A program made the translations under genes and the position numbers. From Filimonas lacunae (lineage in GTDB: Bacteria > Bacteroidota > Bacteroidia > Chitinophagales > Chitinophagaceae): a stretch of 64,000 nucleotides of DNA. The stretch covers positions 4,900,823-4,964,822 of the forward strand of contig NZ_AP017422.1 in assembly GCF_002355595.1 (NCBI RefSeq), read 5' to 3'. This document shows, one piece after another, positions 1-64,000 of the stretch (positions within the stretch are counted from its first letter, which is position 1; each line of letters starts with the position of its first letter). The notes below the pieces were generated by a model. The model was not told the origin of the DNA and ran no database searches. It saw nothing but the letters and a program-made list of their open reading frames with translations.

Positions 1-345
1 CGATTTCCTTTCGTCAAGAAATCCGGATGTAAATATGCAGAACATCCCTGTTTGGTTACCATCCGCAGGCAACCAGTGGTAAGGAATTTTAGGCGTTGCA
101 AACAGCAACGCATTCTGTGGAATATCAATTACCTTATCTGCATACTCAGCAGTACTTTTACCTCTTATCCAGCTCACCTTGTAATAGTCCCGCCTGCTGT
201 AAGGCATAGTACGGTTGCCGGTGACTTTATCAAACAATTTCTCCGCTTCAAATACATTGAAATGGCCAATATCCTTGCTAACGCCTTCGGGATACGAAGC
301 CCCGCTGCCTTGATAAAAATCGTTCAGAGAAGAATGCGAAACCAT
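1..345 (-). CDS. AraC-family transcriptional regulator, N-terminal ligand-binding part; 3' end lies beyond the window start
   Basis: Reverse-strand translation from the ATG at 345-343 gives MVSHSSLNDFYQGSGASYPEGVSKDIGHFNVFEAEKLFDKVTGNRTMPYSRRDYYKVSWIRGKSTAEYADKVIDIPQNALLFATPKIPYHWLP. The HFNVF...MPYSRRDYYK(V/I)S pattern is typical of Bacteroidota AraC-type N-terminal domains. The frame stays open to position 1. The + strand ORF 52..375 is its antisense. Confidence 0.55.
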   Translation of the reverse strand, partial: MVSHSSLNDFYQGSGASYPEGVSKDIGHFNVFEAEKLFDKVTGNRTMPYSRRDYYKVSWIRGKSTAEYADKVIDIPQNALLFATPKIPYHWLPADGNQTGMFCIFTSGFLDERKS

Positions 346-390
346 AACCACTTTTGTAAAATTCAAAGTTACTAAACCTTTTCATAGCGC

Positions 391-1164
391 TTACAATGCC
401 ATTCCGCCCGACACTTCTATGCGCTGGCCATTTACCCAGCCCGCTTCCGGCGAACATAAAAAGGCTACTACACCCCCAATATCTTCTGCCTGCCCTGGGC
501 GTCCCAGCGCGGTTACACTGCTGATAAATTGTTGCAATTGCTCATCATTCCTTAAATGAGCGCCGCCAAAATCCGTCATTACAGCACCCGGAGCCACCAC
601 GTTGGCTTTTATTTTACGTGCACCCAGTTCTTTAGCCAGGTAACGGGTATATACTTCCACCGCGCCTTTCATAGCCGCATAAGCCGAAGAGCCAGGTACC
701 GCTACACGGGTAAGTCCGCTGGATACATTTACAATTCCCCCGCCGTCATTCATCAACGTCAATACTTTCTGCGTTAAAAAATACACCCCTTTGAAGTGGA
801 TATTCAACACCTCATCAAACTGCTCCTCACTCATTTCCGGTATAGCTGCATACAGGCCCACTCCCGCATTGTTTACCAGGTAATCGATATGCGTTGCCTG
901 AAACTGACTTTGCAAGGTGCTTTTCAATTGCTGAATAAACGTATCAAAGCTTTTTATATCGCCTGTGTTCAGGTGTAACACTGCGGCCTTTTGTCCTTTT
1001 TGCTGTATTTGTGCTGCTACCTCCAATGCAGCATCTTCTTTACTTACATAGGTAAGTATTACATCCACCCCTTTCTCTGCCAGGCGCAATGCCATATCCT
1101 TTCCTAAACCACGGCTGCCGCCGGTAACCAGGGCTATTTTACTTGTAGTACTCATGGTAATCAT
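391..1164 (-). CDS. SDR-family short-chain dehydrogenase/reductase
   Basis: N-terminal TGGSRGLG Rossmann motif, an NNAG motif and a YxxxK catalytic motif; 257 aa. Confidence 0.85.
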   Translation of the reverse strand: MITMSTTSKIALVTGGSRGLGKDMALRLAEKGVDVILTYVSKEDAALEVAAQIQQKGQKAAVLHLNTGDIKSFDTFIQQLKSTLQSQFQATHIDYLVNNAGVGLYAAIPEMSEEQFDEVLNIHFKGVYFLTQKVLTLMNDGGGIVNVSSGLTRVAVPGSSAYAAMKGAVEVYTRYLAKELGARKIKANVVAPGAVMTDFGGAHLRNDEQLQQFISSVTALGRPGQAEDIGGVVAFLCSPEAGWVNGQRIEVSGGMAL

Positions 1165-1330
1165 TTTTTGTTACCACAAAGTTGCTACAGATAACGGGCC
1201 GCATTTTTGTGACATTCAATCCATCTTTTGAAAAATTCAAATAATCGCCCCGATTATCCGTCATAGCCACCCATCATTTTTTAACAATCCTATTTAACAG
1301 TTCTTCTTATTTTCCGGCCCTAAACCGATA

Positions 1331-1801
1331 TTGACAATGGGATTATTGAGCAACATCTTTAAAAAGCAACCAGCACAACCAGTTAACTACACCCCATTAA
1401 ACGTGCAGGATGCATGGGTTGGCATTATCACAGCCATGGGAAGGGTAGACGGATCGTTGAGTGATGTAGAGATTGATAACCTGGCCCGCTCTCTGGTAAT
1501 GAGCAGCATTTTTGACGGGCACGATATAGTGGACTATATTAACAAAGCAGCCACTTTTCAAAACACCAACGGATCGCAGCAGGTAATTGACGACTGTGTA
1601 CCCCACATTCCGCAACATGACAGGGCTACCCTCCTGTGTATAGTAACCGAAGTAGTACTTGCCGACGGCCAGATAGACGCCAACGAGAAGGAATTACTTA
1701 TATACCTGGCAGGCAAACTGGGCATTGAGCCTGCTTTATTTCAGCAGATACTGGAAGTATACCTCATCCGTAATAAGTATAGCAAAGTGATTTTTGATTA
1801 A
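1331..1801 (+). CDS. TerB-like (tellurite-resistance TerB family) protein
   Basis: 156 aa with an ADGQIDANEKELL motif typical of the TerB/DjlA-N-like fold. No signal peptide. Confidence 0.4.
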   Translation: MTMGLLSNIFKKQPAQPVNYTPLNVQDAWVGIITAMGRVDGSLSDVEIDNLARSLVMSSIFDGHDIVDYINKAATFQNTNGSQQVIDDCVPHIPQHDRATLLCIVTEVVLADGQIDANEKELLIYLAGKLGIEPALFQQILEVYLIRNKYSKVIFD

Positions 1802-1826
1802 TAAACAATAACACTTAATAAACAAC

Positions 1827-1864
1827 AAAGCCCGCAGTATCATCATCTGCGGGCTTTGTTGTTT
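1827..1864. terminator. Bidirectional rho-independent terminator between convergent genes
   Basis: Perfect 11-bp stem aaagcccgcag / ctgcgggcttt followed by a T-run (tttgttgtttatt). Confidence 0.55.
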
Positions 1865-1865
1865 A

Positions 1866-2705
1866 TTAAGAATGTTTGGAGTATTCTTCCAGTCGTTCTT
1901 TCTCCTGTCGCGTAAGGCTATTCATTCCTCTCTCGTTAATCTTGTCCAGTATACGGTCTATCTCCTGCCGTTGTATATTTCTTTCGATATTGTATTTATG
2001 GTCGATAGTGATATTATGACTCGACTTGAAAAAAGAGTTATCTACCAGCAAGCTATGTGGGCGTACGGTAATGAATATAATAAACAAGATAGCCGGAATA
2101 GTAATGAGAGCAATAGTAAAAGCATTGGTTTGCAACACCACCGGATACATAATAATAGCCGTGATCATACCTACCAACGCACCTCCCAGGTGTGCTTCGT
2201 GCCCGATATTATCTTTAGCAGACCGGATACCATAAATAGAATACAATATGTAAGCGGTGCCATATAACCAGGTGGGAATGCCAAAAGGAATACCGAAAAA
2301 GCCGATATCCGAGCCGGGAAATAAGGCTATAGAAGCAAATACCACTCCGCAAACCGCACCAGATGCACCTACTGCACTATAGTCGTTGTGATTTCTGTGA
2401 ATAAATAAAGCCAGCAGGCCCCCACCTGCCAAACCCGCAAAATAGATAGCGAGAAAGGGAATGCTGCCAATAACGTTTTCCATGCTGCTGCTAAACAACA
2501 GCAAGGTGATCATATTAAAGATAAGATGCTGCCAGCCCACATGTAAAAAACCAGAGCTGATAAAACGGACGTACTCCCGCCCCACCAGGATGCTACTTAC
2601 CTGGAACTTATACTTATCAAAAAAAGCCCTGCTTGAAAAGCCTTTGTTGGAAATAAGAAAGTTTAATACAATCAATATAATTCCTATTATACCAATATCC
2701 ACCAT
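1866..2705 (-). CDS. Rhomboid-family intramembrane serine protease
   Basis: Multi-TM protein with a GASGAVCG (GxSG) motif and a downstream HLGGALVG histidine helix; 279 aa. Confidence 0.7.
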   Translation of the reverse strand: MVDIGIIGIILIVLNFLISNKGFSSRAFFDKYKFQVSSILVGREYVRFISSGFLHVGWQHLIFNMITLLLFSSSMENVIGSIPFLAIYFAGLAGGGLLALFIHRNHNDYSAVGASGAVCGVVFASIALFPGSDIGFFGIPFGIPTWLYGTAYILYSIYGIRSAKDNIGHEAHLGGALVGMITAIIMYPVVLQTNAFTIALITIPAILFIIFITVRPHSLLVDNSFFKSSHNITIDHKYNIERNIQRQEIDRILDKINERGMNSLTRQEKERLEEYSKHS

Positions 2706-2784
2706 TAGGGTTGCATTTTGCTATAAAAATAAAAACTAGTTACTGACCCGCCAAACCTGCCGGCAAAGCGGCAAAAATTGCAGG

Positions 2785-3315
2785 TTATTCAACCCCCTCC
2801 TCCTGCAAAGGTGAAACCACCGGTTCCTCCCCTTTTTCAGCCCGTTTTACCAGGAAAAACAGGCAGGTTCCTATCCAGCCCAGCCAGAAAAGGTAAAAAC
2901 CCAGGTGAAATTTCTCTTTTAACAAACGATGGGAGAAAGTGTACTGGAAATCGTAATAAGTGCCCCATAAAGCAATCATGCCAATGAGCAGTAAAGACAT
3001 TCCCGTATACACCACCTTCCGGTGCGAAAGGCGTTTTTTAGCCATGGTAAGAATGCCTGTTAACAACAATTGTATGGCTAACAACAACAGAAAGGTTTTC
3101 CAGCCGGAACGTAAAAAACGGTATTGCTTATAAAACATGGCAATACCCAGCTTACCCAATAAGGATATTTTGGAAATAAGATACGCTTCCAGCAGGCATA
3201 ATACAGTCTGTACAGCTATCAGTATGGCGGTTTTATTCGGTTTCACTATCAGTTTTACATTTAGGCGGTACGCTACTAAAAATAAACAAAAAGGGCCAAC
3301 CACCGGTTGACCCAT
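2785..3315 (-). CDS. Hypothetical integral membrane protein
   Basis: 176 aa with several hydrophobic helices and no recognisable catalytic motifs. Confidence 0.4.
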   Translation of the reverse strand: MGQPVVGPFCLFLVAYRLNVKLIVKPNKTAILIAVQTVLCLLEAYLISKISLLGKLGIAMFYKQYRFLRSGWKTFLLLLAIQLLLTGILTMAKKRLSHRKVVYTGMSLLLIGMIALWGTYYDFQYTFSHRLLKEKFHLGFYLFWLGWIGTCLFFLVKRAEKGEEPVVSPLQEEGVE

Positions 3316-3359
3316 TCACTAAATAATTACCATGACAGCAATAGTCTTTTCAAATATAA

Positions 3360-4700
3360 TTAACCCTGCACAATATGCTTCATGGCGTCTTCCACAATTT
3401 GTAATGCCTCCACCTGCTGCTGCCGGGAAATGATCAGGGGCGGCGATAATTGCAACACATTTCCCTGCGAAACCTTAAAGCTAAGTCCATGTTCCAGGCA
3501 GTAATACATCGCCTTTTCGGCCTGCGTTACTGCTTTTTCTTTGGTTTCCCGGTTTGTTACCAGCTCTATTCCCCATAACAGCCCTTTACCCCGCACATCC
3601 CCAATCAGCGGGTAATGCTGTTGCAACTGGTGTAAACGTTGCTGAAAATAAACCGCGTCGTTCTGCACTTTCTGCAATAACTGATGATCCTGTATAAACT
3701 GCAGCACTGCCATACCCGCCGCGCAGCCCAACGGACTTTTTTCAAAAGTAAAATGCCCCAGGGAAATGTTAGCCGCCACAGCGTTATAGCTATCGCGGGT
3801 TACAATACCGGCCATCGGTATAACACCGCCACCCATGCCCTTGCCCAGGCAAATAATATCTGGTTCTATGCCATAGTGCTCAAAAGCAAACATCTTACCC
3901 GTGCGCCCAAAGGCAATAGGTATTTCATCCAGTATTAACAGCACCCCATGCTTCGTGCATATTTCCCGCACCCTTTTCCAGTAATCCGGCGAAGGGATCT
4001 GCACATCTGTATTACGAATGGTTTCTGCAATAAACGCCCCTACACCACCTTCCTTTTCAATCACGTATTCCAGGTAATCGGCATAAGGCATATCACTATC
4101 CCCGCCCCATCTGTTACGATAGGTAGCAGGTGGCGGAATGCGTTCCACACCAGGCAACAACGGCCCCATCTGCTGGCGAAACTGCGCTTCTCCTCCCACC
4201 CCAATAGCGTCCAGCGAAGCCCCGTGAAAAGAATCCCACAGACTTACTACTTTATGCTTGCCGGTTACCAGCCGGGCCAGTTTAATGGCTATACTTACCG
4301 CCGATGTGCCGCCGGGGGCAAACAACACCCGTTTTAAATTACCGGGAAACAACGCCGTTAACGCTTCGGCATATTGCACCGCCACCGGGTTGGTAAAACG
4401 GCGGGGGCTAAAACACAAGGTGTCCATCTGCTTTTTCACCGCTTCCAGCACAGCCTGATTTCGGTATCCCACCTGGTGCACGTTATTGCCATGAAAATCC
4501 ATATACCGCCTGCCCTGTGCATTTACCAGGTAAATATCTTCACAGGCCACAATCGTGTCCAGGCAAGGGGTAGACAATGTTTGGTGTAAAAACAATTCAC
4601 TATCTGCAGAAAGCACTACGTCAGATGCATGCATCTGACGTAGTGACCATTGTTCTCTTTCCACTGAAAGATTAATATCTCCCTCCAGGAGGTTACTCAT
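3360..4700 (-). CDS. Class-III (PLP-dependent) aminotransferase
   Basis: 446 aa with an ...DEIPIAFGRTGKMFAFEHYGIEPDIICLGKGMGGG... PLP-lysine region diagnostic of the class-III aminotransferase family. Confidence 0.8.
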   Translation of the reverse strand: MSNLLEGDINLSVEREQWSLRQMHASDVVLSADSELFLHQTLSTPCLDTIVACEDIYLVNAQGRRYMDFHGNNVHQVGYRNQAVLEAVKKQMDTLCFSPRRFTNPVAVQYAEALTALFPGNLKRVLFAPGGTSAVSIAIKLARLVTGKHKVVSLWDSFHGASLDAIGVGGEAQFRQQMGPLLPGVERIPPPATYRNRWGGDSDMPYADYLEYVIEKEGGVGAFIAETIRNTDVQIPSPDYWKRVREICTKHGVLLILDEIPIAFGRTGKMFAFEHYGIEPDIICLGKGMGGGVIPMAGIVTRDSYNAVAANISLGHFTFEKSPLGCAAGMAVLQFIQDHQLLQKVQNDAVYFQQRLHQLQQHYPLIGDVRGKGLLWGIELVTNRETKEKAVTQAEKAMYYCLEHGLSFKVSQGNVLQLSPPLIISRQQQVEALQIVEDAMKHIVQG

Positions 4701-4712
4701 AACATTATTCGT

Positions 4713-5792
4713 TTAAGGCAGCATACCTGTAACAGGTGCGCCGGTTTCATGCCCTGCAGGCTTAAATTCAAAACCCAGTAAAGCAGCAATGGTGGCGGCT
4801 ACTTGTTTCTGATATACTACACCGCTATGGGTGATTTCGCCCAAAGCACGCGTATCAGGACCAATTACAGCCATCCAGATATCTTCTGCACCCACAATTT
4901 CCTTTCCATGTGAAATCCACTCCGCTTTTACCGCATCGCCACGACCATGATCGCACAATACGATCATAGTGGTTTTGCCGGCATATTCCGAAGTGGATTG
5001 CAAGGTGTGCCATAAATCGGCCAGCATCGCATCTTCGGCATGAGCGCTTTTCAAATACTGATCGTACATACCCGAATGCGCAAAATCATCCGTTTCATCA
5101 AAAGCCACATACAATACTTTGGGCTTATACGCTTTCAGATATTCCCGTGCAGCAAAATAGGTATACGCATCCAACCGCACATCAATAGGACGCGCAGTAA
5201 TAAACTGCATATCATTGATCAGTTGTAAGGCCGGGGCTTGTAACCGTATAGTATCTAAACCACTGTTTACATAAATACCACTGCGCCATTTATTGAGGAT
5301 ATAAGGAAAACAATCCCAGGTAGCAAAGGCAGCCACCTTACCTGTATACCCCTTTTTGCCATTGATAAACTCCAGCACATTGTGGTTTTTATTGGCAATT
5401 TTATCGTTTGAGTTTACAGCAGTATCTGGGTAACCGGTGAATATTTCATTATATCCCGGATAAGAGAACTTATAAGGGTTGGCCACCTGCATATTGCCCC
5501 CACGTTTTTTGTTTCCATACAACTGCCCCTTTGCCACCACTTCCGTCCAAAGAAACGGAAACAGTTTTTTCCTTCTGGCAGTATCGTTTGCTGCACCAAA
5601 TGCTGCTACAACATCCGCAGAGTCTTTGGTAAAGTGATGATTGGCTACCAGGGCACTGTCAATGCCTGTAAACACTTCCTGCCAGCGCATACCATCTAAA
5701 GTAACCACTACTATATTTTCTGTCTTTTTCACCTGCGCCTGTAAGCTGCAGGTGAAAAAGAACAGCACTATCGCACTTGTAACCTTCTTCAT
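4713..5792 (-). CDS. Secreted alkaline-phosphatase-superfamily (metalloenzyme) protein
   Basis: Signal peptide MKKVTSAIVLFFFTCSLQAQ followed by a VVVTLDGMRWQE metal-site motif at the N-terminus of the mature protein. Confidence 0.5.
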   Translation of the reverse strand: MKKVTSAIVLFFFTCSLQAQVKKTENIVVVTLDGMRWQEVFTGIDSALVANHHFTKDSADVVAAFGAANDTARRKKLFPFLWTEVVAKGQLYGNKKRGGNMQVANPYKFSYPGYNEIFTGYPDTAVNSNDKIANKNHNVLEFINGKKGYTGKVAAFATWDCFPYILNKWRSGIYVNSGLDTIRLQAPALQLINDMQFITARPIDVRLDAYTYFAAREYLKAYKPKVLYVAFDETDDFAHSGMYDQYLKSAHAEDAMLADLWHTLQSTSEYAGKTTMIVLCDHGRGDAVKAEWISHGKEIVGAEDIWMAVIGPDTRALGEITHSGVVYQKQVAATIAALLGFEFKPAGHETGAPVTGMLP

Positions 5793-5802
5793 ATGTATAG
5801 CA

Positions 5803-7407
5803 TTAATTCTTCAGTAACCACATTTGACCATTGATATCGTCCGTACTAAAACCCTGGTTGGTTAAAGCAGCCTGCCAATGCACCTTGTTCTGGTTTTGCT
5901 CGCTGCTGGGGTAAGCCCACCTGCTGGGAACATTGCCGTTGTTACCAATACCGGAACCTCCTTCAAAAGCTGGTACACCTGTACGGCGATAGTTATAATA
6001 CGCCTCCCAGCCGGAGTTCTGGAACATGGCAATATACTTTTGCATCAGCACCTGGTGTAAACCAGTAGCGCCACCTGCATATACCACTTCTTCCTGGTTA
6101 TAGTAGTTGTCAAAGCTGAAAGTGAAAGGATATTCCTGGATATCATTCAAATCACCTTTCTTCAGGAAATAAGCAGAGTAAGATGTTTTGCTGCTGCTTA
6201 ACCCGTAAAACGCCATAGACGCCTGGATGCCTTTTTTATACCAGTCTTCCGCATTACCTGCTGCCCAGTTTCTGTTAATAGCTTCTGCAATGTTAAAGCA
6301 CATTTCAGCGTATCCCAGCAATACATCCTTGTCGCCGGTAAAGGTGGAGTAATACCGCTTACGGTTAATTAAAGAAACATATTTACCATTCGTTTGCGGC
6401 TCAACAACTCCCATAGGGCTGCCGGTACTCTGCCCCACAAACGCCCTGAAATCAAGCGGATCATATGATAAAGAATCCACCAGCGCCCATGCTGGCTCAC
6501 AGGTAATATATACACGCGGATCGCTTAAAGCGGTAAGGCTTTGTACATAGGTTTTAGACATACAATACCTGGTAGCCGTTGATCCGAAATTGGCACTATT
6601 CAGCGGATACTGGTTGTAGTTTTGAATATAAGTAAAAGCCAGATCTTCCGCCGCGCTGTTAAAAATGGGATAAGTAGCCGGATTGCCTATGATTTTAGCA
6701 AACTGTGCAGGAATTTGTAAATCAGCATCAGTAGCTTTTTTACTTAAGCTCACCAACACACGTAACCTGAATACATTCACAGCCTTTTGCCATTTAGCCA
6801 GATCGCCACCAAAATAAATATCCTGTACACTACCGGTAAGTGTGGCATCTTTTGCAGCCGCCATTACAGACAGGTGTGCATTGGCAGAATCCAATGTATT
6901 TAAAATATACTTAAATACATCTTTTTGTGAATCGTATGCAGGCGACATATTCTGCTCCTGTAATGCTTCACTTGTCGGCACATCTCCCATTAAAGAAGTG
7001 AGATTGTATAAATACCAGGCTCTGATAAATTTACCTATCGACTCGTAGGCATTGGCAGCAGGCAAACCTTGCGCTGCCGCGGCCTTCTCCATCTGTACTA
7101 CGTTTTTCATTACCAGGTAGCTGTTAAACGAGCCACTGCTCCAGCCATACTGATTATCTCCGTAATAAGCATAAGCGCCGAGATAATACTGATTGTATTT
7201 ATGAACATCGTCCCAGCTACCAGATCCAGCCAAATCGCCGTTAGTGCTGGTACCTGAAAGTGCAGTAAGTACCGTTCCCAATATTAAATCAGGAGGAGAA
7301 GAAACTGCCTGGTTAGGATTTTCCTGTAAACTGTTAATGGTTTTATTACAGCCGCCTAAAATTATAAGCGGAAGTATATAGCTACATATTTTTTTTGCGG
7401 ATAACAT
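5803..7407 (-). CDS. SusD/RagB-family nutrient-binding outer-membrane lipoprotein
   Basis: Lipoprotein signal (LIILGGCNK). 534 aa, rich in W and Y. It sits immediately downstream of SusC in the canonical arrangement. Confidence 0.8.
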   Translation of the reverse strand: MLSAKKICSYILPLIILGGCNKTINSLQENPNQAVSSPPDLILGTVLTALSGTSTNGDLAGSGSWDDVHKYNQYYLGAYAYYGDNQYGWSSGSFNSYLVMKNVVQMEKAAAAQGLPAANAYESIGKFIRAWYLYNLTSLMGDVPTSEALQEQNMSPAYDSQKDVFKYILNTLDSANAHLSVMAAAKDATLTGSVQDIYFGGDLAKWQKAVNVFRLRVLVSLSKKATDADLQIPAQFAKIIGNPATYPIFNSAAEDLAFTYIQNYNQYPLNSANFGSTATRYCMSKTYVQSLTALSDPRVYITCEPAWALVDSLSYDPLDFRAFVGQSTGSPMGVVEPQTNGKYVSLINRKRYYSTFTGDKDVLLGYAEMCFNIAEAINRNWAAGNAEDWYKKGIQASMAFYGLSSSKTSYSAYFLKKGDLNDIQEYPFTFSFDNYYNQEEVVYAGGATGLHQVLMQKYIAMFQNSGWEAYYNYRRTGVPAFEGGSGIGNNGNVPSRWAYPSSEQNQNKVHWQAALTNQGFSTDDINGQMWLLKN

Positions 7408-7417
7408 GGCTTATTTT

Positions 7418-10400
7418 TTAGAACGATACATTAATGTTGATACCATAGCTTCTGGTAGAAGGTGTTTGCAAACCAGAGACATTACTTTGTGTATACTGGT
7501 CTACATCCAGATCTTTATATCGACTTGGGAAGAAATATAACAGGTTTCTGCCCACCAGCGACACGGATGCCTGCTGAATGATATGCTGACGTGATAACCA
7601 GCTCTGAGGAATCATGTAAGAGATGCTCACCTCTCTTAACTTAGAAAAGGTTTTCTTTATCATATCCAGTTCAGGCAGATCGGCCATACGGGTAACGTAA
7701 TCCTGAACCGATGTAGCCTGGGTATTCTTGCTTTTGGTAAGACTGCTGTAGTTAGTGATTGCACCGGTTACAGGATCCAATGTAATGTTACCACCTGTTA
7801 ACACAACACCTTCTCCTACATAAGAACCAGCAGGTGTTTCATCATCCGGACGTGCTACCCCAAAAGCTCCCTGAACGGTTTCTAAATGACGGCCTCCCTG
7901 TAAGGTTTTCTTACGCACAAAATCTTCCATTACACCACCCACCATACCATCAAACTGGAAACGGAAAGCTATATTCTTATATGTAAGGGTGTTAGTGATG
8001 CCCCACTGCCAATCAGGATCGTAATGGCCGAATACTTTTTTAGCGCTTACACCCAAATCCTTCACGCGTAATAATGTACCGCCGCTGTTATGCACCAGTT
8101 CACCTTGTGGTGTTCTTACATAAGCATCGCCATATACCAGGTCAACACGGGTTCCATCATAAGAGTAGTTATCCGGGTTGGCATTCTTTACCCATTTTTT
8201 CACATAAGTGCTCCAGTTAGCAGCCACGTTCCAGCTAAAGCCATTCACATTTTTAACAGGTGTTGCATTCACAGCCACTTCCCAGCCATCATTGGTATAT
8301 ACGTTACCATTAGTAAGGAAAGTAGAATAACCACTGGCAGAAGATACACCCTGTGATACGATACCGGTATTTTTATAATGGTAGCGTGTGATATCTACAC
8401 CGATACGGTTTTGTAAAAAGCGAATATCTACACCGAATTCAGTAGCCTTTCTTTGTGCTGTCTGAATATCCGGATTTACCAGCTTATCTGTATAAGAAGC
8501 GCTGTTATTATTATTGTAGGTAGGCGCTAAAGTATAGCTTTTAGAGAATGTATAAGAAGGTCCGTCGTAGGGAGACAGATACGCATAACCATACTCGTTA
8601 CCTGGCAAGCCAGTGATATTAGGTGTAAAAGTAGTATTGGTACCGCCAGATTTGCTTTCTGCATAAGAAGCCCGCACTTTTAACATAGATACAAATTCGG
8701 GCAGATGCACGTAATCTGAAATAACAGAACTCAGGTTAAATGAAGGATAAAAGTAAGTATTGCTGTTAGCAGGTAAAGTAGAGGATTTATCTACCCTGCC
8801 AACAATGTTCAGGTTTGCATAAGACTTATATCCCAGGTCTAATGAATAATAAGCACTCAGCACTTTCATACGCGAGTTGAAAGAAGTAGCCGCAATAGCA
8901 TCGCGGGTGTTAGAGAATGCATATATGCCAGGAATTTGCAGATAGTTGGTAGTAGTATAGTTAGCATTAAAACGGAAACTTCTCACGTTAGCGCCTAACA
9001 AACCATTTACATCCAGAAAGCCCAGGATATTGTTTTTGTGATACAACGCCTGTACTTCTATGTTAGTTTGAAACAAACGTCTTACATCTTCCCTGTAATC
9101 ACCCTTATTCTCACCACGGTAAGTATTGGCCGAAACAGGCACCTTTTCTGTATTTAAGAAATCGTAAGCGTTAATGCTGGGTCTGAGTAAAAATTCAAAA
9201 GAAGTATTGGGTTTGTAGCTTAAAGTAGAATAGCCATACAGATTATTCATATAATGACCTCTTAGCCATTCATAGCTCATAAACCAGGGGTTATTATAAC
9301 GGTAGTATTCTGCAAACTTTTGCTGTATTCCCGTTTTACCTGCCTGCCAGTAGTTACGCATATCATCCACACTCCAATCAGCGCCAGACCACAATACCAG
9401 GTTATATATCAGGCTATTAGGGCCGTAGTTTACATCCGGCATGTTAGGGGTAGATTGTCTGTTGTAGTTTACATAGGTATTTAAAGTAACCTTGGGAGAA
9501 AAACGTTGTACAATGTTGCCCGTGAAGTTGAAGTTATTCAAAGAGGTATTAGGCACAATACCTTTCTGGTAAGTGTTGCCAAAAGAAAAACGTACATCTG
9601 TTTTATCTGAACTGGTACTGATAGCTACACTGTTAGACTGTAATAAACCTGTTTGTAAAAAGCGGTTTAAGTTGTCGGCACCTCTTGCCAACCACGGAGT
9701 AGGCTTAATGTGACCTGTGTAAGGGGTAGCGTTTTTAAAAGTAGTAACATAGTTTTCATTGGCATTGTATTCACCATCATATTGAGGTAATAAACGACCA
9801 TCCAGTTTGGGTCCCCATCCTCCATCATAATCATAGTCGTTGATACCACCACCTTTACCGTTACCAAAAGCATAAGCTCCATGTTCACCGGGACCATACT
9901 CGTTTTGCGATTTAGGGATAGCCAGAAAACCGCCTGTAAACTGAGTAGTACTGTTTACATCAACAGACACGCCTTTTTTAGCTGCTTTTTTGGTAGTGAT
10001 AACAATAGCACCGTTCTGACCGGCAAAACCATACAATGCTGTGGCGTTAGGGCCTTTTAACACGGTAAAGGTTTCAATATCGTCGGGGTTGATATTATAG
10101 GTATCAGAAGTCATAGGCACACCATCTACCACATACATAGGAGCGCCATCGCCACGCAAGCTAATGTCAGGTGCATGTCCCAGCTCGGGGTTAATGTTCA
10201 CTGTTAAACCAGCTACGTTACCCTTTAACGAGTTTACGGCATTCGGTTCCCTTGCTTTAATAAACTGTGATGCGTTCACAGTTTGTGTAGCATAACCTAA
10301 ACGGCGGGCTTCTTTTTTAATACCCGTAGCGGTTACCACCACCTCGTTACCCGAACCAGCACTTCCGGTAAGCTGCACGTTCAGTTGCAGGTTATCGGTT

Positions 10401-10669
10401 AAGGTTATTTCTACTGTATTGTATCCTACACGTCCTATACGAACCACTTGTCCTGTCGCTGCCTGAAAAACAACCCTTCCCTTTTCGTCGGAAGAAAATA
10501 CTTTACTGGAGCCTTTTAACACCACTGCCACATCCGGGATGGGTAGATTAGCGCCGTCCAGAACAAGGCATTTGTAGGTTTTCTGTCCTTCCTGCTGGGC
10601 CATAGCAAAGGTACCTGCAAGAAAAATCCATAAGAAGAACAAAATTCTTCCCGTGAACCGGTAATTCAT
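7418..10669 (-). CDS. SusC/RagA-family TonB-dependent outer-membrane transporter
   Basis: 1083 aa with a signal peptide, a carboxypeptidase-regulatory-like N-domain, a plug region (DISLRGDGAPMYVVDGVPM) and a long beta-barrel. It is paired with SusD. Confidence 0.9.
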   Translation of the reverse strand: MNYRFTGRILFFLWIFLAGTFAMAQQEGQKTYKCLVLDGANLPIPDVAVVLKGSSKVFSSDEKGRVVFQAATGQVVRIGRVGYNTVEITLTDNLQLNVQLTGSAGSGNEVVVTATGIKKEARRLGYATQTVNASQFIKAREPNAVNSLKGNVAGLTVNINPELGHAPDISLRGDGAPMYVVDGVPMTSDTYNINPDDIETFTVLKGPNATALYGFAGQNGAIVITTKKAAKKGVSVDVNSTTQFTGGFLAIPKSQNEYGPGEHGAYAFGNGKGGGINDYDYDGGWGPKLDGRLLPQYDGEYNANENYVTTFKNATPYTGHIKPTPWLARGADNLNRFLQTGLLQSNSVAISTSSDKTDVRFSFGNTYQKGIVPNTSLNNFNFTGNIVQRFSPKVTLNTYVNYNRQSTPNMPDVNYGPNSLIYNLVLWSGADWSVDDMRNYWQAGKTGIQQKFAEYYRYNNPWFMSYEWLRGHYMNNLYGYSTLSYKPNTSFEFLLRPSINAYDFLNTEKVPVSANTYRGENKGDYREDVRRLFQTNIEVQALYHKNNILGFLDVNGLLGANVRSFRFNANYTTTNYLQIPGIYAFSNTRDAIAATSFNSRMKVLSAYYSLDLGYKSYANLNIVGRVDKSSTLPANSNTYFYPSFNLSSVISDYVHLPEFVSMLKVRASYAESKSGGTNTTFTPNITGLPGNEYGYAYLSPYDGPSYTFSKSYTLAPTYNNNNSASYTDKLVNPDIQTAQRKATEFGVDIRFLQNRIGVDITRYHYKNTGIVSQGVSSASGYSTFLTNGNVYTNDGWEVAVNATPVKNVNGFSWNVAANWSTYVKKWVKNANPDNYSYDGTRVDLVYGDAYVRTPQGELVHNSGGTLLRVKDLGVSAKKVFGHYDPDWQWGITNTLTYKNIAFRFQFDGMVGGVMEDFVRKKTLQGGRHLETVQGAFGVARPDDETPAGSYVGEGVVLTGGNITLDPVTGAITNYSSLTKSKNTQATSVQDYVTRMADLPELDMIKKTFSKLREVSISYMIPQSWLSRQHIIQQASVSLVGRNLLYFFPSRYKDLDVDQYTQSNVSGLQTPSTRSYGININVSF

Positions 10670-10978
10670 AATTGAATTTTTTATCGTTTTAAAAAAATGC
10701 TGTTCTAATAGCGCAAATGATTGCTTATAACTGGGTTGTTATGCAGTAAACGGACAGTAGTCACACAATGCCTTCAGATAATTTTCTCTTATAGCACAAA
10801 GTTAAGCTACACTAAACAGTAGTTCACAATTAGTCATATTACCATTTTATTAACACTAATATGTATAACATATGTAAACCCTGTTATGCAATTATTAATA
10901 AAGAAAAGAAGTGTTTCCTCTGTTGTTTTTCTCTCTACTTTCAAGCTTTATATTCCTGGTTTACTTATTTATATTTTT

Positions 10979-12217
10979 ATGCGTTTAAACATTAAATACA
11001 TTCTGATCGTATTTATTCTATTATATATGCCTTCCTTACTGCAGGCACAAAAAGCACGTAAAACCGTGTTTATAATAGTGGATGGCATCCCTGCTAATGT
11101 AATAGAAAAAGTGAGTCATCCGCACCTTGCCGCCATTGCAAAGGCTGGCGGGTATAGCAGGGCTTATGTGGGAGGTAAAAAAGGCACCTACAGCGAAACA
11201 CCCACCATTTCAGCAGTAGGTTATAATAGTGTGCTAACAGGCACCTGGGTACATAAACATAATGTATGGGACAATGACATAAAAGCCCCCAACTATCATT
11301 ACCCTACACTGTTCCGTTATTACAAAGAAGCCTACCCAAAAGGCAAAACAGCCATCTTCTCCTCCTGGCAGGATAACCGTACCAAACTGGTAGGCGATCA
11401 ACTCCCTGCCACAGGCAACCTGGCAATAGACATACATTATGATGGGTTGGAACTGGATACCATACAATATCCACACGATGCCGCCCGCAATTTCATGAGC
11501 CGTATAGATGACAGCGTAGCACATATAGCTGCACAAAGCATTCGCACACAAGCCCCTGACTTAACCTGGGTATACCTGGAGCATACAGATGATATGGGAC
11601 ATATGTTTGGAGATAGCCCGAAGTTTTACCAGGCAGTAGAAGCAGCAGATGCCAGGGTAGGATATATATACGATGCGGTTCAATACCGCATGCAACAGTT
11701 TAAAGAAGACTGGCTGGTGATAGTAACCACCGACCATGGCCGCGATTCCGCCACCGGCCATCATCACGGCGGTCAAAGCAACCGGGAACGCAGCAGCTGG
11801 ATATTTACCAATGCTAAAAACCTGAATGAAGAATTTCAGGCTCCCTATTGCGCTGTAGTAGACATTGCCCCTACCGTAGCCCGGTTTATGCAATTACCTA
11901 TAGCTGAAAACAACGCCTATGAAATAGATGGTATTCCTTTTACCGGTTCATTATCTATCAGCAACCTCGAAGCCAAACAGGAGAATAACCAATTACATAT
12001 TACCTGGGCTGCTTTGCACCCCAAGGAAACCATCACTTTATGGATAGCCCATAGCAATAAACAAAAAGAAGGTGGTACAGATAACTACCAGAAGCTGACT
12101 ACTTTACCTGCAGAGGCTACCCAATGGAGTATACCATTGACCAGCCTGCCACAAGGCATGCACAAAATAGTAGCCACTGGTAAATACAATACCATCAATT
12201 GCTGGTTTATCAACTAA
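10979..12217 (+). CDS. Type I phosphodiesterase / nucleotide pyrophosphatase family (alkaline-phosphatase superfamily) protein
   Basis: Signal peptide from M at 10979 (MRLNIKYILIVFILLYMPSLLQAQ). Motifs VFIIVDGIPANV and TDHGRDSATGHHHGG match NPP/AP-superfamily metal sites. The ORF track start at 10886 is probably too early. Confidence 0.65.
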   Translation: MRLNIKYILIVFILLYMPSLLQAQKARKTVFIIVDGIPANVIEKVSHPHLAAIAKAGGYSRAYVGGKKGTYSETPTISAVGYNSVLTGTWVHKHNVWDNDIKAPNYHYPTLFRYYKEAYPKGKTAIFSSWQDNRTKLVGDQLPATGNLAIDIHYDGLELDTIQYPHDAARNFMSRIDDSVAHIAAQSIRTQAPDLTWVYLEHTDDMGHMFGDSPKFYQAVEAADARVGYIYDAVQYRMQQFKEDWLVIVTTDHGRDSATGHHHGGQSNRERSSWIFTNAKNLNEEFQAPYCAVVDIAPTVARFMQLPIAENNAYEIDGIPFTGSLSISNLEAKQENNQLHITWAALHPKETITLWIAHSNKQKEGGTDNYQKLTTLPAEATQWSIPLTSLPQGMHKIVATGKYNTINCWFIN

Positions 12218-12744
12218 TCAACAGGCAAAGTCCTGCGCAAATCAGTTTGTGCAGGCTCCTCCCGGGTATCCATTAATTGCAGCTGTAACACACTTTTATC
12301 AAACAGGTTTACGACACGATATTCATAATCGGGCGACTTATCGTATCCACAAAGAGAAAGACCTAATTCAGGATATATCCATATGCCTGGCAAATACCTG
12401 GCGGGATAAGCGGGAGTAAGTTGTTCCAGTGCGTTATTACCTGTAAACAAATCGGAAGATAAACCGGCAAAGTCCAGCTCCAGGCTCAACCCTTCCGTGG
12501 GTTCTACTAATGCACCCGTGTTTGCATCATTACGTCCCACATAAAACTCCAGTTCAGTAACCACTCCTTTAATAAAAGAGATTTTCAGTTTTTGTTGTAC
12601 CATAATACTGGCCACCCCAAAACCGGGAATATCCATGGTGGCCACTTCAGGAAAAAGAGCAATTAATTGTTCCTGGTTCATACCAAATTTCACAGGTAGC
12701 GCCCCTTCATATGGCTTAATAACGAATTTCATCTTGTTTATCAT
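12214..12744 (-). CDS. Hypothetical protein
   Basis: 176-aa ORF with a coding-like composition. Its 3' end overlaps the convergent 10979-12217 gene by 4 bp. Confidence 0.4.
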   Translation of the reverse strand: MINKMKFVIKPYEGALPVKFGMNQEQLIALFPEVATMDIPGFGVASIMVQQKLKISFIKGVVTELEFYVGRNDANTGALVEPTEGLSLELDFAGLSSDLFTGNNALEQLTPAYPARYLPGIWIYPELGLSLCGYDKSPDYEYRVVNLFDKSVLQLQLMDTREEPAQTDLRRTLPVD

Positions 12745-13032
12745 TTTTCATTATTACAAATGCAGCAATCCCTCACTTAGAGATCTTCAAATTACCAAAA
12801 AACACGCAATCGTACTTCAAAAAAAATGATAAACTTTCCGGGCACGCTGCCGGTTAGTAACACAATGACTGCATAAAAAGTCAAACACTCATCCACACAA
12901 GCGCTTTCATAAGCGATAATTTACACATAAAAAGGTGATTTTTCACCGAACAAGCAGCAATAACACATATATATTGCATTCATAATACTTAAACGTATTA
13001 TTCAATCACTCTAAACTTTAAAAAAACAAAGC

Positions 13033-13533
13033 ATGATGAAGAAATTGCTGATGGGCAGCCTGCTGCTGATCTTTGCATTTACTGCCTGTAAAAAAGATTC
13101 CGCTTCTACTCCTGACGAAGCTGGTACCACAAACACCTGGAAATTTACTGTTAACGGTCGTACCTATAGCGGCAGCATCCTTTCAGGAGTGTACACGACT
13201 ATAATGGGCCCCAACCTGCTTATTGCTGGTAAGTTAAACAACACCGATACCTTGTTTAGCATTTCTATTCAATTCCCTGGCTCCAGCATAGAAACAGGTA
13301 GCTACAAAACTTCCGACCTGGGCACTTCTATGAAACTGATGGCTCCCAATGGAGATGTGGTATGGGCTGCTATACCATTGGAAGACTACCCGGTAACTAC
13401 TATCAAAGTAACTTCTGCTGATGCTGCTACTAAAACTGTAACCGGCACTTTCTCCGGCCAGGCTTATAATTTTGACGGCATTACGAAGGATGTTACGGAT
13501 GGCTCATTTACCGCTACTTATACCACTTTGTAA
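13033..13533 (+). CDS. Hypothetical lipoprotein
   Basis: Lipoprotein signal MMKKLLMGSLLLIFAFTAC followed by a Thr/Ser-rich beta-like mature region. Confidence 0.5.
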   Translation: MMKKLLMGSLLLIFAFTACKKDSASTPDEAGTTNTWKFTVNGRTYSGSILSGVYTTIMGPNLLIAGKLNNTDTLFSISIQFPGSSIETGSYKTSDLGTSMKLMAPNGDVVWAAIPLEDYPVTTIKVTSADAATKTVTGTFSGQAYNFDGITKDVTDGSFTATYTTL

Positions 13534-13549
13534 CAACAGATATAAACTA

Positions 13550-13590
13550 ACAAAGGAAGTAACCCCACTTCCTTTGTTAGTTTAAAATTT
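13550..13590. terminator. Bidirectional rho-independent terminator
   Basis: Stem acaaaggaagt / acttcctttgt around an aacccc loop, followed by ttagtttaaaattt. Confidence 0.5.
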
Positions 13591-13598
13591 AGTGATCA

Positions 13599-13979
13599 TC
13601 AGGTTTCTATCAGCCTCGTTTGTAACCCTTCTATTTTTCCTTCGCGGCTTATCCCCACAATAAATACATCTACCTGCACCTGCCCTATCCTATATACTGT
13701 TACCTCCTGCAACTCCTGCTTCAACACGGTTATTAACTGCCTGAATGTAGCAGCTTCTTCCTCCCGGGAACTTCCTGGCTCCGCTTTTACCATATTACGA
13801 AACAGGTACTCCACTGTTACCTGCTGTACAGGGGCATCTGCCTGCTGACCACTCCATTGCTGCAATAAAGTATTGGTAACCACCGTGGCATCGGCATGAA
13901 CATATTGAAAAGGATAATCCGACTCGCTCATCATCAGCAAACCTTTGCTGGCTGCTTCCAGTTGTTGTTGCACACTCAT
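13599..13979 (-). CDS. Hypothetical protein
   Basis: 126-aa ORF with no recognisable motif. Confidence 0.35.
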   Translation of the reverse strand: MSVQQQLEAASKGLLMMSESDYPFQYVHADATVVTNTLLQQWSGQQADAPVQQVTVEYLFRNMVKAEPGSSREEEAATFRQLITVLKQELQEVTVYRIGQVQVDVFIVGISREGKIEGLQTRLIET

Positions 13980-14055
13980 AGGTAGATATGCTGGTTTTAA
14001 TTACAGCAATGTATTACATTTAAGGCATAGTTATTATCCTGAGTACGATATTCAT

Positions 14056-15081
14056 ATGAAACACTGTATTATAACGATGCTATGCTGCTGTATGCTATTA
14101 CAGCTATCTGCACAGAATGTGCGTTTGGTGCAAAAGAACAGGCAACAAATAGATGTGCTCATCAATCAACAACTGTTTACCAGTTTTTTGTATCCCGATA
14201 CGCTGGAAAAGCCCATATTATACCCTGTAATAGCTGGCAACGGCGTTACCGTTACACGCGGTTTCCCCCTGGCTCCGCGTAATGGTGACAGAACCGATCA
14301 CCCACACCATACAGGTATCTGGTTTAATTACGAAAGTGTAAACGGGCTTGACTTCTGGAACAACTCTTATAATATCCCTGCCGCCAACAAAGTAAAGTAT
14401 GGCTGGATAAGGAACACCCAGGTAAAGCCATTACAGGCAAAAGACAATAAAGGCCTGCTAAGTTATACTGCCAACTGGGAAAACCAGGCCGGCCATCGCC
14501 TGCTGGCAGAAAAAACCAACCTGTTATTCAGCGTAGCAGACAGCAGCAGGATCATAGACCGGGTTACTACATTAACAGCCCTCCAGGACACTGTATTTTT
14601 TAAAGATGTAAAAGATGGCATGCTCGGCATTCGCATAGCTACTGTGCTGGAAATGCCTTCTGATAAAATAGCTGAATTTATTGACAGTACCGGCAACCTT
14701 AGTAAACGCAGCGCTTCCGGCAACGGCGCTACAGGCAACTATCTTACCTGCGCCGGCAAAACCGGTAACGATGCCTGGGGCACACGCGGCAGCTGGTGCC
14801 TGATATCAGCCACAGCACAACAACAACCATTATCTGTTGCTATTATCGATCATCCTGCCAATCCGGGTTATCCTACCTACTGGCATGCACGCGATTATGG
14901 CTTATTTGCAGCCAACCCGTTGGGGCAACAGGTGTTTAGTAATGGAAAAGAACAGCTGCAACTCACTCTGCTTCCCGGGCAATCTGTCACGTTCCGTTAC
15001 CGTATTCTCATCACTTCCGGCAAAACTATAACAGCACAAGCCTTAGATAGGCAGGCACAAGAGTTTGCAGCTTTTAAATAA
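14056..15081 (+). CDS. PmoA-like / DUF6807-family secreted protein
   Basis: Signal peptide from the internal M (MKHCIITMLCCCMLLQLSAQ). A DRTDHPHHTGIWFNYESVNGLDFWNN block recalls the PmoA-family proteins usually annotated in Planctomycetota and Bacteroidota. Confidence 0.4.
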   Translation: MKHCIITMLCCCMLLQLSAQNVRLVQKNRQQIDVLINQQLFTSFLYPDTLEKPILYPVIAGNGVTVTRGFPLAPRNGDRTDHPHHTGIWFNYESVNGLDFWNNSYNIPAANKVKYGWIRNTQVKPLQAKDNKGLLSYTANWENQAGHRLLAEKTNLLFSVADSSRIIDRVTTLTALQDTVFFKDVKDGMLGIRIATVLEMPSDKIAEFIDSTGNLSKRSASGNGATGNYLTCAGKTGNDAWGTRGSWCLISATAQQQPLSVAIIDHPANPGYPTYWHARDYGLFAANPLGQQVFSNGKEQLQLTLLPGQSVTFRYRILITSGKTITAQALDRQAQEFAAFK

Positions 15082-15115
15082 GTATCCCCGGTATAGCTCA
15101 GCGTAAGCCGTTTTC

Positions 15116-16105
15116 TTACTGCCCGCCTTTATAATGGGATGTAACAAGAAAACGGCTGAGCGCCTGTTTATCTTCCAGGTTAAGTGTAATCATATCTATT
15201 AATGCCTGCTGTTTATTAGCAGCCTGCTGATAATAAGCTTTACAGATAGCATACCCGATAAAATACCCCAGATCGGCCTGCCCTTCTTTTTTGTCACCTC
15301 CATTATACAACCAGTTGCTTACGTCCTTCCCTTCCCATTCTTTCACAAATAACTCCCACACCTCATTTTCATGCTGTTTGCCGTATTCTATATAAGGCGT
15401 GTTCAAAGGATATTGCAATAACAATTCTGCTATAAAATCACACACACCTTCTGCAATACAAAATCCCAACAGGTTAGAATTACGCCGGGTTTCCATATCG
15501 CCACCCTGTTGCTGTGTATGCGTTAATTCATGCGCAATAAGAGGAGTAATCCCCTTGTTCATTTTAAAGAAACCCTGCAATAAAGGGTGCAGGCCTGTTG
15601 CATTGACTGAACTATCTGCTGTGGCTATTTCTGTCCCTACCAGCACTTCCGTTTGTGTAGTAGTACCCCCTGTGCCAATAAACCCCATGATAAAATAAAT
15701 ATCCGGTTTCTTAAATGCCGGGTAAAGTTTCCGGTAACGATTTATCAATTGCTGCACTACAACCGCGCTATCTGCAATATGTAGTGTATGGGGTCTTATC
15801 GATTGCCAGAAAGCCGGGTGTGCCTGAATACTTTTTATAAATTTTACTGCCGTCCAGTTTCTGATGCCTGCCATCTTTTGCATGCCCACGGACCCTTTAT
15901 CCAGGTACAACCGTTGCATGATCATTCTTTGCAAAGCAGTATCTTTTGTAACAGTTACGCTGTCATAAGCTTTCCAGAAACGGGCAATATCATCATAATA
16001 AATACCACTGCCCGGCTGCTGACCATACAGCAAAGAAGAAATCAGCAACGCTATAATGCACAGCATTTTTTTAAGGATAGAATAAACGGTGGCAATCATA
16101 CGCAT
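15116..16105 (-). CDS. Putative secreted Zn-dependent metalloprotease (HExxH; DUF2268-like)
   Basis: Signal peptide and an HELTH (HExxH) motif; 329 aa. Confidence 0.4.
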   Translation of the reverse strand: MRMIATVYSILKKMLCIIALLISSLLYGQQPGSGIYYDDIARFWKAYDSVTVTKDTALQRMIMQRLYLDKGSVGMQKMAGIRNWTAVKFIKSIQAHPAFWQSIRPHTLHIADSAVVVQQLINRYRKLYPAFKKPDIYFIMGFIGTGGTTTQTEVLVGTEIATADSSVNATGLHPLLQGFFKMNKGITPLIAHELTHTQQQGGDMETRRNSNLLGFCIAEGVCDFIAELLLQYPLNTPYIEYGKQHENEVWELFVKEWEGKDVSNWLYNGGDKKEGQADLGYFIGYAICKAYYQQAANKQQALIDMITLNLEDKQALSRFLVTSHYKGGQ

Positions 16106-16265
16106 TAGTTTAAGCAGTTAAGGCTACAACGATACATTTTTTTACTTAAAACACTTCATAGGAATGTACAAATGGCCCCACACATCCCCCCCGGCACAAT
16201 AAACAACTTTTTACAATTGTGGTTTATATCTATTCCTGACATTTGCATATCCGTACTATAAAACA

Positions 16266-16982
16266 TTGTTGGATATGAAAGATTATGTTGATAAAGCCAG
16301 AAAAGAACTACAACAACTGGCTGACGCTAAAACACTTGCTTCTGCACAAAAGTTCTTTAAGGAACCCATCCTCGCCTATGGCGTAAAAACGCCAGATGCA
16401 AGGGCCATCGCCAAAAGTCTCTGGAAAGAATGCAAACAGGAAACGAAGGCCACTATCTTTGGTTATTGTGAGCAGCTATGGCAGTCTGGCTATGTAGAAG
16501 AATCAGTGATTGCCTGCGAGTGGTCATACTCCTTACGCAAGCAGTTTGAAGCCAAAGACATGAAGGTTTTTGAAAAATGGATACAGCAGTATGTCAACAA
16601 CTGGTCTTCCTGCGACAACTTTTGCAATAACACCGTAGGTGCTTTACTAACACAATACCCCGAACACCTCTCCCTGCTTACTAAATGGGCCACTTCCTCC
16701 AACCGCTGGATGCGCAGGGCGGCAGCTGTATCGTTAATACTTCCAGCCCGGAATGGTTTGTTCCTCACCGAAGCCATTGACATTGCCACCCAGCAGCTGC
16801 ACGATACGGACGACCTGGTACAAAAAGGCTATGGCTGGTTGCTGAAGGTAGCCAGCAAACACCATGAGAAAGCAATTTTCCGGTTTATTATGACACATAA
16901 GCAGGAAATGCCACGCACCGCCCTGCGCTATGCGATAGAGCTAATGCCGGCTGAACTAAAAGCCAAAGCCATGAGCAGATAA
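16266..16982 (+). CDS. DNA alkylation repair enzyme (AlkD-like HEAT-repeat glycosylase family)
   Basis: 238 aa. The N-terminus ...KFFKEPILAYGVKTPDARAIAK... and the overall helical repeat pattern match the pfam08713-type DNA alkylation repair proteins. Confidence 0.65.
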   Translation: MLDMKDYVDKARKELQQLADAKTLASAQKFFKEPILAYGVKTPDARAIAKSLWKECKQETKATIFGYCEQLWQSGYVEESVIACEWSYSLRKQFEAKDMKVFEKWIQQYVNNWSSCDNFCNNTVGALLTQYPEHLSLLTKWATSSNRWMRRAAAVSLILPARNGLFLTEAIDIATQQLHDTDDLVQKGYGWLLKVASKHHEKAIFRFIMTHKQEMPRTALRYAIELMPAELKAKAMSR

Positions 16983-17000
16983 AGGATTTTTCACCATGTA

Positions 17001-17216
17001 GTGTCACCAGCAAAATATACAACGCTTACTATAGCCGGAACAGCCAATATACCACAATTTACCGCCGATTTAAAAGCACACCAGCAAGGCCACACCAACT
17101 ATCCCACTTTTTGTGCTGACTGCGCAAAATCAGGCATTGAAAAATGGATCATAGATATGCAGGCAATGACCTGTACGTATTATGATAAAGCGGGTGCAAC
17201 TATAATATATCTTTAG
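17001..17216 (+). CDS. Small hypothetical protein (possibly a fragment)
   Basis: 71 aa containing a CADC motif. Its end overlaps the convergent 17200-18156 gene. Confidence 0.25.
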   Translation: MSPAKYTTLTIAGTANIPQFTADLKAHQQGHTNYPTFCADCAKSGIEKWIIDMQAMTCTYYDKAGATIIYL

Positions 17217-18156
17217 GTATTTCTACAAAGAAATAAAAGAAGGAGTTGCGGGGATCATAATCAAAACGCAGATTATAATGTATCAAAGCTGATTCAATAG
17301 TAAATACCTCCTGAAGACTGATGTCTTTTCCCATTCCTATAGCCCCTATAGCATACTTCTCCTTTTTAATGCGGGTCACAATTTTTTCAATAAAAGCATT
17401 GCATTCTGCCAGCGAAGTCCAATACGCTTTATCCAGAGAACATACAGCAACCTTCTTATTTTTATAGCGCTGGTCAAGCGTATAATAATTGTAATACTTA
17501 CAACAGGGATCATGCGCATAATCCTCTTTAACCATATAAAGCCTGTCCTTTTCAAATGCAAACTGCGCTACAGGCAAAGTATCTTTCAACACTTCTGCTG
17601 TTAACGTGGTATTCAGGAATGTGGGTTGATTATAAAATTTTCGGTGATATACATATATGTTATTCTTTCTCAGGTCTATATCCCATAAATATTCCCGTTC
17701 ATTCAACATTCGTGCAATTCTCTTATAATCGGAAAAGAGAATTGCCTTCTTAAACCGTATAACACATGCCATTTGACTAGTAGTATCCTGTTGCGCAAAC
17801 TCCTTTTCACAAAACGAACTTAACTTTTCAATATCGTCTTCCTTATCACCTTCCCAGTTATAGTATACTAGTTTTTTACCCGCTACCCTAACATCTAGTA
17901 CATAATAATTATATGATTGCGTAGTGTCATACCCAGACTTAGGTAACAAAATGATATAAGGTTTGTAATTAACAGAACCTCCCGGCGGATCGCTTTGCGC
18001 AATAGAGTTGCTACTGATAAAAAAACTGCCTGAAATCACAAGAAATAAAATAAAACGCCCGGAAAGGCTATTAGAGTTAAGGGAAAGGGGCATAGTATCA
18101 ATTAGTATTGTTGCTGCAATATAAGTAGGTACAACGGCAAACCTATACATGCACAT
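17200..18156 (-). CDS. Hypothetical secreted/membrane protein in a low-GC block
   Basis: 318 aa with an N-terminal hydrophobic segment. Local GC is about 36%, well below the flanking DNA. Confidence 0.4.
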   Translation of the reverse strand: MCMYRFAVVPTYIAATILIDTMPLSLNSNSLSGRFILFLVISGSFFISSNSIAQSDPPGGSVNYKPYIILLPKSGYDTTQSYNYYVLDVRVAGKKLVYYNWEGDKEDDIEKLSSFCEKEFAQQDTTSQMACVIRFKKAILFSDYKRIARMLNEREYLWDIDLRKNNIYVYHRKFYNQPTFLNTTLTAEVLKDTLPVAQFAFEKDRLYMVKEDYAHDPCCKYYNYYTLDQRYKNKKVAVCSLDKAYWTSLAECNAFIEKIVTRIKKEKYAIGAIGMGKDISLQEVFTIESALIHYNLRFDYDPRNSFFYFFVEIPKDIL

Positions 18157-18224
18157 CTTTAAATATTCATGAATTTGTTATTTATCCAGCCTTACTGCTT
18201 GTAAACCGTAAAGCTTTCTTATTT

Positions 18225-18989
18225 TTGTATCCTCCATTCATGCAAATATATTCTGCCCTCCAAATTGGTGAATACCACCTGAATCATTGCGAAGATTACC
18301 TGGTTATAGAAGAAATTGGCAACAACAAACTACTGTGTGCCGTACTGGACGGCTGCACTATGGCCAACGAAAGCTATTTTGCGGCCACCTTAGCAGGTAA
18401 AATATTAAAGAAAATAGCCAAAGTAAAAGGCTACAAAGAGCTGTATGCCTTAGAGCCAGCTACCACAAATATGGACAGCTATCTGCTATCCATACTACAG
18501 GATCTTTTCCAGGAATTAAACAGCATTAAAAATCAATTACTACTGGATCAAAAAGACCTACTCACCACCTTGCTGCTGTTACTGGTAGACAAGAAGGAAA
18601 ACCACGGTATTATACTGGTTATTGGCGATGGCATCATCAGCATCAATGGTCAGGTTACAGAGTTTGATCAGGATAACAAGCCCGACTACCTCGGTTTTCA
18701 TCTGAATGAAAATGTGACAGAATGGTATCAACGACAAAAACAGAAAGTAACCTTTACCCAATGGGATGATATCAGTATTGCCACAGACGGTATACTCACT
18801 TTTACCCGCATTGCAGAGAAGCAGGATACCGGCACAATAGATCCCATCCATTTACTGCTACAGGATAGCGAGAAGAACCATGACGAAGACATGCTACAGT
18901 TAAAGCTGAAAAAGCTGGAACATGTATATGGTCTGAAACCAACAGACGATCTGGCTGTTATCAGAATAAGTCGCAGTGCTACTACTTAA
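18225..18989 (+). CDS. PP2C-like (SpoIIE-type) phosphatase-fold protein, tentative
   Basis: Three spaced DG motifs (AVLDGCT, VIGDGIISI, IATDGILTF) at positions expected for PP2C motifs 2, 5 and 8. Confidence 0.35.
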   Translation: MYPPFMQIYSALQIGEYHLNHCEDYLVIEEIGNNKLLCAVLDGCTMANESYFAATLAGKILKKIAKVKGYKELYALEPATTNMDSYLLSILQDLFQELNSIKNQLLLDQKDLLTTLLLLLVDKKENHGIILVIGDGIISINGQVTEFDQDNKPDYLGFHLNENVTEWYQRQKQKVTFTQWDDISIATDGILTFTRIAEKQDTGTIDPIHLLLQDSEKNHDEDMLQLKLKKLEHVYGLKPTDDLAVIRISRSATT

Positions 18990-19083
18990 ATCCCCTCCTT
19001 ACATCCAGGTTCAAACACGGCAGTATCAGTAGTAAAAGGGGTATTTCAAAGCTTGCGCTACAGCCGCTATTAAACTACGCCGC

Positions 19084-19272
19084 ATGAACTACGATTTGCA
19101 TGTAGGCACTATATTGGGCTTATCAGGTAAGGTTCTTGTTTTCTGTACTACTTTAATAGGTGCATCCTTACCGGTTACCGGGTTTATTATCTGGTGGGGT
19201 AAAAAGAAGAAAGGCAGTAAGAAAGCCGGCAAAAAAGCAGTTACCGCTAAAGCCGAAAACGTTACGGCATAG
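19084..19272 (+). pseudogene. Orphan C-terminal fragment of a PepSY-associated TM-helix protein
   Basis: The 62 aa match only the final TM helix plus Lys-rich tail of PepSY/PiuB-type membrane proteins (GKVLVFCTTLIGASLPVTGFIIWWGKKKKG). The upstream in-frame sequence hits a stop at 19033 and does not look like the same protein. Confidence 0.4.
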
Positions 19273-19293
19273 ATGATTCTTTATAAGACGCAT

Positions 19294-19334
19294 AAGGGGC
19301 AGTTGCTACAATATCAGCCACTGCCCCTTATTTT
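19294..19334. terminator. Bidirectional rho-independent terminator
   Basis: Stem aaggggcag / ctgcccctt followed by atttta. Confidence 0.5.
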
Positions 19335-19354
19335 ATGTCAATAGCTGTTGTTCC

Positions 19355-19909
19355 TTATTCATCCTTATACAACTCGCTAAACTTATCGTATGCTTTGCTA
19401 AGCGCCGCATTAGCGGTTTCCAACACTTCAGGCTCCAGCTGTGTTGTGCGGGAAGTGTGTTTTAAAAATGCCTGCTGATTTTCTAACACTACATGCGCCA
19501 TCACCGTTTTATCACCCCAGAAATAATCATAAATAAGCGCAAAACCTTTTTCTCCCGGCTCCATAAAAGTTGCCAGGCTTTTCACCCAGGCTAGTGTAGG
19601 CAATATTTCCTCATAGTTTTCACTTAAAAACAATACACTGAAAGTCCACACGCTTTCCTGCGCATTTTCATCTTCATAACATCCCAATTGCGGAAGCGCC
19701 AGAAACCCGGTGGCAATATCACCGTTATTTTTTGAATCATAAAATTTCGGCACTTGCGTAAGTGGTGATGGACTGTACATTTCCCGGCTGTTCCACCAGG
19801 CAGTCCAATCTTCATCTACTTCATGGGCAACAGATTCGGATTGAAAAAATTGCGCTAATCGTTCCTTGCTGATAGGAACGTGTACGTACAAGGAGTTTTG
19901 TTCAGACAT
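19355..19909 (-). CDS. Hypothetical protein
   Basis: 184-aa acidic ORF, Trp-rich, with no motif recognised. Confidence 0.4.
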   Translation of the reverse strand: MSEQNSLYVHVPISKERLAQFFQSESVAHEVDEDWTAWWNSREMYSPSPLTQVPKFYDSKNNGDIATGFLALPQLGCYEDENAQESVWTFSVLFLSENYEEILPTLAWVKSLATFMEPGEKGFALIYDYFWGDKTVMAHVVLENQQAFLKHTSRTTQLEPEVLETANAALSKAYDKFSELYKDE

Positions 19910-20018
19910 AGATTATTCCATTACATGTTTATTGCTAAAAGGCACTGCAATATAAAAGAAAACACAACACTCTCTTAGTATGCCCTTCCGCAACACAACA
20001 GACGCCATCAGGTTAACA

Positions 20019-21224
20019 TTACTCTATTTTTGACGCAACAGTACCTATCTCATCCGCAGCAGTAAACGCTTTAAAAGTCAACTCCCACACCAGCCATAAC
20101 CACACAATAAAACAAGGCAGGGTTTTTAAAGAATAAGGCCGGATAAAATGATTACGGATATAGGCCGGGAACAAGTCTGTAGGCGACAAACTGGTTACCA
20201 ATAACACAAACACCAATGCTGCAATAGCCCATTTGCCAGGCTTAGGTTGTTGTAACATAAACCAGATGCCCACACCTGCTACAGCAATTACATAAGTAGA
20301 CGACTCAGAAGAGGTACTGAAAATCACCACCGAAATAAGCGCCAGCGCCAGGTATCTCAGGCGAAAGGAAAGAAACGCTGATTTTGAAAAGCGTAACAAA
20401 GGCAAGCCAAACAATAGCATAGCAGGCAATAAAACCTGGATATCTTTAAACCAGGAAGGATTAAAACCGTGCCGTATCATGCCCTGCACACAAAAATCCT
20501 GCATATGTGTAGGAGTCATATTATTTACACTTTCTGCCACCTTCCCTACCAGCGAATACCACCAGTCCTGGTAAGATTGTATTACAAAGTAAGGAGATGA
20601 AATCACCATGGGCAATGCAAACAGCACCACCAGCCAGCCGATAAACGACATCACAAAATTCCACTTGTGCCTGGAGAAGCAGAAAAAGGCCAACCCTACA
20701 ATGCCATATAGTTTAGTCATAAAGCCCAATGCGATGAATAAAGTAGCCCAACTATCCTTCTCTTTTTCCACCAGTGTAAAAGACAGTATGATAAAAGCAG
20801 CTACCAGCGCGTTGTATTGCACATTGTGAATAGAGGTCATCATTTCCAATGCCGTAATAAACAGGATGGCAGTGGTAGCCTTTCGATTCAATGGCAACTG
20901 ACGAATGGCGTACAATAACATAAAGGCACTGAACAAAGCCCAGAGTATTACCCCTGCTGTATCAGGCAACAATGCAAACGGGGCAATCAGTATACTGAAC
21001 ACCGGGCCGTAATGATTAAGATCTTCATATTCCTGCGGATAGAATAAATACAGGTTGCGTTGGTGTACGGTATGCCAGAATACATTTTTATAAACGAAGT
21101 AGTTGTTGATGGAATGATGAAGTATTTCGGCTAATACAGCCGCAAAAGCCATCCCAAACCAGATAATATAGATAAAAGGAACAGTACGGTTAAAAATGCG
21201 CACTTCTTTATGAATGAAGTTCAT
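20019..21224 (-). CDS. Polytopic membrane protein, DUF2029/GT87-like (putative glycosyltransferase-C fold)
   Basis: 401 aa with more than 10 predicted TM helices, the architecture of the DUF2029 membrane glycosyltransferase-like family. Confidence 0.4.
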   Translation of the reverse strand: MNFIHKEVRIFNRTVPFIYIIWFGMAFAAVLAEILHHSINNYFVYKNVFWHTVHQRNLYLFYPQEYEDLNHYGPVFSILIAPFALLPDTAGVILWALFSAFMLLYAIRQLPLNRKATTAILFITALEMMTSIHNVQYNALVAAFIILSFTLVEKEKDSWATLFIALGFMTKLYGIVGLAFFCFSRHKWNFVMSFIGWLVVLFALPMVISSPYFVIQSYQDWWYSLVGKVAESVNNMTPTHMQDFCVQGMIRHGFNPSWFKDIQVLLPAMLLFGLPLLRFSKSAFLSFRLRYLALALISVVIFSTSSESSTYVIAVAGVGIWFMLQQPKPGKWAIAALVFVLLVTSLSPTDLFPAYIRNHFIRPYSLKTLPCFIVWLWLVWELTFKAFTAADEIGTVASKIE

Positions 21225-21384
21225 GCGTGTATATATTAGGTGTTTATCTGGTAAAAGTAGTTGAAAAACAATTTGTACAAGAATCTGCCAGACCTATCAA
21301 AACGGTTGCTTCACCTAAAACAACCCCTGTATCAGTATTTTGCCGACCAGTTTACAATACCACCTGACGAAAAATCCCCCCTGT

Positions 21385-21418
21385 AAAAGCAAACAGGCGT
21401 TCTATGGAACGCCTGTTT
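21385..21418. terminator. Hairpin terminator downstream of the glycoside hydrolase gene
   Basis: Stem aaacaggcgtt / aacgcctgttt around a ctatgg loop. Confidence 0.45.
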
Positions 21419-21447
21419 GACACTACTCTTTATCCATATCCACACAT

Positions 21448-24309
21448 TTATAAAGACGAGCTTACTTTTTTCAACGGCGTTAACGTTACATTACCATTTA
21501 TTCCCGAAGGCAGTGGATTCCAGTTGATAGCCGTAAACAAGCCATCGCTGCCCCTGTTGGCTTTGTCGTGCGCCTGAAAGTTGGTGTTATAAAATATCCT
21601 GTAAGGTACCTGGTGTTTATCCATATCAATGATCCGGTTAGCCATCAGGTTGGCTACTTTTATTTCCAGCTGATTTTGCGGCTGCAAAGCAGTGGCAGGA
21701 ATATCGATAGAATAATCCGGCCCCAGTAAAGTAATCAGCTTCTTACCATTCAAATACACTTCCGCACTTCCATACACCTGGTCCAGGTGTAAACGCCAGG
21801 CTTCGGCGCTACCCTGCGGCGTTGCAAAACCGATCTGGTAAGCAGCGATACCCGAAAACGCTTTTACATCTTCGCCACCTAGTTCAGTCCACGAAACCAA
21901 CTTGTCTGTTGTAACAGGTTGTGGCAAAACAGGACCGCCTTCTTCAAAACGGATAGTCCACTTGCCTTTTATTGATACCCCTTGTCCTGCAGGCTGATAA
22001 TATACGTATGCAGCTCCCTGCTGTGCCTGTACATAAGTATGCAAAATGCAGCTTTCGCCGGGTTGCAGTTGCAGATATACCGCTGTTTGCCCGTCAGACT
22101 GTTGTTGTACAGCTGCCAGTCCCGCTTGCTTTTGCATAGGATCATATACCACTACAGATGCGGCATGGGTAGCCAGGCTCACCTGCTTTTCAATAGCCTT
22201 ATTGCCGGCATTGGTTACAAAATAGCAATAACCATCCTTATCCCTGCGGCGTACAAACTGTAAGCCTTCGTCTGTCATCACCTCCCGCTGAATGCCCGCT
22301 ACCTGTAATAAAGTAGTAATATCATCCGCCAACACTACTCTTCCCGTGCCTATGCTGGCCGTTTTAACACCATTGACATCTGCAAATTGCAGGGACGACT
22401 TTAAAGCAGCAAAGGTTTTGCGGCGCTCTTCCAATTGCCCCAGTCCCGGAACATCCACAGGCAGGTTTTTATATACCAGCACAGTTGCACCTTCTTTAGC
22501 CATGCTCACCACCTTATTCCATGTAGTCAGCGGCATGTAGCGGCAGTCGGGCAACACAATGGTTTTATAGGGCTGTTTGCCGGATAACAACTTAGCTCCT
22601 TCTGCCTTCATGGCAGCAATTTGTTTATCAGATATAAAATCGAATGTATACCCTTTGTTCAGCATCGTTTCAGATACACTGGCAAAGCCGGTTCCGTTAA
22701 AGTCGGGCTTCAAAGCATCGTAATGTTTCAGCAAAGCACTCCCGGGTTCGGCATAACTATCATATACCGGGTAATATATCAGCACATCATTATCCGGCGT
22801 ACCCTGTTGCAGGAAAGACTGGCAACGGGCAATGTATTCGTTTAAAGTGCTAAAGTGCTTCCAGAACGGATTGGTGGGCTGAAAATGCACAGCGGCATAA
22901 AACAACCATCCCGGCCAGGGCTCATCTTTGGGCGAATAACTGATACCATGATAAAAGACATGGTTTACACCCCCTACAAAGAATTTATCAATAGCTTGTT
23001 TTACATCTCCTAAAGAAGACAGAAAATGATCGTGCAGCCAGGTTGCCGATTCGGAAGAAGCCAATGGCTTACCGCTTACATGTGCTGCTGAAGTAGCAAA
23101 CTTAAAACGGAGCACATCATTTCCTTCTGTTTCCGGGATATCGATAGCAGCATACAAATCCAGGATGTTGGCTGGTGAGCCGTGCGACTGGTTACGGATC
23201 AACGCACCTTTGGCACTGCCCCAGACATGCCAGGGCCGGGTAAAATTATCCAGTAACAGTTCGGATATGGTTTCGCGGTAATCACACACTACCCGGCTAA
23301 CGGTTTCCTTATCCCCATCGCCAAACAAAGCAGGCAAAAAAAACCGGAGATCGTAACCACGGCGTTTGATAAACTCCGCAAAGAATGCCGGTGTAAAGTT
23401 GGATTGACCACGCGCATCATCCACCTCATAAGAATCGTTGAAAAAAGCGCGGATACCACTGAGATCATGCCCTTTAAAAGCGGAATCAAAATGTCCTAAA
23501 TAATGAGCAAGAGCTGTTTGAGAAAAGTGATCTATTACAAAGCCTTCCCCGCCAGGCGCTGCTCTTTCCACCATTTTACCATGATCGCCAAGAAACAACG
23601 CATATAAATGCCAGTCATTCCCCGCAGGCGCTGTCCAGTTTAAACGTCCATCCTTATCTACTTTATTGGTAAGATCCATTTTTTTGCCTTTACCGTTATA
23701 TGCCATCAGAATGGTCAATGGTAAATTCCTTTGAAACCGCAGCTGATCTAAAGCCATTACCTGCAGGTTAGCATTACTGCCATAAGGCTGTTTAATATCT
23801 TTAATATCCGGCGCTACGCCATCGGCACGCACCAGGGGCTGCTGCACAAACACTATCGGTTCATCCAGCTTAGCGCCCCCTTTCACTTCATACTTTTTCC
23901 AGAACAGCTCTTTACTGGCATCGTTATCCGACACCCAGGGCCCGCCAAATGGCCAACCTGTTGCATTGGCAACATCAATGCCCATATCCAGCCGTTTGCC
24001 CTCCTGCAAAGTATATTGCAGCATGTTTATCCACTGCGGGGAAAGAAACGGAATAAACTCCTTTTCGTGCCCCTTTACGCCATAGATAGGCGTTATTTCC
24101 AAACCTCCCAGACCTGCCTTGCTATAGGTTTCCATATTCCAGGAAAGATCCTTTTTATTCACCGCACTGCCTTCCCACCACCAACGGGTCCAAGGCTTAG
24201 CCTGCCTGGTTACTTCCGGCCAGTTCCACTGCGCGCCGCACTCTACAGCATACAGGGAAAGGGCAGCCAATGCCATCACTTTTAACTTGTTACTACGTGT
24301 ATGATACAT
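21448..24309 (-). CDS. Large secreted glycoside hydrolase (GH106-like 'glycosyl hydrolase' family)
   Basis: Signal peptide from the M at 24309 (an alternative upstream ATG is at 24357). The N-terminal KPWTRWWWEGSAV...GLGGLEI block is characteristic of this roughly 1000-aa Bacteroidota hydrolase family. 953-969 aa. Confidence 0.55.
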   Translation of the reverse strand: MYHTRSNKLKVMALAALSLYAVECGAQWNWPEVTRQAKPWTRWWWEGSAVNKKDLSWNMETYSKAGLGGLEITPIYGVKGHEKEFIPFLSPQWINMLQYTLQEGKRLDMGIDVANATGWPFGGPWVSDNDASKELFWKKYEVKGGAKLDEPIVFVQQPLVRADGVAPDIKDIKQPYGSNANLQVMALDQLRFQRNLPLTILMAYNGKGKKMDLTNKVDKDGRLNWTAPAGNDWHLYALFLGDHGKMVERAAPGGEGFVIDHFSQTALAHYLGHFDSAFKGHDLSGIRAFFNDSYEVDDARGQSNFTPAFFAEFIKRRGYDLRFFLPALFGDGDKETVSRVVCDYRETISELLLDNFTRPWHVWGSAKGALIRNQSHGSPANILDLYAAIDIPETEGNDVLRFKFATSAAHVSGKPLASSESATWLHDHFLSSLGDVKQAIDKFFVGGVNHVFYHGISYSPKDEPWPGWLFYAAVHFQPTNPFWKHFSTLNEYIARCQSFLQQGTPDNDVLIYYPVYDSYAEPGSALLKHYDALKPDFNGTGFASVSETMLNKGYTFDFISDKQIAAMKAEGAKLLSGKQPYKTIVLPDCRYMPLTTWNKVVSMAKEGATVLVYKNLPVDVPGLGQLEERRKTFAALKSSLQFADVNGVKTASIGTGRVVLADDITTLLQVAGIQREVMTDEGLQFVRRRDKDGYCYFVTNAGNKAIEKQVSLATHAASVVVYDPMQKQAGLAAVQQQSDGQTAVYLQLQPGESCILHTYVQAQQGAAYVYYQPAGQGVSIKGKWTIRFEEGGPVLPQPVTTDKLVSWTELGGEDVKAFSGIAAYQIGFATPQGSAEAWRLHLDQVYGSAEVYLNGKKLITLLGPDYSIDIPATALQPQNQLEIKVANLMANRIIDMDKHQVPYRIFYNTNFQAHDKANRGSDGLFTAINWNPLPSGINGNVTLTPLKKVSSSL

Positions 24310-24544
24310 ATTGCAAACAGCTTTTAAGCCAATAGATATACCTGGATAAACAGCCAACCGCCGGGAGATGCAAGCACTATATGCGTGATTTTATGAGCAA
24401 ACAATTATACTGTTGTCAGGCAGCAGCCAAGTTAGCGGACAGGCACACGACTTGCGTCCTGTGCTGTCCTGCATAAAACAGCCTTCGTTCATTTTACCTA
24501 AAATACTATATTTAACCACCTAAACTTTTAAAACCTGAACCATA

Positions 24545-25774
24545 ATGAATACATCAGTAATCGAAAACAAGATTTCTACCCACAAAAACGTGCTGGTTGT
24601 TTTACAGGAAGACAATACTCCCCCTGATGCCGAAAACCGCTATTTAATGGATCACTTTTGTGGAAAGGTAGTACACAGCTTTGCAGAGATACAGCCAACG
24701 CAGGAAAGAGTGTATGTATGTGGCAATATCAACGCTACACAAGAAACGCCCGGTGCCTTCTTTATTATCAAAGAGCTATCCACCAATTACGAAAGCTACC
24801 CTAACAACAACACCCGGCTCATCACACTAGGCGAAGTCCCTGTTGTTATCAGTAATGCCGGCGTATACTTTAGAAAGCTATTTACAGGCAACGACTATTT
24901 TCATAAAATAAAATCAGAGCACAACTTCCAGGAGCTCACAGAATCGAATAAACAATCCAAAGCTTTCCGCAAAGGCATCTACTTAACCAACATTACCAAA
25001 GAAGAAAAGGAAGATGGCAAAGAAGCGTTGCACTACCGCCTGTTAAGATGTTCCAGCAATTTAACCGGTCCTACAGATAACTTCCGTACTACCGACCGCG
25101 AAATTATACACCTGCTGAATGATGCCGCAAAATATGTTTTTGAGTACCCGACAGATCTCAATCACGTACTGGCACAGATATATGAAAACAAGAAGAGAAC
25201 AGATGGCAGCGAGAAAGAAGATAAAGCCAGGATTAAAGCGCATTCCGATAAAACGAAAGACATGCCCCAGGAAGGCCTGATTGCTTTTTGCACTTTTTAT
25301 GAAAACGCAGATGCCAGTCACCTGAAGCCCTCCGCTACCGACAGGTATGATGTATGCTTTAAAGATGTGAGCGGCTTAACAAAGCTGCACTTTAAATTAA
25401 AAAGCACCGTGGAAGATGCGTCTTTAGAAAAAGAATTCAGTGTTACCTTATACCCTGATTCTGCTTTCATTATCCCGCTTTCTACCAATAGATTATACAC
25501 GCATGAAATCAGGCCATCCATGCTCAACGCCGACCGTATGCCTACCAGGCTGGGCTATGTGGTTCGTTGCTCTAATGTAGAAGCCCGGTATATCGATGAC
25601 CAGGCCTATCTATTTGAAAACGGGCAGCTTATTCAACTGGAGCCCATCACCACAGAAACCCACCAGGAATTGAAGGGTGTTTACTACAAAGAAAACATAT
25701 CAGAGAAAATAGTGCAATACGGCAAAGTGCATTTTAGCATGAATACAGGCGATTACGAAAAACCTATTTACTAA
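24545..25774 (+). CDS. 2OG-Fe(II) dioxygenase-fold protein (AlkB-like C-domain) with a ~230-aa N-terminal extension of unknown function
   Basis: The C-terminal half carries HSD...(GLIAFCTFYENAD)...LYTHEI...RLGYVVRCS, which is HxD...H...R spacing. It aligns with the downstream paralog (FCTFYENAD versus FSCYENPD). GC is about 35-40%. Confidence 0.5.
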   Translation: MNTSVIENKISTHKNVLVVLQEDNTPPDAENRYLMDHFCGKVVHSFAEIQPTQERVYVCGNINATQETPGAFFIIKELSTNYESYPNNNTRLITLGEVPVVISNAGVYFRKLFTGNDYFHKIKSEHNFQELTESNKQSKAFRKGIYLTNITKEEKEDGKEALHYRLLRCSSNLTGPTDNFRTTDREIIHLLNDAAKYVFEYPTDLNHVLAQIYENKKRTDGSEKEDKARIKAHSDKTKDMPQEGLIAFCTFYENADASHLKPSATDRYDVCFKDVSGLTKLHFKLKSTVEDASLEKEFSVTLYPDSAFIIPLSTNRLYTHEIRPSMLNADRMPTRLGYVVRCSNVEARYIDDQAYLFENGQLIQLEPITTETHQELKGVYYKENISEKIVQYGKVHFSMNTGDYEKPIY

Positions 25775-25785
25775 ACCTATTCCGG

Positions 25786-26580
25786 ATGAGTAATACCGCA
25801 TTTCATAAAATCACACTGAATTTTCCGCATAACTTATTTTCCGAATTGGCGGGCTCAACAACGTTTGAGCCCGTTATAAAAGGCCGCACCGGCAATCACC
25901 TGGTAAAGCCAGAGGATAAAGGTATACCCATAGTACGCACCACTACCCGGTACCATATACCTGCTAACACCTTCTCTGCCACGCACCAGCGCATTGCAGA
26001 CAGAATCTATGCTACTATCCGTAATAACAACCCGGCCAACATTCCTGCCCTGCATTTTAACAATGCCCTCATAGAAGTGTATGATGCAGTATATGCCAAA
26101 ATGAATTTTCATTCCGATCAAAACCTGGATCTGGCCAATGATTCTTACATAGGCCTGTTCTCCTGTTATGAAAATCCGGATACACTTACCGAACAGCATA
26201 TCCGAAAACTAAAGATCAAAAACAAAGTAACGGATGAAGAGCATGAGCATTCTTTAACCCAGCATTCGGTTATCCTGTTTTCATTAGCCACCAACACGCA
26301 ATTCCTGCATAAAATTGTATTGAATGTGCTCCCGAATGCAAAACCACTGGCTACAGACAATAAATGGCTGGGCATCACTTTTCGCACCTCAAAAACCTAT
26401 ATTCAGTTTAAGGATAACCAACCCTATTTTAGCACCGGGCAACCACTCACAATAGCGAACGAAGAACAGGCTACCGAGTTCTTCAAACTGAGAGGACAAG
26501 AGAACAGAAATGTAGATTTTGAATACCCTGAACTTACTTATACTATCAATCCGGCAGATACCATGATGCCGAAATCATAG
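25786..26580 (+). CDS. AlkB-like 2OG-Fe(II) dioxygenase
   Basis: MNFHSDQNLDLANDSYIGLFSC (HxD), FLHKIVLNVLP (second His) and WLGITFRTSK (compare AlkB NLTFRQ, the 2OG-binding Arg) at AlkB-like spacing; 264 aa. Confidence 0.55.
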   Translation: MSNTAFHKITLNFPHNLFSELAGSTTFEPVIKGRTGNHLVKPEDKGIPIVRTTTRYHIPANTFSATHQRIADRIYATIRNNNPANIPALHFNNALIEVYDAVYAKMNFHSDQNLDLANDSYIGLFSCYENPDTLTEQHIRKLKIKNKVTDEEHEHSLTQHSVILFSLATNTQFLHKIVLNVLPNAKPLATDNKWLGITFRTSKTYIQFKDNQPYFSTGQPLTIANEEQATEFFKLRGQENRNVDFEYPELTYTINPADTMMPKS

Positions 26581-26665
26581 CTTTTACCTTACCGGAAGCA
26601 TAGGTTAATATTTTAAGGATATTAAGTATATACATCCCCCTTGTTTCTGTTGTAGTTCATACAAA

Positions 26666-27406
26666 CTATAACATCAGCTTATCTAATACATAGGCATCAA
26701 CCCATGCTGGAATATTATTATCGATCACTTCTATAGTAGTTCCATTTACAATCTCCAGCACCAGTCGATAGTGATCATCTGAGTTATCTATCACAAAACA
26801 TCTATAGCAGTAAGGAATCATTGATGATAACAATGTCATAGAACGAACATAGCGATCTCTGATTTTCTGCTCACTTACTGGATGACCTCCTTTGTTAACA
26901 CGAGCTGCAACTCTTGCTACATTGATATCTGCTGACTCAGTGGAGATAAAATAAAGATAATTTTTAAAGCCTGACTTAGCGGAGCGCTGAAGCATCTCGA
27001 GCTTAGATTCATGAGACATCACAGTTTCGAATGAGAAGGTTTCACCCTGATCTAATAACAGGTTTCTAAGGAAGTCAGCTATAAGCGCAGCAGCATAGGA
27101 ATTAGCCTGCTGATCAACCTTTATAACATTGTTGGAAAATGATATACCTATTTGCAATCCTTCATTTTCCGCCTTAGCCAATAGTGTAGAATGTTGTAAA
27201 AAAGCAGCGAAAGCAGGAGCCGTAGATGCTAAACCATAATCTCCCAGGTTAATAAATCCTTTGTCACGGCAAGCTTTTTCAATATCGTCAGCATTGACAT
27301 ATGCCCCAGTGGCTACAAGTTTCTGAATTTCTTTAATAATGGTGCTTTTGCCTGAGCCATTGGGGCCTGCAAAAACACGCATTCTCCGGCTAGCCTTTTT
27401 TGACAT
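26666..27406 (-). CDS. Zeta-toxin / AAA_33-like P-loop kinase (toxin-like component)
   Basis: The Walker A motif FAGPNGSGKST at the N-terminus, the ~246-aa size and the fold pattern match the zeta-toxin family. Confidence 0.6.
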   Translation of the reverse strand: MSKKASRRMRVFAGPNGSGKSTIIKEIQKLVATGAYVNADDIEKACRDKGFINLGDYGLASTAPAFAAFLQHSTLLAKAENEGLQIGISFSNNVIKVDQQANSYAAALIADFLRNLLLDQGETFSFETVMSHESKLEMLQRSAKSGFKNYLYFISTESADINVARVAARVNKGGHPVSEQKIRDRYVRSMTLLSSMIPYCYRCFVIDNSDDHYRLVLEIVNGTTIEVIDNNIPAWVDAYVLDKLML

Positions 27407-27725
27407 GCAATACAGTTCCTTTAGTGAAGACTCTCTTATTGATTGCGGTGGTATGTTGTTCTATTTTGCTAAGTCTTTCCACATCGCCATTACTATTCTT
27501 TTGAACTACCCATCCATCCTCCGCCACAACAATTGGTATATTCAAAGCTTTATTTTCGTTAATAGCATTTGCAGCAGCACTGCGTGCTATTTCTGTAAAA
27601 AACTGTTTGTCATGTTTGTCTTCCACTTCACTTAAAGAAGAGTAACGTGATTCCAACCGGCGATAAAACATTCCGGTACTTGATATTCTAAGTTTAGTTC
27701 CTTTCTTTCTTTTCGGATTTGCCAT
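27390..27725 (-). CDS. Small basic protein translationally coupled to the zeta-like kinase (putative antitoxin/partner)
   Basis: 111-aa ORF whose stop overlaps the kinase start by 17 bp, the typical type II toxin-antitoxin arrangement. Confidence 0.45.
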   Translation of the reverse strand: MANPKRKKGTKLRISSTGMFYRRLESRYSSLSEVEDKHDKQFFTEIARSAAANAINENKALNIPIVVAEDGWVVQKNSNGDVERLSKIEQHTTAINKRVFTKGTVLHVKKG

Positions 27726-27844
27726 GGCCTGCTATTTTAATATACAACCAGCATAGCTCAATATACAATTTTTCGAAAACATTGTAAATAGGAATGTTGA
27801 TAGTATTGGTAGATAACAATTCACAAAAAAAGGAAATGGTTTAA

Positions 27845-27877
27845 AAACAAAAAAGCTCACATTCCTGTGAGCTTTTT
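27845..27877. terminator. Bidirectional hairpin terminator flanking the tRNA 3' end
   Basis: Stem aaaagctcaca / tgtgagctttt around a ttcc loop, with T/A runs on both sides. Confidence 0.5.
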
Positions 27878-27878
27878 G

Positions 27879-27952
27879 CGGACCGGACGGGACTCGAACC
27901 CGCGACCTCCGCCGTGACAGGGCGGCATTCTAACCAACTGAACTACCGATCC
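27879..27952 (-). tRNA. tRNA-Asp (anticodon GTC)
   Basis: The reverse complement reads GGATCGGTAGTTCAGTTGGTTAGAATGCCGCCCTGTCACGGCGGAGGTCGCGGGTTCGAGTCCCGTCCGGTCCG. The GGATCGG/CCGGTCC acceptor stem, D-loop, CTGTCAC anticodon loop and GGTTCGAGTCC T-loop are all present, with G as discriminator. CCA is not encoded. Confidence 0.85.
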
Positions 27953-28150
27953 AAACCTTCCCTTTAGTGGCTTTCCACGTTACCGTTCTACCGTTTTGGG
28001 AGTGCAAATATAGGGGTAATTATTTTGAACCAACAAATTCTTTTTCAAAAATTTTCAAACTTTTTTTCCTGTGTAACTAATTGATACTGTTTTAAATGAT
28101 TGCAACACTTGTGTGGTGTAGATTTGAGCTACGGAAAAAATATATGCAGT

Positions 28151-28441
28151 ATGGAGAATGTTCAGTTTACTAAAGACGAAAAAGGAAATGGCAGCTTTTT
28201 TATCCTGGATGGAGACAAAAAAATTGCCGAAATGGTGATACACGAGGGTACCAACCATTTGACCGTTTACCACACCGAGGTACAACCCGAAGCCGAAGGT
28301 AAGGGTCTGGCCAAAGAGCTATTGAACGCCATGGTAAGCTATGTACGGGAACGGCATTATAAGCTGATTCCTTTATGCGTTTATGTAGCCGCACAGGTAA
28401 AGCGTCATCCGGAAGATTTTGCAGACATTTTACAGGCTTAA
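28151..28441 (+). CDS. Small GNAT-fold N-acetyltransferase (YjdJ/Acetyltransf_CG-like)
   Basis: About 96 aa from M at 28151 (MENVQFTKDEKGNGSFFIL...EGKGLAKELL...), the typical ~100-aa minimal GNAT family. Confidence 0.55.
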   Translation: MENVQFTKDEKGNGSFFILDGDKKIAEMVIHEGTNHLTVYHTEVQPEAEGKGLAKELLNAMVSYVRERHYKLIPLCVYVAAQVKRHPEDFADILQA

Positions 28442-28446
28442 ATTGC

Positions 28447-29778
28447 TTAATCCATTCCACCGCTTACCTGTATCCGCCATTTGCCGTTTTCCTTTACAAT
28501 GTAAACAGGCTCAAAGCTGATATTGGTAAGCCTGTCGGGATTCTTATAACGGATGACATAATCCGCCTTCCCTTCCACATCCTTTTCTACCTTGCTTGCG
28601 GCTATTAAAGCAGGCCAGCGTTTATCTAACGGGGTTAAAAAGGTTTTGGCTGCCCATACGGCTTTTTCGTGCAAAGCAGCCGTATCTACAGTGTCCGTAA
28701 TATTGGTAACGATGGTAGCAGCGTACCAGTAAAAATAGCAGCCACCAATATGTAAGCGTAAGCTATCCCCATTTGCCAGCGCTACTATTGCAAACTTCTC
28801 TTCTTTATCCCAGCTAAAAACCACATCCGGCTTCCAGGCGCGCAAACTCTTTACTGTAAACTTGTATATGCTGGTATCAAAAACACAATCGTCTGCCACC
28901 GGCTCTTTGAGAGAATGATTCACATGAGTGTCCAGCAGAGGCGTAGTGTCACCGGCCGCCATTTTAGCTATAACATCTTCCTGTACAGGGGCTGGATTAT
29001 CGGTTATGCCCGTTACCTTTGCTACAGCTGTAAGAATGCCACACACGGCAATGATGTAATACCAGAGCATACGTTTCTTTCTCTGATCCGGTACATTTTT
29101 ATTGGTGTGCATCTCATAAATACTCCACACCATTATAGCAGTAAATACCACACCGGAAATGGCTACAGCCGTTTTATTTTCCAGGAAATCTATCGCTACA
29201 AATGATCCCAGCATCACCAGCATAATCAACCAACGAAATTGCTGCATCCAGGGCTTTTTATTGGAAAAAGGCTGAATAGCCTGCAACAAAGCTTCCAGGG
29301 CTTCTTTGTTTTCTATTTGCGACGGAATGAAAATATGCGATGACTGGCTGTGCGCATAAACAGTAATACTATCGCTACTGCTTTTCACAATGGATTTTAC
29401 ATCTTTGTAATACAGTGTAATTTCCGGGGTACCTGCCTGCTGACGGACAAGACTATTATCCGTGATGGTTAAGGTATAGCTCTCTAATAATATTTTGCTC
29501 TTATGAAGTCCCCGTTTAATACCTCTTACCAAAAACAGGGCTATTACTCCTAACATCAACAACACCATCCATACATCCCACTCCGCTCCTGCTGGTTTAG
29601 TACAGTAAATGGTTAGCAATGCTATCAACACCGCAATTATACAAACAGGGATTATCTTTTTCAGGCTGACTTTCTTGTATTCCTCAAAAGAGCCGGGCAG
29701 GGTTTTAAATTGTTGCATGGATAAAATGAAGCAGTAAGGCTTTACTGCAAACTTACTGATAAACCACAAATTTGTCAC
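28447..29778 (-). CDS. Hypothetical polytopic membrane protein
   Basis: 443 aa with several TM segments in the N-terminal half and a soluble C-terminal domain. Confidence 0.4.
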   Translation of the reverse strand: MTNLWFISKFAVKPYCFILSMQQFKTLPGSFEEYKKVSLKKIIPVCIIAVLIALLTIYCTKPAGAEWDVWMVLLMLGVIALFLVRGIKRGLHKSKILLESYTLTITDNSLVRQQAGTPEITLYYKDVKSIVKSSSDSITVYAHSQSSHIFIPSQIENKEALEALLQAIQPFSNKKPWMQQFRWLIMLVMLGSFVAIDFLENKTAVAISGVVFTAIMVWSIYEMHTNKNVPDQRKKRMLWYYIIAVCGILTAVAKVTGITDNPAPVQEDVIAKMAAGDTTPLLDTHVNHSLKEPVADDCVFDTSIYKFTVKSLRAWKPDVVFSWDKEEKFAIVALANGDSLRLHIGGCYFYWYAATIVTNITDTVDTAALHEKAVWAAKTFLTPLDKRWPALIAASKVEKDVEGKADYVIRYKNPDRLTNISFEPVYIVKENGKWRIQVSGGMD

Positions 29779-30022
29779 TCACCCAACCACGCACCTGCTG
29801 GCGTGAAAATTCAAAATCAAACGATTGCCTGTCACTCACAAGCGATTCCTTCGGCGTTTCTATAAATAACCATATTTTATTAGTCTCTATCCTTTCGGCC
29901 AGCACTTTCAGATTAGCACCTTTCTTAAGTTTGGCTATTACATTAGAGCAGTCTTCTAAACCAAACATAAAATCTACCTTAGCCATACCCGGCGAAAAAC
30001 GGAGATTGTATCCCTCTATCAT
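29753..30022 (-). CDS. Hypothetical small protein
   Basis: 89-aa ORF overlapping the start of the downstream gene by 26 bp. Confidence 0.3.
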   Translation of the reverse strand: MIEGYNLRFSPGMAKVDFMFGLEDCSNVIAKLKKGANLKVLAERIETNKIWLFIETPKESLVSDRQSFDFEFSRQQVRGWVSDKFVVYQ

Positions 30023-30059
30023 TACCGTTGCATTAAAACGATCCGGATTGATAACTGGA

Positions 30060-30671
30060 CTATTTTTTATTTACAGCAGTACGAAAAAACAAGGCTACAG
30101 CCACGGTTTTAGACTTTTTATCTCTATAGTATAAGCCATAGCCTAATTGGGCTACAACTTCTTGCTGATCGGCGCTATACAAGGCATATTCATGCGTCCA
30201 ATTTTCTTCTTTTTTTTCATAGCGCCCCTTTCTAAAAACATACAACACCTTCGCAAAATCTGATTGAATGCGGGCATACTCTTCACGCACATTATCAGCA
30301 GCGGCAATGGTAGTATCTGCAACCCCCAATATCTGTAGCGCCAAAAGGGTATCCCGTTTACCGTCAGGCATCACGTACCAGTTTTCGCGTAGTTGAAATT
30401 CTACTTTAGTAACAGGAATGGCAAAGGGATTAAAAGAAGTAGCAACGCCCCGCATATAAAACAAAGAATCGTGTGTGCGTCTTCTATAATATACATCCGT
30501 AAGGTTATGTTTGGCCCGTAAATCATCGGCCAGCGCATAAACAGACTTGCCGCTATTCAGGCTTATACCATAATATTTTTGCGCTATATCCGCCATATCT
30601 TTCTCCGTAGGCGGTTGGCTAAAGGCAACTGTTGTCATTGATAACAACAACAACATCTGAATGTACTTCAT
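30060..30671 (-). CDS. Hypothetical secreted protein
   Basis: Signal peptide MKYIQMLLLLSMTTVAFSQ. Confidence 0.4.
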   Translation of the reverse strand: MKYIQMLLLLSMTTVAFSQPPTEKDMADIAQKYYGISLNSGKSVYALADDLRAKHNLTDVYYRRRTHDSLFYMRGVATSFNPFAIPVTKVEFQLRENWYVMPDGKRDTLLALQILGVADTTIAAADNVREEYARIQSDFAKVLYVFRKGRYEKKEENWTHEYALYSADQQEVVAQLGYGLYYRDKKSKTVAVALFFRTAVNKK

Positions 30672-31040
30672 AGTGAGTGTTAAGGTTATATATAAACAAA
30701 TCTAATACTTAAAACCCACTTTACCGCCCATACAAATTCAACAAATATTTTTTTGTAATCCGGATTTTTTAGTAAGCTTTGTATGGTAATTAATATTACA
30801 ATGAATACCTCTTCAACCAACTGTGCTTTTCCGCACTACCCGCGCTTCATCATATTCAATACATCACCACCACTTTAGTAAAAGAAATTTATGATCTGTT
30901 ACACAGGCATAGCTATTTACATAACACCATGTAATAGCCTATGCAGTAACCCGCTGCGCCGTAATGCGCAGCACATCTCCGCATGCACACATGCGACAAG
31001 CTTTTCTATTCCCTTAATCACATAAAAAAAGAAAAAAAGT

Positions 31041-32960
31041 ATGGACGCTAATGTTATAAAGGTACTGCTGTTTATAGGCATACCTATTATTATTGCTATT
31101 TGTTACCGTGTGGTGCTACGTATCTTCTTTGGCGTTGTAATAGTACCGGAAGACCGTATTGGCCTTGTTACCAAAAAATTTGTATTAATGGGTAAGCAGG
31201 AGTTACCCGAAGGACGCATTATTGCTGTAGATGGCGAAGCGGGCTTCCAGGCGCAAACGCTGGCTCCCGGCGTATACTTTGGTAAATGGGCATGGCAGTA
31301 TACCGTCATCTTTGAACCTTTTACCGTGATACCTACCGGTAAAGTAGGGCTGGTAATGGCCAAAGACGGCACCGAACTCCCACTGGGCGCCATCCTGGCC
31401 CGCAAAGTAGCCTGCGATGCCTTCCAGGATGCAGAAGCTTTTTTAAAGAACGGCGGACAAAAAGGCCGTCAAACCACTATGATGACGCCTGGTAGCTACC
31501 GGGTAAACACCTTCCTGTTTAACGTGGAAATTACCGATATGGTAAACATACCCGACAACGCCGTAGGTATTGTTACCACTATGGAGGGACAGGCTTTAGA
31601 AAACGGTTCCATCGCCGGCAAAATCGTTGCAGGACACAACAATTTCCAGGATGCAGATTCTTTTGTACTGAATGGTGGTTATAAAGGCTTACAGGAGCAG
31701 GTGGTACTGGCAGGTTCTTACTTCTTTAACCCCTGGTTTGCCAAGGTAGAGATGGTAAAAATGACCGAGATTCCGATAGGCCACGTGGGTGTAGTTATTT
31801 CCTATGTAGGCTCTGATGGGGAAGACCTTAGTGGCATAGAGTTTAAGCATGGCAATATAGTAGCAAAAGGACATAAAGGTGTATGGGCCGAACCTTTTGG
31901 TCCTGGTAAATACCCGGTAAACCCCTACATTATGAAAGTGGAATATGTACCTACCACTAACCTGGTTTTAAACTGGGCCAGCGCCCGCAGCGAAGCACAC
32001 CAGTTGGATAAAAACCTGAGCACTATCACCGTACGTAGCCGTGATGGTTTTACATTTAACCTGGATGTGGCACAGATCATTCACATACCTACCACCGAAG
32101 CCCCTAAAGTAATTGCACGCTTTGGTAACATGAGCAACCTGGTAACACAGGTACTGGAACCTACCATTGGTAACTATTTCCGAAACTCGGCCCAGGACGC
32201 GGAAGTGATTGACTTCTTAAAAAGCAGGAAGGAAAGACAGGAATCGGCCAAGATGCATATAGGCCGTGTATTGGAAGAATACAACGTACATGGCGTGGAT
32301 ACTTTAATTGGTGACATTGTACCTCCCGACAGCTTAATGAAAACACTGATTGACCGGAAGATTGCCGAAGAACAAAAGGTAACCTACGACACACAAATGC
32401 GCGCACAGGAAACACGTCAGGCACTGGAAAAAGAAACTGCTATTGCCGAGATACAGAAGGAGATTGTAAAAGCCGATCAGGGTGTATTGATTGCAGAAAG
32501 AATAGCCGATGCTTCTGTGAAAAAAGCTACCGGTGACGCCAACAGTGTGCGCCTGCAGGCGAATGCCGATGCCGACCGTATGAAACTGCTGGCCAGTGGT
32601 GAAGCAGAAAAAGTAAGGTTGCTGGCGAAAGCGGAAGCAGAACGTACCGAACTGATTGCCCGCGCTGATGCAGAGAAGATTTCTGTAACCGGTAGAGCAG
32701 AAGCGGAGAAGATACTGGCTATTGGGCAGTCACACGCCGAATCGTACAAACTGGCGGTGGAAGCAATGGGTGGCGATAACTTCACACAGCTGAAAGTAAT
32801 GGAAGCTATTGCAGAACAGAAAGTGAAAATTATGCCGGATGTACTGATCAGTGGCGGTGATGGCAATGCTAACCCCGTGAACGGTTTGCTGGGCCTGAAA
32901 CTACTGGAAGAACTGGGTAATAAAAAGCAACCCGGTAAGCCGGAAGCAACTGCGGAGTAA
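31041..32960 (+). CDS. Flotillin-like SPFH/band-7 domain protein (YqiK family)
   Basis: N-terminal TM helix, an SPFH domain, and a C-terminal Ala/Glu-rich coiled-coil with EAEKxRLxAxAEAER repeats; 639 aa. Confidence 0.8.
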   Translation: MDANVIKVLLFIGIPIIIAICYRVVLRIFFGVVIVPEDRIGLVTKKFVLMGKQELPEGRIIAVDGEAGFQAQTLAPGVYFGKWAWQYTVIFEPFTVIPTGKVGLVMAKDGTELPLGAILARKVACDAFQDAEAFLKNGGQKGRQTTMMTPGSYRVNTFLFNVEITDMVNIPDNAVGIVTTMEGQALENGSIAGKIVAGHNNFQDADSFVLNGGYKGLQEQVVLAGSYFFNPWFAKVEMVKMTEIPIGHVGVVISYVGSDGEDLSGIEFKHGNIVAKGHKGVWAEPFGPGKYPVNPYIMKVEYVPTTNLVLNWASARSEAHQLDKNLSTITVRSRDGFTFNLDVAQIIHIPTTEAPKVIARFGNMSNLVTQVLEPTIGNYFRNSAQDAEVIDFLKSRKERQESAKMHIGRVLEEYNVHGVDTLIGDIVPPDSLMKTLIDRKIAEEQKVTYDTQMRAQETRQALEKETAIAEIQKEIVKADQGVLIAERIADASVKKATGDANSVRLQANADADRMKLLASGEAEKVRLLAKAEAERTELIARADAEKISVTGRAEAEKILAIGQSHAESYKLAVEAMGGDNFTQLKVMEAIAEQKVKIMPDVLISGGDGNANPVNGLLGLKLLEELGNKKQPGKPEATAE

Positions 32961-33055
32961 CTACCACTTATCATCAAAAAGGGTGCATCCATTACAGATG
33001 CACCCTTTTCTTTTGCCAAATGTTTCATCAAAGTGTCAAACTATACTATACCCTG

Positions 33056-34975
33056 CTAGCTTGCTTTTTTCTCCAGGTCGTAGCACGAAACTTCCGTACC
33101 AACAACCAGGTATAACTTGTTCATCACGTCATCTACTACATAGATAGGCGTATTGTCTTTAAACAGAATCCTTGCTTTTTCTTCACCGGTAACTTTATCA
33201 ACACTTACCAGGCCTTTGGTGCCATCATCAAAACGGGTTAAAATAGAAACCGCATTCCTGCTGCTTTTGGTAGCGGCAACACGGGCAGATAACGCACGTA
33301 AACCGTCACTGCTTACTGCACTAACTTGCGCATTAGTAAGATGACGCTCGGTTTTGCTGGTGTTACCACTCATAATATCGCCAGGCATAGAACCAACACC
33401 AGCCATAGCAGAATAAGAAGTAAAGAATCCGCCACCTGCGCTGGCTGCACGTAACAGGCTGCGAACACCTTTTGACATAGCCGCATCTTTATAATATTTC
33501 TTATACACGACATTGCCACTCTCTTCAATCAGCCACATGTTCTGGTTGCTGCGTACCAGGTATTTGCCACCCACGTTTTCAATTTCCAGCATATCATTAT
33601 GGTCATTAAAATCGATAGAATATAAACCTACACCAAAATTCCTGTCTGCATCTTTATCTACATAGTCTTTCAGCTCAATATCTTCCAGGATAGTTTTGTA
33701 TTCACCTGCTCCCATGTCAAACTTATACAGGTTTTTATTGGTGTACATGATTACCGCATTAGACTGGGCATCTACCAGGTAACGTGGAATACCTTTAATC
33801 TTAATATCCTTTCTCCATACTTTGCGTCCTTCTTCCATAGTTAATACGTTAGCACGGTCGGTGGTAACATAATAAACCCCTTTAGGCGTTACATTATAGG
33901 TGATTAAAGCGTCATCCAGATCTTTATCCCATACTTTTTTACCTTCCATGTTAGTATAGGCAATCATAGCCTTTTTCTCTTCCATGTGGGCTGTAACAAA
34001 ACCATTGTCCAGTATGCGAATTTCAGACACATCCCCTACCGAAGGATCTCTTTTCCATTTGAAAGCCAGTGTGCTCAAATCCAGAATATTGAAACCATCA
34101 GAATGTAGCACTATCATTTCATGATCGGAATAGGAAACCAGGTTATTGAAGTTACCATCCAGCTTTACCGGCTTCTTCCATTCTTCCTGTCCTGTTGCCA
34201 GGGCAATGCAATGCAGGTTGGATTTACCTTGTTCGCCAAAGTAAATTTTACCTTCTGTCTCTTTTACGCGGCCAATTTTTTTATCGTATTCACTGGTCCA
34301 TAAAAAAGCTCCGGTTTTAATATCAATGCGGGAAATGTTTTTATGCTCCACCAGCACAATATTGCCTTCAGCATCTACAAAAGGAAATTTCTGAGAACCC
34401 ATAGAAGCCCTCATAGCCCCTTTCATTTTACCCATCAAAGCACCCCAGCCACTTTTACCTTCTCCCCTGTCTACCGTCCATTTTCTTTCGTTGGTGTTAA
34501 AGTCAATCAGCATCTGAAAGGCTCTCTTCTCTTTAGTGCCTTCCAGTAACAGGCTATTGATGCTGGCTAAAGGATAATAATCTCCCATACGGATATGCTC
34601 ATCCTTGCTATCAAATATTTCAGTGCCATCCACCGTGTTAATAATAATAACACGACCGAACGGGCTACCCAGCACAGGATAGTTGATCATAGCCAGTGGC
34701 GAACCATTAATATCCTGAATATCTTCTTCTTTTACCCCTTTCAGTTCGGGCTTGGTCCAAACGGCTTTATGCTGTTCGGGATCGATACCGGTTAAGCCAC
34801 CTAAATCGTTGGCAACAACCAATATGCCTGTAGTAAATTGTTTCATCCACTTTGGCGGACTAGCTACGCTTCCAGTGGTAAGACTCCATTCCTGCGGGGT
34901 TGCTTGCTCCTGTGCATGAAGGGATCCGCTGTACAGCCACAAAAGTGCTGCAAGGGTCAGTGCTGTTTTTTTCAT
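33056..34975 (-). CDS. Secreted PQQ-like beta-propeller repeat protein
   Basis: Signal peptide plus at least six spaced G-x(2,3)-W-x-x-(D/P) repeats (AVWTKP, FLWTSEYD, EEWKKP, FKWKRDP, KVWDKD, KVWRKD). Confidence 0.5.
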   Translation of the reverse strand: MKKTALTLAALLWLYSGSLHAQEQATPQEWSLTTGSVASPPKWMKQFTTGILVVANDLGGLTGIDPEQHKAVWTKPELKGVKEEDIQDINGSPLAMINYPVLGSPFGRVIIINTVDGTEIFDSKDEHIRMGDYYPLASINSLLLEGTKEKRAFQMLIDFNTNERKWTVDRGEGKSGWGALMGKMKGAMRASMGSQKFPFVDAEGNIVLVEHKNISRIDIKTGAFLWTSEYDKKIGRVKETEGKIYFGEQGKSNLHCIALATGQEEWKKPVKLDGNFNNLVSYSDHEMIVLHSDGFNILDLSTLAFKWKRDPSVGDVSEIRILDNGFVTAHMEEKKAMIAYTNMEGKKVWDKDLDDALITYNVTPKGVYYVTTDRANVLTMEEGRKVWRKDIKIKGIPRYLVDAQSNAVIMYTNKNLYKFDMGAGEYKTILEDIELKDYVDKDADRNFGVGLYSIDFNDHNDMLEIENVGGKYLVRSNQNMWLIEESGNVVYKKYYKDAAMSKGVRSLLRAASAGGGFFTSYSAMAGVGSMPGDIMSGNTSKTERHLTNAQVSAVSSDGLRALSARVAATKSSRNAVSILTRFDDGTKGLVSVDKVTGEEKARILFKDNTPIYVVDDVMNKLYLVVGTEVSCYDLEKKAS

Positions 34976-35210
34976 AATTGGTTTAGAATAAATATGTAAC
35001 GGTTAGAGTTTGCGCGTAGGTTTTATGCAGTCGGTGGGCTTTATTGGTGATTGGATGTGTTTTTTATAGTTGGATTTTATTCGCACACAAAACTGCCTTT
35101 TGTTTATGAATAAACAAAATAAAAGGCCGGAACCCCTTATAATAAGGGAGATTCCGGCCCTGCAAATATTAAGTATATATGAATTATTCCATACCTATAT
35201 CTATTATACT

Positions 35211-37823
35211 TTATGGATTATTCTTCATCCGGATAAGGTTAGCCACCAATCCGCTCCACCCCGTTTGGTGCGAAGCCCCCAGCCCCTTACCTGTGTCGCC
35301 GTGAAAATATTCATGAAACAATACCAGGTTTTGAAAATGCGGATCGGTTTGCAGTTTTTCATTATCACCCAGTACCGCTCTTCTGCCCTGCTTATCTTTT
35401 ACAAACAGGGTAAGCAAACGTTTTGCCAGCTCATGCCCTACTTCCCGCAATGAATAGTATTTGCCGGATGCAGTAGGATATTCAATACGAAAATCATCGC
35501 TATAGAAATAATGGAACTTGCGCAGGCTTTCTATCATTAAAAAATTCATCGGCATCCAAACGGGACCACGCCAGTTACTGTTACCACCATAAATAGCCGT
35601 GTCGCTTTCGCCCGGTGTATATTTTACCCGCAGCTCTGTATCCCCTTCTTTCAGGCTATAGGGTTCCGCATCATATCTTTTGCTGAGCGAGCGTACGCCA
35701 TGTTCACTTAAAAATTCCGTTTCGTCCAGCATACGGCTTAACAAACGCTTCATGCGATGGCCGCGCAGCAGGCTTAACAAGTGCTTTTCATCCTTCCCTT
35801 CTTCGTACCAGCGTGATACCAGGCGGGCCAGATCGGGCCGGTGACGCAGAAACCAGGCCATACGTTGCGCAAACACCGGGTTACTGTCCAGCGTTTGTTT
35901 GGTAATTACTTCCACTGCAAAAAAAGGTATCAGCCCCACCAGGCTCTTTATTTTCACTTTTACAATATGCCCATCGGGAGAACGTATCTGGTCGTAAAAG
36001 AATTCATCTTCTTCATCCCACAAACCACTGCTGCCTTCCCCCATGCTGGCCATAGCGCCTGCTATATGCATAAAATGCTCAAAGAATTTAATAGCCATGC
36101 TGGTGTATACCTTATTGTAGTTGGATAACTCCAGCGAAATGTGCAGCATATTCAACGCATACATGGCCATCCAGCTGGTAGCATCTGCCTGCTCCATTAC
36201 AGCACCGCCGGGCAATATCATACCACGGTCGAATGCGCCAATATTATCCAGGCCCAGGAAGCCCCCTTCAAAAATGTTACTGCCGTTGTTATCCTTACGA
36301 TTTACCCACCAGGTAAAATTGATGAGTAGTTTATGAAACAGGGTTTCCAGGAAAGCATAGTCTTTTTTACCATTAACCGCAGCATCCTGCTTATACACAC
36401 GAAACACCGCTCCTGCATGCACCGGCGGATTTACATCCCCCAGCGACCATTCATAAGCCGGCAATTCGCCCGAAGGATTCATATACCACTCTTCTGTCAG
36501 CATCAACAATTGCTGCTTCGCAAAATCAGGATCTATCATACCCAATGTAACACAATGAAAAGCCAGATCCCACGAAGCATACCAGGGAAATTCCCATTTA
36601 TCAGGGACAGAGATAATATCCTCATTGTTCAACTGTTTCCAGTAGGCATTACGGCCGTTTTTTCGCTCCGGTGGCGGAGCTGGCATATCCGGATCACCAT
36701 CCAGCCATTGCTGCACTTTGTACGAATAAAACTGTTTATTCCATAACATGCCTGCCAGCGCCTGGCGTTGTACCAACCGTTCGTCGTCTTCAATCACATT
36801 GTACTGCACATCCTGGTAAAACGCATCGGCTTCCTGCAGGCGCTGCTGAAAAATACTATCAAAATCGCTAAACGCATCAGGTAGCTCCTGGGCACTTAAA
36901 CGTAGCTTTACCATATGCACACCCCGTGGTTCTATAGCCACATCATAATCAATAGCCACCTTGGTACCATGCAAATCCGGATGCACGGCAGGCTTAGCAT
37001 GTATAATATAATCGTTGATGCCATCTTTGGGATAAAGCGTGCTATTGGCACTCTGGTATAAACGCTCGTTATTGGTTTCGTTTTCGCAATACAGCGCGTT
37101 GCCACCGGCTTCATAATACAAATGCTTTACCGATAGTTTTTCGTGCTGAATTTTAACGCTGTTGCCTGAATCCTGCAATAGTACCGGTTTGTAGTCGTGC
37201 CGGCCCCAGCTCCAGGTGTTCCTGAACCAGGCAGTGGGTAATACATGCAACGCTGCACTGTGATTGCTGCGGTTGTGAATGGTTATTTTCACCAGTATAT
37301 CATCCGTACCCGCTTTGGCGTATTCTACAAAAACATCAAAATATTCATCATTATTAAAAATGCCGGTATCAATAATTTCAAACTCTTCCTGCTGACGGTT
37401 ACGGCGGGCGTTTTCTTCTACCAGCTGCCGGTAAGGAAACTCCAGCTGCGGATACTTATACAGCATTTTCATGTAGGAGTGCGTGGGCGTGGCATCCAGG
37501 TAGTAATAGAGTTCCTTTACATCTTCGCCGTGGTTGCCCTGCTGGTTGGTGAGCCCAAAAAAACGCTCTTTGATAATAGGATCTCTTTTGTTCCATAAGG
37601 CAATAGCAAAGCACAACAATTGCTTATCATCACTAATACCCGCTATACCTTCCTCTCCCCAGCGCCAGGCCCTGCTGCGTGCCATATCGTGTGTGGTGTA
37701 ATTCCAGGCATCGCCATTGGCGCTGTAATCTTCCCGCACGGTGCCCCATTGCCTGTCACTTACATACGATCCCCATTTCTTCCATCCTGCCTGCTGTAAT
37801 CGTTGCTGTTCTGTGTTCATCAT
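35211..37823 (-). CDS. GH63-like (MGH1/mannosyl-oligosaccharide glucosidase family) glycoside hydrolase
   Basis: N-terminal WKKWGSYVSDRQWGTVREDYS block characteristic of the bacterial GH63-like glucosidases; 870 aa. Confidence 0.7.
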   Translation of the reverse strand: MMNTEQQRLQQAGWKKWGSYVSDRQWGTVREDYSANGDAWNYTTHDMARSRAWRWGEEGIAGISDDKQLLCFAIALWNKRDPIIKERFFGLTNQQGNHGEDVKELYYYLDATPTHSYMKMLYKYPQLEFPYRQLVEENARRNRQQEEFEIIDTGIFNNDEYFDVFVEYAKAGTDDILVKITIHNRSNHSAALHVLPTAWFRNTWSWGRHDYKPVLLQDSGNSVKIQHEKLSVKHLYYEAGGNALYCENETNNERLYQSANSTLYPKDGINDYIIHAKPAVHPDLHGTKVAIDYDVAIEPRGVHMVKLRLSAQELPDAFSDFDSIFQQRLQEADAFYQDVQYNVIEDDERLVQRQALAGMLWNKQFYSYKVQQWLDGDPDMPAPPPERKNGRNAYWKQLNNEDIISVPDKWEFPWYASWDLAFHCVTLGMIDPDFAKQQLLMLTEEWYMNPSGELPAYEWSLGDVNPPVHAGAVFRVYKQDAAVNGKKDYAFLETLFHKLLINFTWWVNRKDNNGSNIFEGGFLGLDNIGAFDRGMILPGGAVMEQADATSWMAMYALNMLHISLELSNYNKVYTSMAIKFFEHFMHIAGAMASMGEGSSGLWDEEDEFFYDQIRSPDGHIVKVKIKSLVGLIPFFAVEVITKQTLDSNPVFAQRMAWFLRHRPDLARLVSRWYEEGKDEKHLLSLLRGHRMKRLLSRMLDETEFLSEHGVRSLSKRYDAEPYSLKEGDTELRVKYTPGESDTAIYGGNSNWRGPVWMPMNFLMIESLRKFHYFYSDDFRIEYPTASGKYYSLREVGHELAKRLLTLFVKDKQGRRAVLGDNEKLQTDPHFQNLVLFHEYFHGDTGKGLGASHQTGWSGLVANLIRMKNNP

Positions 37824-37860
37824 GATACGGTAATTTTCCAGTAAAAGATACTGCTTAAAA

Positions 37861-39570
37861 TTACCTTCTCATTTGCTTATATAGCAATATATCCTTCGTT
37901 AAATTGTGATCTTCTTTGTTAAAATGCTGTAACTCTTCGGCCATAGCAGGTTGCCCTTCTATATATTCCGCAATAATTTCATAGGCAATGTCTTTAATAG
38001 GAGCAGACAGTTCCGGATATTTAGTATAGGAGCCTTTTAATACATCCAGAAAAGCCGGCTTATTCCTTTCATTGGTTTCGCGCATATATATATTGTCAAT
38101 AGCGTTCATCACCAGCCTTTCTTCGCCTATGTTGGTAAGATATTTATCCAGGCAATTCCGGGCATCTCCTTTATAAGCACGCCAACCTTCCAGCAACAGA
38201 TTTTGTGCCTGTGCCATATCCTGTATTTTGTGCTGATAGATGTCTGCTGCTTTCGAATAGCGCTTCCCCTGTATATAATCATCCGCTACTTTACCATAAT
38301 GGTAAACAGCGTCTTCTTTTTGCCCGATACTCCTGTACAGATCGCCCGCTTTTTCATGCATGCCCAATTGCGCATACAACTCAATTGCCTTTAGGGTCAT
38401 ATTTCCATTTTCGTAACAGCGGGCAGCTTCAGCCAGATGATTACCGTGCTTTAGATACAATGCCGCCGCTTCGGCATACAGCTTTCCTTCTTCCAATGCC
38501 TTTGCGGCCTGGAAATGATCTTTTAACAGCTTTAAATACACAAAAGCTGCTTTTTCATACTGCTGTTGCTTCATCAGTTCCAATGCCGTAGCACGATACT
38601 GATCTTCCAGCCGCTTAAAGGAGTTATCTGTAAAACCAAAACTTCCTCCCACTCCACTACTGCTTCCTTTGCCTAAACCAAAATCAAACCACCGCTTGCC
38701 CAAGTCCCACTCCATCAACTTGCTGCCCCTTCCGGCCCCATCGGGATCCAGTGGTATGGCATATTGCAAAGCAGTATCCGGATCGTTCTTTAGCATATCC
38801 AACAACCTGTCCAGCTGCCTTTGGTTTCGCTGTTCCAGGTTTTCCAGGCTTTGCTGCATTTTCTGCAACCATTTACCATTCGTTTTTCCAGCCAGCCAGT
38901 TCGCGATCTTTAACCGCCAGCCCGACAATCCGGCACTGCCACCTGCAGATGGCATACCGCCCCTTAACAACAGGCGCAGTATCCAAAGCTTTATTTTTTC
39001 CCAGATGCCCAGGGGTTTATTTTCGAGTGATTTACTTTCCGGAAAAAGCTGCTCCTCCATTTTTTGTAATACTTCTTCCGCTGCCACCTCTTTTACCTGG
39101 TAGCTTTGAATCAATGCGGGCAAATGCACACCTTTAGCTGGCTGCACTATCTGTTGTTGTGATAGCTGTGGCATAGCCAGTAGCTGACTAAACTGTACCG
39201 GTTGCTCCAATTCGGTAATCCCGATTTCGGGGTGCCAGCAATGCAATTGCATTTTCAGCAACACGTTCACCTCTGTTGGAGTAACCACCGGATATATAGT
39301 GGAATAAGCAGGTATAAACAAACATTCGCCCACCAGCTGGCTGCGCACATGTATCCCTGTTTCTACTGCTGCCAGACCTTTCAAGGGCACCAGCAGGCAG
39401 CCCCATACGGTGTTGGCGCTGGTACCCGGTAAAGCATATACGTCCACTTCTAACAAAGACAAGCCCATTGCTTGTATTTCACGCAACCACAGCTTTACAT
39501 CGCCGCCCCGGATAAACAAGGCCTTTAACGGGTATTGATTCGTGATGGCGGGTTTAACTACTAGCTGCAT
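37861..39570 (-). CDS. Gly-rich / TPR-like helical-repeat protein; last gene of the MoxR operon
   Basis: 569 aa. It has Gly/Ser-rich low-complexity segments (GGMPSAGGSAGLSGW, GKGSSSGVGGSFGF) followed by repeated AxxYxxxG helical hairpins (YEKAAFVYLKL..., YAEAAALYLKHG..., IELYAQLGMHEKAGDLY...). Its start overlaps the upstream gene by 17 bp. Confidence 0.45.
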   Translation of the reverse strand: MQLVVKPAITNQYPLKALFIRGGDVKLWLREIQAMGLSLLEVDVYALPGTSANTVWGCLLVPLKGLAAVETGIHVRSQLVGECLFIPAYSTIYPVVTPTEVNVLLKMQLHCWHPEIGITELEQPVQFSQLLAMPQLSQQQIVQPAKGVHLPALIQSYQVKEVAAEEVLQKMEEQLFPESKSLENKPLGIWEKIKLWILRLLLRGGMPSAGGSAGLSGWRLKIANWLAGKTNGKWLQKMQQSLENLEQRNQRQLDRLLDMLKNDPDTALQYAIPLDPDGAGRGSKLMEWDLGKRWFDFGLGKGSSSGVGGSFGFTDNSFKRLEDQYRATALELMKQQQYEKAAFVYLKLLKDHFQAAKALEEGKLYAEAAALYLKHGNHLAEAARCYENGNMTLKAIELYAQLGMHEKAGDLYRSIGQKEDAVYHYGKVADDYIQGKRYSKAADIYQHKIQDMAQAQNLLLEGWRAYKGDARNCLDKYLTNIGEERLVMNAIDNIYMRETNERNKPAFLDVLKGSYTKYPELSAPIKDIAYEIIAEYIEGQPAMAEELQHFNKEDHNLTKDILLYKQMRR

Positions 39571-42205
39571 AATCTTGTATTTGAGTAATTAACGGCTGTA
39601 TAAAAGTATCATAAAACTCCTTCCCATTCATTTTCTCCAGCCAGCTCCCCGGCCCTTCAAAAGGTTTATAACGCTTGCTGCCTGTGTAACAGTAAGGGGT
39701 AGCCAACATTAATGAAGTTTCCAATTCAGGGGAAAAATACACGATAGGCTCCGTAGTCACTTTATTGATATACCCGGAAGCCCCAACATCTAGCAATTTT
39801 TGCAAAAAAAGCTCCGCCTGTTGTTTTCTATTTGTATGACACACCACAACAGGGCAGTTCTCTACCAGCTCAACCAAATTATTCAAGCCCATATACCAGC
39901 TCATACCCTCTTTCACCGTTTTAATAGTATACAACCTCTGCTCCCCCCGGCTGCTTAACACCAGCTCATACTTGCTTTGTCCTGCCGGTAATGCCCTTTT
40001 TATTTTTATCATTCCCTCTTTATCTACTGATACCTGGCTGCCATCAGCAAATTCAAAACAATGCTGCCGCTGGTTATATTGCGCAGCTATCCACACCCCA
40101 TCATCCTTCCTCGTACGCTCCAGTTGTATAGAACCATTTTCTTTTAACACCAGCCGATGGCTATTAAAAACCAACTTGCCACTGGAACTAACATATAACC
40201 GGGAAATATGGATTAACACATTCGAGCAACGCATCCACCACTGCTGCCACAAATCATTTATTTCCTGCTTCCTTTTTTCATAAATCGCCTGATACACTTC
40301 ACTGTATCCCTGGTGCATGGCGAATTGTAAGCCATCTTCCAGGGTAAACACTGCAATACTATTTGCCGTTACATGATAAAAAGCCCCCTCATAACACAAG
40401 AACCCATCCGGTATGTTACTACGGTAATACATTTTCTGACTGCCGCCAGTTTGCAGGTTAATTACCTCTACTTCACTTACCTGTTTTTTAAAACAAAACA
40501 AGTATTCCACACCATCCTTTCCCTTACCAGCTACATACGTTATTACGTGAGAAGGTAATTTTAAAGGCAATAGTTTCATCGGATATCCTATATCACTTTT
40601 ATACACCTGAAACAGTTGCCTATGCTTAGACACGATATACGCCTTCTCATCAGATGCCAACAAGTGCAGCACATACTTACGGGCAGGATATAGTAAAGGA
40701 CAACGATCCAGTGTGTCGCCAATGGGCATATCCGTTTTTGGCACCAACACCTTTTCCTGCTTCGGGACACGAGACACCAGTTTCTTAGACCATAGTTTTT
40801 CCAATGGCAACTGCATCTGTTGTACCAATTGCTGCCCCTGGCGTTTGTTTTTCCATACAGATACACGCCCGCTGCCGTTTACCGTTATCCAGTACTTAAA
40901 AACCGAATAATGAAGGCGAATTACCTGTTGCACTTCTTCATGCCTGGCTGCTGCTTCTGTAGAAATAAATATAATTTCCATCCGGTCAGTGGGTTGCCTT
41001 CCGGCAAAAAACTGCTGTAACCCACTGGCAGCATGTACGCCTGTATCCATCTGCCGTAAACTGTTTTCTATCTCCTCTGTGGTTTGATATAACACTTCCC
41101 GGCATTGCTTGCCAATCGCATAAAGATGGCAGTTCATATCTGTTTTAGGATGCCTGCCAATAGCTATACCTAATGCATAAGCCAGTTGCCTGGGTACTCC
41201 CCAGTTTTTAAGCGACACATCCAGCAGTATCACCCTTTCCGTGTCATCGGCCACCGGAGGCACCTCGCGCTGGTAATACAACGCTTCGTTATTGGCCAGC
41301 CGGGAAAGCAACAACACTTCTTCATTGGCAAATTCAGATACCAGCAAGCCTTCTAAACTCCCCTTGTTGGTGATATCCGTGATACCGCCTAACGGTTGCG
41401 CGCCGGGCTGGTACATATGTAAAGGAATACGCAAGCCTGCCCATACATGCCTTATCAAAGCGCCTACTGCAAAAGTGGCATCTTTGGCCAATAAAGTTTC
41501 TATCCAGGCTTCGGGTAGCATGCTATTTGTGGCCAGTTCTTCTTCCCATTCCGGTACCGGCAATATTTCCTGCCCCGGCACAAGACCTTCCAGTATACTA
41601 TCTACTGTAGGATATTGTGCAGCCAGCTTTGCCAGGAAGGCAAAATCTCCTAGAAACTTTCTTATTGCCTCACCTTGACCGAATGTAAGTACCCGTACCA
41701 ATCCCTCACGCTCACGGCTATCTTTATAGTCACTCCTGAACAACTGCAACCATTGTGCTGTCCGGGGCATTGCAACAGGATGCCGGTTTTTCCTGAGAAG
41801 ATGTAATACCAACAGGCGCTTGTTGGGCCCCTGAGTATATTCTTTAGGTATCTCAGCTATATTTCTTATTAAGGCCCACCCTTTCACAAAAAGGCCATTC
41901 ACATCTGCCCCTTCTGCATCCCCTTTGGGTTCATTCTTCAAAAAATCTAACAGCAAGTGATCATGTAACTGATGTAAAGAAGCAGAAGTATTATTACCAC
42001 AGGCCATTAGTATCAGCAGCAATGCTCCCAGCGGCGGCCATCCCTGCACCTGCATATCTTCCAATATATTGCACAACTCTTCCTGGAATACAATAGTATT
42101 GCCCTCACGCAGGCTTATCACACTGGCATCATCCTGCCATGTCCACCAATAGCTGTGGCACTCACCAAAATAAGTAGAAAATTTTGCACCTATTAAACGC
42201 TCCAT
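39554..42205 (-). CDS. Large (883 aa) MoxR-associated protein with a cryptic vWA-like central domain; paralog 2
   Basis: Long conserved blocks are shared with the upstream 877-aa protein (QGWPPLGALL, GALIRHVWAGLRIP, DITNKGSLEGLLVSEFANEEVLLLSRLANNEALYYQREVPP, ILLDVSLKNWGVPRQLAYALGIAIGRHPK, MDTGVHAASGLQQFF). The DVSLK...MDTG...IIFIST spacing resembles the vWA beta1-MIDAS, T-loop and beta4 elements. Confidence 0.5.
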   Translation of the reverse strand: MERLIGAKFSTYFGECHSYWWTWQDDASVISLREGNTIVFQEELCNILEDMQVQGWPPLGALLLILMACGNNTSASLHQLHDHLLLDFLKNEPKGDAEGADVNGLFVKGWALIRNIAEIPKEYTQGPNKRLLVLHLLRKNRHPVAMPRTAQWLQLFRSDYKDSREREGLVRVLTFGQGEAIRKFLGDFAFLAKLAAQYPTVDSILEGLVPGQEILPVPEWEEELATNSMLPEAWIETLLAKDATFAVGALIRHVWAGLRIPLHMYQPGAQPLGGITDITNKGSLEGLLVSEFANEEVLLLSRLANNEALYYQREVPPVADDTERVILLDVSLKNWGVPRQLAYALGIAIGRHPKTDMNCHLYAIGKQCREVLYQTTEEIENSLRQMDTGVHAASGLQQFFAGRQPTDRMEIIFISTEAAARHEEVQQVIRLHYSVFKYWITVNGSGRVSVWKNKRQGQQLVQQMQLPLEKLWSKKLVSRVPKQEKVLVPKTDMPIGDTLDRCPLLYPARKYVLHLLASDEKAYIVSKHRQLFQVYKSDIGYPMKLLPLKLPSHVITYVAGKGKDGVEYLFCFKKQVSEVEVINLQTGGSQKMYYRSNIPDGFLCYEGAFYHVTANSIAVFTLEDGLQFAMHQGYSEVYQAIYEKRKQEINDLWQQWWMRCSNVLIHISRLYVSSSGKLVFNSHRLVLKENGSIQLERTRKDDGVWIAAQYNQRQHCFEFADGSQVSVDKEGMIKIKRALPAGQSKYELVLSSRGEQRLYTIKTVKEGMSWYMGLNNLVELVENCPVVVCHTNRKQQAELFLQKLLDVGASGYINKVTTEPIVYFSPELETSLMLATPYCYTGSKRYKPFEGPGSWLEKMNGKEFYDTFIQPLITQIQDYAASS

Positions 42206-42207
42206 AC

Positions 42208-44841
42208 TTAACCACGGTTTACATTTTCAGCCAATGTACGTATGTTGCCTATAAACACATCTATATACCTTATATAAAATGGTCTGGGATCCCATCTTGT
42301 CAAAGAGACATGAGAAGGTTTGTAATAGACATTGCCAGTAAAATAATGGGTGGTTGACACTCCTAAACTTGTGTTCACCACCGCAGGAATAAACAGAAAA
42401 TATTCTGGCTTATTAGACTCTATTACTACATCAATACCATGCTGTTTCATTTCCTTTTGAAAAAGAACCGCATTGTTATCCATGTTATTATATGACTCCA
42501 GCACTACAGGGCAATGATTTAACATACTCCCATAGTGCATCATTTTCTGATCCCTATCTTTTTTACCTATCAGGCTTAATCTGTCAGCATGTTCCGTCCG
42601 GTGCACCACAGCACTCACAAAGCCTACACCTAAAGCTTCTTTACTTTTCAATACCAGCATTCCATTATCGTCCATGGCAATACTACTGCCATCCGGAAAA
42701 ACAAAGCAACTCTCTTTCTCCAACCGGATAGCCGTGATAGCTATCTGCTTTTTTTCCTCATCAGCTTCCAGCAATTTGATACCTACATCTACCAGAGATA
42801 AAACATATCTATTGTTCAATAATAACTGCCCGGATTTATTAACTGCCACATGTGTTAACCCACCCAGTGGTGCTTTATTGCTTACCCTGTAAAGTAAATC
42901 CACCTGCTGCTGATAAGTACGATACGCCTCTTCCGCCTGTAGCTGGTTCTCCTCTCCGGCAAAAGGATCATATCCACGCTTATACTTTTTAGCTGCCGCT
43001 TTCCGAGTTATAATATCCACAGTAACACATCCATCCACACATGTTATCACCAGCGCATTTTCATAGAAAAAGGCAGGGGCAAACAACTCTTCCTCACGCA
43101 GTTTTACTGTATACAGCGATCCCGTAAGTAAATCAATTAACAACACATCATTGACGCTGTAATCGATACAAAATAATATGTGTTCATTGCCGTTGAAGGT
43201 ACCCATTACATATTCCCATTGCCCTTGTGGCAACAACACGGGCAATAATCTCCAGCCTTTACTGCCAGGAGATTCTGCATGCCTGCTATCCAGTTGAAAA
43301 ATGCGGTTGCCTTTAATCACATACACTTCATTGGTTGCCATATTGCCTATCATCACACCTTCCCCGGTAAAAAAATGAGGATATAACAACGGACTATCCG
43401 GCAGCACTTCCCGCTTTGCCACATCTACCCGCACAGGCGGCTTTTCTTTTGCAGGCTGCCGCTTTTCCCAAAGCTCCTGCAAAGGCAACATCAGGCGTTG
43501 CATCTCCCGCCTGTTCTTATGCATGTTTTTGCTGAGTATAAGTTCGCCGCTGGCTTCAGCGGTTATAAAATAACTTACCAGGTGCTCATATTCACTGAAC
43601 ACCTTTAACACAGCTGGATGCTTGCTGGCATGCCGGGTGGAGATGTGTATAACTTCCATCTTCTTTTCCCGGGCGTTTGTTTTAAAAAACAGCTGTAAAC
43701 CCTCTGCGGCATGTAGGCTGGTATCCATTTGCTGCAGGCTGTTAACAACAGAATCTACAGTACTAAAGTCCAGCGCCAAACAGGTATTGCCAACTCCATA
43801 TATTTCGCAAGCGGTATTGCGTTTGGGGTGCCTGTCTATAGCCAATGCTATGGCGTAGGCCAGGGTACGCGGCGTGCCCCAGTTTTTTAAAGAAACATCT
43901 ATTACGATGGCTCGTATAATATCATCTTTTTCGGGCGGCGGTTCTTTATGTAAATACAAAGCTTCGCTGTTAGCCAACCTGGATAACATCACCATATCTT
44001 CATTGGCTAACTCGGAGGTTAACAGTTTATCAAAGTTGCCTTTGTTGGTGATATCCTGCACGCCGCCCAGCAATAATTCGCTCTCCTGCGGATGATATAC
44101 CGGAATGCGCAAACCCGACCATAGGTATTCTATCAACGCACCTATCTGGAAGGTACGGGAATGAGCTATGAGTTGTTGTATAAAGCTACCGGAAACACTT
44201 TCACTGGTCATATCTTCTTCGGGCACTTCCGGCATTCCCCCTATCAACGGCCAGGACATCTGGTCTGCTTTCTGCATTATAGCGCTTGCATTGGCAAACT
44301 TCCTGGCCATTAAAGCAATACACCTGAAATCATGCTCGCAATGCCGCAAAGCAGCACGAAAGGGTATTTTTTCAATCTCAGTAACATCATGTATCAGCAG
44401 CAAACGAATACGACTGTTAATGGATTTTGCTTTCTGAGCCGACAACATATTGTGGCAATAGGTAAAAATAGCCTGCATTACCATCAGCCGCTTCGCCCCT
44501 TTTTTATAGGCAGGTGGTAAATCCATCAAAGCCATATACACCGTTTTTACACTCACCCAATCTACCTGATCTAACACTTCTGTGGCATATTCCAACTGGG
44601 TGTTGAGCCGCCACTCTTCCATTTTCAGTAATAATGCTCTGGCCCCTTCTCCGGTGGCCGCCAGCGCTATCAACAGAGCCCCAAAAGGTGGCCATCCCTG
44701 TGTAGATAAAAGGCCCAGCACTTCACATACATATTCGTTAGTGGCCACAAAACTGCCATTCCACCAATCGATGGCATTACCGGCTTCACTTACCCGCCAG
44801 AAATAATCCGGTGAAATAGCTATGTACTTTTTTTCCTCCAT
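42208..44841 (-). CDS. Large (877 aa) MoxR-associated protein with a cryptic vWA-like central domain; paralog 1
   Basis: Paralog of the 39554-42205 protein (see that entry). The vWA-like core is AIVIDVSLKNWGTPRTLAYAIALAIDRHPK...MDTSLHAAEGLQLFF...VIHISTRHA. Confidence 0.5.
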   Translation of the reverse strand: MEEKKYIAISPDYFWRVSEAGNAIDWWNGSFVATNEYVCEVLGLLSTQGWPPFGALLIALAATGEGARALLLKMEEWRLNTQLEYATEVLDQVDWVSVKTVYMALMDLPPAYKKGAKRLMVMQAIFTYCHNMLSAQKAKSINSRIRLLLIHDVTEIEKIPFRAALRHCEHDFRCIALMARKFANASAIMQKADQMSWPLIGGMPEVPEEDMTSESVSGSFIQQLIAHSRTFQIGALIEYLWSGLRIPVYHPQESELLLGGVQDITNKGNFDKLLTSELANEDMVMLSRLANSEALYLHKEPPPEKDDIIRAIVIDVSLKNWGTPRTLAYAIALAIDRHPKRNTACEIYGVGNTCLALDFSTVDSVVNSLQQMDTSLHAAEGLQLFFKTNAREKKMEVIHISTRHASKHPAVLKVFSEYEHLVSYFITAEASGELILSKNMHKNRREMQRLMLPLQELWEKRQPAKEKPPVRVDVAKREVLPDSPLLYPHFFTGEGVMIGNMATNEVYVIKGNRIFQLDSRHAESPGSKGWRLLPVLLPQGQWEYVMGTFNGNEHILFCIDYSVNDVLLIDLLTGSLYTVKLREEELFAPAFFYENALVITCVDGCVTVDIITRKAAAKKYKRGYDPFAGEENQLQAEEAYRTYQQQVDLLYRVSNKAPLGGLTHVAVNKSGQLLLNNRYVLSLVDVGIKLLEADEEKKQIAITAIRLEKESCFVFPDGSSIAMDDNGMLVLKSKEALGVGFVSAVVHRTEHADRLSLIGKKDRDQKMMHYGSMLNHCPVVLESYNNMDNNAVLFQKEMKQHGIDVVIESNKPEYFLFIPAVVNTSLGVSTTHYFTGNVYYKPSHVSLTRWDPRPFYIRYIDVFIGNIRTLAENVNRG

Positions 44842-45596
44842 TACCCTTCACTTCTTTTTTGAGTAGTAATCCGTTGCATACTTAAACGGAAGGAACTAAT
44901 CGTTAAAGGCTGCAATTGCTGGGGAGCAATAGGTAACCAACTGCCTTCTTTTTGCCATAGCACCCAGTTATAATGGTCTTTCATATTACTACTAATCACT
45001 TCCGATAATATGCGCCATTCAAAATCGTAACCAACAGGTAGCAGAAAACGCTCATCCTTCCACAATACCTCTCCTTGCACGGGTAATAAAGGCACCCCTA
45101 TAACACAAGCGGTATGGTTATCCAGTATTATCCATTGCAGGGGCTGCAAACGCACAGCAGGCGCGGTTTCTATATAAGCCTGCAACACCTCCAGTTTCAC
45201 CAGCATCGCATATGCCTGCCTTTCCAGCTGGCTGGGCACCAGTGTAACTGGTATCGACTGCTGAATACCAAAGTAGTTGTGATTAAAGCCGGGCAGTGTA
45301 ACCCCTAAGCCTTTGGCTATAGGCTGCCAGTGTAAACCGGCAGGCATTGACTGTACCGGCACCAGTTTTCCAGCCGGAAACAGTTGCTGTTGTTTACAGT
45401 AATAGATAGTGATAAAAGGAATGCTTTTCACTGCCGTACTATCCAGCTGTTGCGGTGTAAAATCCTTTACCCAGCAATGCTCCCCCTCCTCTGCTATGCT
45501 CAGATTATCCCAATGCCTTATCCGCCCCAGGTAATGCCTGTGCGGCAGGGCCAGATGCAGCAGCCAGGTTATAGGGTTTGCAGCATCCTCTGCCAT
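44841..45596 (-). CDS. Hypothetical protein, operon member
   Basis: 251 aa. Its start overlaps the ATPase gene by 28 bp and its stop overlaps the next gene by 1 bp, so it is translationally coupled. Confidence 0.4.
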   Translation of the reverse strand: MAEDAANPITWLLHLALPHRHYLGRIRHWDNLSIAEEGEHCWVKDFTPQQLDSTAVKSIPFITIYYCKQQQLFPAGKLVPVQSMPAGLHWQPIAKGLGVTLPGFNHNYFGIQQSIPVTLVPSQLERQAYAMLVKLEVLQAYIETAPAVRLQPLQWIILDNHTACVIGVPLLPVQGEVLWKDERFLLPVGYDFEWRILSEVISSNMKDHYNWVLWQKEGSWLPIAPQQLQPLTISSFRLSMQRITTQKRSEG

Positions 45597-46699
45597 AACG
45601 CATCAATTTCCTTTTGAATAAATTGCTTTTGTTCCGCATCACTCACCCAATCGCACCGGGTTTGCACATAACGCAGCTTATCTTTCACTACATTCTGTTC
45701 TTCCGGCGACAAAGTGCTGTCGTTCCATTTCTGCACCAGCAAGGTCACCTCCTTCATTACCTCTTCGGCCTGCGGCACCTTATTGGTTAACGCCTGCGGA
45801 TGTGCAGTAGCTGCCGGCTCTTTTTCAATAATATTATTAATAATACCCGCCAGTATTTCTATCTGTTCTTCCGTATCCCATATATATTTCAGCACCCACA
45901 GATCGGACAGTTCCGCTACCTGGCGTTTACAGATCAATGCACTGGCCGCAATCAGGTTCTGCAACTTCACGGCACGGCGGTCGCTCACCTTAATGCCGGT
46001 GTTACGCAGACTATGAATGACATCTATATACTGCTTACGCACCGGTGCAATATCCACCTGGCGGCAAGCCTGTTGTAATTCTATAATAGCCTGCGGGCTA
46101 ATTACCGGTTGCTGTTCTTTTGCACGGCTTTCCATATTCCAGCCGGCCAGCAACACTTCGTGCAATCTGTCGGGGTTTACATAATCACACTTCACCCGTA
46201 TCAGAAACCTGTCCAGCAAGGCACTCAGCGCATCATCTTCAGGCAGCAGGTTACTGGCCCCTACAAACATCAGCGCAGGCAGCTTGCGGGTTTCTTTACC
46301 ACGGCGGAACAGTTTTTCGTTCAGCGCCATTAACAAGCTGTTTAAGATGGCGCTGTTGGCATTGAATATTTCATCTAAAAACACCAGCGATGCTTCGGGC
46401 ATCATGCCTTCGGTATTGGTTACCAGCTCGCCTTCTTTTAACCGGCGGATATCGAAAGGCCCGAATATTTCGTTGGGCTCGGTAAAACGGGTTAACAGGT
46501 ATTCAAAGTTCTTACCTCCTTCCAGGCATTCGCACAACAAGCGCACAATAGCACTTTTAGCGGTACCGGGAGGGCCTAATAAAAACAGGTTTTCGCGCGC
46601 TACCAGGCCTATGCCCAACAAATCGGCAATATCATCTTTACCCACAAAATTTTGTTTGATATAAGCCAGCACGGCATTCAGCTCATCTATCTGCTTCAT
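45569..46699 (-). CDS. RavA-like MoxR-family AAA+ ATPase
   Basis: Walker A LFLLGPPGTAKSAIVRLL and Walker B/sensor LVFLDEIFNANSAILNSLLMALNE. The block FEYLLTRFTEPNEIFGPFDIRRLKEGE closely parallels E. coli RavA ([27 protein letters not shown]). Confidence 0.8.
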   Translation of the reverse strand: MKQIDELNAVLAYIKQNFVGKDDIADLLGIGLVARENLFLLGPPGTAKSAIVRLLCECLEGGKNFEYLLTRFTEPNEIFGPFDIRRLKEGELVTNTEGMMPEASLVFLDEIFNANSAILNSLLMALNEKLFRRGKETRKLPALMFVGASNLLPEDDALSALLDRFLIRVKCDYVNPDRLHEVLLAGWNMESRAKEQQPVISPQAIIELQQACRQVDIAPVRKQYIDVIHSLRNTGIKVSDRRAVKLQNLIAASALICKRQVAELSDLWVLKYIWDTEEQIEILAGIINNIIEKEPAATAHPQALTNKVPQAEEVMKEVTLLVQKWNDSTLSPEEQNVVKDKLRYVQTRCDWVSDAEQKQFIQKEIDALWQRMLQTL

Positions 46700-46706
46700 A
46701 TAAACG

Positions 46707-47333
46707 TTATAAGTCTTTCCAGAAATAAGTAGTGTAATTGCCCATAGCCGCCATTACCCAAGGCTGCCACAACGGGTGTGTTGCCAGTGGTTTGTATTGG
46801 TATTGTATAATCCTGTTTACATACAATTGGCGTAAACAGTTATGTCGTAGTGCTATTTCCAATAGCTCATTCTCTATCCCTAACTCCAGGCCAATACCCG
46901 AATAATGCCAGCGCGTTAACACCTGCTCCAGCAAAGGAATCAGCACATCTTCTGCATCAATAGCCTGTAGCTGTTTAATAATCTGTGGCAAAAAGCGCAA
47001 ACAGAGATCTGCACTTAACATAGCCCCTTCCGTAACCGGGCCGGTATAGGACGGCAGCAGCGTGGGTATCTCTTCCACATGGTGTTTACGATCGAGCAAT
47101 AATAAAGAAGCCGTATACACCACCTGTGCCCCCCACAAAGCAGCAGCGCCATCAAACACCGGGGCGGTGCCGGGATATTCCAGGCATTCATTGCCATATT
47201 CCATTTCCAGAAAATGCGTCAGCAGTTCTTTATCTTCTTCCAACGGTGGCGTGTAGGAGGTATGCAGCAGAATTTCTTCGTGATTACGCAGATGGTAAAT
47301 GGTGTCCAGGAAAAAGTTGTTCAGAGTTGTCAT
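46707..47333 (-). CDS. Hypothetical protein, first gene of the MoxR operon
   Basis: 208 aa ending 7 bp upstream of the ATPase start. Confidence 0.4.
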   Translation of the reverse strand: MTTLNNFFLDTIYHLRNHEEILLHTSYTPPLEEDKELLTHFLEMEYGNECLEYPGTAPVFDGAAALWGAQVVYTASLLLLDRKHHVEEIPTLLPSYTGPVTEGAMLSADLCLRFLPQIIKQLQAIDAEDVLIPLLEQVLTRWHYSGIGLELGIENELLEIALRHNCLRQLYVNRIIQYQYKPLATHPLWQPWVMAAMGNYTTYFWKDL

Positions 47334-47414
47334 TCTATCAGGGGGAATGCTTCAAATATAAGCATTTTAGCCGCGGCTACTGCCTAAAAACGGGTTAGCT
47401 TTGCGTCAACTTTT

Positions 47415-48236
47415 ATGAAACGTTTGCAGTTACACAATCAATGGGTATTACTTACCGGCGCATCGGCCGGACTAGGACAGGAAATGGCCCGTCAGCTGGC
47501 ATTTGAACACAAAGCCAATTTAATAATAGTAGCCCGCCGGGCCGAAAAGCTGGAATTGCTGAAAGCCATGCTGGAAAAAGAAGCCGGCGTGCAGGTAAGG
47601 GTAATTGCTGCCGACCTGTCGATACCTGCGGATGTGGAGCGTGTACTGGATCAAAGCCTGGCAGGCGGACAGTTGTATGGCGCTATTCTCAATGCCGGCC
47701 TTACCTTTTTTGGCCGCCATACGGATTTACCCTGGGATCATTTCAACGCCATGCTGCAAACCAATGTGGTAAGTGTGCTGCGTATGACCAGCCGTTTGGT
47801 ACAGCACTTTGAAAGCAGTGGTAAGGAAGGTGGTGTAATGGTAGTATCCAGCATGGCCGCGTTATACCCTGTACCCTACCAGGCCGCTTATTCGGCCACT
47901 AAGGCCTTTTTGTTAAGCTTTGCCAATGCCCTTTCGCACGAGCTTCAAAACAAACAGTTTTCTATCACCGCTTATACCCCCGCAGGCATTGCTACGGAAA
48001 TGACCGAAGGCGAAGCTTTTCATGGTTTAAAAAGCTGGCTGATGCCGGTGCAACAGGCTGCCAAAGAAGGCCTGCAGGCTTTTATCACCCGCAAGCACAG
48101 TTATATACCAGGCGTGTTAAACAGACTTGGTAGTAAGTTTATGCACCTGCTGCCTAAACGTTTTGTGGCAGGCCAGATGGGTAAAATTTATTACAAGGCC
48201 TTGCTGCAAAGTGAAGCTGCCGCTAAAAAACCATAA
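47415..48236 (+). CDS. SDR-family oxidoreductase
   Basis: LTGASAGLGQEMARQLA Rossmann motif and a YSATK catalytic motif; 273 aa. Confidence 0.8.
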   Translation: MKRLQLHNQWVLLTGASAGLGQEMARQLAFEHKANLIIVARRAEKLELLKAMLEKEAGVQVRVIAADLSIPADVERVLDQSLAGGQLYGAILNAGLTFFGRHTDLPWDHFNAMLQTNVVSVLRMTSRLVQHFESSGKEGGVMVVSSMAALYPVPYQAAYSATKAFLLSFANALSHELQNKQFSITAYTPAGIATEMTEGEAFHGLKSWLMPVQQAAKEGLQAFITRKHSYIPGVLNRLGSKFMHLLPKRFVAGQMGKIYYKALLQSEAAAKKP

Positions 48237-48238
48237 AC

Positions 48239-48841
48239 ATGCAACACACCTGGCTGCTGGCGCAAGAAGAAAAGGAACTGGTGCAAAATGCGCAGTGGCT
48301 GCTTACCAAGCAACGGGTGATTGAAAAAGTGTACGAACTATTCGGACAATTAAGCACCGCCTATACGCCTTTACTACAACAGTGCACGGCAGCCGATGCT
48401 GCCGTTAAAGCCGTATCGCCTAAAATTGCACGCGGCGAGTTTTACCGGCAGCTGCCTTATGTGGTACTGGACCAGCCCCGTTATTTTAAACAGGACGATG
48501 CCTTTGCCATCCGTTCTTTTTTCTGGTGGGGACACAGCTTTAGCATTCACCTGCACCTGGCGGGGCATTATAAAACCCTGCTTCAAAACGTATTGTCGCA
48601 AAAGTTAGCTGCCGGCCATTTGCAACAGTGGCAGGTGGCCACAGGTTCCGATCCCTGGCAGCATCATTTTGCCCCGGATACCTACATCCCTGTTACGCGC
48701 AATAACCACCCGGCTGTGCTGCAAACCTGGCAACAACAACCTTTCATAAAACTGGCCCGGGAACTTCCTTTGCAACAATGGGAACATGCCTATACCTTTT
48801 ACGTGGAGTCGTTTACGGCATTGATGGCCTTACTGGCCTAA
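48239..48841 (+). CDS. Hypothetical protein
   Basis: 200-aa ORF beginning 2 bp after the SDR stop (likely co-transcribed). No motif recognised. Confidence 0.4.
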   Translation: MQHTWLLAQEEKELVQNAQWLLTKQRVIEKVYELFGQLSTAYTPLLQQCTAADAAVKAVSPKIARGEFYRQLPYVVLDQPRYFKQDDAFAIRSFFWWGHSFSIHLHLAGHYKTLLQNVLSQKLAAGHLQQWQVATGSDPWQHHFAPDTYIPVTRNNHPAVLQTWQQQPFIKLARELPLQQWEHAYTFYVESFTALMALLA

Positions 48842-48847
48842 AAAAAC

Positions 48848-48885
48848 ATACCCCGTACGAAAACGGGGTATGAACTAAAAATCTA
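48848..48885. repeat. Hairpin repeat element copy 1 (ataccccgt-acgaaa-acggggtat + gaactaaaaatc)
   Basis: Perfect 9-bp stem with a GAAA-type loop, immediately followed by the 12-mer gaactaaaaatc. A second diverged copy lies about 300 bp downstream. Confidence 0.4.
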
Positions 48886-49149
48886 CGTTCCTAAAACACG
48901 AAGAGAACGTCAAATGTAGGAATTGTCCTGTGGCTTCCAAAACAATTGTCTACGACTTAATCAACTCCCTCGGTAGTTCTTAGGACGACTATCGCCACAC
49001 AGCATAAAAGAGCGATAACCGGACATATAAACATTTAGCATGTAGTTTGTTACATATAGAATCGTAAAACCCAACAGATATAACAGCTACAATTGGTATT
49101 TTTATAAAAGTTTTTTTCCTCTCCGCCATCCCCTTACATAAGGTACAAA

Positions 49150-49192
49150 AAACACCTCCCGCCCGAAAACGGAAGGTGAACTAAAAATCCAT
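49150..49192. repeat. Hairpin repeat element copy 2 (cacctcccgcccgaaaacggaaggtg + gaactaaaaatc)
   Basis: Imperfect stem around the same cgaaaacgg core, followed by the identical 12-mer gaactaaaaatc. It lies about 60 bp upstream of the SET gene start. Confidence 0.4.
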
Positions 49193-49249
49193 GCTTAAAA
49201 AAACATATGGTAAATGTAAAAAAACGTTGTTTCGTATCCAATACGTATC

Positions 49250-49732
49250 TTGCCTGCTATGGAATTATTAGAAAATCAACTTACCGTAAAAATATCCACC
49301 CTTCCAAATGCCGGCAAGGGCCTGTTTACTAAAAAAGCGATTATCAAAGGTGATAAAATTGTAGAATACACGGGTAAAATCACTACCTGGAAAGAAGTAG
49401 AACATACAGAGGGCACTAACCCCTACATCTTTTATGTGAACAAAAACCATGTGATAGACGCCAGCAAAGACGAATCTTCTATTGCTAAATATGCCAATGA
49501 TGCCCGCGGATTAACCAGAATAACCGGACTGGTTAACAATACAGAATTTGTAGAAGAAGGCACCCGCGTGTTTCTGATAGCTACAAAAGACATTCCTAAA
49601 GGAGGTGAAATTTTTGTGGGATATGGTAAAGAGTATTGGGATACCGTGAAGTTCAATATGAAAATTGATAAAGATGCCGCTGCTAAAAAAGCTGCCGGGA
49701 CTAAAAAGAAAAAGAAGAAAGCTAAAAAATAA
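49250..49732 (+). CDS. Bacterial SET-domain (putative protein-lysine methyltransferase) protein with a C-terminal poly-lysine tail
   Basis: GKGLFTKKAIIKGDKIVEYTG (SET-N GxG region), YANDARG (pseudo-NHSC position) and GGEIFVGYGKEYW (SET-C ELxxDY-like). The C-terminus reads KDAAAKKAAGTKKKKKKAKK. Confidence 0.6.
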   Translation: MPAMELLENQLTVKISTLPNAGKGLFTKKAIIKGDKIVEYTGKITTWKEVEHTEGTNPYIFYVNKNHVIDASKDESSIAKYANDARGLTRITGLVNNTEFVEEGTRVFLIATKDIPKGGEIFVGYGKEYWDTVKFNMKIDKDAAAKKAAGTKKKKKKAKK

Positions 49733-49882
49733 AAGAACAAGGATAAGACTATCCCTGTTTTATCACTCTAAACATGAAAAAAATCCTGTTCCCGATATAA
49801 ACAATCCGTTGATAATACTTAACGGCCTTGCATTATACCCGGAACGTTTTATAAAATGCAGGCTAACTTCTGCTATAAGCAA

Positions 49883-49914
49883 CCGGATGTTTCATCCGGG
49901 ATAATTTGTTTTTT
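49883..49914 (+). terminator. Rho-independent terminator of the SET gene
   Basis: Stem ccggatg / catccgg around a ttt loop, followed by gataatttgtttttt. Confidence 0.5.
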
Positions 49915-50050
49915 CTCATATATACTTTCACGGTTAGTGAGTTGCGTTAAACAATGTGTTTCCGCTGTTTAACCATGCAAAAGTGTCATAAATAGTTATA
50001 ACATTAAAAAGTACTATGTGAAATGCGCTTTGCCCTATGCGAAATGAAGA

Positions 50051-50084
50051 AGGCGCCCCGTTTTTACAACCGGGGCGCCTTTTT
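50051..50084. terminator. GC-rich hairpin terminator downstream of the giant minus-strand gene
   Basis: 10-bp stem aggcgccccg / cggggcgcct followed by tttt. Confidence 0.5.
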
Positions 50085-50104
50085 AGTATACATTATCGTG
50101 GTTA

Positions 50105-53100
50105 TTAACGCAGTAAGGTTACAGAACCCTGCCTGTGAATAACACGTCCATCTCTGTCAACACCTTCTGCCACCCATACATAAGTAGCCAATGGTTGTAA
50201 CTCGCCGTTAACATAACCATCCCAGCCATTGGCGGCATCACTGGTTTCAAACACCTTTTTACCCCAGCGGTTAAACACGCGGAAGTAGTTCAGCTTTTCC
50301 ACGCCTCTCAGGTTAGGCAGCAACTTATCGTTCTGGCCATCCCCGTTAGGCGTAAACACGTTTGGCACCAGTATGTCGTTACTAATCAGCACCTGCACCA
50401 GCAGGGTATCGGTAGTAACACAGCCCGATGGGAAGGTCATGGCTATTTCATACGTCTGGCTATTGTTTAGGGTAACCGTTGGGTTATAAACAGTAGCAGC
50501 AGACAAGCCGGTAGCAGGCGTCCAGCTGTAAGCAGCAGTAGTATAATTACGACATGTTATTGCCAACGGCTGGCCATTGGATGCAAAGGCTGTATTTAAC
50601 CTTACGGCTGGCACAGGCGCTTCTACAGTAATAGCATGGGTTACTGTAGAGTCTAACACAGGACACTCTAACAAGCTCACCTTTAATACAACATTATACG
50701 TACCGGCAGCAGCATAAGTAAACTCCGGAGCAGCCACAGTGCTGGTTTGTCCGTTGCCACTTTCCCAGTTGTAATGTACCGTAGCACTGTTGTCTACAGC
50801 AGAGCTGTTGGTAAAGGACACCGGTACATCTTTACAATAGCTGTCGAAGCTAAATGCCGGCTGTGGGGCAAGCAGTTGTGTTACTGCCAGGTTATTGCCT
50901 GCCATAGCACTACAACCATAGGTATCGGTAGCTTTAGCGGCGTAGGTACCCGGCGCATTAGCCGTCAGTGCCCCCGTGGTGTTACCAGCCACAGTCGCAT
51001 TATTGTAATACCATTCAAACGTATAAGTTCCGGAAGCCTGTAATGGCAGCTGCTTACCTGTGCCACACAATATCAATCCCTGGCTGGCCGATAAAGTACT
51101 CACCGGCAGCGGCGTTACGGTTAACTGACCATTTACATAAGTAAATACATAATCAGCAGCAGCAGCACCGGAAGGCACAATTACATAATCCCCTGCGGCC
51201 GACTGTGCAGTAGCAGCAGAAGCAGCTGTTGGCTGTGCCGTTAACACGGTAACAGACTCGCTGTTTACCCAACCACTATAGCTAAAGGCATAGTCGGGAT
51301 TCGCCACGCCATAACAACGATTGGTATCCTTAGCCGTAATAGTTACCGTAGCTGGTTGAATGGTGAGGGCACCATTTACAAAGCTGATAGTATAGTTATC
51401 AGAAGTAACACCACCCGGGGTAATTACATACTGGTTTACATGCGCTGCTCCCTGCGAAGTACCAGTGTACACCATTGTGCCACCCAACACTCCCGGTTGT
51501 TCATTACTTACCAGGCCACTATAGGTAACGCCATTACCGCCATTGAAGGCTGTGCCATCGTAGGTTTTAGTACTGTCTTTAGCCGTAATGGTTAAGGCAG
51601 CTTTATCTATGGTAAGCGCACCATCCACATACGTGATAGCATAGTTACCCGAAGTAACACCACTGGCAGTGATGCTATAAGAACCCGCATCGGCAGCACC
51701 TTGTGCAGTGCCGCTGTAAGCAATATTACCCGACAACACAGCTGCATCTTCATCAGGTACAAAACCACTGTAAGTAACGCCATTGCCGCCACTAAAGGTA
51801 GTAGCGTCGTAGGTTTTGGCACTGTCAGTAGCTGTAATAGTTAAAGCTGCCTGGTTAATTTGTAAAGCACCGCTGGTATAGCTTACAGCATAGTTATCTG
51901 CTGTTAAACCACCCGGGGTTATTATATATATATTAGCATCTTTAGCGCCCTGTGAGGTGCCACTATAAGCCAGTGTACCGGTTAAAGCAGCAGTGGAATC
52001 TTCATTATTTACAAAACCACTGTAAGTAACACCATTGCCACCGCTAAAGGCAGTGCCATCGTAGGTTTTGGTGCTATCGGCAGCAGTTACGATTAAAGCC
52101 GCTTTATCAATAGTTAAAGCGCCATTGGCATAGCTGATGGTATAGTTATCAGCAGATAAGCCACCCGGCGTAATAACATAGGTATCGGCTTTGGTAGCGC
52201 CTTGTGCGCTGCCGCTATAAGCCAGCGTACCGGTTAAAGCAGCAGTAGAATCATCCCCTGTTACAAAACCAGTATAGCTAACACCATTACCACCACCAAA
52301 GGCCACACCGTCATATGTTTTGGCGCTATCCTTCGCAGTTACGGTTAAAGCAGCTTTGTCAATGGTTAAGCTACCATTAGCATAGCTGATGGTATAGTTA
52401 ACAGCCGTTAAACCACCCGGTGTAATAACATAGGTATTCGCATCTTTAGCTCCCTGAGAAGTACCACTATAGGTTACTGTACCGGTTAAGGCTGCCGTAG
52501 AATCATCACCTGTTACAAAACCGGCATATTCCAAACCATTACCATCGTTGAAGGCGGTACCATCGTAAGTTTTAGTACTGTCTTTTGCTGTGATGGTTAA
52601 TGCGGCTTTATCAATGGTTAAAGTACCATTGGTATAGCTGATAGCGTAGTTGCCCGCAGATAAACCACCCGGAGTAATGATATAGCTATCGGCATTAACA
52701 GCCCCTTGCGAGGTTCCACTGTAAATTACTGTTCCGGTTAACACAGCAGTGGAATCTTCTCCGTTTACAAAACCATTGTAAGTAACACCATTGCCACCGT
52801 TAAACGCAGTACCATCATAAACCCGGGTACTATCAGTAGCAGTGACGGTTAACGCAGCTTTATCAATAGTTAAAGCACCGTTTACATAGTTAATAGTATA
52901 GTTACCGGCAGATAAACCACCCGGTGTGATCATATAAGCATTGGCATCAACAGCTCCTTGCGAAGTACCCGTGTAAGTGAGGTTACCGGTTAAAGCAGCA
53001 GTAGAATCGTCTCCTGTTACAAAACCAGTATAGCTAACACCATTACCACCGCCAAAGGCCACACCGTCATAGGTTTTAGTGCTATCCTTGGCAGTTACAG

Positions 53101-56100
53101 TTAAAGCAGCTTTGTTTATAATTAAGCTACCATTAGCATAAGTGATAGTATAGTTGGCAGCCGATAATCCGGCAGGTGTAATTATATAAGTATTTACATT
53201 CTTAGCCCCCTGCGAAGTACCGCTATACGTTACCGTTCCGGTTAAAGCGGCAGTAGAATCATCCCCCGTTGCAAAACCGGTATAAGTTAATCCATTACCA
53301 CCGGTGTACCCTGTACCATCATAGGTTTTAGTGGTGTCTTTAGCAGCTACTGTTAAAGCAGCTTTGCTAATGGTTAAGGTTCCATCGGCGTAAGTAATAG
53401 CATAGTTATCAGCAGATAAACCACCCGGCGTAATAGCATAGGTGTTTACATTTTTAGCACCCTGTGAGGTGCCGGCATAAGTTACTGCGCCTGTTAAAGC
53501 CGCAGTGGAGTCATCGCCGTTTACAAAGCCGCTGTAAGCAATACCATTGCCACCGCCAAAACCTGTGCCACTGTAAACAACCGTACTGTCTTTAGCCGTA
53601 ACGGTTAAGGCAGCTTTGTTAATAGTTAAAGCAAACAGCACATTAGTTGCCGGTGCATAAGTAGCATCGCCCGCCTGACTCATGGTAATGTTTACTACAC
53701 CCGCTTTCTTTGCTTTTATTTTCCAGCTATTATTATCAGCAGCATCCTGGAACACTTCTGCAATAGTGTTATCTGCCGAACTCAAAGCAACCGTTAAGCC
53801 TGAACTGGCAGCAAAGGCCCTGGTAAACACATCACCATATACTACAGTAGTATCAGTCAATGCAGTAATGGTTTGAGATGCTAACTGCAATTCATAAGCG
53901 CCCTGGTCAATAGCAGCTCCCATAAAACGGGCATTGCCGGCCAGATCTGTAGTAATAGTATCATTTGCATGGTAAATGCTATCATATCCTGCATTTATAG
54001 CCGGACTGACAGATTGTAAACTATAGTTACCACCTACAAATGGTGCTGAAGTAAAAGCATTGCTACTTACAAATAACGGATCTATGTCCGTGATATGATT
54101 AGCAGCATCAGCTGTGGCCTCCTGAATGGTGCTGTACATAGCATTATAGGTTCCTGAAATACCAGCACCATTACCATATATGATACTATTGAGCACAGAA
54201 ACCGGAGAAGATCCTGCATTAAGAATAGCCGTTTTATTATTACCGCTGATGGTACTGTTAATTACCTTCAATGTACCATTAGCTATGCGAATAATACCAT
54301 AATCGGTAGTAGCAGTATTGTAGTTGCCGGTTATCTGTGTATTCAGGAACACCACATTAGAGCCAGCGCTATTCAAATAGCCTACAGCAATGTAAGTACC
54401 GGCAACACAACCTTTTATAGTACAGTTTTCGAACAGAACATTTGCGTTACTGGCAGTACTGAAAGCTCCACCCATTGCAAGACAAGTGTCTCTTAAAAAT
54501 TCACATTTATAAAAGGTAAGTTTAGAAGCGATGCCGCTGGCATAGAAAGCGCCCCCCAGTGTAGTGGCTTTGTTATCGTTAAAAGAGGATTGCTGAAAAT
54601 AAGCAATTGCATTGTCTCCACAATAGAGCGCTCCTGCAGCTACTGATGAAGTGTTGTTATTAAAAGACGATTGGCGGCAATAAACGGTAGCTGCTGTGGT
54701 AAAGTAAAACATACCACCGATGGCACTCGCCGACCCTGAAATGGAATTATAGCTGCCGGTACAATTTTCCAGTTGCACAGTAGCATAAGTAGCATACATA
54801 CCTGCGCCATATACCAGGCCCGAATTATTAGTAATATTCACACGCCGGAATGTGGCATTTGCCATTACATCACCCGATCCTGCATACACTGCTGCCCCTG
54901 CTCCTCTATTGTTATAATTATTGGTAAGCACCATATCTTCAATTAAAAGCGCAGCGCTTCTTACTGTTATCCCACCACCAAATTCAAGATTAGAATTCAC
55001 CCCGTTTACCACAACGTTACCTGAAATCTCAGCATAGGCTCCTGAAATGGTAAAGCCACTGATTAAAGCCTGGCCCATTTCACCAGCTGCTATTACTACA
55101 CGATAAGTGTTATCTGACCTGGTTCCTGCTGTACCTATATCGCCACTTAAAATAGTAGTATTAGTAGTAAAGTTACGGCCGGTAGTATCCGTTTCGTTCC
55201 CGGCAAAGCCACCATAGATTTTGGTATCTTTTACCAGCACAAAAGAGTTATAACGGTTTGTATTGGTATTTGCCCCACCAGTAGCATCGTTAGCAGGATA
55301 AGCAGGATAATAAGTTCCCTTAGCCACCCATATTTGCTTTACTTTACCTGCAGCAACAGCATTCATAATAGCAGTCTCTTTTAAAGCATCTGCCACCTCT
55401 CCCACTGCGTTAGCCCAACTGCTACCATTACCGGTACCGCCTTTTTTCACAAAAAGAACTCCGTTAGCATCGGTAGCAAGTGAAATCACCAATTTTCCAT
55501 TGGCGTAAGTAATAGTATAGTTATCTGCCAATAAACCGGCAGGCGTATTAGTATAGGTTCCCCTACTGATAGCCCCCTGCGCAGTACCGCTGTAAGTAAG
55601 CGCCCCTGTTAAGGCGGAAGTAGAATCATCCCCATTTACAAAACCGCTGTAGATAGCACCATTACCACCGCTAAAAGCAGCACCGGTATAAGCGATCACG
55701 CTATCTTTAGCCGTAACTGTTAAAGCAGCTTTATTGACAGTAACAGCAAACACCACATCTGGCGCTGCTGCATTATAATAACTATTGCCTGCCTGACTGG
55801 CTGTAATGTTTACAGCACCGGCACCTTTTATTTTTAATTTCCATTTATTACCATCTGCTGCATCCTGATAAGGCTGGGCTATAGCATTATTAGCAGAACT
55901 ATAGCTTACCGTTAAACCAGAAGTGGCTGTACCAGTTAATACCATAGCAGCATCACCATAAGTAGCTGTAATATCTGCTATGGCATTGATGGTTTGGGCC
56001 TGCTTCACAAACTGCAATTCATATGCACCTAAATCTATAGAATCTTTAGAAATACGTGGCTGGCCATCCAGATCCACCGCAGTAGCACCACTTACCTGGT

Positions 56101-57895
56101 TATATAAATACAACGCACCAGTATCTCTGACAGGACTGCTGTTCTGCAAACGATAATCGCCATTGGTAAACGGTGCATTAATATAAGCCACCGGGCTTAC
56201 AAACGACGGATCCTTGTTTATCACATGGCTGGCTGCATCCTCTGTTGCATCCTGTAGCAAAGACCAGGTAGTGCTTCCCGAAAAAGCTACTCCCGTACTA
56301 TTTCCATACACAATACAGTTTTGCAGTGTTTGCGGAGAAGTGCTGGATATAGCTCCCCATACTGTACCCGTGGCAATAACCTTGTTGCCACAGATGGTTA
56401 CATTGGTAAATTTGCAGGGATTTGACGCTGCACAAAGAACACCTCCACCATCGCTGGCAGCTGCATTACCGGCAATAAGCACATTCGCAGCTGATATCCC
56501 CTCCGAAGTATATAATCCACCACCAGTAGTAGCAGCATAACAACCCATGATAGAATCACTGATAAACGTAGTTGTACCGCTGTTATACACCCCACCACCG
56601 TATGCAGCAGAATCTCTCAGGAAAGAACAATGGGTAACAGACAAAGCAATACTTGAAAACAAGCCCCCTCCCATGTTCCCTGCTTTATTATCCCAGAACC
56701 GGCAACTATCTAATGTACTAGCTGCCTGGGTAAAATATCCGCCGCCGCCATTTCCATTAACGCTATTCGTACTTTTATTGTTGAGAATTGTACAATTTTT
56801 GAAAGTAGAAGTTGCCTGAGAATACACGCCACCACCAAAATTGAGCGAAGTATTTCCTTCCAGCACACTGTTTTTCAAAGTCAGTATACCATTATTAGCC
56901 TGCATAATCGCACCACCAATACTGGTAGCTGTATTGTTCTTAAAAATAGAATTAGACAATACAGAATTAGCAGTAATAGTATATAAACCACCACCGCCAG
57001 TTGCTGTATTATTATGAATATTCAAATCATGAAATGCAGCTGTAACAGTTACTATATACAATCCTCCACCCTGATAAGCAGCGTTACTATATAGTTCGCT
57101 ATTGCTTAACACAGGCGTACCCGTTCCAGCTACACGTATCCCACCTCCCATGGAGGTGGAAGTATTAGTAGTAGTACTAACATTGTTATCTACTACTATA
57201 TTGGTAAGCACCGGCGAAGAAGCACCTTCTATAGTAACACCACCGCCACCTGCATAAGCTGTGTTGCCCGTAACACGAACATTGGTAACATAAGGAGAAG
57301 CATTCATAATATACAATCCTCCGCCGCGGTTGATAGCAACACTCACTCCGTTTACTACTCTGGAACTGGTTGCAGTAGACGTATAACCACCTGTAATAGT
57401 AAAACCGTTTAACAATACCTGCCCCGATAAATTACTGGCAATTACTACATGGTACGCATTGTCTGTAGCCGTACCCGCCACATTAAGGTCGCCACTTAAT
57501 ATACTGGCATTGGCCGTATTGGTTAAATCGCGGGCAGCCGTGTCTGTTTCAGTTCCCGCAAAACCGCCATATACCTTTACATTATCCAGCAATACAAACG
57601 AATTGGTTACATCGGTAGTAGTAGCTGCACCAGCTGATCCGTCATACTGCGCATACAAAGGATAATACGTACCTGCCGCTACCCATATTTGTTTTACGGT
57701 TCCTGGAGTACTGTTTAAGGAAGTGCCATCTTTTAAAGCCTTGGCCATTTCGCCCAATGCATTGGCCCAGCTGCTGCCGTTACCGGTGCTGCCTTTTTTT
57801 ACATACAATATGCCATTGGCATCGGGTGTTGTTTGTGCCTGCGCCCAACCCAGGGTTAGGATACACAACAGGGAAAACAGGATAATCTTTTTCAT
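50105..57895 (-). CDS. Giant T9SS type-B cargo / adhesin-like protein with right-handed beta-helix modules, tandem MBG-like repeats and a gliding-motility-associated C-terminal (CHU_C) sorting domain
   Basis: Signal peptide from M at 57895 (MKKIILFSLLCILTLGWAQAQ); the longest ORF starts at 57919. Gly/Asn/Thr-rich parallel beta-helix repeats. About 10 tandem copies of (K/Q)AALTVTAKDSTKTYDG...YTGFVxGDDSTAALTG. The C-terminus VFTPNGDGQNDKL...FNRWGKKVFE...GWDG is the type-B T9SS sorting domain. Confidence 0.8.
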   Translation of the reverse strand: MKKIILFSLLCILTLGWAQAQTTPDANGILYVKKGSTGNGSSWANALGEMAKALKDGTSLNSTPGTVKQIWVAAGTYYPLYAQYDGSAGAATTTDVTNSFVLLDNVKVYGGFAGTETDTAARDLTNTANASILSGDLNVAGTATDNAYHVVIASNLSGQVLLNGFTITGGYTSTATSSRVVNGVSVAINRGGGLYIMNASPYVTNVRVTGNTAYAGGGGVTIEGASSPVLTNIVVDNNVSTTTNTSTSMGGGIRVAGTGTPVLSNSELYSNAAYQGGGLYIVTVTAAFHDLNIHNNTATGGGGLYTITANSVLSNSIFKNNTATSIGGAIMQANNGILTLKNSVLEGNTSLNFGGGVYSQATSTFKNCTILNNKSTNSVNGNGGGGYFTQAASTLDSCRFWDNKAGNMGGGLFSSIALSVTHCSFLRDSAAYGGGVYNSGTTTFISDSIMGCYAATTGGGLYTSEGISAANVLIAGNAAASDGGGVLCAASNPCKFTNVTICGNKVIATGTVWGAISSTSPQTLQNCIVYGNSTGVAFSGSTTWSLLQDATEDAASHVINKDPSFVSPVAYINAPFTNGDYRLQNSSPVRDTGALYLYNQVSGATAVDLDGQPRISKDSIDLGAYELQFVKQAQTINAIADITATYGDAAMVLTGTATSGLTVSYSSANNAIAQPYQDAADGNKWKLKIKGAGAVNITASQAGNSYYNAAAPDVVFAVTVNKAALTVTAKDSVIAYTGAAFSGGNGAIYSGFVNGDDSTSALTGALTYSGTAQGAISRGTYTNTPAGLLADNYTITYANGKLVISLATDANGVLFVKKGGTGNGSSWANAVGEVADALKETAIMNAVAAGKVKQIWVAKGTYYPAYPANDATGGANTNTNRYNSFVLVKDTKIYGGFAGNETDTTGRNFTTNTTILSGDIGTAGTRSDNTYRVVIAAGEMGQALISGFTISGAYAEISGNVVVNGVNSNLEFGGGITVRSAALLIEDMVLTNNYNNRGAGAAVYAGSGDVMANATFRRVNITNNSGLVYGAGMYATYATVQLENCTGSYNSISGSASAIGGMFYFTTAATVYCRQSSFNNNTSSVAAGALYCGDNAIAYFQQSSFNDNKATTLGGAFYASGIASKLTFYKCEFLRDTCLAMGGAFSTASNANVLFENCTIKGCVAGTYIAVGYLNSAGSNVVFLNTQITGNYNTATTDYGIIRIANGTLKVINSTISGNNKTAILNAGSSPVSVLNSIIYGNGAGISGTYNAMYSTIQEATADAANHITDIDPLFVSSNAFTSAPFVGGNYSLQSVSPAINAGYDSIYHANDTITTDLAGNARFMGAAIDQGAYELQLASQTITALTDTTVVYGDVFTRAFAASSGLTVALSSADNTIAEVFQDAADNNSWKIKAKKAGVVNITMSQAGDATYAPATNVLFALTINKAALTVTAKDSTVVYSGTGFGGGNGIAYSGFVNGDDSTAALTGAVTYAGTSQGAKNVNTYAITPGGLSADNYAITYADGTLTISKAALTVAAKDTTKTYDGTGYTGGNGLTYTGFATGDDSTAALTGTVTYSGTSQGAKNVNTYIITPAGLSAANYTITYANGSLIINKAALTVTAKDSTKTYDGVAFGGGNGVSYTGFVTGDDSTAALTGNLTYTGTSQGAVDANAYMITPGGLSAGNYTINYVNGALTIDKAALTVTATDSTRVYDGTAFNGGNGVTYNGFVNGEDSTAVLTGTVIYSGTSQGAVNADSYIITPGGLSAGNYAISYTNGTLTIDKAALTITAKDSTKTYDGTAFNDGNGLEYAGFVTGDDSTAALTGTVTYSGTSQGAKDANTYVITPGGLTAVNYTISYANGSLTIDKAALTVTAKDSAKTYDGVAFGGGNGVSYTGFVTGDDSTAALTGTLAYSGSAQGATKADTYVITPGGLSADNYTISYANGALTIDKAALIVTAADSTKTYDGTAFSGGNGVTYSGFVNNEDSTAALTGTLAYSGTSQGAKDANIYIITPGGLTADNYAVSYTSGALQINQAALTITATDSAKTYDATTFSGGNGVTYSGFVPDEDAAVLSGNIAYSGTAQGAADAGSYSITASGVTSGNYAITYVDGALTIDKAALTITAKDSTKTYDGTAFNGGNGVTYSGLVSNEQPGVLGGTMVYTGTSQGAAHVNQYVITPGGVTSDNYTISFVNGALTIQPATVTITAKDTNRCYGVANPDYAFSYSGWVNSESVTVLTAQPTAASAATAQSAAGDYVIVPSGAAAADYVFTYVNGQLTVTPLPVSTLSASQGLILCGTGKQLPLQASGTYTFEWYYNNATVAGNTTGALTANAPGTYAAKATDTYGCSAMAGNNLAVTQLLAPQPAFSFDSYCKDVPVSFTNSSAVDNSATVHYNWESGNGQTSTVAAPEFTYAAAGTYNVVLKVSLLECPVLDSTVTHAITVEAPVPAVRLNTAFASNGQPLAITCRNYTTAAYSWTPATGLSAATVYNPTVTLNNSQTYEIAMTFPSGCVTTDTLLVQVLISNDILVPNVFTPNGDGQNDKLLPNLRGVEKLNYFRVFNRWGKKVFETSDAANGWDGYVNGELQPLATYVWVAEGVDRDGRVIHRQGSVTLLR
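51340..53650. repeat. In-frame tandem DNA repeats (~252-bp period, ~9-10 copies) encoding MBG-like ~84-aa domains within the giant gene
   Basis: The motif gttaaagcagctttatcaatggttaaagcacc recurs at ~51591, 51838, 52093, 52338, 52596, 52846, 53101, 53352 and 53606. An outlying copy is at 55717. Confidence 0.6.
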
Positions 57896-57987
57896 CTTAG
57901 AAAAGGAGGTTATTTCCATGATTGAATACAGGAAACTGCTGCCACTTTTTTACAGTGGTGCAGTAGATATAAAAATGTATAGAGGGA

Positions 57988-58992
57988 TTAGTAAGTAACT
58001 ACCGGGCTGGCGGCCACCTTTTGTGTATGCCCTTTGCCCATTTGCCATACAAACGACAACTCCAGGCTTTGTACAGAAGCATTGCTTGCTGCGCCGGAGG
58101 TAACAAAATCGTAAGTAAGCCCTACCAGCCAGTTTTTGGTTTCCAGTGCAAAGTAAGGATACCAGGCATCGCCAAAGCGATTCCAAACGCCTACGTTTAC
58201 ACTGCGCAGCAGTTCGTCGTTCACACCTATTTTATATATACCACCCAGGGTATAAATGCTGTTGTCACCCTGCAACTCGGCCAGTGAACTGAAATGAAGA
58301 GAGTTATTATAGCCTACCTGCATCCAGCCACCTGCTTGCAAAGTGGTTTTGGTAGGCATATTATAGGTAGTATTACTGTAAGCACCTTCGCGGGGTTTGT
58401 TGGCATGGAACAGTGCACCGCCAGCAGACAAGCCAAATTTTTCAGCAGTATAGCTGTAAGTTAATCCCGCACTTACGTCCAAATAGGTATTCTTTTGAAT
58501 AGTAATACCGTCATTGGCAGGTATGCTGCGTTGAAAACCCATAGAGCCTAACTGCGATTGAAAGAGAAATTTACTGGCATCGAGTACCCGGTTGGCATAG
58601 GTGCCGGTAAGCCCTGCCCCCAGCATATGCCTGCCTTGTGCATCCAGCGTAATATGATAAGCAGCGGATAAAGAGAAGTAGTTGTTTTTTAAAATACCAC
58701 CGTTCGATTGGTCGCTTAAAGCCACTAAACCTAATCCCCAGTAGTTTTGTCCGTTGCCCAGCCTTTTTTCCAGCGAAGCGGTTTCGGTAAAATACGGTTT
58801 AATAGATTGCCCCCACCATTGCGAGCGCATATTGATGGCACCGCGCCAATCATCTACCCCTTTGGCAGTTAAGGCCGGGTTCACCAACATGGGAGCACTA
58901 AAATATTGCGAAAAATGCGGGTCTTGAGCTTGTAGGGCTTCACTAGTGAACAAAACATAGCAACTCAGAAGCAGGTACTTCAGTTGTTTCAT
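57988..58992 (-). CDS. PorP/SprF-family type IX secretion membrane protein
   Basis: Signal peptide followed by QDPHFSQYFSAPMLVNPALTA, the PorP/SprF N-terminal signature. It lies directly downstream of the type-B cargo gene, as usual for this family. 334 aa. Confidence 0.8.
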   Translation of the reverse strand: MKQLKYLLLSCYVLFTSEALQAQDPHFSQYFSAPMLVNPALTAKGVDDWRGAINMRSQWWGQSIKPYFTETASLEKRLGNGQNYWGLGLVALSDQSNGGILKNNYFSLSAAYHITLDAQGRHMLGAGLTGTYANRVLDASKFLFQSQLGSMGFQRSIPANDGITIQKNTYLDVSAGLTYSYTAEKFGLSAGGALFHANKPREGAYSNTTYNMPTKTTLQAGGWMQVGYNNSLHFSSLAELQGDNSIYTLGGIYKIGVNDELLRSVNVGVWNRFGDAWYPYFALETKNWLVGLTYDFVTSGAASNASVQSLELSFVWQMGKGHTQKVAASPVVTY

Positions 58993-59206
58993 TGGTATTC
59001 AGTTTTTTACGAGCAGTGTTGAAAAAGTAAGGATAAACTCCTTAAAACAAGGGGCAAAAATAACTTATATAAGGTATATATCCAGTCCCGTTTCTTAAAC
59101 AGGACAATTTCAGACACAAAAAAGCCGCTTATCATTATAATAATGTAAGCGGCCATGTAACACTCTAAAACGTCAAGGGGAATGCAAACGCATTTACAAA
59201 CAGCAA

Positions 59207-59854
59207 CTAATCGTACAAGTTAAAATCGGCCACCACCTTGTAAATCAATTTAATACGGGAGTTTACATTCAATTTGCGGAAGATCCGTTTTAAATGTTCG
59301 TTCACCGTATGGTGGGATATAAACAATGCTTCCCCTATTTCTTTATTGGTATTTCCTTTTAAAATCAGTTTTATGATATCGGCTTCTCGTGCAGTAAGAA
59401 TATGTGTGCCAATTTTCCGGCCCGATTGCAGTTGCTCCTGGTACAACATGTCAAACACCTTACGTTGAATATCAAAGGCCAGGTAACTTTTTCCTTCATA
59501 AATATTCCCCAGGCAATCTTCCAGGGCTTTTTGCGAAAATGGCTTTTTCAAAAATCCGGTCACTCCCGCCTTAATGGCTTTTAGCACCAGCCTTTCGTCG
59601 TTGCTGCTTAACATAAACACCACCTGCATAAAATTGTATTGCTTTCTTATACCGGCAGCCATGATTAATGCATGCGCTTCTTCTGCTACGCTCACAAAAA
59701 CCACATCCGCTATCTTTATGGTATCGTTTAGTTGATAATACTCTTCGATGGTGGCACACTCAAACACGATGCTACAGTCAGCCCGGTCAAGCAAAAAGGT
59801 TTTAATTGCCAGAACAAACGATTCATTCTTTTCTACAATTCCTATATATATCAT
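59207..59854 (-). CDS. LuxR-type (NarL/FixJ-like) regulator with an atypical receiver domain
   Basis: The C-terminal HTH is TAREADIIKLILKGNTNKEIGEALFISHHTVNEHLKRIF. The N-terminal CheY-like fold lacks the acidic pair (IGIVEKN in place of DD) and the phospho-acceptor Asp (VVFVSVA in place of hhhhDhxM). The conserved KP lysine is retained. Confidence 0.65.
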   Translation of the reverse strand: MIYIGIVEKNESFVLAIKTFLLDRADCSIVFECATIEEYYQLNDTIKIADVVFVSVAEEAHALIMAAGIRKQYNFMQVVFMLSSNDERLVLKAIKAGVTGFLKKPFSQKALEDCLGNIYEGKSYLAFDIQRKVFDMLYQEQLQSGRKIGTHILTAREADIIKLILKGNTNKEIGEALFISHHTVNEHLKRIFRKLNVNSRIKLIYKVVADFNLYD

Positions 59855-60260
59855 ACCGGTTTCAGTGTATTATACCCTTCTACGCAGAACGGCGCTGTTT
59901 TTACAGGAAGTACGAAAAGAAAATAGTTTTTTTGATAATGCCTTTACGGCAATGTTTGGCAGCAGGGACACGACATGCTGTTACCAGCCAGTTTATTGGT
60001 ATTTTCATCCGGAAATAAAAAATGGTTTAAAAGGGGTTAATATGAACTAAATCATCAGTCAAACATATAACGATATTTTGTCTTTATATTACCTTAGTTA
60101 AGGTAATTTACTATTTGATTAATTATATTATTTTATCATATACGTATATAACTGCCCTGCTTTGAAAAAGCCAGTATCGTGTCAAAAGAACACCAGGTAT
60201 ATTTTTTGACGTAACTTTTCCGCTTTTTAGAGGTATATTGATAGTATTTTTTATTGATTC

Positions 60261-61544
60261 ATGCCGCATTTTGTACAAAAACTAATGAATACCGGCACTT
60301 CGGCCGAGCTGGATTTTATCAAAAACGCACGGATTAAAGTGATTAACCTGGCAGCTTTGCTGGGTGGAAGTGTTTCGTTTTTATTCAGCATTCTCAATGT
60401 GTTGAATAAAAACTACCTGCTGGCATGCATTAACGTGAGCACACTTTTGTTATTACTGGGTTTATTATACTGCAATTTCAGGCAAAGCTTTTTAAAGGGA
60501 CCTGCCATTATAATGGTGTTGATTTCGGCGGTGTTGTGTTTAAACGGTGTGCTATATAATAATAACATGGAGTTTTATGTGCTGCTGGTGGTGGGCTTAG
60601 GTCTGGTGTTGTTCGATAACCTGCGTATTATATTAATGATACTGTTTTTTAACAGCATCCTCTTCCTGGTGTCCAATAAGCTGGCGCCACATACAGTTAT
60701 TGAGCAGGCTACCGAAAACCGGCGATTTATTAACCTGCTCATCTGGCTGGTATTGTTACTAAGCTGCCTGTACACCTTTAAAAAACAAAGCCTTACCTAC
60801 CTGGCCAGCCTGGAAAAGGCCAACGAAAACCTGAAAGCCAGTAACCAGGCCAAAGAGAAACTGTTTTCCATTGTAGCGCACGATATGCGTTCGCCCCTGA
60901 ACTCGCTCAGCACCACGCTGGAGCTACTGGACAATGCCTATATCACTCCGGAAAAGTTCAAACAGCTGAGTGGCTTACTGGCCAACCAAACCAAGCACCT
61001 GAACGAAAACATGGAGGTGTTGCTGAAATGGGCGCATAGCCAGTTAAAGGGCATTGAGGTGCATCCACGACATATAAACCTGGTAACGCATATTGCTGAA
61101 ATAGTAAGCCTGCTGAAACCTTTGATGGAGTTTAAACATATCAGCATTTACTTTTCTACTGCCGAACCCGTGATGGTGTTTGCCGATCCGGAACATGTAA
61201 AACTGGTATTGCGCAACCTGCTTACCAATGCCATTAAATTCAGTCACCCCAATGGCAATATTGATATTATCATTAACAAAGGCAGCGGCAAACAAATTTG
61301 GGTGCAGGTAAAAGATTATGGAATGGGCATTGCCCCCGAAGTGCTGCCTGGCATTTTCAGCACCTCGGTATTGCCCAGCGCCCCTGGCACACAAAACGAA
61401 AAAGGCATAGGCCTTGGCCTTCAGCTGATTAAGGAGTTTATTACCCGTAACGGCGGCGTTATTCTGGTAAAAAGCAAGCCTGGCGAAGGCAGCACCTTCA
61501 GCTTTAGCCTTCCGGCATCGGATCAACAAGCTTTTCTGCTTTAG
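60261..61544 (+). CDS. Membrane-bound sensor histidine kinase
   Basis: About 6 N-terminal TM helices, an H-box FSIVAHDMRSPLNSL, and N/G1/G2 boxes (LRNLLTNAIKFS, VKDYGMGI, GIGLGL). Confidence 0.75.
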   Translation: MPHFVQKLMNTGTSAELDFIKNARIKVINLAALLGGSVSFLFSILNVLNKNYLLACINVSTLLLLLGLLYCNFRQSFLKGPAIIMVLISAVLCLNGVLYNNNMEFYVLLVVGLGLVLFDNLRIILMILFFNSILFLVSNKLAPHTVIEQATENRRFINLLIWLVLLLSCLYTFKKQSLTYLASLEKANENLKASNQAKEKLFSIVAHDMRSPLNSLSTTLELLDNAYITPEKFKQLSGLLANQTKHLNENMEVLLKWAHSQLKGIEVHPRHINLVTHIAEIVSLLKPLMEFKHISIYFSTAEPVMVFADPEHVKLVLRNLLTNAIKFSHPNGNIDIIINKGSGKQIWVQVKDYGMGIAPEVLPGIFSTSVLPSAPGTQNEKGIGLGLQLIKEFITRNGGVILVKSKPGEGSTFSFSLPASDQQAFLL

Positions 61545-61648
61545 CTATTTCTTAACCTTATCCCTACAACTTTTTTTTCATTTACCTGTTTAATTAGGAA
61601 AGTAAAAGCTATTCCGGCTATTACGATCATATACTTAAAACGGCATTT

Positions 61649-62200
61649 ATGGAAGTTGCAAAAAGGATCAGAGGAAACAGTACAGAAGAAGTTTGGCAGC
61701 AGTTGCAGGATGATTTTGCCACATTAACCACCTTAAGTGATTACACCGTATTAATAGAACAGGAAAACAGGAACATTGAGCTTACCCTGGGCGTTCACCA
61801 GGGTGGAAGTGATGAGGGTGGTTATGAATACACCACATTAACCTCGGGCCTTAATCCTACACACGATTTCTTTTTTACTATTTATCCGCAGGATGTGTTT
61901 ACAGAAATTGGTAAGATTTTTGGCATGCAGGATATTAAAACCGGCTACACCGAATTTGACAACCAGGTGATTGTAAAAACCAACGACCCCCTGAAGTTTA
62001 GAAAAGTGTTTTCGAGCCGCGACACCCGCAAGGTGTTTGAAGCCCTTTCCAGCTATTCGCTGAAAATTACCAGCGAAAAAAAGAAAGGCAACAAACTGGA
62101 ACTGAAAGTACAGAGAGCGATTACAGATATCGAGGAATTAAAACTTGTTTACAAGGCTTTTTACCAGATACTGGCGCTGTGCGCATACATTACGGCATAA
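61649..62200 (+). CDS. Hypothetical protein
   Basis: 183-aa ORF followed by a clear terminator. Confidence 0.4.
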   Translation: MEVAKRIRGNSTEEVWQQLQDDFATLTTLSDYTVLIEQENRNIELTLGVHQGGSDEGGYEYTTLTSGLNPTHDFFFTIYPQDVFTEIGKIFGMQDIKTGYTEFDNQVIVKTNDPLKFRKVFSSRDTRKVFEALSSYSLKITSEKKKGNKLELKVQRAITDIEELKLVYKAFYQILALCAYITA

Positions 62201-62252
62201 CCATTCAACCGTGATTAAGGGTTAAACACCCATTTTTAAGTACCCAACAGTA

Positions 62253-62290
62253 AAGAGCCGGACTGAGCAATCAGTACCGGCTCTTTTTTG
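62253..62290 (+). terminator. Rho-independent terminator
   Basis: Stem aaagagccgg / ccggctcttt followed by tttttg. Confidence 0.5.
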
Positions 62291-62335
62291 CTTGTATTCA
62301 TTATTGGTGCATTTTTGCCTGCCATTGTTAAAAAA

Positions 62336-64000
62336 ATGGTAATGCAAATGATGTTTTCGAGAATAGCTTTGCCTGTTGCAGCCGGAATGCTAAGTGTGCT
62401 TTGTGCAAATGCCCAGGAGCCTGCAAGTAATCTGGACCCCGTTACAATCACCGCCACGGTAAACCCGCTGGCCAGTTCTAAAACCGGGCGTAATTTATAT
62501 GTAATTAAAGGAGAAGATATAGCCAAAATGCCTGTGCATTCGCTGGACGAATTGCTGCGTTATTTACCAGGCTTTGAAGTGCAGGCCCGTGGCCCCATGG
62601 GTGCACAGAGCGACCTGGTGATTCGTGGTGGTACTTTTCAGCAGGTGCTGGTGGTGGTAGACGGGCTAAGGGTAAACGACCCTAACACCGGTCACTTTAG
62701 CAGCTATATTCCGGTTTCGCCTTCTGATATTGAACGTATTGAGGTACTGAAAGGCGCTTCTTCGGCTATTTACGGTTCGGATGCCGTGGGTGGTGTGGTA
62801 CATATTATTACCAAAACCTTTTCTCACACTGGTGTGCCTTCGCAAAACTACAATGCCAGCGTAACAGGTGGAGCTTATGGCCTGTTTAACGCCAATGCTT
62901 CGGGCTATTACAGCAATGATAAATTATCGGTAAGCCTGGGTGGCCAAACCAACAATGCCGATGGACAACCACAAAGAGGCATTGACGGTTATTTTCACCT
63001 GCATACGATATCGGCTGCTGCCAGCTATAAACTCAGCAACCACTGGAAACTCGCCTACCGCCTTAGTTACGACAGCCGCAAGTTTGCCGCTCAAAACTTT
63101 TACACCACTGCCGTGGGCGATACCGCCAACGAAAAGGTAAGCACCTGGTGGCACCAGCTGAGCCTGAGCTACCGTAACAACCACAACAGCTTTAGCCTGC
63201 AGGGTGGCTATAAAAATGTAAACGATCATTACCAATATACGCCACATGCCGTGGCTAATGATAACCGCAGCAAGCTGTGGCAATCGCTGGCTATATATGC
63301 ACACGAGTTCAGCAACAATATCAGTCTGATAAGCGGTGCGCAGTTTCAGCAAAAAAGCATTGCCAGCAACGACAGGGGTAACCATACCGTTAACCAGGCT
63401 GCTGGCTTTGTGTCTATGACAGCGGCAGTGAACCAGCACATTACCCTTAGTCCGGCAGTGCGTTTAGACTGGAACGAAGCGGCCGGCTACGAACTGGTGC
63501 CACAGATTAACGCATCTTACAAACAAGGTCGCTTTCAGTTAAGAGGTAGCGCCGGCAAAACCATTCGCAATGCCGATTTTACCGAACTGTATAACAACTA
63601 TAACAAAACCCTGGTAAGCAGCGGGCAAAGAGTGGGCAACCCTGATTTGAAAGCAGAACGCTCGTTCAGCTACGAAGCAGGCGCCGATTACTTTGGCAAA
63701 AACCTGCGCATCTCTTCTACCCTGTTTCAGCGCAGGCACAGCAACCTGATTGACTGGACCACCACTGCCTATGCCGATATGCCGCGCCAAAGCAATTTGT
63801 CGCCAACCAGCTCTTATGCACTGGCTACCAATATTGCCAAAATGGTGACCAGCGGTGTAGAAACCGATATTCAATGGACTAAAACCTACCACGAAAAGCA
63901 CACAATTTCGGCTACCGCAGGCGCTATCTGGCTGGATTCAGATACCAAAGAGGGCAAATCTTCTTTTTATCTATCTTCGCATGCGAAGTTCTTAGTCAAC
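62336..64000 (+). CDS. TonB-dependent outer-membrane receptor (BtuB/CirA-like), 5' partial; it continues past the window end
   Basis: ATG at 62336 gives MVMQMMFSRIALPVAAGMLSVLCANAQE (signal), a DPVTITAT TonB box, and a plug (VIRGGTFQQVLVVVDGLRVNDPNTGHFSSYIPVSPSDIERIEVLKGASSAIYGSDAVGGVVHII). The frame is open to position 64000. It is absent from the ORF track because no stop falls in the window. Confidence 0.7.
   Translation, partial: MVMQMMFSRIALPVAAGMLSVLCANAQEPASNLDPVTITATVNPLASSKTGRNLYVIKGEDIAKMPVHSLDELLRYLPGFEVQARGPMGAQSDLVIRGGTFQQVLVVVDGLRVNDPNTGHFSSYIPVSPSDIERIEVLKGASSAIYGSDAVGGVVHIITKTFSHTGVPSQNYNASVTGGAYGLFNANASGYYSNDKLSVSLGGQTNNADGQPQRGIDGYFHLHTISAAASYKLSNHWKLAYRLSYDSRKFAAQNFYTTAVGDTANEKVSTWWHQLSLSYRNNHNSFSLQGGYKNVNDHYQYTPHAVANDNRSKLWQSLAIYAHEFSNNISLISGAQFQQKSIASNDRGNHTVNQAAGFVSMTAAVNQHITLSPAVRLDWNEAAGYELVPQINASYKQGRFQLRGSAGKTIRNADFTELYNNYNKTLVSSGQRVGNPDLKAERSFSYEAGADYFGKNLRISSTLFQRRHSNLIDWTTTAYADMPRQSNLSPTSSYALATNIAKMVTSGVETDIQWTKTYHEKHTISATAGAIWLDSDTKEGKSSFYLSSHAKFLVN

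Follow-up and report, generated by a model that had tools for sequence, protein, structure and literature searches.

Paired AlkB-clade dioxygenase paralogues encoded by a two-gene operon of Filimonas lacunae, candidate subunits of one heteromeric enzyme

The window analysed here is the whole 64-kb stretch of Filimonas lacunae DNA, and the genes under study are two open reading frames on its forward strand, here called A (24545-25774, 409 aa) and B (25786-26580, 264 aa). The product of A is annotated merely as "hypothetical protein", and literature searches returned no published description of the pair. The features used in the argument below are listed by position, with the putative ligands read from the translations and from alignments.

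24358..24544, + strand, upstream intergenic region, common to A-B and a divergent alpha-L-rhamnosidase gene
24545..25774, + strand, gene A, 409 aa, with an N-terminal domain of ~100 aa, a predicted AlkB-clade dioxygenase core, and a conserved C-terminal helix and tail
24545..24847, + strand, A-specific N-terminal domain, predicted alpha/beta, residues 1-101, lacking a counterpart in B
25241..25249, + strand, A H233-S-D235, putative proximal iron ligands (HxD), from the translation, invariant in 130 A cores
25502..25504, + strand, A H320, putative distal iron ligand, from the translation and the alignment of A cores
25547..25573, + strand, A R335-LGYVV-R341-C-S343, complete AlkB-type RxxxxxR, with R335, G337, R341, and S343 invariant
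25775..25785, + strand, A/B spacer, 11 bp, ACCTATTCCGG
25786..26580, + strand, gene B, 264 aa, predicted AlkB-clade dioxygenase paralogue lacking the N-terminal domain, with the same C-terminal helix and tail as A
26110..26118, + strand, B H109-S-D111, putative proximal iron ligands, from the translation, conserved without exception in 40 diverse B sequences, some of them fusion proteins
26308..26310, + strand, B H175, putative distal iron ligand, from the translation and alignment
26365..26391, + strand, B W194-LGITF-R200-T-S202, with tryptophan in place of the leading arginine of the AlkB-type RxxxxxR

The first-pass annotation of this DNA had described two adjacent same-strand genes 11 bp apart, which the coordinates and spacer above bear out exactly. 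The motifs that it quoted all lie in their expected places: KAHSDKTKDM, LYTHEI, and RLGYVVRCS in A; NFHSDQN, FLHKIVLNV, and WLGITFRTS in B; and CTFYENADA of A facing FSCYENPD of B. Its claim that both proteins carry the HxD...H...R signature stands in part: the metal triad is present in A and B, but the RxxxxxR pair is complete only in A, and B reads W194...R200. The intergenic region upstream of A is presumed to hold the promoter of the operon. Within it, the stretch TATATTTA lies ~30 nt 5' of the ATG of A, and we take it, by resemblance only, to correspond to the Bacteroidota -7 element TAnnTTTG. Rfam revealed no cis-regulatory RNA or riboswitch 5' of A-B in the window or in eight related loci.

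The mutual homology of A and B, also proposed at first reading, lies far beyond chance in both a direct BLASTP comparison (E 4e-8) and a profile-profile alignment with hhalign (probability 96 %, E 3.4e-9, 250 columns). The two proteins share 25 % identity, orthologues retain 57-73 % across phyla, and orthologue identity is 45-60 % from bacteria to algae and giant viruses, a pattern that indicates an old paralogy under strong constraint. In the hhalign comparison, the whole of B (residues 1-262) matches residues 102-407 of A, so the extra domain of A comprises roughly residues 1-100. An additional N-terminal domain had been predicted for A and is indeed present, but it measures ~100 aa rather than ~230. 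Its predicted structure is of beta-alpha-beta type, with pLDDT mostly between 77 and 93. F38 and G40 are its only positions conserved without exception in distant relatives, and searches with 26 diverse sequences against Pfam and with a profile against the PDB gave no recurring or significant match. The domain is missing from two fusion proteins in which B precedes A. Since it has no conserved polar residues, its role is probably structural or docking.

Structure prediction and fold search support the placement of A and B among the AlkB-clade double-stranded beta-helix proteins, as the annotation of an AlkB-like Fe(II)/2-oxoglutarate (2OG) dioxygenase fold had anticipated, together with a near-threshold Pfam match for B and the invariance of the metal ligands. 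The predicted structures show a double-stranded beta-helix with the AlkB-type N-terminal extension that corresponds to the nucleotide-recognition lid region, and the model of A is moderately confident (pLDDT 72.8). Both proteins match AlkB, ALKBH2, and ALKBH3 best in structure, and the alignments with nucleic-acid dioxygenases reach past the jelly-roll core, with 170-212 aligned residues. At the level of sequence, A has no match to PF13532 (2OG-FeII_Oxy_2) and B scores 28.5 bits, below the gathering cut-off of 31.2 bits; the B parts of some relatives pass it with 42.6 and 47.2 bits. Phmmer and profile searches with A and B retrieved no AlkB-family chain among all PDB sequences, so the AlkB relationship is visible by fold comparison only. 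NCBIfam and PHROGs gave no meaningful match for A or B, and Pfam found no informative domain in the extra regions of longer relatives. When the A and B profiles were compared by hhalign with approximate single-sequence queries of AlkB and FTO, no usable alignment resulted; in one low-scoring match to the AlkB query, H320 of A falls on AlkB H187.

The conservation of putative active-site residues was assessed on 130 A cores of bacterial, giant-virus, and eukaryotic origin, and on 40 diverse B sequences. The metal triad is invariant in both sets (H233/D235/H320 in A; H109/D111/H175 in B). A core-strand tyrosine is near-invariant in A (Y213) and invariant in B (Y99), and we presume from motif and position that it equates with the first-core-strand tyrosine of the AlkB subfamily. 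Members of that subfamily bind the carboxylates of 2OG through two arginines six residues apart, R204 and R210 in AlkB (PMC7467159, PMC3175000). The pair is present in A as R335/R341, and hhalign places RLGYVVRCS of A on WLGITFRTS of B, where the corresponding residues are W194 and R200. The tryptophan is invariant in the aligned B sequences (n=40), and the B parts of distant representatives have W..R in 22 of 25 cases and R..R in none of the 25. With tryptophan in place of the arginine that would bind the 2OG C5 carboxylate, the cosubstrate site of B is predicted to be non-canonical.

Gene order ties the two proteins together. B lies directly 3' of A in 76 of 80 genome loci, mostly from Bacteroidota, with the matches to A and B separated by 4-43 nt; the flanks of these loci otherwise differ. 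Cyanobacteria, Actinomycetota, and giant viruses likewise have A next to B, convergently so in the viral contigs. The family is large: the initial search recovered 2710 homologues of A, and there are 551 clusters at 50 % identity. Among 152 representatives, about 24 are A-B and 9 are B-A fusion proteins; both orders occur in algae and giant viruses, with named examples from Ochromonas and Chromera velia (for instance A0A0G4I9I8 of Chromera), and one fusion sits in a giant-virus-like context. Read-through of the bacterial operon, in which A precedes B, cannot account for the B-A order. One betaproteobacterial occurrence (locus L064, in a 'Limnohabitans' metagenome-assembled genome) was set aside as probable mis-binning, since its flanking proteins resemble secreted Bacteroidota proteins.

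Adjacency across lineages and fusion in both orders argue that A and B form one heteromeric enzyme, and the earlier suggestion of a heteromer thus gains strong independent support, the complex itself being what we infer from gene linkage. A tandem duplication that left two independent AlkB-type repair enzymes, each with its own substrate range like ALKBH2 and ALKBH3 and no complex between them, would fit the metal triad kept in both proteins and the bacteria known to have two or three separate AlkBs (PMC2790896). We regard this scenario as quite improbable: the pair is hardly ever split, from the bacterial loci to the giant viruses; the fusions span many lineages; B lacks the canonical arginine for the C5 carboxylate; and both products of this ancient duplication have nonetheless been kept together everywhere. 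In addition, the sequences of A and B, at 409 and 264 aa and with no NCBIfam match, are unlike those of the canonical bacterial AlkB groups 1A, 1B, 2A, and 2B (PMC2790896), whose members are single proteins of ~200-220 aa similar in sequence to E. coli AlkB.

For the heteromer, the distribution of residues suggests a division of labour. A would supply the full catalytic set (H233, D235, H320, R335, and R341) as well as the ~100-aa N-terminal domain. B would retain H109, D111, H175, and the second arginine R200, with W194 in place of the arginine that forms the salt bridge to the 2OG C5 carboxylate; on that account, B may be an auxiliary or substrate-presenting subunit, or may bind its cosubstrate in a non-canonical manner. 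The explanation that we favour, at somewhat better than even confidence, is that the operon encodes anciently diverged AlkB-clade Fe(II)/2OG dioxygenase paralogues, made from two genes and working most likely as a single heteromeric enzyme, with nucleic-acid base oxidation as the likeliest chemistry. By AlkB-type oxidation, the enzyme would remove or hydroxylate a substituent on a base, in damage repair or demodification.

The first-pass annotation had placed the pair in a mobile low-GC islet, probably acquired horizontally, and had suggested a nucleic-acid demethylase or hydroxylase that could serve defence, counter-defence, or RNA repair. Neither the islet nor the defence role found support. 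Instead of 35-40 % GC against ~50 % in the flanks, A has 42.4 % and B 42.5 %, compared with 43.9 % for the window and an average of 44.0 +/- 3.2 % for 32 genes; lower values (37.5-39.5 %) are limited to the next two genes downstream (26666-27725). No integrase-like Pfam match was found in the neighbours examined, and the 3' end of tRNA-Asp is not repeated elsewhere in the window. A toxin-antitoxin-like pair and the tRNA-Asp gene lie just downstream of A-B in the window. A genomic island at tRNA-Asp was considered and rejected on the grounds of ordinary GC, the lack of an att-like repeat, and inconsistent tRNA adjacency, with a tRNA within 2 kb of the pair in just 5 of 80 related loci. As for defence, PADLOC returned no match for B and a chance-level Cas8c match for A (E 0.007, 13 bits), no homologue of A or B was found in 50,697 phage records, and no defence gene recurs beside the pair in the 80 loci, where the neighbours are housekeeping or lineage-specific genes and the toxin-like neighbour is not conserved. 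The patchy spread over Bacteroidota, Cyanobacteria, Actinomycetota, giant viruses, and algae, and the toxin-antitoxin-like and tRNA-Asp genes of the window itself, would suit a defence islet; set against the compositional, phage, and neighbourhood data, we consider such a role very improbable.

The sole hint of a nucleic-acid substrate in the gene neighbourhoods is apparent co-transcription with endonuclease V. The gene is a same-strand neighbour of A-B in 26 of 80 loci, in many clades of the A tree, and in 16 of 24 downstream cases its ATG overlaps the stop codon of B by 4 nt; in two loci, it has moved to the upstream side. The assignment comes from PF04493 (31.4 bits, cut-off 23.4) and from four residues invariant in the 26 sequences (D6, E52, D74, and K106), which we equate by motif with the catalytic D-E-D-K; the alignment with Bacillus subtilis endonuclease V (3ga2) is weak (E 0.32) and covers residues 42-108 only. 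The gene is absent from the 64-kb window and from the cyanobacterial, actinobacterial, and viral A-B loci examined. We also considered whether this short endonuclease V is a dedicated partner of A-B and rejected the idea: this is the usual endonuclease V of Bacteroidota, and A-B stands beside one of six independently sampled loci. The link is one-sided and partial.

It is possible, though clearly less probable than base oxidation, that the A-B heteromer hydroxylates or demethylates a protein or small molecule, the endonuclease V linkage being historical and not functional. A and B have acidic isoelectric points (medians of 5.7 and 5.9), and no nucleic-acid-binding domain or fusion is recognisable by Pfam in A, B, or any relative. 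Endonuclease V is missing from 54 of the 80 loci and from all non-Bacteroidota loci, and five of the six independently sampled endonuclease V loci have no A-B. Several eukaryotic fusions begin with a hydrophobic segment that resembles a membrane anchor, an odd feature for a repair enzyme. Members of the AlkB clade that act on or bind proteins exist, such as Ofd2, which interacts with histones (PMC3175000), and Flavobacterium johnsoniae has three canonical AlkBs (PMC2790896), which would make a classical AlkB role redundant there. Against a non-nucleic-acid substrate speak the fold-search results, in which nucleic-acid dioxygenases are the best matches well past the core, and the endonuclease V adjacency, which with its 4-nt overlap is kept across distant genera with different flanks and survives the upstream rearrangement.

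A bolder form of the heteromeric nucleic-acid reading, unlikely in our estimation, would make A-B the first obligate heteromeric AlkB-type oxygenase. A would be the 2OG-using catalytic subunit, and B, with a bound metal and a 2OG site closed by tryptophan, would recognise the substrate or perform a second, 2OG-independent oxidation. Endonuclease V would be the partner of this enzyme in an 'oxidise, then nick' route that acts on one particular purine adduct or modification, and gene transfer would have distributed the route across Bacteroidota, other bacteria, algae, and giant viruses.

A-B represents an uncharacterised family, apparently a variant form within a known class of enzymes. To our knowledge, all characterised AlkB-family enzymes, E. 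coli AlkB and human FTO and ALKBH5 included, work without a paralogous partner subunit; if the heteromer is real, the paired form would be a new architecture in a heavily studied class, probably with a new substrate or reaction. Its unusual traits are the missing cosubstrate arginine of one subunit, the N-terminal domain on the putative catalytic subunit, and the high identity of orthologues between bacteria, algae, and giant viruses.

Among known systems, AlkB, ALKBH2, and ALKBH3 share the HxD...H triad with both proteins and the RxxxxxR pair with A. They are single proteins of ~200 aa, whereas A and B are obligately paired or fused paralogues, with tryptophan for the C5-binding arginine in B, an added N-terminal domain in A, and a conserved C-terminal helix and tail on both that is not noted in AlkB. 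FTO, an AlkB-clade m6A/m6Am RNA demethylase, carries its extra domain as a C-terminal helical bundle, unlike the N-terminal alpha/beta domain of A, and showed no profile-to-sequence similarity to A or B when an approximate FTO query was used; we know of no requirement of FTO for a paralogous partner. METTL3-METTL14 is an obligate dimer of ancient paralogues in which the member with a compromised cofactor site serves substrate binding (PMC4738411), a conceptual analogue only, as these are methyltransferases, not oxygenases. TlxI-TlxJ (PDB 7vbq), heterodimeric Fe(II)/2OG dioxygenases, are among the closest known systems. Tpa1 and OGFOD1 combine two tandem jelly-roll oxygenase domains, which work as a unit, in one chain, an architecture that the A-B fusions resemble, and both appear in the fold-search lists.

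A and B are adjacent AlkB-like dioxygenase genes of Filimonas lacunae (Chitinophagaceae), separated by an 11-bp spacer:

24545-25774, forward strand: gene A, 409 aa
25786-26580, forward strand: gene B, 264 aa

The products are 100 % identical to SAMN05421788_103318 and SAMN05421788_103319, respectively. Upon translation, all motifs quoted in the first-pass annotation were found at the expected residue, and the homology it recognized between A and B was recovered by BLASTP over the C-terminal 180 residues (E 4e-8) and by profile-profile alignment (96 % probability, E 3.4e-9). The latter places B residues 1-262 on A residues 102-407, so the extra N-terminal portion of A spans ~100 residues instead of the 230 first proposed. 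A and B share only 25 % identity versus 57-73 % among orthologues across phyla, which marks an old duplication with strong constraint on both copies. The GC content of A (42.4 %) and B (42.5 %) is close to that of the window (43.9 %) and to the mean over 32 genes (44.0 +/- 3.2 %), at odds with the low-GC islet originally described. The higher GC noticed in that reading is explained by an ordinary polysaccharide-degradation gene divergent to A (21448-24357, reverse strand), which encodes a 969-aa alpha-L-rhamnosidase (NF049897, E 3e-276; 918.9 bits, under the model's 1300-bit cut-off).

Sequence searches place the pair at the edge of known families. A has no match in Pfam, NCBIfam or PHROGs and no meaningful one in PADLOC, B scores 28.5 bits against the AlkB-like 2OG-FeII_Oxy_2 family (PF13532), just below the 31.2-bit cut-off, and neither protein nor the family profiles match an AlkB-family member among PDB chains by sequence. 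We predicted structure models from family alignments, of good quality for B (pLDDT 92.3) and moderate for A (pLDDT 72.8, pTM 0.81). Fold searches with these models put both proteins in the AlkB clade, so both match the double-stranded beta-helix fold on which the initial proposal depended. The pair departs from the canonical family in the Pfam cut-off and in the arginine pair of B, and is unrelated in sequence to the four known groups of bacterial AlkB. Structurally, A-B belongs to the AlkB clade, and it would work like an AlkB-type oxygenase. A literature search found no publication on this family.

Catalytic residues: AlkB binds iron through His131/Asp133/His187, and its Arg204 forms a salt bridge to the C5 carboxylate of 2-oxoglutarate (PMC7467159); an arginine pair on the C-terminal strand is a hallmark of the subfamily (PMC3175000). 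Conservation was read from alignments of 130 A cores and 40 B sequences that span bacteria, giant viruses and eukaryotes. H233, D235, H320, R335, G337, R341 and S343 are invariant in A, which has both arginines at the AlkB spacing. B conserves H109, D111, H175, W194, G196, R200 and S202 without exception, but the first arginine of the pair is always tryptophan: hhalign sets RLGYVVRCS of A opposite WLGITFRTS of B, and the B parts of distant representatives have W..R in 22 of 25 cases and R..R in none. B thus retains a metal site, while its cosubstrate pocket is non-canonical; R140 (at least 93 % conserved) and the invariant R34 and R51 are candidate compensators for the missing arginine. A conserved C-terminal helix and tail are common to both proteins, with Y380, N384, Y392, N400 and D403 conserved in A and E239, N240, Y247, T253 and D258 in B.

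The N-terminal portion of A (residues 1-101) is a small alpha/beta domain in the predicted structure, with no relative in Pfam or the PDB. Only F38 and G40 are invariant in distant relatives, Y57, G60, P99 and G106 are near-invariant, and two B-A fusion proteins dispense with the domain. Having no conserved polar residues, it more probably serves for structure or docking than for catalysis.

Genomic linkage: scanning one genome per species yielded 80 loci, nearly all in Bacteroidota, in addition to Nostoc and Calothrix. In 76 of them A is followed directly by B in the same orientation, the two protein matches being 4-43 nt apart; of the remaining four, one is cut off by the contig end just past A and another carries an insertion between the two genes. 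Flanking genes vary by genus. A and B are also adjacent in Actinomycetota (Embleya, Nonomuraea) and lie tail-to-tail in giant-virus contigs (IMG/VR). An exhaustive search gave 551 clusters at 50 % identity, and the 152 representatives classified include about 24 A-B fusions and about nine B-A fusions. Fusions with a named source include those of Ochromonas sp. CCMP1393 (transcriptome record) and Chromera velia (A0A0G4I9I8), and one B-A fusion has FNIP-repeat, kinase and RING neighbours typical of giant viruses. Together with the near-universal adjacency, fusions in both orders are classic Rosetta-stone evidence that A and B would act as a physical complex. The core observation of the first-pass annotation stands and its heteromer idea is well supported; the reading of a heteromeric AlkB-clade oxygenase can be given high confidence. 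The closest architectural analogues include Tpa1/OGFOD1, with two jelly-roll domains of which one is degenerate, and the TlxI-TlxJ heterodimer; METTL3-METTL14 is a conceptual analogue. Its patchy occurrence across phyla implies that the two-gene module has been passed on laterally in the course of evolution. The 'Limnohabitans' MAG contig JASGCW010000056.1 was rejected as a Betaproteobacteria case: it is probably mis-binned, since its flanking proteins are low-GC and secreted with Bacteroidota-style C-terminal sorting tails, and its A shares 58 % identity with that of the window. At the Nonomuraea gerenzanensis locus (L085, 6848-8772), the A frame extends by ~130 aberrant residues and B lies in an overlapping frame; the cause is a frameshift or pseudogene, or else faulty ORF calling in DNA of 71 % GC.

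Substrate: the sole neighbour recurring across genera is an endonuclease V of 167-179 aa (214 aa as called in one locus), which scores 31.4 bits against PF04493 (cut-off 23.4), keeps D6, E52, D74 and K106 invariant and aligns weakly with the B. subtilis and mammalian enzymes. Of the 80 loci, 26 have it next to A-B and in the same orientation, and these come from many different branches of the A tree. Where it follows B (24 cases), a 4-nt overlap between its ATG and the B stop is seen in 16; in two Flavobacterium loci it has shifted to the upstream side of A, still adjacent. It is the normal Bacteroidota form (2349 homologues are named 'endonuclease V' by NCBI), and the reciprocal test weakened the link, with A-B beside it in only one of six independently sampled loci. 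It was found neither in the window nor at the non-Bacteroidota A-B loci. A nucleic-acid substrate has further points against it: A and B are both acidic, Pfam scans found no nucleic-acid-binding domain in any relative, some of the eukaryotic fusions have a hydrophobic anchor at the N terminus, and three canonical AlkBs are already present in Flavobacterium johnsoniae (PMC2790896). On this balance, the chance that A-B acts on nucleic acid is roughly even. The eukaryotic A-B fusions concerned (P0273, P0289 and P0349) combine a transmembrane-like start with long low-complexity inserts, as if the eukaryotic enzyme were anchored in a membrane or targeted to an organelle. Two metagenomic loci have endonuclease V away from A-B, and in both a 159-aa gene with no recorded Pfam match immediately precedes it (L090 3520-3999, L091 3550-4029), overlapping it in one; this gene may be a further conserved partner of the short endonuclease V of Bacteroidota. 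The window also encodes an AlkD-type 'DNA alkylation repair enzyme' (16266-16982, forward strand; PF08713, E 4e-64) ~8 kb upstream of the pair, non-adjacent and with no evident link to it there.

The defence role and mobile islet first envisaged were not upheld. Neither protein has a meaningful PADLOC match, a search of 50,697 phage records gave no relative, and in related loci the pair has no recurrent defence-gene neighbours. Composition is ordinary, and no integrase was found among the neighbours examined. Downstream of B lie:

26666-27406, reverse strand: P-loop protein, 246 aa (sub-threshold hits to Zeta_toxin, E 3e-4, and PADLOC mad3, E 8e-7)
27390-27725, reverse strand: small partner ORF, 111 aa, overlapping the P-loop protein gene by 17 nt
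27878-27952, reverse strand: tRNA-Asp(GTC), with a terminator-like hairpin of 12-bp stem (27877-27850) immediately after it

The first two form a unit (26666-27725) that converges on B and has the lowest GC near the pair (37.5-39.5 %). The unit could represent a toxin-antitoxin or defence ATPase module, and it is not conserved beside A-B in related loci. The tRNA-Asp 3' end has no second copy in the window, so nothing points to an integrated element. The window contains a 2604-aa ORF (50105-57919, reverse strand). A tRNA lies within 2 kb of the pair in only five of the 80 loci; in both Pedobacter loci, a tRNA-Lys comes right after the A-B(-endonuclease V) unit (L042 10627-10700, L051 10172-10245), reminiscent of the tRNA-Asp downstream of the pair in the window.

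Follow-up and report, generated by a model that had tools for sequence, protein, structure and literature searches.

A six-gene operon of Filimonas lacunae very probably encodes a Bacteroidota-type MoxR-vWA-beta-propeller ternary system with a tandemly duplicated large subunit

Does a compact operon of Filimonas lacunae, seeded by a RavA-like MoxR AAA+ ATPase and containing two giant partner proteins, represent an undescribed system, and what might such a system do? We analyzed the whole 64-kb stretch of DNA around this operon (hereafter, the window). ORF reading placed six genes on the minus strand, with coordinates identical to those of the first-pass annotation of this DNA. The genes and their upstream region are as follows:

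47334-47414, divergent intergenic region of 81 nt upstream of the bpX4 gene
47353..47360 (-), match to a -7 box, TATATTTG, 19 nt upstream of the bpX4 ATG; consensus match only
46707..47333 (-), gene 1, bpX4, all-helical accessory component, 208 aa (PF19920, E 8.8e-78, full length)
45569..46699 (-), gene 2, bpMoxR, RavA-like MoxR AAA+ ATPase, 376 aa (PF20030, E 5e-103)
44841..45596 (-), gene 3, bpX2, two small alpha+beta domains, 251 aa (E 6.7e-91)
42208..44841 (-), gene 4, giant G1, 877 aa
39554..42205 (-), gene 5, giant G2, 883 aa, a paralogue of G1 with the same architecture
37861..39570 (-), gene 6, 'third component' (bpX3, TPR/SNAP-like), 569 aa (bpX3, E 5.3e-56)

The junctions, read directly, consist of a 7-nt gap (genes 1 and 2), a 28-nt overlap (genes 2 and 3), a 1-nt overlap (TAATG; genes 3 and 4), a 2-nt gap (TAAGTATG; genes 4 and 5), and a 17-nt overlap (genes 5 and 6), exactly as first described. 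Independent gene calls in the public record of Filimonas lacunae (GCA_900156765.1) are identical to the six ORFs. These genes are real, since each product matches a Pfam family (E 5e-103 to 2e-35) and the gene order recurs in 82 other loci. A co-directional GH63/MGH1-like hydrolase gene (35211-37823), seventh in the row, follows 37 nt after gene 6, and no terminator-like hairpin was found in this 37-nt space. Because this hydrolase adjoins the cassette in Filimonas-like genomes only, we consider it to lie outside the cassette. Bacteroidetes sigma-A promoters have the -7 consensus TAnnTTTG, and the TATATTTG match in the divergent region is a candidate box of this type. A sigma-70 promoter scan and a terminator scan of the operon gave counts no higher than those of shuffled sequences, the former scan being uninformative.

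With high confidence, we assign the F. lacunae operon to the MoxR-vWA-beta-propeller ternary systems of the Bacteroidota type, described as subsystem 4 by Kaur, Burroughs, Iyer & Aravind (eLife 2020; PMC7159879) in section 22 of that paper. Six Pfam families are named for this system (PF20030 bpMoxR, PF19915 bpX0, PF19917 bpX1, PF19918 bpX2, PF19919 bpX3, and PF19920 bpX4), and their order across the six products is bpX4, bpMoxR, bpX2, bpX0 plus bpX1 (twice), and bpX3. Linked to subsystem 4 are further conserved genes encoding unique alpha and alpha+beta domains (PMC7159879), and both accessory genes, bpX4 and bpX2, are present here. The first-pass annotation had seen a system without a name, in which four products besides the ATPase belonged to no annotated family; in fact, every one of these products has a Pfam match, and in UniRef the G1 and bpX2 proteins from this very operon are already listed under the name of the system. 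It is true that the five partners are not represented by models in NCBIfam or PADLOC (NCBIfam gave only a sub-threshold RavA match and a weak L12 match among the six products), that a search of the literature found the names bpX and bpMoxR in unrelated uses only, and that the supplement of PMC7159879 contains no occurrence of Filimonas, propeller, or L12. Against a curated, system-named Pfam family for every partner and the published description, an undescribed MoxR-seeded system with partners of no known family is extremely improbable. The system is thus already known, having been defined in 2020 by comparative genomics.

The ATPase matches PF20030 at 343 bits (cut-off 27) and also carries AAA_5 (E 3e-26) and AAA_lid_8 (E 2e-10). 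Its nearest solved structure is the AAA+ module of E. coli RavA (E 3e-40), which bears out the RavA-like seed proposed at first; the match covers RavA residues 34-294 only, leaving the LARA region unmatched. Walker B (LVFLDE, starting at residue 105) and Walker A are both intact:

46553..46576 (-), Walker A GPPGTAKS, bpMoxR residues 42-49

This P-loop fits GXXXTAKS, the unusual variant reported for the beta-propeller and FtsH ternary systems by Kaur et al. (PMC7159879). bpMoxR is 73-81% identical across Bacteroidota families. With E. coli RavA-ViaA the operon shares a RavA-type AAA+ module (AAA_5 plus AAA_lid_8) and a vWA protein encoded downstream. However, the window MoxR is not a RavA equivalog (about 175 bits, 175.5, against the NCBIfam cut-off of 681) and has no LARA domain, its partners, multidomain proteins of 880 aa, show no sequence relationship to ViaA, and three further genes are obligatory in the cassette; no connection with LdcI or respiratory complexes was seen. 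Membership of RavA-ViaA was therefore rejected on the RavA score, the missing LARA domain, and the lack of any match to ViaA or a VWA sequence family.

Four segments of the two giants are needed for what follows:

43933..44085 (-), most conserved giant segment, G1 residues 253-303
43477..43929 (-), vWA (Rossmann-like) domain of G1, residues ~305-455
42967..43386 (-), small beta-propeller region of G1, residues ~486-625
39776..39967 (-), ribosomal bL12 C-terminal-domain (CTD) insert in G2, residues 747-810

From the N- to the C-terminus, G1 comprises a helical bpX0 domain, the conserved motif segment, a non-canonical vWA domain, the beta-propeller, the beta-type bpX1 domain, a degenerate L12-CTD-like insert, and a C-terminal helix. 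By sequence comparison, G1 and G2 are true paralogues, as had been proposed (31% identity over the full length, E 4e-108), and all 21 family-invariant residues are kept in both. Pfam detected bpX0 (E 3.4e-40) and bpX1 (E 8.7e-12) in G1, and bpX0 (E 2.1e-35), Ribosomal_L12 (E 9.7e-6), and bpX1 (E 1e-4, below cut-off) in G2. Kaur et al. reported a long N-terminal alpha-helical bpX0 and a C-terminal beta-rich bpX1 domain on the vWA protein in about 62% of subsystem 4 members; the giants have this architecture, with helices at 35-194 and strands at 665-732 in the predicted structure. Two tandem giants were found in the window locus only, among 83 loci examined, and a neighbour-joining tree places G2 together with the only giant of F. 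zeae. The extra copy of the large subunit, which is highly diverged, is the one feature of the operon that is out of the ordinary. The most conserved segment has the consensus PSxQPLGG[IV]SDLTNKGDFDKLLISEFANDDxVFLSRLANNEALYIxRExPP, with a column identity of 0.70 versus 0.25-0.44 in the other giant domains; AF2 confidence is low for G1 residues 250-275. The propeller, in turn, is among the least conserved giant parts; lower conservation was seen only in a pair of short linkers and in the L12-like insert, which is rarely present.

A canonical vWA domain has a MIDAS consisting of DxSxS together with a distal Thr and Asp, which coordinate a divalent cation. The loop reads D315-V-S317-L-K319-N-W-G in G1 and D-x-[ST]-[LI]-[KR]-N-W-G across 76 giants; 71 of them have Lys or Arg in place of the second MIDAS Ser, and no conserved Thr or Asp was found at the expected distal loops. 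A canonical MIDAS in the giants was rejected on these grounds, and a DxSxK loop may not allow the classical metal-mediated grip on a peptide. The domain is nevertheless a vWA by fold. None of 28 giants matches the Pfam VWA families even at E<=1, so the assignment rests on fold comparison, in which the best match of the vWA domain is the Midasin/Rea1 MIDAS. The resemblance to the Midasin/Rea1 MIDAS and to NorQ-NorD is one of fold only (13-15% identity), as the window MIDAS is DxSxK and its distal residues are not conserved.

The Midasin/Rea1 match bears on an alternative explanation, namely an accessory housekeeping chaperone in which MoxR, working with the vWA scaffold, helps a cellular complex to assemble or mature or controls its quality, with no invader involved. 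Midasin works in ribosome biogenesis, and the characterised MoxR-vWA pairs (RavA-ViaA, NorQ-NorD, CoxD-CoxE, and Midasin) are all assembly or maturation chaperones (PMC7159879). In view of the bL12-CTD insert, the client of such a chaperone may be related to translation or the ribosome.

This insert in G2 scores 26.3 bits against PF00542 (cut-off 25.9), the family profile of the giants matches bL12 chains (E 6e-7), and the G2 segment alone matches bL12 8rdw_D over the whole domain (E 7.9e-5). It is present in 13 of 28 giants. In G1 only the beta-alpha-alpha-beta-alpha-beta topology is kept in the predicted structure, and no bL12 sequence signal is left. On ribosomes, the bL12 CTD recruits EF-Tu, EF-G, IF2, and RF3, which makes it the only cassette module with a known cellular partner. 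Most L12 insert copies retain basic residues at the equivalents of E. coli K65/K70, which contact EF-Tu, an observation in favour of a link with translation. A bL12/ClpS-type insert has been described for Bacteroidetes members of subsystem 4 (PMC7159879).

The two accessory proteins have no recognisable enzyme fold, and profile searches found no relatives of either in the PDB. bpX4 has no transmembrane (TM) segment. The two domains of bpX2 are joined by a conserved loop:

45264..45296 (-), bpX2 inter-domain loop, residues 101-111, motif FNHNYFG

Within it, three residues never vary (N105, N107, and F109) and two others hardly ever (H106 and G110); its pLDDT is <50, and it might conceivably serve as a docking peptide. 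The product of gene 6 consists of an N-terminal bpX3 domain (2-172), a low-complexity Gly-rich linker, a motif conserved in the alignment (NQ..D.L...L..NP..AL.YAIPLD..G..RG), and TPR/SNAP-like repeats (~305-481 and beyond). Its description as a Gly-rich/TPR-like protein agrees with the matches to SNAP in Pfam (E 9.4e-7; 29 bits, cut-off 25) and, by profile against the PDB, to the TPR region of IFT144/WDR19 (E 4e-5; alpha-SNAP, 0.19). Kaur et al. (PMC7159879) described the third component with a TM segment and a beta-propeller. No TM helix is present in the window protein (its highest Kyte-Doolittle mean over 19 residues is 1.4), and no beta-propeller was found in it by Pfam or PDB profile search; a strong TM helix is present in 33 of 69 bpX3 homologues, at about 240-350 in most of those listed. 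All six proteins appear cytoplasmic from sequence analysis. We take the cassette to be self-contained and cytoplasmic, with its large vWA-propeller subunit duplicated in tandem.

Compared with subsystem 4 as published (PMC7159879), the window locus shares all component families, the GXXXTAKS P-loop, the vWA followed by a small beta-propeller, the bL12/ClpS-type insert, the TPR repeats of the third component, the alpha and alpha+beta accessories, and the Bacteroidota host. It differs in having two tandem vWA-propeller genes instead of one and a third component with neither a membrane-spanning segment nor a detectable beta-propeller. A further difference is that the N-terminal bpX3 domain is conserved in this Bacteroidota subfamily rather than 'highly variable'. 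Tandem giants, a bpX3 protein without a membrane helix, and strong divergence of the non-ATPase partners within Filimonas are the peculiarities of the locus.

The first-pass comparison with VMAP-type conflict systems was right about the broader class, the ternary MoxR-vWA systems of the Aravind group, but wrong about the subtype. VMAP-type systems (subsystem 1, PMC7159879) likewise have a MoxR AAA+ ATPase, a vWA partner, a third conserved protein, and a predicted thresholding logic. In the window, however, the MoxR clade is bpMoxR, the vWA is much more divergent, and the vWA protein has no fused effector domains (trypsin, caspase, cyclase, nuclease, etc.). In the six products, Pfam-A detected only the bp* families plus AAA, L12, and SNAP, and neither VMAP nor an effector family; the effector domains sought in the giants and the 569-aa protein were not recognised. 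In PADLOC-DB v2 the sole match was a marginal one, of the window MoxR to one AAA+ model (E 0.0021, 15 bits), and none of the five non-ATPase products matched. A known anti-phage defence system was rejected on this result. The Bacteroides aerotolerance (Bat) operon (MoxR, DUF58, BatA/BatB vWA, and TPR) is similar as a Bacteroidota operon combining MoxR, vWA, and TPR proteins.

A related pathway is Esr of Actinomycetota, which shares MoxR, vWA, and a sequence-diverse beta-propeller sensor, has been shown experimentally to sense an epibiont threat, and is required for the transcriptional response to Patescibacteria, with its outputs encoded elsewhere (bioRxiv 10.64898/2026.09.08.750141). By analogy, the cassette could be a non-lethal module for sensing threat or stress, in which the propeller senses and MoxR-vWA relays to a response encoded elsewhere. 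The lack of an effector domain would then be explained, and a poorly conserved propeller would fit a sensor. The secreted filamentous sensor, kinase/phosphatase pair, FHA proteins, and Esx secretion link of Esr are all missing from the window cassette, in which Pfam found no Ser/Thr kinase, phosphatase, FHA protein, or secreted filamentous sensor with a signal peptide. With six apparently cytoplasmic proteins, recurrent flank families that include neither a kinase nor an FHA family, and no conserved regulator or DNA-binding domain in the cassette, we regard this explanation as improbable.

The 82 related loci are nearly all from Bacteroidota, and all of them show the order bpX4-MoxR-bpX2-one giant-bpX3, in full or up to the contig end. 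bpX4 is the first gene in 80 of the 82 (the other two stop at the contig end), and bpX2 and bpX4 occupy fixed positions in every complete related locus. The Bacteroidota version is a rigid five-gene cassette, with five families always together in the same order. Conservation of its flanks stops at the genus (121 flanking ORFs gave 170 Pfam families), and beyond genus-level synteny neither a sixth conserved gene nor a recurrent defence neighbour was found in 81 loci. Around the window operon, the neighbourhood is ordinary chromosome (SDR, SET, GH63, SPFH, T9SS cargo, and a two-component system) and no defence island was seen. In a few loci, a defence-type reverse transcriptase lies directly upstream. 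Two outcomes named in the first-pass annotation as contrary to its reading, giants that match a housekeeping family and a core syntenic housekeeping neighbourhood, were not seen: the giants matched bpX0/bpX1, and the flanks vary between genera. The distribution is sparse, with at least 86 matches in 185,579 species genomes (a lower bound, as one strict peptide pattern was used) and 1,299 clusters at 50% identity. No bpX2 homologue was found in the phage collection, and plasmid-borne cassettes were limited to two large non-mobilizable plasmids.

In syntenic Filimonas loci, the flanks are 57-87% and MoxR 78-81% identical, and bpX4, bpX2, and bpX3 are 42-56% identical; the F. lacunae giants are only 29-34% identical to their counterparts, which share 42% between the other two genomes. 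In close Flavobacterium pairs, on the other hand, the partners diverge at about the flank rate or only modestly faster, so hypervariability is not a general property of the system, and its reading as an arms-race signature was rejected as a general claim. A lineage-specific relaxation that followed the duplication could account for the Filimonas pattern. The cassette is syntenic within a Flavobacterium clade, where it is apparently inherited vertically, and within Filimonas. We do not favour a horizontal transfer that replaced the Filimonas cassette in situ, as Filimonas-like genomes are among the nearest bpX2 and giant relatives, evidence that is weak given neighbour-joining and long branches.

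These patterns divide over the housekeeping chaperone. The syntenic inheritance, near-flank rates in Flavobacterium, extreme conservation of MoxR, housekeeping-type neighbours, and absence of both an effector and any PADLOC match beyond the marginal MoxR all speak for it. The sparse, patchy distribution, the lack of a conserved client gene nearby, and the strongly diverged Filimonas giants beside better conserved neighbours speak against it, as do the bpX3 membrane anchor and L12 insert, which come and go among homologues and suggest a modular, changeable system. On balance, we consider a housekeeping role unlikely, albeit a serious contender.

The reading that we prefer overall, and hold to be somewhat probable, is that of the identified cassette with a duplicated subunit, acting as a conflict switch with a proposed translation output. 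Comparative genomics led Kaur et al. (PMC7159879) to predict a role in biological conflict, and they called subsystem 4 enigmatic because no effector domain was recognised; a MoxR/vWA anti-phage literature search returned no experimental work on it. Following the MoxR-vWA paradigm (RavA-ViaA, NorQ-NorD, CoxD-CoxE, and Midasin) and Kaur et al., we infer that a MoxR hexamer would spend ATP to remodel or gate the vWA-propeller scaffold, which together with the TPR protein would form a sensor and threshold switch in biological conflict, e.g., phage infection. The variable propeller would be the likely ligand-recognition surface, and the second giant may broaden or partition recognition specificity, or the two giants may assemble into a hetero-oligomer. 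Taken separately, a function in conflict or defence has a little less than an even chance. Conflict-like signals include the sparse distribution, the Filimonas partner divergence, the variable propeller, the reverse transcriptase neighbours, and the Esr precedent. Opposed to conflict are the lack of a recognised effector domain and of PADLOC matches, the ordinary chromosomal neighbourhood, the phage collection without the cassette, its presence on just two plasmids, and the near-flank rates, synteny, and apparent vertical inheritance in Flavobacterium. The non-canonical MIDAS and the window bpX3 protein without TM helix and beta-propeller also count against the preferred reading.

As for the output, the bL12 CTD could capture, or compete for, translational GTPases and thereby act as a translation brake. 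This is the most concrete output that can be proposed, because no other module has a known cellular partner; we nonetheless regard a translation-factor output as doubtful. A bolder version, which must be called a long shot, takes the giants as ATP-gated 'decoy ribosomal stalks': once the propeller is triggered, bpMoxR would remodel the scaffold and the L12 CTD would capture EF-Tu, EF-G, or IF2, so that throttled translation would yield abortive infection or dormancy without a conventional enzyme effector. In F. lacunae, where the L12 module is intact in one giant and decayed in the other, the two diverged giants would then be a sensor/effector hetero-pair or alternative sensors served by one motor.

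For the family, the usable starting points are the rigid five-gene cassette, the confirmed non-canonical vWA fold and bL12-CTD insert, and the F. lacunae locus as a natural two-giant variant, in which two diverged vWA-propeller subunits occur with a membrane-free third component. The bL12 module offers a concrete and cheap hypothesis, namely that the cassette may bind translational GTPases.

Six minus-strand genes of the Filimonas lacunae window almost certainly constitute a MoxR-vWA-beta-propeller ternary system, subsystem 4 of Kaur et al. (eLife 2020, PMC7159879). The coordinates of their ORFs agree exactly with those of the first-pass annotation, and the public Filimonas lacunae gene calls (GCA_900156765.1, contig FTOR01000003.1) are identical for all six.

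Features of the cassette and its downstream neighbour, in transcription order (window positions)
19 nt 5' of the first ATG of the cassette: Bacteroidetes-type -7 box TATATTTG, a consensus match only
46707-47333, minus: bpX4 ORF, 208 aa
45569-46699, minus: bpMoxR ORF, 376 aa
44841-45596, minus: bpX2 ORF, 251 aa
45264-45296, minus: motif FNHNYFG of bpX2 (residues 101-111), invariant, in a predicted disordered inter-domain loop
42208-44841, minus: ORF of the giant vWA-propeller protein G1, 877 aa
43933-44085, minus: most conserved segment of the giants, G1 residues 253-303, with an equivalent segment in G2
39554-42205, minus: ORF of the second giant, G2, 883 aa
37861-39570, minus: bpX3 ORF, 569 aa, with an AIPLD..G..RG motif
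35211-37823, minus: GH63/MGH1-like glycoside hydrolase, 870 aa, co-directional with the cassette and separated from it by 37 nt

Read directly from the sequence, the first two genes of the cassette are 7 nt apart; the next two junctions are overlaps of 28 nt and 1 nt (TAATG), and these are followed by a 2-nt gap and finally by an overlap of 17 nt. Scans for sigma-70 promoters and terminators performed no better than shuffles, and no terminator-like hairpin lies between the cassette and the GH63 gene. The latter may be co-transcribed with the cassette; its product is 83-87% identical in other Filimonas-like genomes and is not found beside the cassette elsewhere.

A Pfam scan gave every product a name. 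The first gene encodes bpX4 (E 8.8e-78), the ATPase matches bpMoxR (PF20030, E 5e-103) as well as AAA_5 and AAA_lid_8, and the 251-aa product is bpX2 (PF19918, E 6.7e-91). G1 contains bpX0 and bpX1, G2 contains bpX0, Ribosomal_L12 and a weak bpX1, and the 569-aa product combines bpX3 with SNAP-like repeats. All of the bp families are annotated as domains of the 'MoxR-vWA-beta-propeller ternary system', and the UniRef names of the G1 and bpX2 products from this operon already carry the system name. The F. lacunae operon also closely fits the description of subsystem 4, found in Bacteroidetes, in section 22 of PMC7159879: a divergent vWA domain followed strictly by a small beta-propeller, in a protein whose N-terminal domain is long and helical and whose C-terminal domain is beta-rich; inserts of the L12/ClpS type in several Bacteroidetes; TPR repeats on the third component; additional alpha and alpha+beta accessory proteins; and a P-loop of the form GXXXTAKS. 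Given this naming by Pfam, PMC7159879 and UniRef, the first-pass annotation was wrong to state that four products lacked a recognisable family and to treat the system as one that could not be named, and its comparison with VMAP systems (subsystem 1) identified the right superfamily but the wrong subtype. This kind of system is already known, and public databases already label the F. lacunae instance.

The Walker A motif of bpMoxR, GPPGTAKS with lysine K48, matches the GXXXTAKS form, and its Walker B motif is LVFLDE. E. coli RavA is the nearest match to the AAA+ module (E 3e-40), and this resemblance had been recognised at first reading, but bpMoxR lacks the LARA region and is not a RavA equivalog. 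An invariant motif in a predicted disordered loop, such as FNHNYFG of bpX2, resembles a docking or processing peptide more than part of a fold core.

Because Pfam vWA models gave no match in 28 giants, even at E<=1, the fold of G1 was examined instead in its AlphaFold2 model (877 aa, pLDDT 75.7). The model consists of a helical domain (1-195), a helical segment (220-300) with the most conserved motif of the family, an alpha/beta domain (305-455), beta sheets at 486-625 and 656-736, and a beta-alpha-alpha-beta-alpha-beta unit (741-810) followed by a C-terminal helix. Foldseek agrees with the model, and the alpha/beta domain represents the degenerate vWA fold suspected earlier in the giants. Its MIDAS loop is non-canonical, D-x-[ST]-[LI]-[KR]-N-W-G-x-P in 76 giants, across which no distal Thr or Asp is conserved, matching the remark in PMC7159879 on divergent vWA domains. 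Immediately before the vWA domain, and modelled with low confidence, lies the segment 253-303 with the consensus GG[IV]SDLTNKGDFDKLLISEFANDD.VFLSRLANNEALYI.RE.PP, many positions of which are invariant in 76/76 giants; the motor may make contact here.

By profile comparison, the bL12 C-terminal domain of the giants is a genuine one: the giant-family profile finds bL12 chains (E 6e-7), and the G2 insert alone (residues ~745-812) matches bL12 at E 7.9e-5 over the whole domain. The insert is present in 13 of 28 giants, and in most copies the residues equivalent to E. coli K65 and K70, reported as EF-Tu contacts in PMC10602876, are still basic. In G1 the insert has decayed and topology alone is left.

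None of the six products contains a convincing TM helix. Among the bpX3 homologues compared (loci L004-L079), a strong TM helix separates the N-domain from the TPR region in 33 of 69, at about residues 240-350 in most of those listed, and the carriers are mainly Flavobacterium. In the window bpX3 (37861-39570) a Gly-rich linker replaces this helix, and many Chitinophagaceae and Cytophagales proteins are likewise TM-less with a Gly-rich linker.

A bpX2-derived pattern, searched against 185,579 species genomes, yielded 80 loci, nearly all in Bacteroidota, with Flavobacterium, Chitinophagaceae, Cytophagales and Saprospiraceae as the main carrier groups. Four cassette records are labelled as other taxa (a Williamsia sp. 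MAG, the Glaciecola amylolytica THG-3.7 complete genome, a Hydrocarboniphaga MAG and an Ignavibacteria MAG; loci L003, L023, L055 and L071), and these labels could reflect mis-binning, mislabelling or horizontal transfer. At 50% identity, the bpX2 family forms 1,299 clusters in a set of 1.84 billion representatives; it occurs on two large non-mobilizable Bacteroidota plasmids and is absent from the phage collection. When the window proteins were mapped onto the related loci, bpX4-MoxR-bpX2-one giant-bpX3 was the sole arrangement, with no sixth conserved gene. The cassette is not a core, syntenic housekeeping locus across the family, a case the first-pass annotation had considered, as common flanks are limited to one Flavobacterium clade (about 21 loci) and Filimonas. 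In a sample from 21 diverse loci, 121 flanking ORFs hit 170 Pfam families, mostly housekeeping, and neighbourhood comparison revealed no defence-island context. The only recurrent defence-type neighbour found is a reverse transcriptase of about 500 aa with an RYADD motif (best PADLOC model RT_XIII, E 1.9e-191), upstream of the cassette in four loci; it directly adjoins the cassette in two of them (L021:6431-7975 and L032:152-1660), and the others (L007, L022) were recognised by clustering.

Among 83 loci, two giants are present only in F. lacunae. In Filimonas-like genomes the site is shared, with SET, 200-aa and SDR genes upstream and GH63 downstream; F. zeae and a Filimonas-like metagenome contig carry the cassette at this same chromosomal site, yet have one giant. 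A neighbour-joining tree places G1, G2 and the F. zeae giant together on long branches, with F. zeae beside G2, and a lineage-specific duplication of the giant is weakly suggested. Since all 21 of the 21 family-invariant residues are kept in both G1 and G2, neither looks like a pseudogene. Within Filimonas, flanking proteins are 57-87% identical, MoxR 78-81%, bpX4, bpX2 and bpX3 42-56% and the giants 29-34%. Such strong divergence of the partners is not general: in close Flavobacterium pairs their divergence is similar to that of the flanks or modestly higher, and that of MoxR is always lower.

Upstream, the SDR gene is divergent from the cassette, and a 200-aa protein (48239-48841, plus) without a match in Pfam or NCBIfam starts 2 nt past its stop; the 200-aa protein is conserved beside the SDR in 3/3 Filimonas-like genomes, at 57-66% identity. 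A bacterial SET-domain protein follows (49250-49732, plus; PF00856 E 5e-13, weak PRDM2_PR); F. zeae and L082, a syntenic Filimonas-like contig, have it at the same position. Beyond it lie genes for a 2604-aa adhesin with Beta_helix, MBG_2, YDG and PKD repeats and a CHU_C type IX secretion signal (50105-57919, minus) and, next to it, PorP/SprF (57988-58992, minus). As the SET gene of L082 directly adjoins a response regulator and histidine kinase, the adhesin-PorP pair is an apparent insertion or differential loss in the F. lacunae lineage. Downstream of GH63 lie genes for two 639-aa products, an SPFH/Band 7 protein (31041-32960, plus) and a PQQ/BamB-like beta-propeller protein (33056-34975, minus); another Filimonas-like contig, L083, likewise has a Band_7 gene of 634 aa downstream.

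The cassette brings together an ATPase whose catalytic motifs are intact, a vWA-propeller scaffold that bears an L12-CTD module, a TPR/SNAP-like protein and two accessory proteins without an enzyme-like fold; it has no recognisable effector domain, and its five families always co-occur in fixed order. By analogy with other MoxR-vWA pairs, a hexameric MoxR motor would remodel or gate the vWA scaffold, and following Kaur et al. the complex would form an ATP-dependent threshold switch in conflict, with the variable propeller as the likely recognition surface. This conflict function is plausible but tentative. The main rival, in which the cassette is an accessory chaperone that assembles a cellular complex, seems rather unlikely to us; all characterised MoxR-vWA precedents, a Midasin-like vWA match, the ordinary neighbourhoods and the flank-like evolutionary rates in Flavobacterium support it. 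A further, less likely reading is non-lethal sensing as in the Esr system reported recently, whose defining components (kinase, FHA and secreted sensor) are missing here. For the predicted conflict switch, the most concrete output would be competition for, or capture of, translational GTPases, suggested because the bL12 CTD alone among the modules has a known cellular partner; we consider this output improbable. Our literature search found no experimental work on subsystem 4, here as for roughly a thousand other loci. The duplicated giant and the TM-less third component of F. lacunae are a modest addition to a known system.

Follow-up and report, generated by a model that had tools for sequence, protein, structure and literature searches.

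We describe a small gene of the freshwater species Filimonas lacunae, located on the plus strand of the window (the whole stretch of 64,000 nucleotides that was analysed), whose product is probably a stand-alone, cytoplasmic, minimal SET/PR-type protein-lysine N-methyltransferase that would depend on SAM and be tethered by its tail to a polyanion, either the nucleoid or the ribosome. In a protein database match the product agrees in all 157 aa with the public F. lacunae protein SAMN05421788_103339 (100% identity), whose UniRef name is 'SET domain-containing protein'. The find is sound and fairly ordinary: the protein belongs to a known domain family and already carries the correct domain name as its annotation in public databases, with no unusual genetic context or mechanism demonstrated. 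Mildly new are the definition of an Asn-Asp (ND-type) subfamily leaning towards the PR domains, the recurrent but optional polybasic tail, and a predicted leaderless transcript. The features of the gene and its product are as follows, all on the plus strand.

49259-49732: the SET gene, 157 codons plus stop, defined by the ORF listing, the identity to the public protein, the N-termini of homologues and the Pfam SET match.
49259-49642: catalytic SET core, residues 1-128, net charge -1, pI 6.1.
49313-49321: G19-K20-G21, the GxG SAM-binding loop (SET motif I).
49364-49375: E36-Y37-T38-G39, the EYxG motif, placed by HMMER alignment to SETD8 chains; E36, Y37 and G39 are invariant in 37 homologues.
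49490-49504: Y78-A79-N80-D81-A82, a variant of the NH(S/x)C motif, placed by alignment to SETD8 and by the invariance of N80 and D81.
49607-49639: E117-I-F-V120-G-Y122-G-K-E-Y126-W127, an ELxF/YDY-type catalytic-Tyr motif with the post-SET aromatic pair, placed by alignment to SETD8 'eELLYDYG'.
49628-49729: C-terminal helix, residues 124-157, one continuous predicted helix, net charge +10.
49667-49729: polybasic Lys/Ala tail, residues 137-157 (DKDAAAKKAAGTKKKKKKAKK), 21 residues with 11 Lys, net +9, pI 10.4.

An earlier reading of this DNA from its sequence only had given the product as 160 aa, beginning at TTG 49250. The ORF at 49250-49732 (plus strand) does contain in its translation GKGLF, IVEYTG, YANDARG, GGEIFVGYGKEYW and the tail AAKKAAGTKKKKKKAKK. 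The start is almost certainly ATG 49259 and the length 157 aa, because the public protein also has 157 aa and all homologues start with M[AE]LLE, their alignment to the SET protein running from Met1; TTG 49250 itself falls within the predicted -7 promoter box.

The assignment of a SET domain, for which the sequence-only reading had suggested the PF00856 profile and structure prediction as checks, was upheld by both. The Pfam SET profile (PF00856) aligns over its full length, positions 1-105 of 105, and scores 49.9 bits (cut-off 22.4; E=4.8e-13); it also matches each of the 91 aligned family members. An AF2 model built from the 91-sequence alignment, with 50%-identity representatives included, has pLDDT 94.7 and pTM 0.84; a first run on 37 close homologues only had reached pLDDT 71, so that the gain came with the more diverse alignment. 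Foldseek assigns this model to the SET fold with probability 1.00, and PR domains are among the closest folds. The same leaning is seen in the profiles: PRDM2_PR (Pfam PF21549) matches 58 of the 91 family members at E<=1e-3 and scores the Filimonas protein at 26.2 bits against a cut-off of 27, just below the curated threshold. Judged by these profile matches the family inclines towards PR-type SET domains, with an affinity to the PR-domain subtype and not membership of it. No Pfam families other than SET/PR match the protein, even at E<=1, and its best solved relatives by sequence are SETD8/KMT5A, PRDM12, MLL/KMT2, EZH2, NSD and Legionella LegAS4.

In the mechanism that we propose, the SET beta-fold spans residues 1-128 and holds the cofactor loop G19xG21, Tyr37 in the lysine channel, Asn80 and the catalytic Tyr122; Tyr126-Trp127 would be the post-SET cap, and the long helix from residue 124 would continue into the +9 Lys/Ala tail. 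This tail would be a non-specific electrostatic tether to nucleoid DNA or rRNA, keeping the enzyme beside the bacterium's own abundant substrate proteins that associate with nucleic acid.

The Lys-rich tail noticed in the sequence-only reading is real, with its net charge of +9 over 21 residues attached to a near-neutral core. DSSP on the AF2 model gives a helix at 124-156 with pLDDT 93-96 per block, and such a high pLDDT for an isolated Lys/Ala helix is no evidence of function. Among 120 close homologues, 75 have a basic extension and 32 have none, while in the wider representatives the counts are 25 and 63 of 107. Since about a quarter of the close homologues and more than half of the distant ones lack a basic tail, the tail is an accessory element, neither essential to the core function nor part of the catalytic mechanism. 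The tails are highly variable, close relatives alone spanning lengths of 0 to about 80-100 residues, and their sequences are unrelated; their composition is similar across relatives (36% Lys plus Ala, Gly and Thr). In homologues from Niastella and Longitalea (P0038-P0117) they are tandem repeats of the form (KVNGK)n of up to ~80 residues, and in P0180 a 99-residue AAKKAAPKK array; the shortest tails elsewhere are KKKK stretches. The long Niastella/Longitalea and P0180 tails are much more histone-H1/Hc1-like than the Filimonas tail. For the latter, the earlier label 'histone-H1-like' holds for composition alone: the Pfam search returned no linker-histone or Hc1 homology, the tail has 21 residues against the about 100 aa expected of a K/A/P-rich domain, and many homologues do without any tail.

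The recurrence of basic extensions with unrelated sequences, in close and distant relatives alike, suggests that the charge of the tail, and not its sequence, is under selection, and that positive charge was gained repeatedly and independently is consistent with selection for binding of a polyanion (DNA, rRNA, possibly polyphosphate). We put tail-mediated polyanion binding, for which the known systems discussed below serve as analogies, at slightly under an even chance. A rather unlikely alternative is that the tail is not a nucleic-acid tether at all, and is instead a pseudo-substrate or auto-methylation site, an anchor to membrane (acidic phospholipid) or to polyphosphate, or a near-neutral slippage expansion on A-rich codons. 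The wide variation of length and sequence among close relatives would suit it, and so would the coding DNA of the tail, an imperfect A-rich repeat that falls in repeat families D2 and D4; moreover, the chlamydial SET protein NUE auto-methylates (PMC10117894). However, the recurrence of unrelated extensions with similar composition is more easily explained by selection for positive charge, and a hydrophobic or amphipathic membrane-anchor pattern is not evident in the tail.

SETD8/KMT5A, the human H4K20 mono-methyltransferase, is the best solved relative by sequence (about 20-22% identity) and provides the frame for the active site. The SAM-pocket residues, whose loss would have spoken against the SET assignment, are kept: G19 and G21 are invariant in the 37 close homologues and near-invariant in the 50%-identity representatives. 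In the HMMER alignment Tyr37 is the Tyr of the SETD8 VVEYHG motif, in the lysine channel, and N80-D81 sit on the N-H of SETD8 'rlinhs', both being invariant in the 37 homologues. The canonical N-H of the (R)FINHSCxPN motif is thus found in part, with Asn80 present and the His replaced by Asp81, which takes the place of SETD8 His299 (NHS motif). The 'pseudo-NHSC' site of the sequence-only reading is therefore well placed, and it extends far beyond the close homologues: of 144 wider representatives, which share 50% identity or less, 133 have Asp where the canonical His would be. Because the Asn is kept and the Asp is systematic at the His position, the change from NH to ND is, as judged from the alignments, a subfamily signature, neither decay nor a one-off loss. 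The position of SETD8 Tyr334, the Phe/Tyr switch, is taken by Val120. Further towards the C-terminus E117, V120, Y122, G123, Y126 and W127 are invariant in the 37 homologues and strongly conserved in the wider family, and N93 and N94 are also invariant in the close set. As further differences from SETD8, the bacterium has no nucleosomes and the Filimonas protein has a polybasic C-terminal tail.

The cofactor and lysine-pocket positions are conserved across the 144 representatives as they are in the 37 close homologues, which argues for selection on a working active site. Given this strong conservation of pocket residues, an active enzyme is the more likely reading, and we regard catalytic activity of the Filimonas protein as quite likely. 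A catalytically dead or very weak SET/PR-like module, acting in binding or as an adaptor for lysine peptides or for tail-tethered partners, is less probable than even the alternative readings of the tail, being favoured by the replacement of the canonical His of NHxC by Asp throughout the family, by the PRDM2_PR matches in most members and by the PR domains among the closest folds, several PRDM PR domains having no detectable activity. Many PR domains are weak or inactive enzymes; active ones are known in the PR-type branch too, PRDM9 among them, beside modules that are inactive. The motifs N-C-A-R and V-x-Y-G-x-E-Y of PRDM9 presumably resemble N-D-A-R and V-G-Y-G-K-E-Y here. A PDB search with the C-terminal half only, aimed at PRDM9-type alignments, returned noise-level matches only. 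The Filimonas protein differs from the PRDM PR domains (PRDM2, 3, 5, 9, 12) in being bacterial and single-domain, with no zinc fingers.

For the likely substrate of a methyltransferase of this kind we turned to prokaryotic SET proteins, compared by description. The chlamydial cpnSET/NUE is likewise a small stand-alone bacterial SET protein with a basic C-terminal stretch (KHRKKR near position 206), and cpnSET binds and methylates the bacterial histone-H1-like protein Hc1 (PMC3980110, PMC10117894). So likened, cpnSET/NUE is the nearest functional parallel to a bacterial SET enzyme directed at the nucleoid. The chlamydial protein is type III-secreted and also acts on host histones, in contrast to the Filimonas protein, to which no secretion signal or system is linked. 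Go1-SET of Methanosarcina mazei methylates the endogenous DNA-binding chromatin protein MC1-alpha (PMC3980110); it too is a stand-alone prokaryotic SET protein, but archaeal and with no polybasic tail reported. By analogy with the pairs cpnSET-Hc1 and Go1-SET-MC1-alpha we tentatively suggest an endogenous nucleoid or ribosomal substrate for the Filimonas enzyme. Across 81 loci, no gene neighbours tie the SET enzyme to nucleoid or ribosomal proteins.

The family is large. The protein database search gave 1416 clusters at 90% identity, at least 590 stretches in species-representative genomes were confirmed by tblastn, and 367 representatives were found at E<=1e-10 in a library of 1.8 billion proteins. 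The earlier statement that free-standing bacterial SET proteins are uncommon does not survive these counts, with 1416 clusters and at least 590 confirmed genomic matches in this one family. Over 500 bacterial genomes with SET proteins were known by 2014, and bacterial SET proteins have been known for two decades (PMC10117894); a literature search for SET proteins in Chitinophagaceae found nothing. The matches listed include Chitinophagaceae (Niastella, Terrimonas, Flavihumibacter, Pinibacter, Ferruginibacter) and Cytophagales (Fulvivirgaceae, Roseivirgaceae, Chryseosolibacter, Cyclobacteriaceae), and those of them with a genus or species name are soil, water and plant-associated taxa. The family is common in soil and water Bacteroidota. 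The named genera Niastella, Terrimonas, Pinibacter and Flavihumibacter are free-living.

A cytoplasmic location is predicted from the sequence, since only SET/PR models match the protein, its alignment with homologues starts from Met1, leaving no N-terminal signal sequence, and it has no T9SS C-terminal domain. These observations bear on the possibility that the protein is an exported 'nucleomodulin' effector whose tail is a nuclear localisation signal and which methylates histones of a eukaryotic host or grazer, as do RomA/LegAS4, NUE, BtSET and BaSET. We consider it very unlikely: as far as these two export signals and the profile matches go, neither a signal peptide nor a T9SS C-terminal domain is present, no secretion genes are conserved near the SET gene across the 81 loci, many members have no tail, the family occurs widely and is locally syntenic within the Filimonas clade, and the taxa named among the matches listed are free-living ones of soil, water and plants. 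Legionella LegAS4/RomA, an effector of 450-480 aa with ankyrin repeats that is translocated by Dot/Icm, is unlike the Filimonas protein, which scores 27 bits against a cut-off of 550 with the NCBIfam AnkI/LegAS4 model.

BurB is a bacterial SET-like enzyme, solved in complex with methionine. That the Filimonas protein is, like BurB, a SET-fold enzyme acting on a small molecule instead of a protein lysine is the least credible of the alternatives, given that BurB has 16% identity and ranks below ~30 protein-lysine methyltransferases, that a biosynthetic gene cluster surrounds the gene in none of the 81 loci, and that the lysine-channel tyrosines are conserved.

The protein-lysine methyltransferase that we favour would be expressed from a transcription unit of its own, with a -7 box in front of the ATG, a hairpin directly behind the stop codon and a predicted leaderless mRNA. 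The elements around the gene are listed here.

48841-48896 and 49147-49202: 56-nt direct repeats, 73% identical, each with a hairpin.
48842-49258: spacer between the upstream 200-aa gene and the SET gene, 417 bp, GC 0.34-0.38.
48847-48872 and 49153-49178: hairpins 1 and 2, minus-strand sense, with the conserved 5' flank GATTTTTAGTTCA.
48957-49034, minus strand: 25-aa hydrophobic small ORF MFICPVIALLCCVAIVVLRTTEGVD, between the two hairpins.
49227-49258, plus strand: conserved promoter-proximal block CAATACGTATCTTGCCT, which within the Filimonas clade is invariant in the window and in the loci L081 and L082.
49246-49253, plus strand: -7 box TATCTTGC, which fits TAnnTTGY and ends 5 nt before the ATG.
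49734-49761, plus strand: candidate terminator stem-loop, directly after the stop and followed by UUAUCACUCU; -10.9 kcal/mol, z=-2.65.
50049-50084: GC-rich hairpin, -29 kcal/mol, z=-5.8, with A-run and T-run flanks.

The sequence TA[TA]CTTGCC, followed after 4-5 nt by ATG, is also found in the loci L083, L084 and L085, whose upstream genes differ. A Bacteroidota -7-type box of the form TAnnTT[TC][GA] occurs no more than 70 nt from the ATG in 61 of the 81 loci, compared with 8% of random windows, the Filimonas box being the rarer TAnnTTGY variant. A scan for sigma-70 promoters gave 4 sites against 4.3 expected, such a scan being uninformative for this phylum. In Flavobacterium psychrophilum the TAnnTTGY box stands at -12 to -5 and leaderless mRNAs make up 5.5% (PMC9723704). 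In Bacteroides thetaiotaomicron 5' UTRs shorter than 10 nt account for ~3.7%; leaderless and very-short-leader mRNAs are a minority class in the phylum. From the TAnnTTGY box ending 5 nt before the ATG, we predict that the SET mRNA is on balance leaderless, with a start at about 49258, one base before the ATG.

At the other end, the stem-loop at 49734-49761 is the probable terminator of the SET transcript. Hairpins with differing stems occur at the same post-stop position in L081 (-13.8 kcal/mol), L082 (-19.2) and L084 (-17.4), those of L082 and L084 with T-rich tails. A simple terminator scan made no plus-strand call at 49734-49761, where the U-tract is weak. The description of the gene as monocistronic with its own terminator agrees with the -7 box, with this hairpin and with its counterparts in L081, L082 and L084, from all of which it can be inferred. 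The same scan skipped the hairpin at 50049-50084, probably as its 10-nt loop exceeds the 3-8-nt limit; this hairpin is probably a bidirectional terminator, located just after the stop of the 2604-aa gene described below.

The region upstream of the gene had been described as a 400-bp ORF-free AT-rich leader carrying a pair of hairpin repeats. It is AT-rich, and the pair of hairpins exists, within 56-nt direct repeats; it is not free of ORFs, having small ones of 21-46 aa, and its role as a leader is contradicted both by the -7 box that ends 5 nt before the ATG and by the length of the spacer in the close relatives L082 and L084, just 54-62 nt. Nor do the hairpins look like leader elements: each has its T-run on the minus strand, the orientation of a terminator for that strand. 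The G-U pairs of hairpin 2 form only in the minus-strand RNA, which folds at -18.0 kcal/mol, compared with -10.9 for the plus strand; the stems differ between the two copies yet stay paired, and hairpin 1 is kept in L081 with a compensatory stem change. Judged by these features, the two hairpins look like intrinsic terminators of the minus strand. Upstream of hairpin 2 on that strand there is only the antisense strand of the SET gene. Since hairpin 2 lies within a ~93-nt insertion that is missing in L081, and the gap is 54-62 nt in L082 and L084, the spacer is, on this comparison of loci, variable inserted material and not a conserved 5' UTR of the SET gene. Rfam at permissive thresholds gave no known RNA family in 48780-50110, all matches having E>0.09 and scores far below the gathering scores. 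The flank GATTTTTAGTTCA was considered as a dispersed repeat and rejected: the window has two copies only, not enriched over shuffles, and in 83 loci it occurs once more, in the syntenic L081.

The 25-aa ORF between the hairpins may be a gene for a small membrane peptide ending at hairpin 1. A 24-aa counterpart, MHISLIIAVVFILIAVFLDYREYD, is encoded at the same position in L081 (3807-3881, minus strand). The ORF is missing from L082 and L084, both of which are without the spacer.

The wider surroundings in the window are the following.

27879-27952, minus strand: tRNA gene; nothing else in the window exceeds its Rfam gathering score.
45569-47333, minus strand: genes of a MoxR-vWA-beta-propeller ternary system (bpMoxR 45569-46699, bpX4 46707-47333).
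48239-48841, plus strand: gene of a 200-aa protein directly upstream of SET, with no Pfam or PADLOC match.
50105-58992, minus strand: a 2604-aa repeat-rich surface protein and a PorP/SprF-family T9SS membrane protein (57988-58992), between SET and the GerE response regulator.

The gene order in the Filimonas clade is bpMoxR-bpX4, short-chain dehydrogenase, 200-aa protein, SET, GerE-type response regulator and histidine kinase. Beyond the bpMoxR-bpX4 genes, further large minus-strand ORFs reach back to ~37861, and the block and the SET region are syntenic within the clade. The surface-protein and PorP/SprF pair is a ~9-kb insertion, lineage-specific because L081, L082 and L084 are without both genes. 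The 200-aa gene stands beside the dehydrogenase gene in L081, L082 and L084, and in L082 its stop is 54 nt from the SET start. No operon partner was found: in an all-against-all BLASTP comparison of six-frame ORFs from the 81 loci, no neighbour is common to more than 15 of them. The PADLOC defence models gave no matches to the SET protein or to the upstream 200-aa protein.

The SET gene has a GC content of 0.378 and GC3 of 0.36, against GC of ~0.50 and GC3 of 0.51-0.55 in the two upstream genes; the adjoining adhesin gene has GC3 similar to that of the SET gene. Lys-rich codon usage, expression-linked codon bias or an old horizontal transfer are possible reasons for this low GC. Horizontal transfer, the candidate raised by the composition, is not favoured, since the gene keeps its synteny in the Filimonas clade, the family is found across the order, and the GC3 of the adhesin gene is similar.

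Nearly all of the bacterial SET enzymes studied so far are effectors of pathogens, not proteins of free-living bacteria. An ND-type PR-like SET methyltransferase that is recruited by its tail to the nucleoid or ribosomes and marks endogenous nucleic-acid-binding proteins in free-living Bacteroidota is, taken as a whole, a speculative picture to which we assign a low probability. If true, it would amount to a housekeeping chromatin-like modification system in bacteria that have neither histones nor a host, and the strength of tethering would be tuned as the tail is repeatedly gained, lost and expanded. Being abundant, small and single-domain, with an Asn-Asp variant and a plastic tail, the family would offer a convenient model for the endogenous substrates of bacterial SET proteins.
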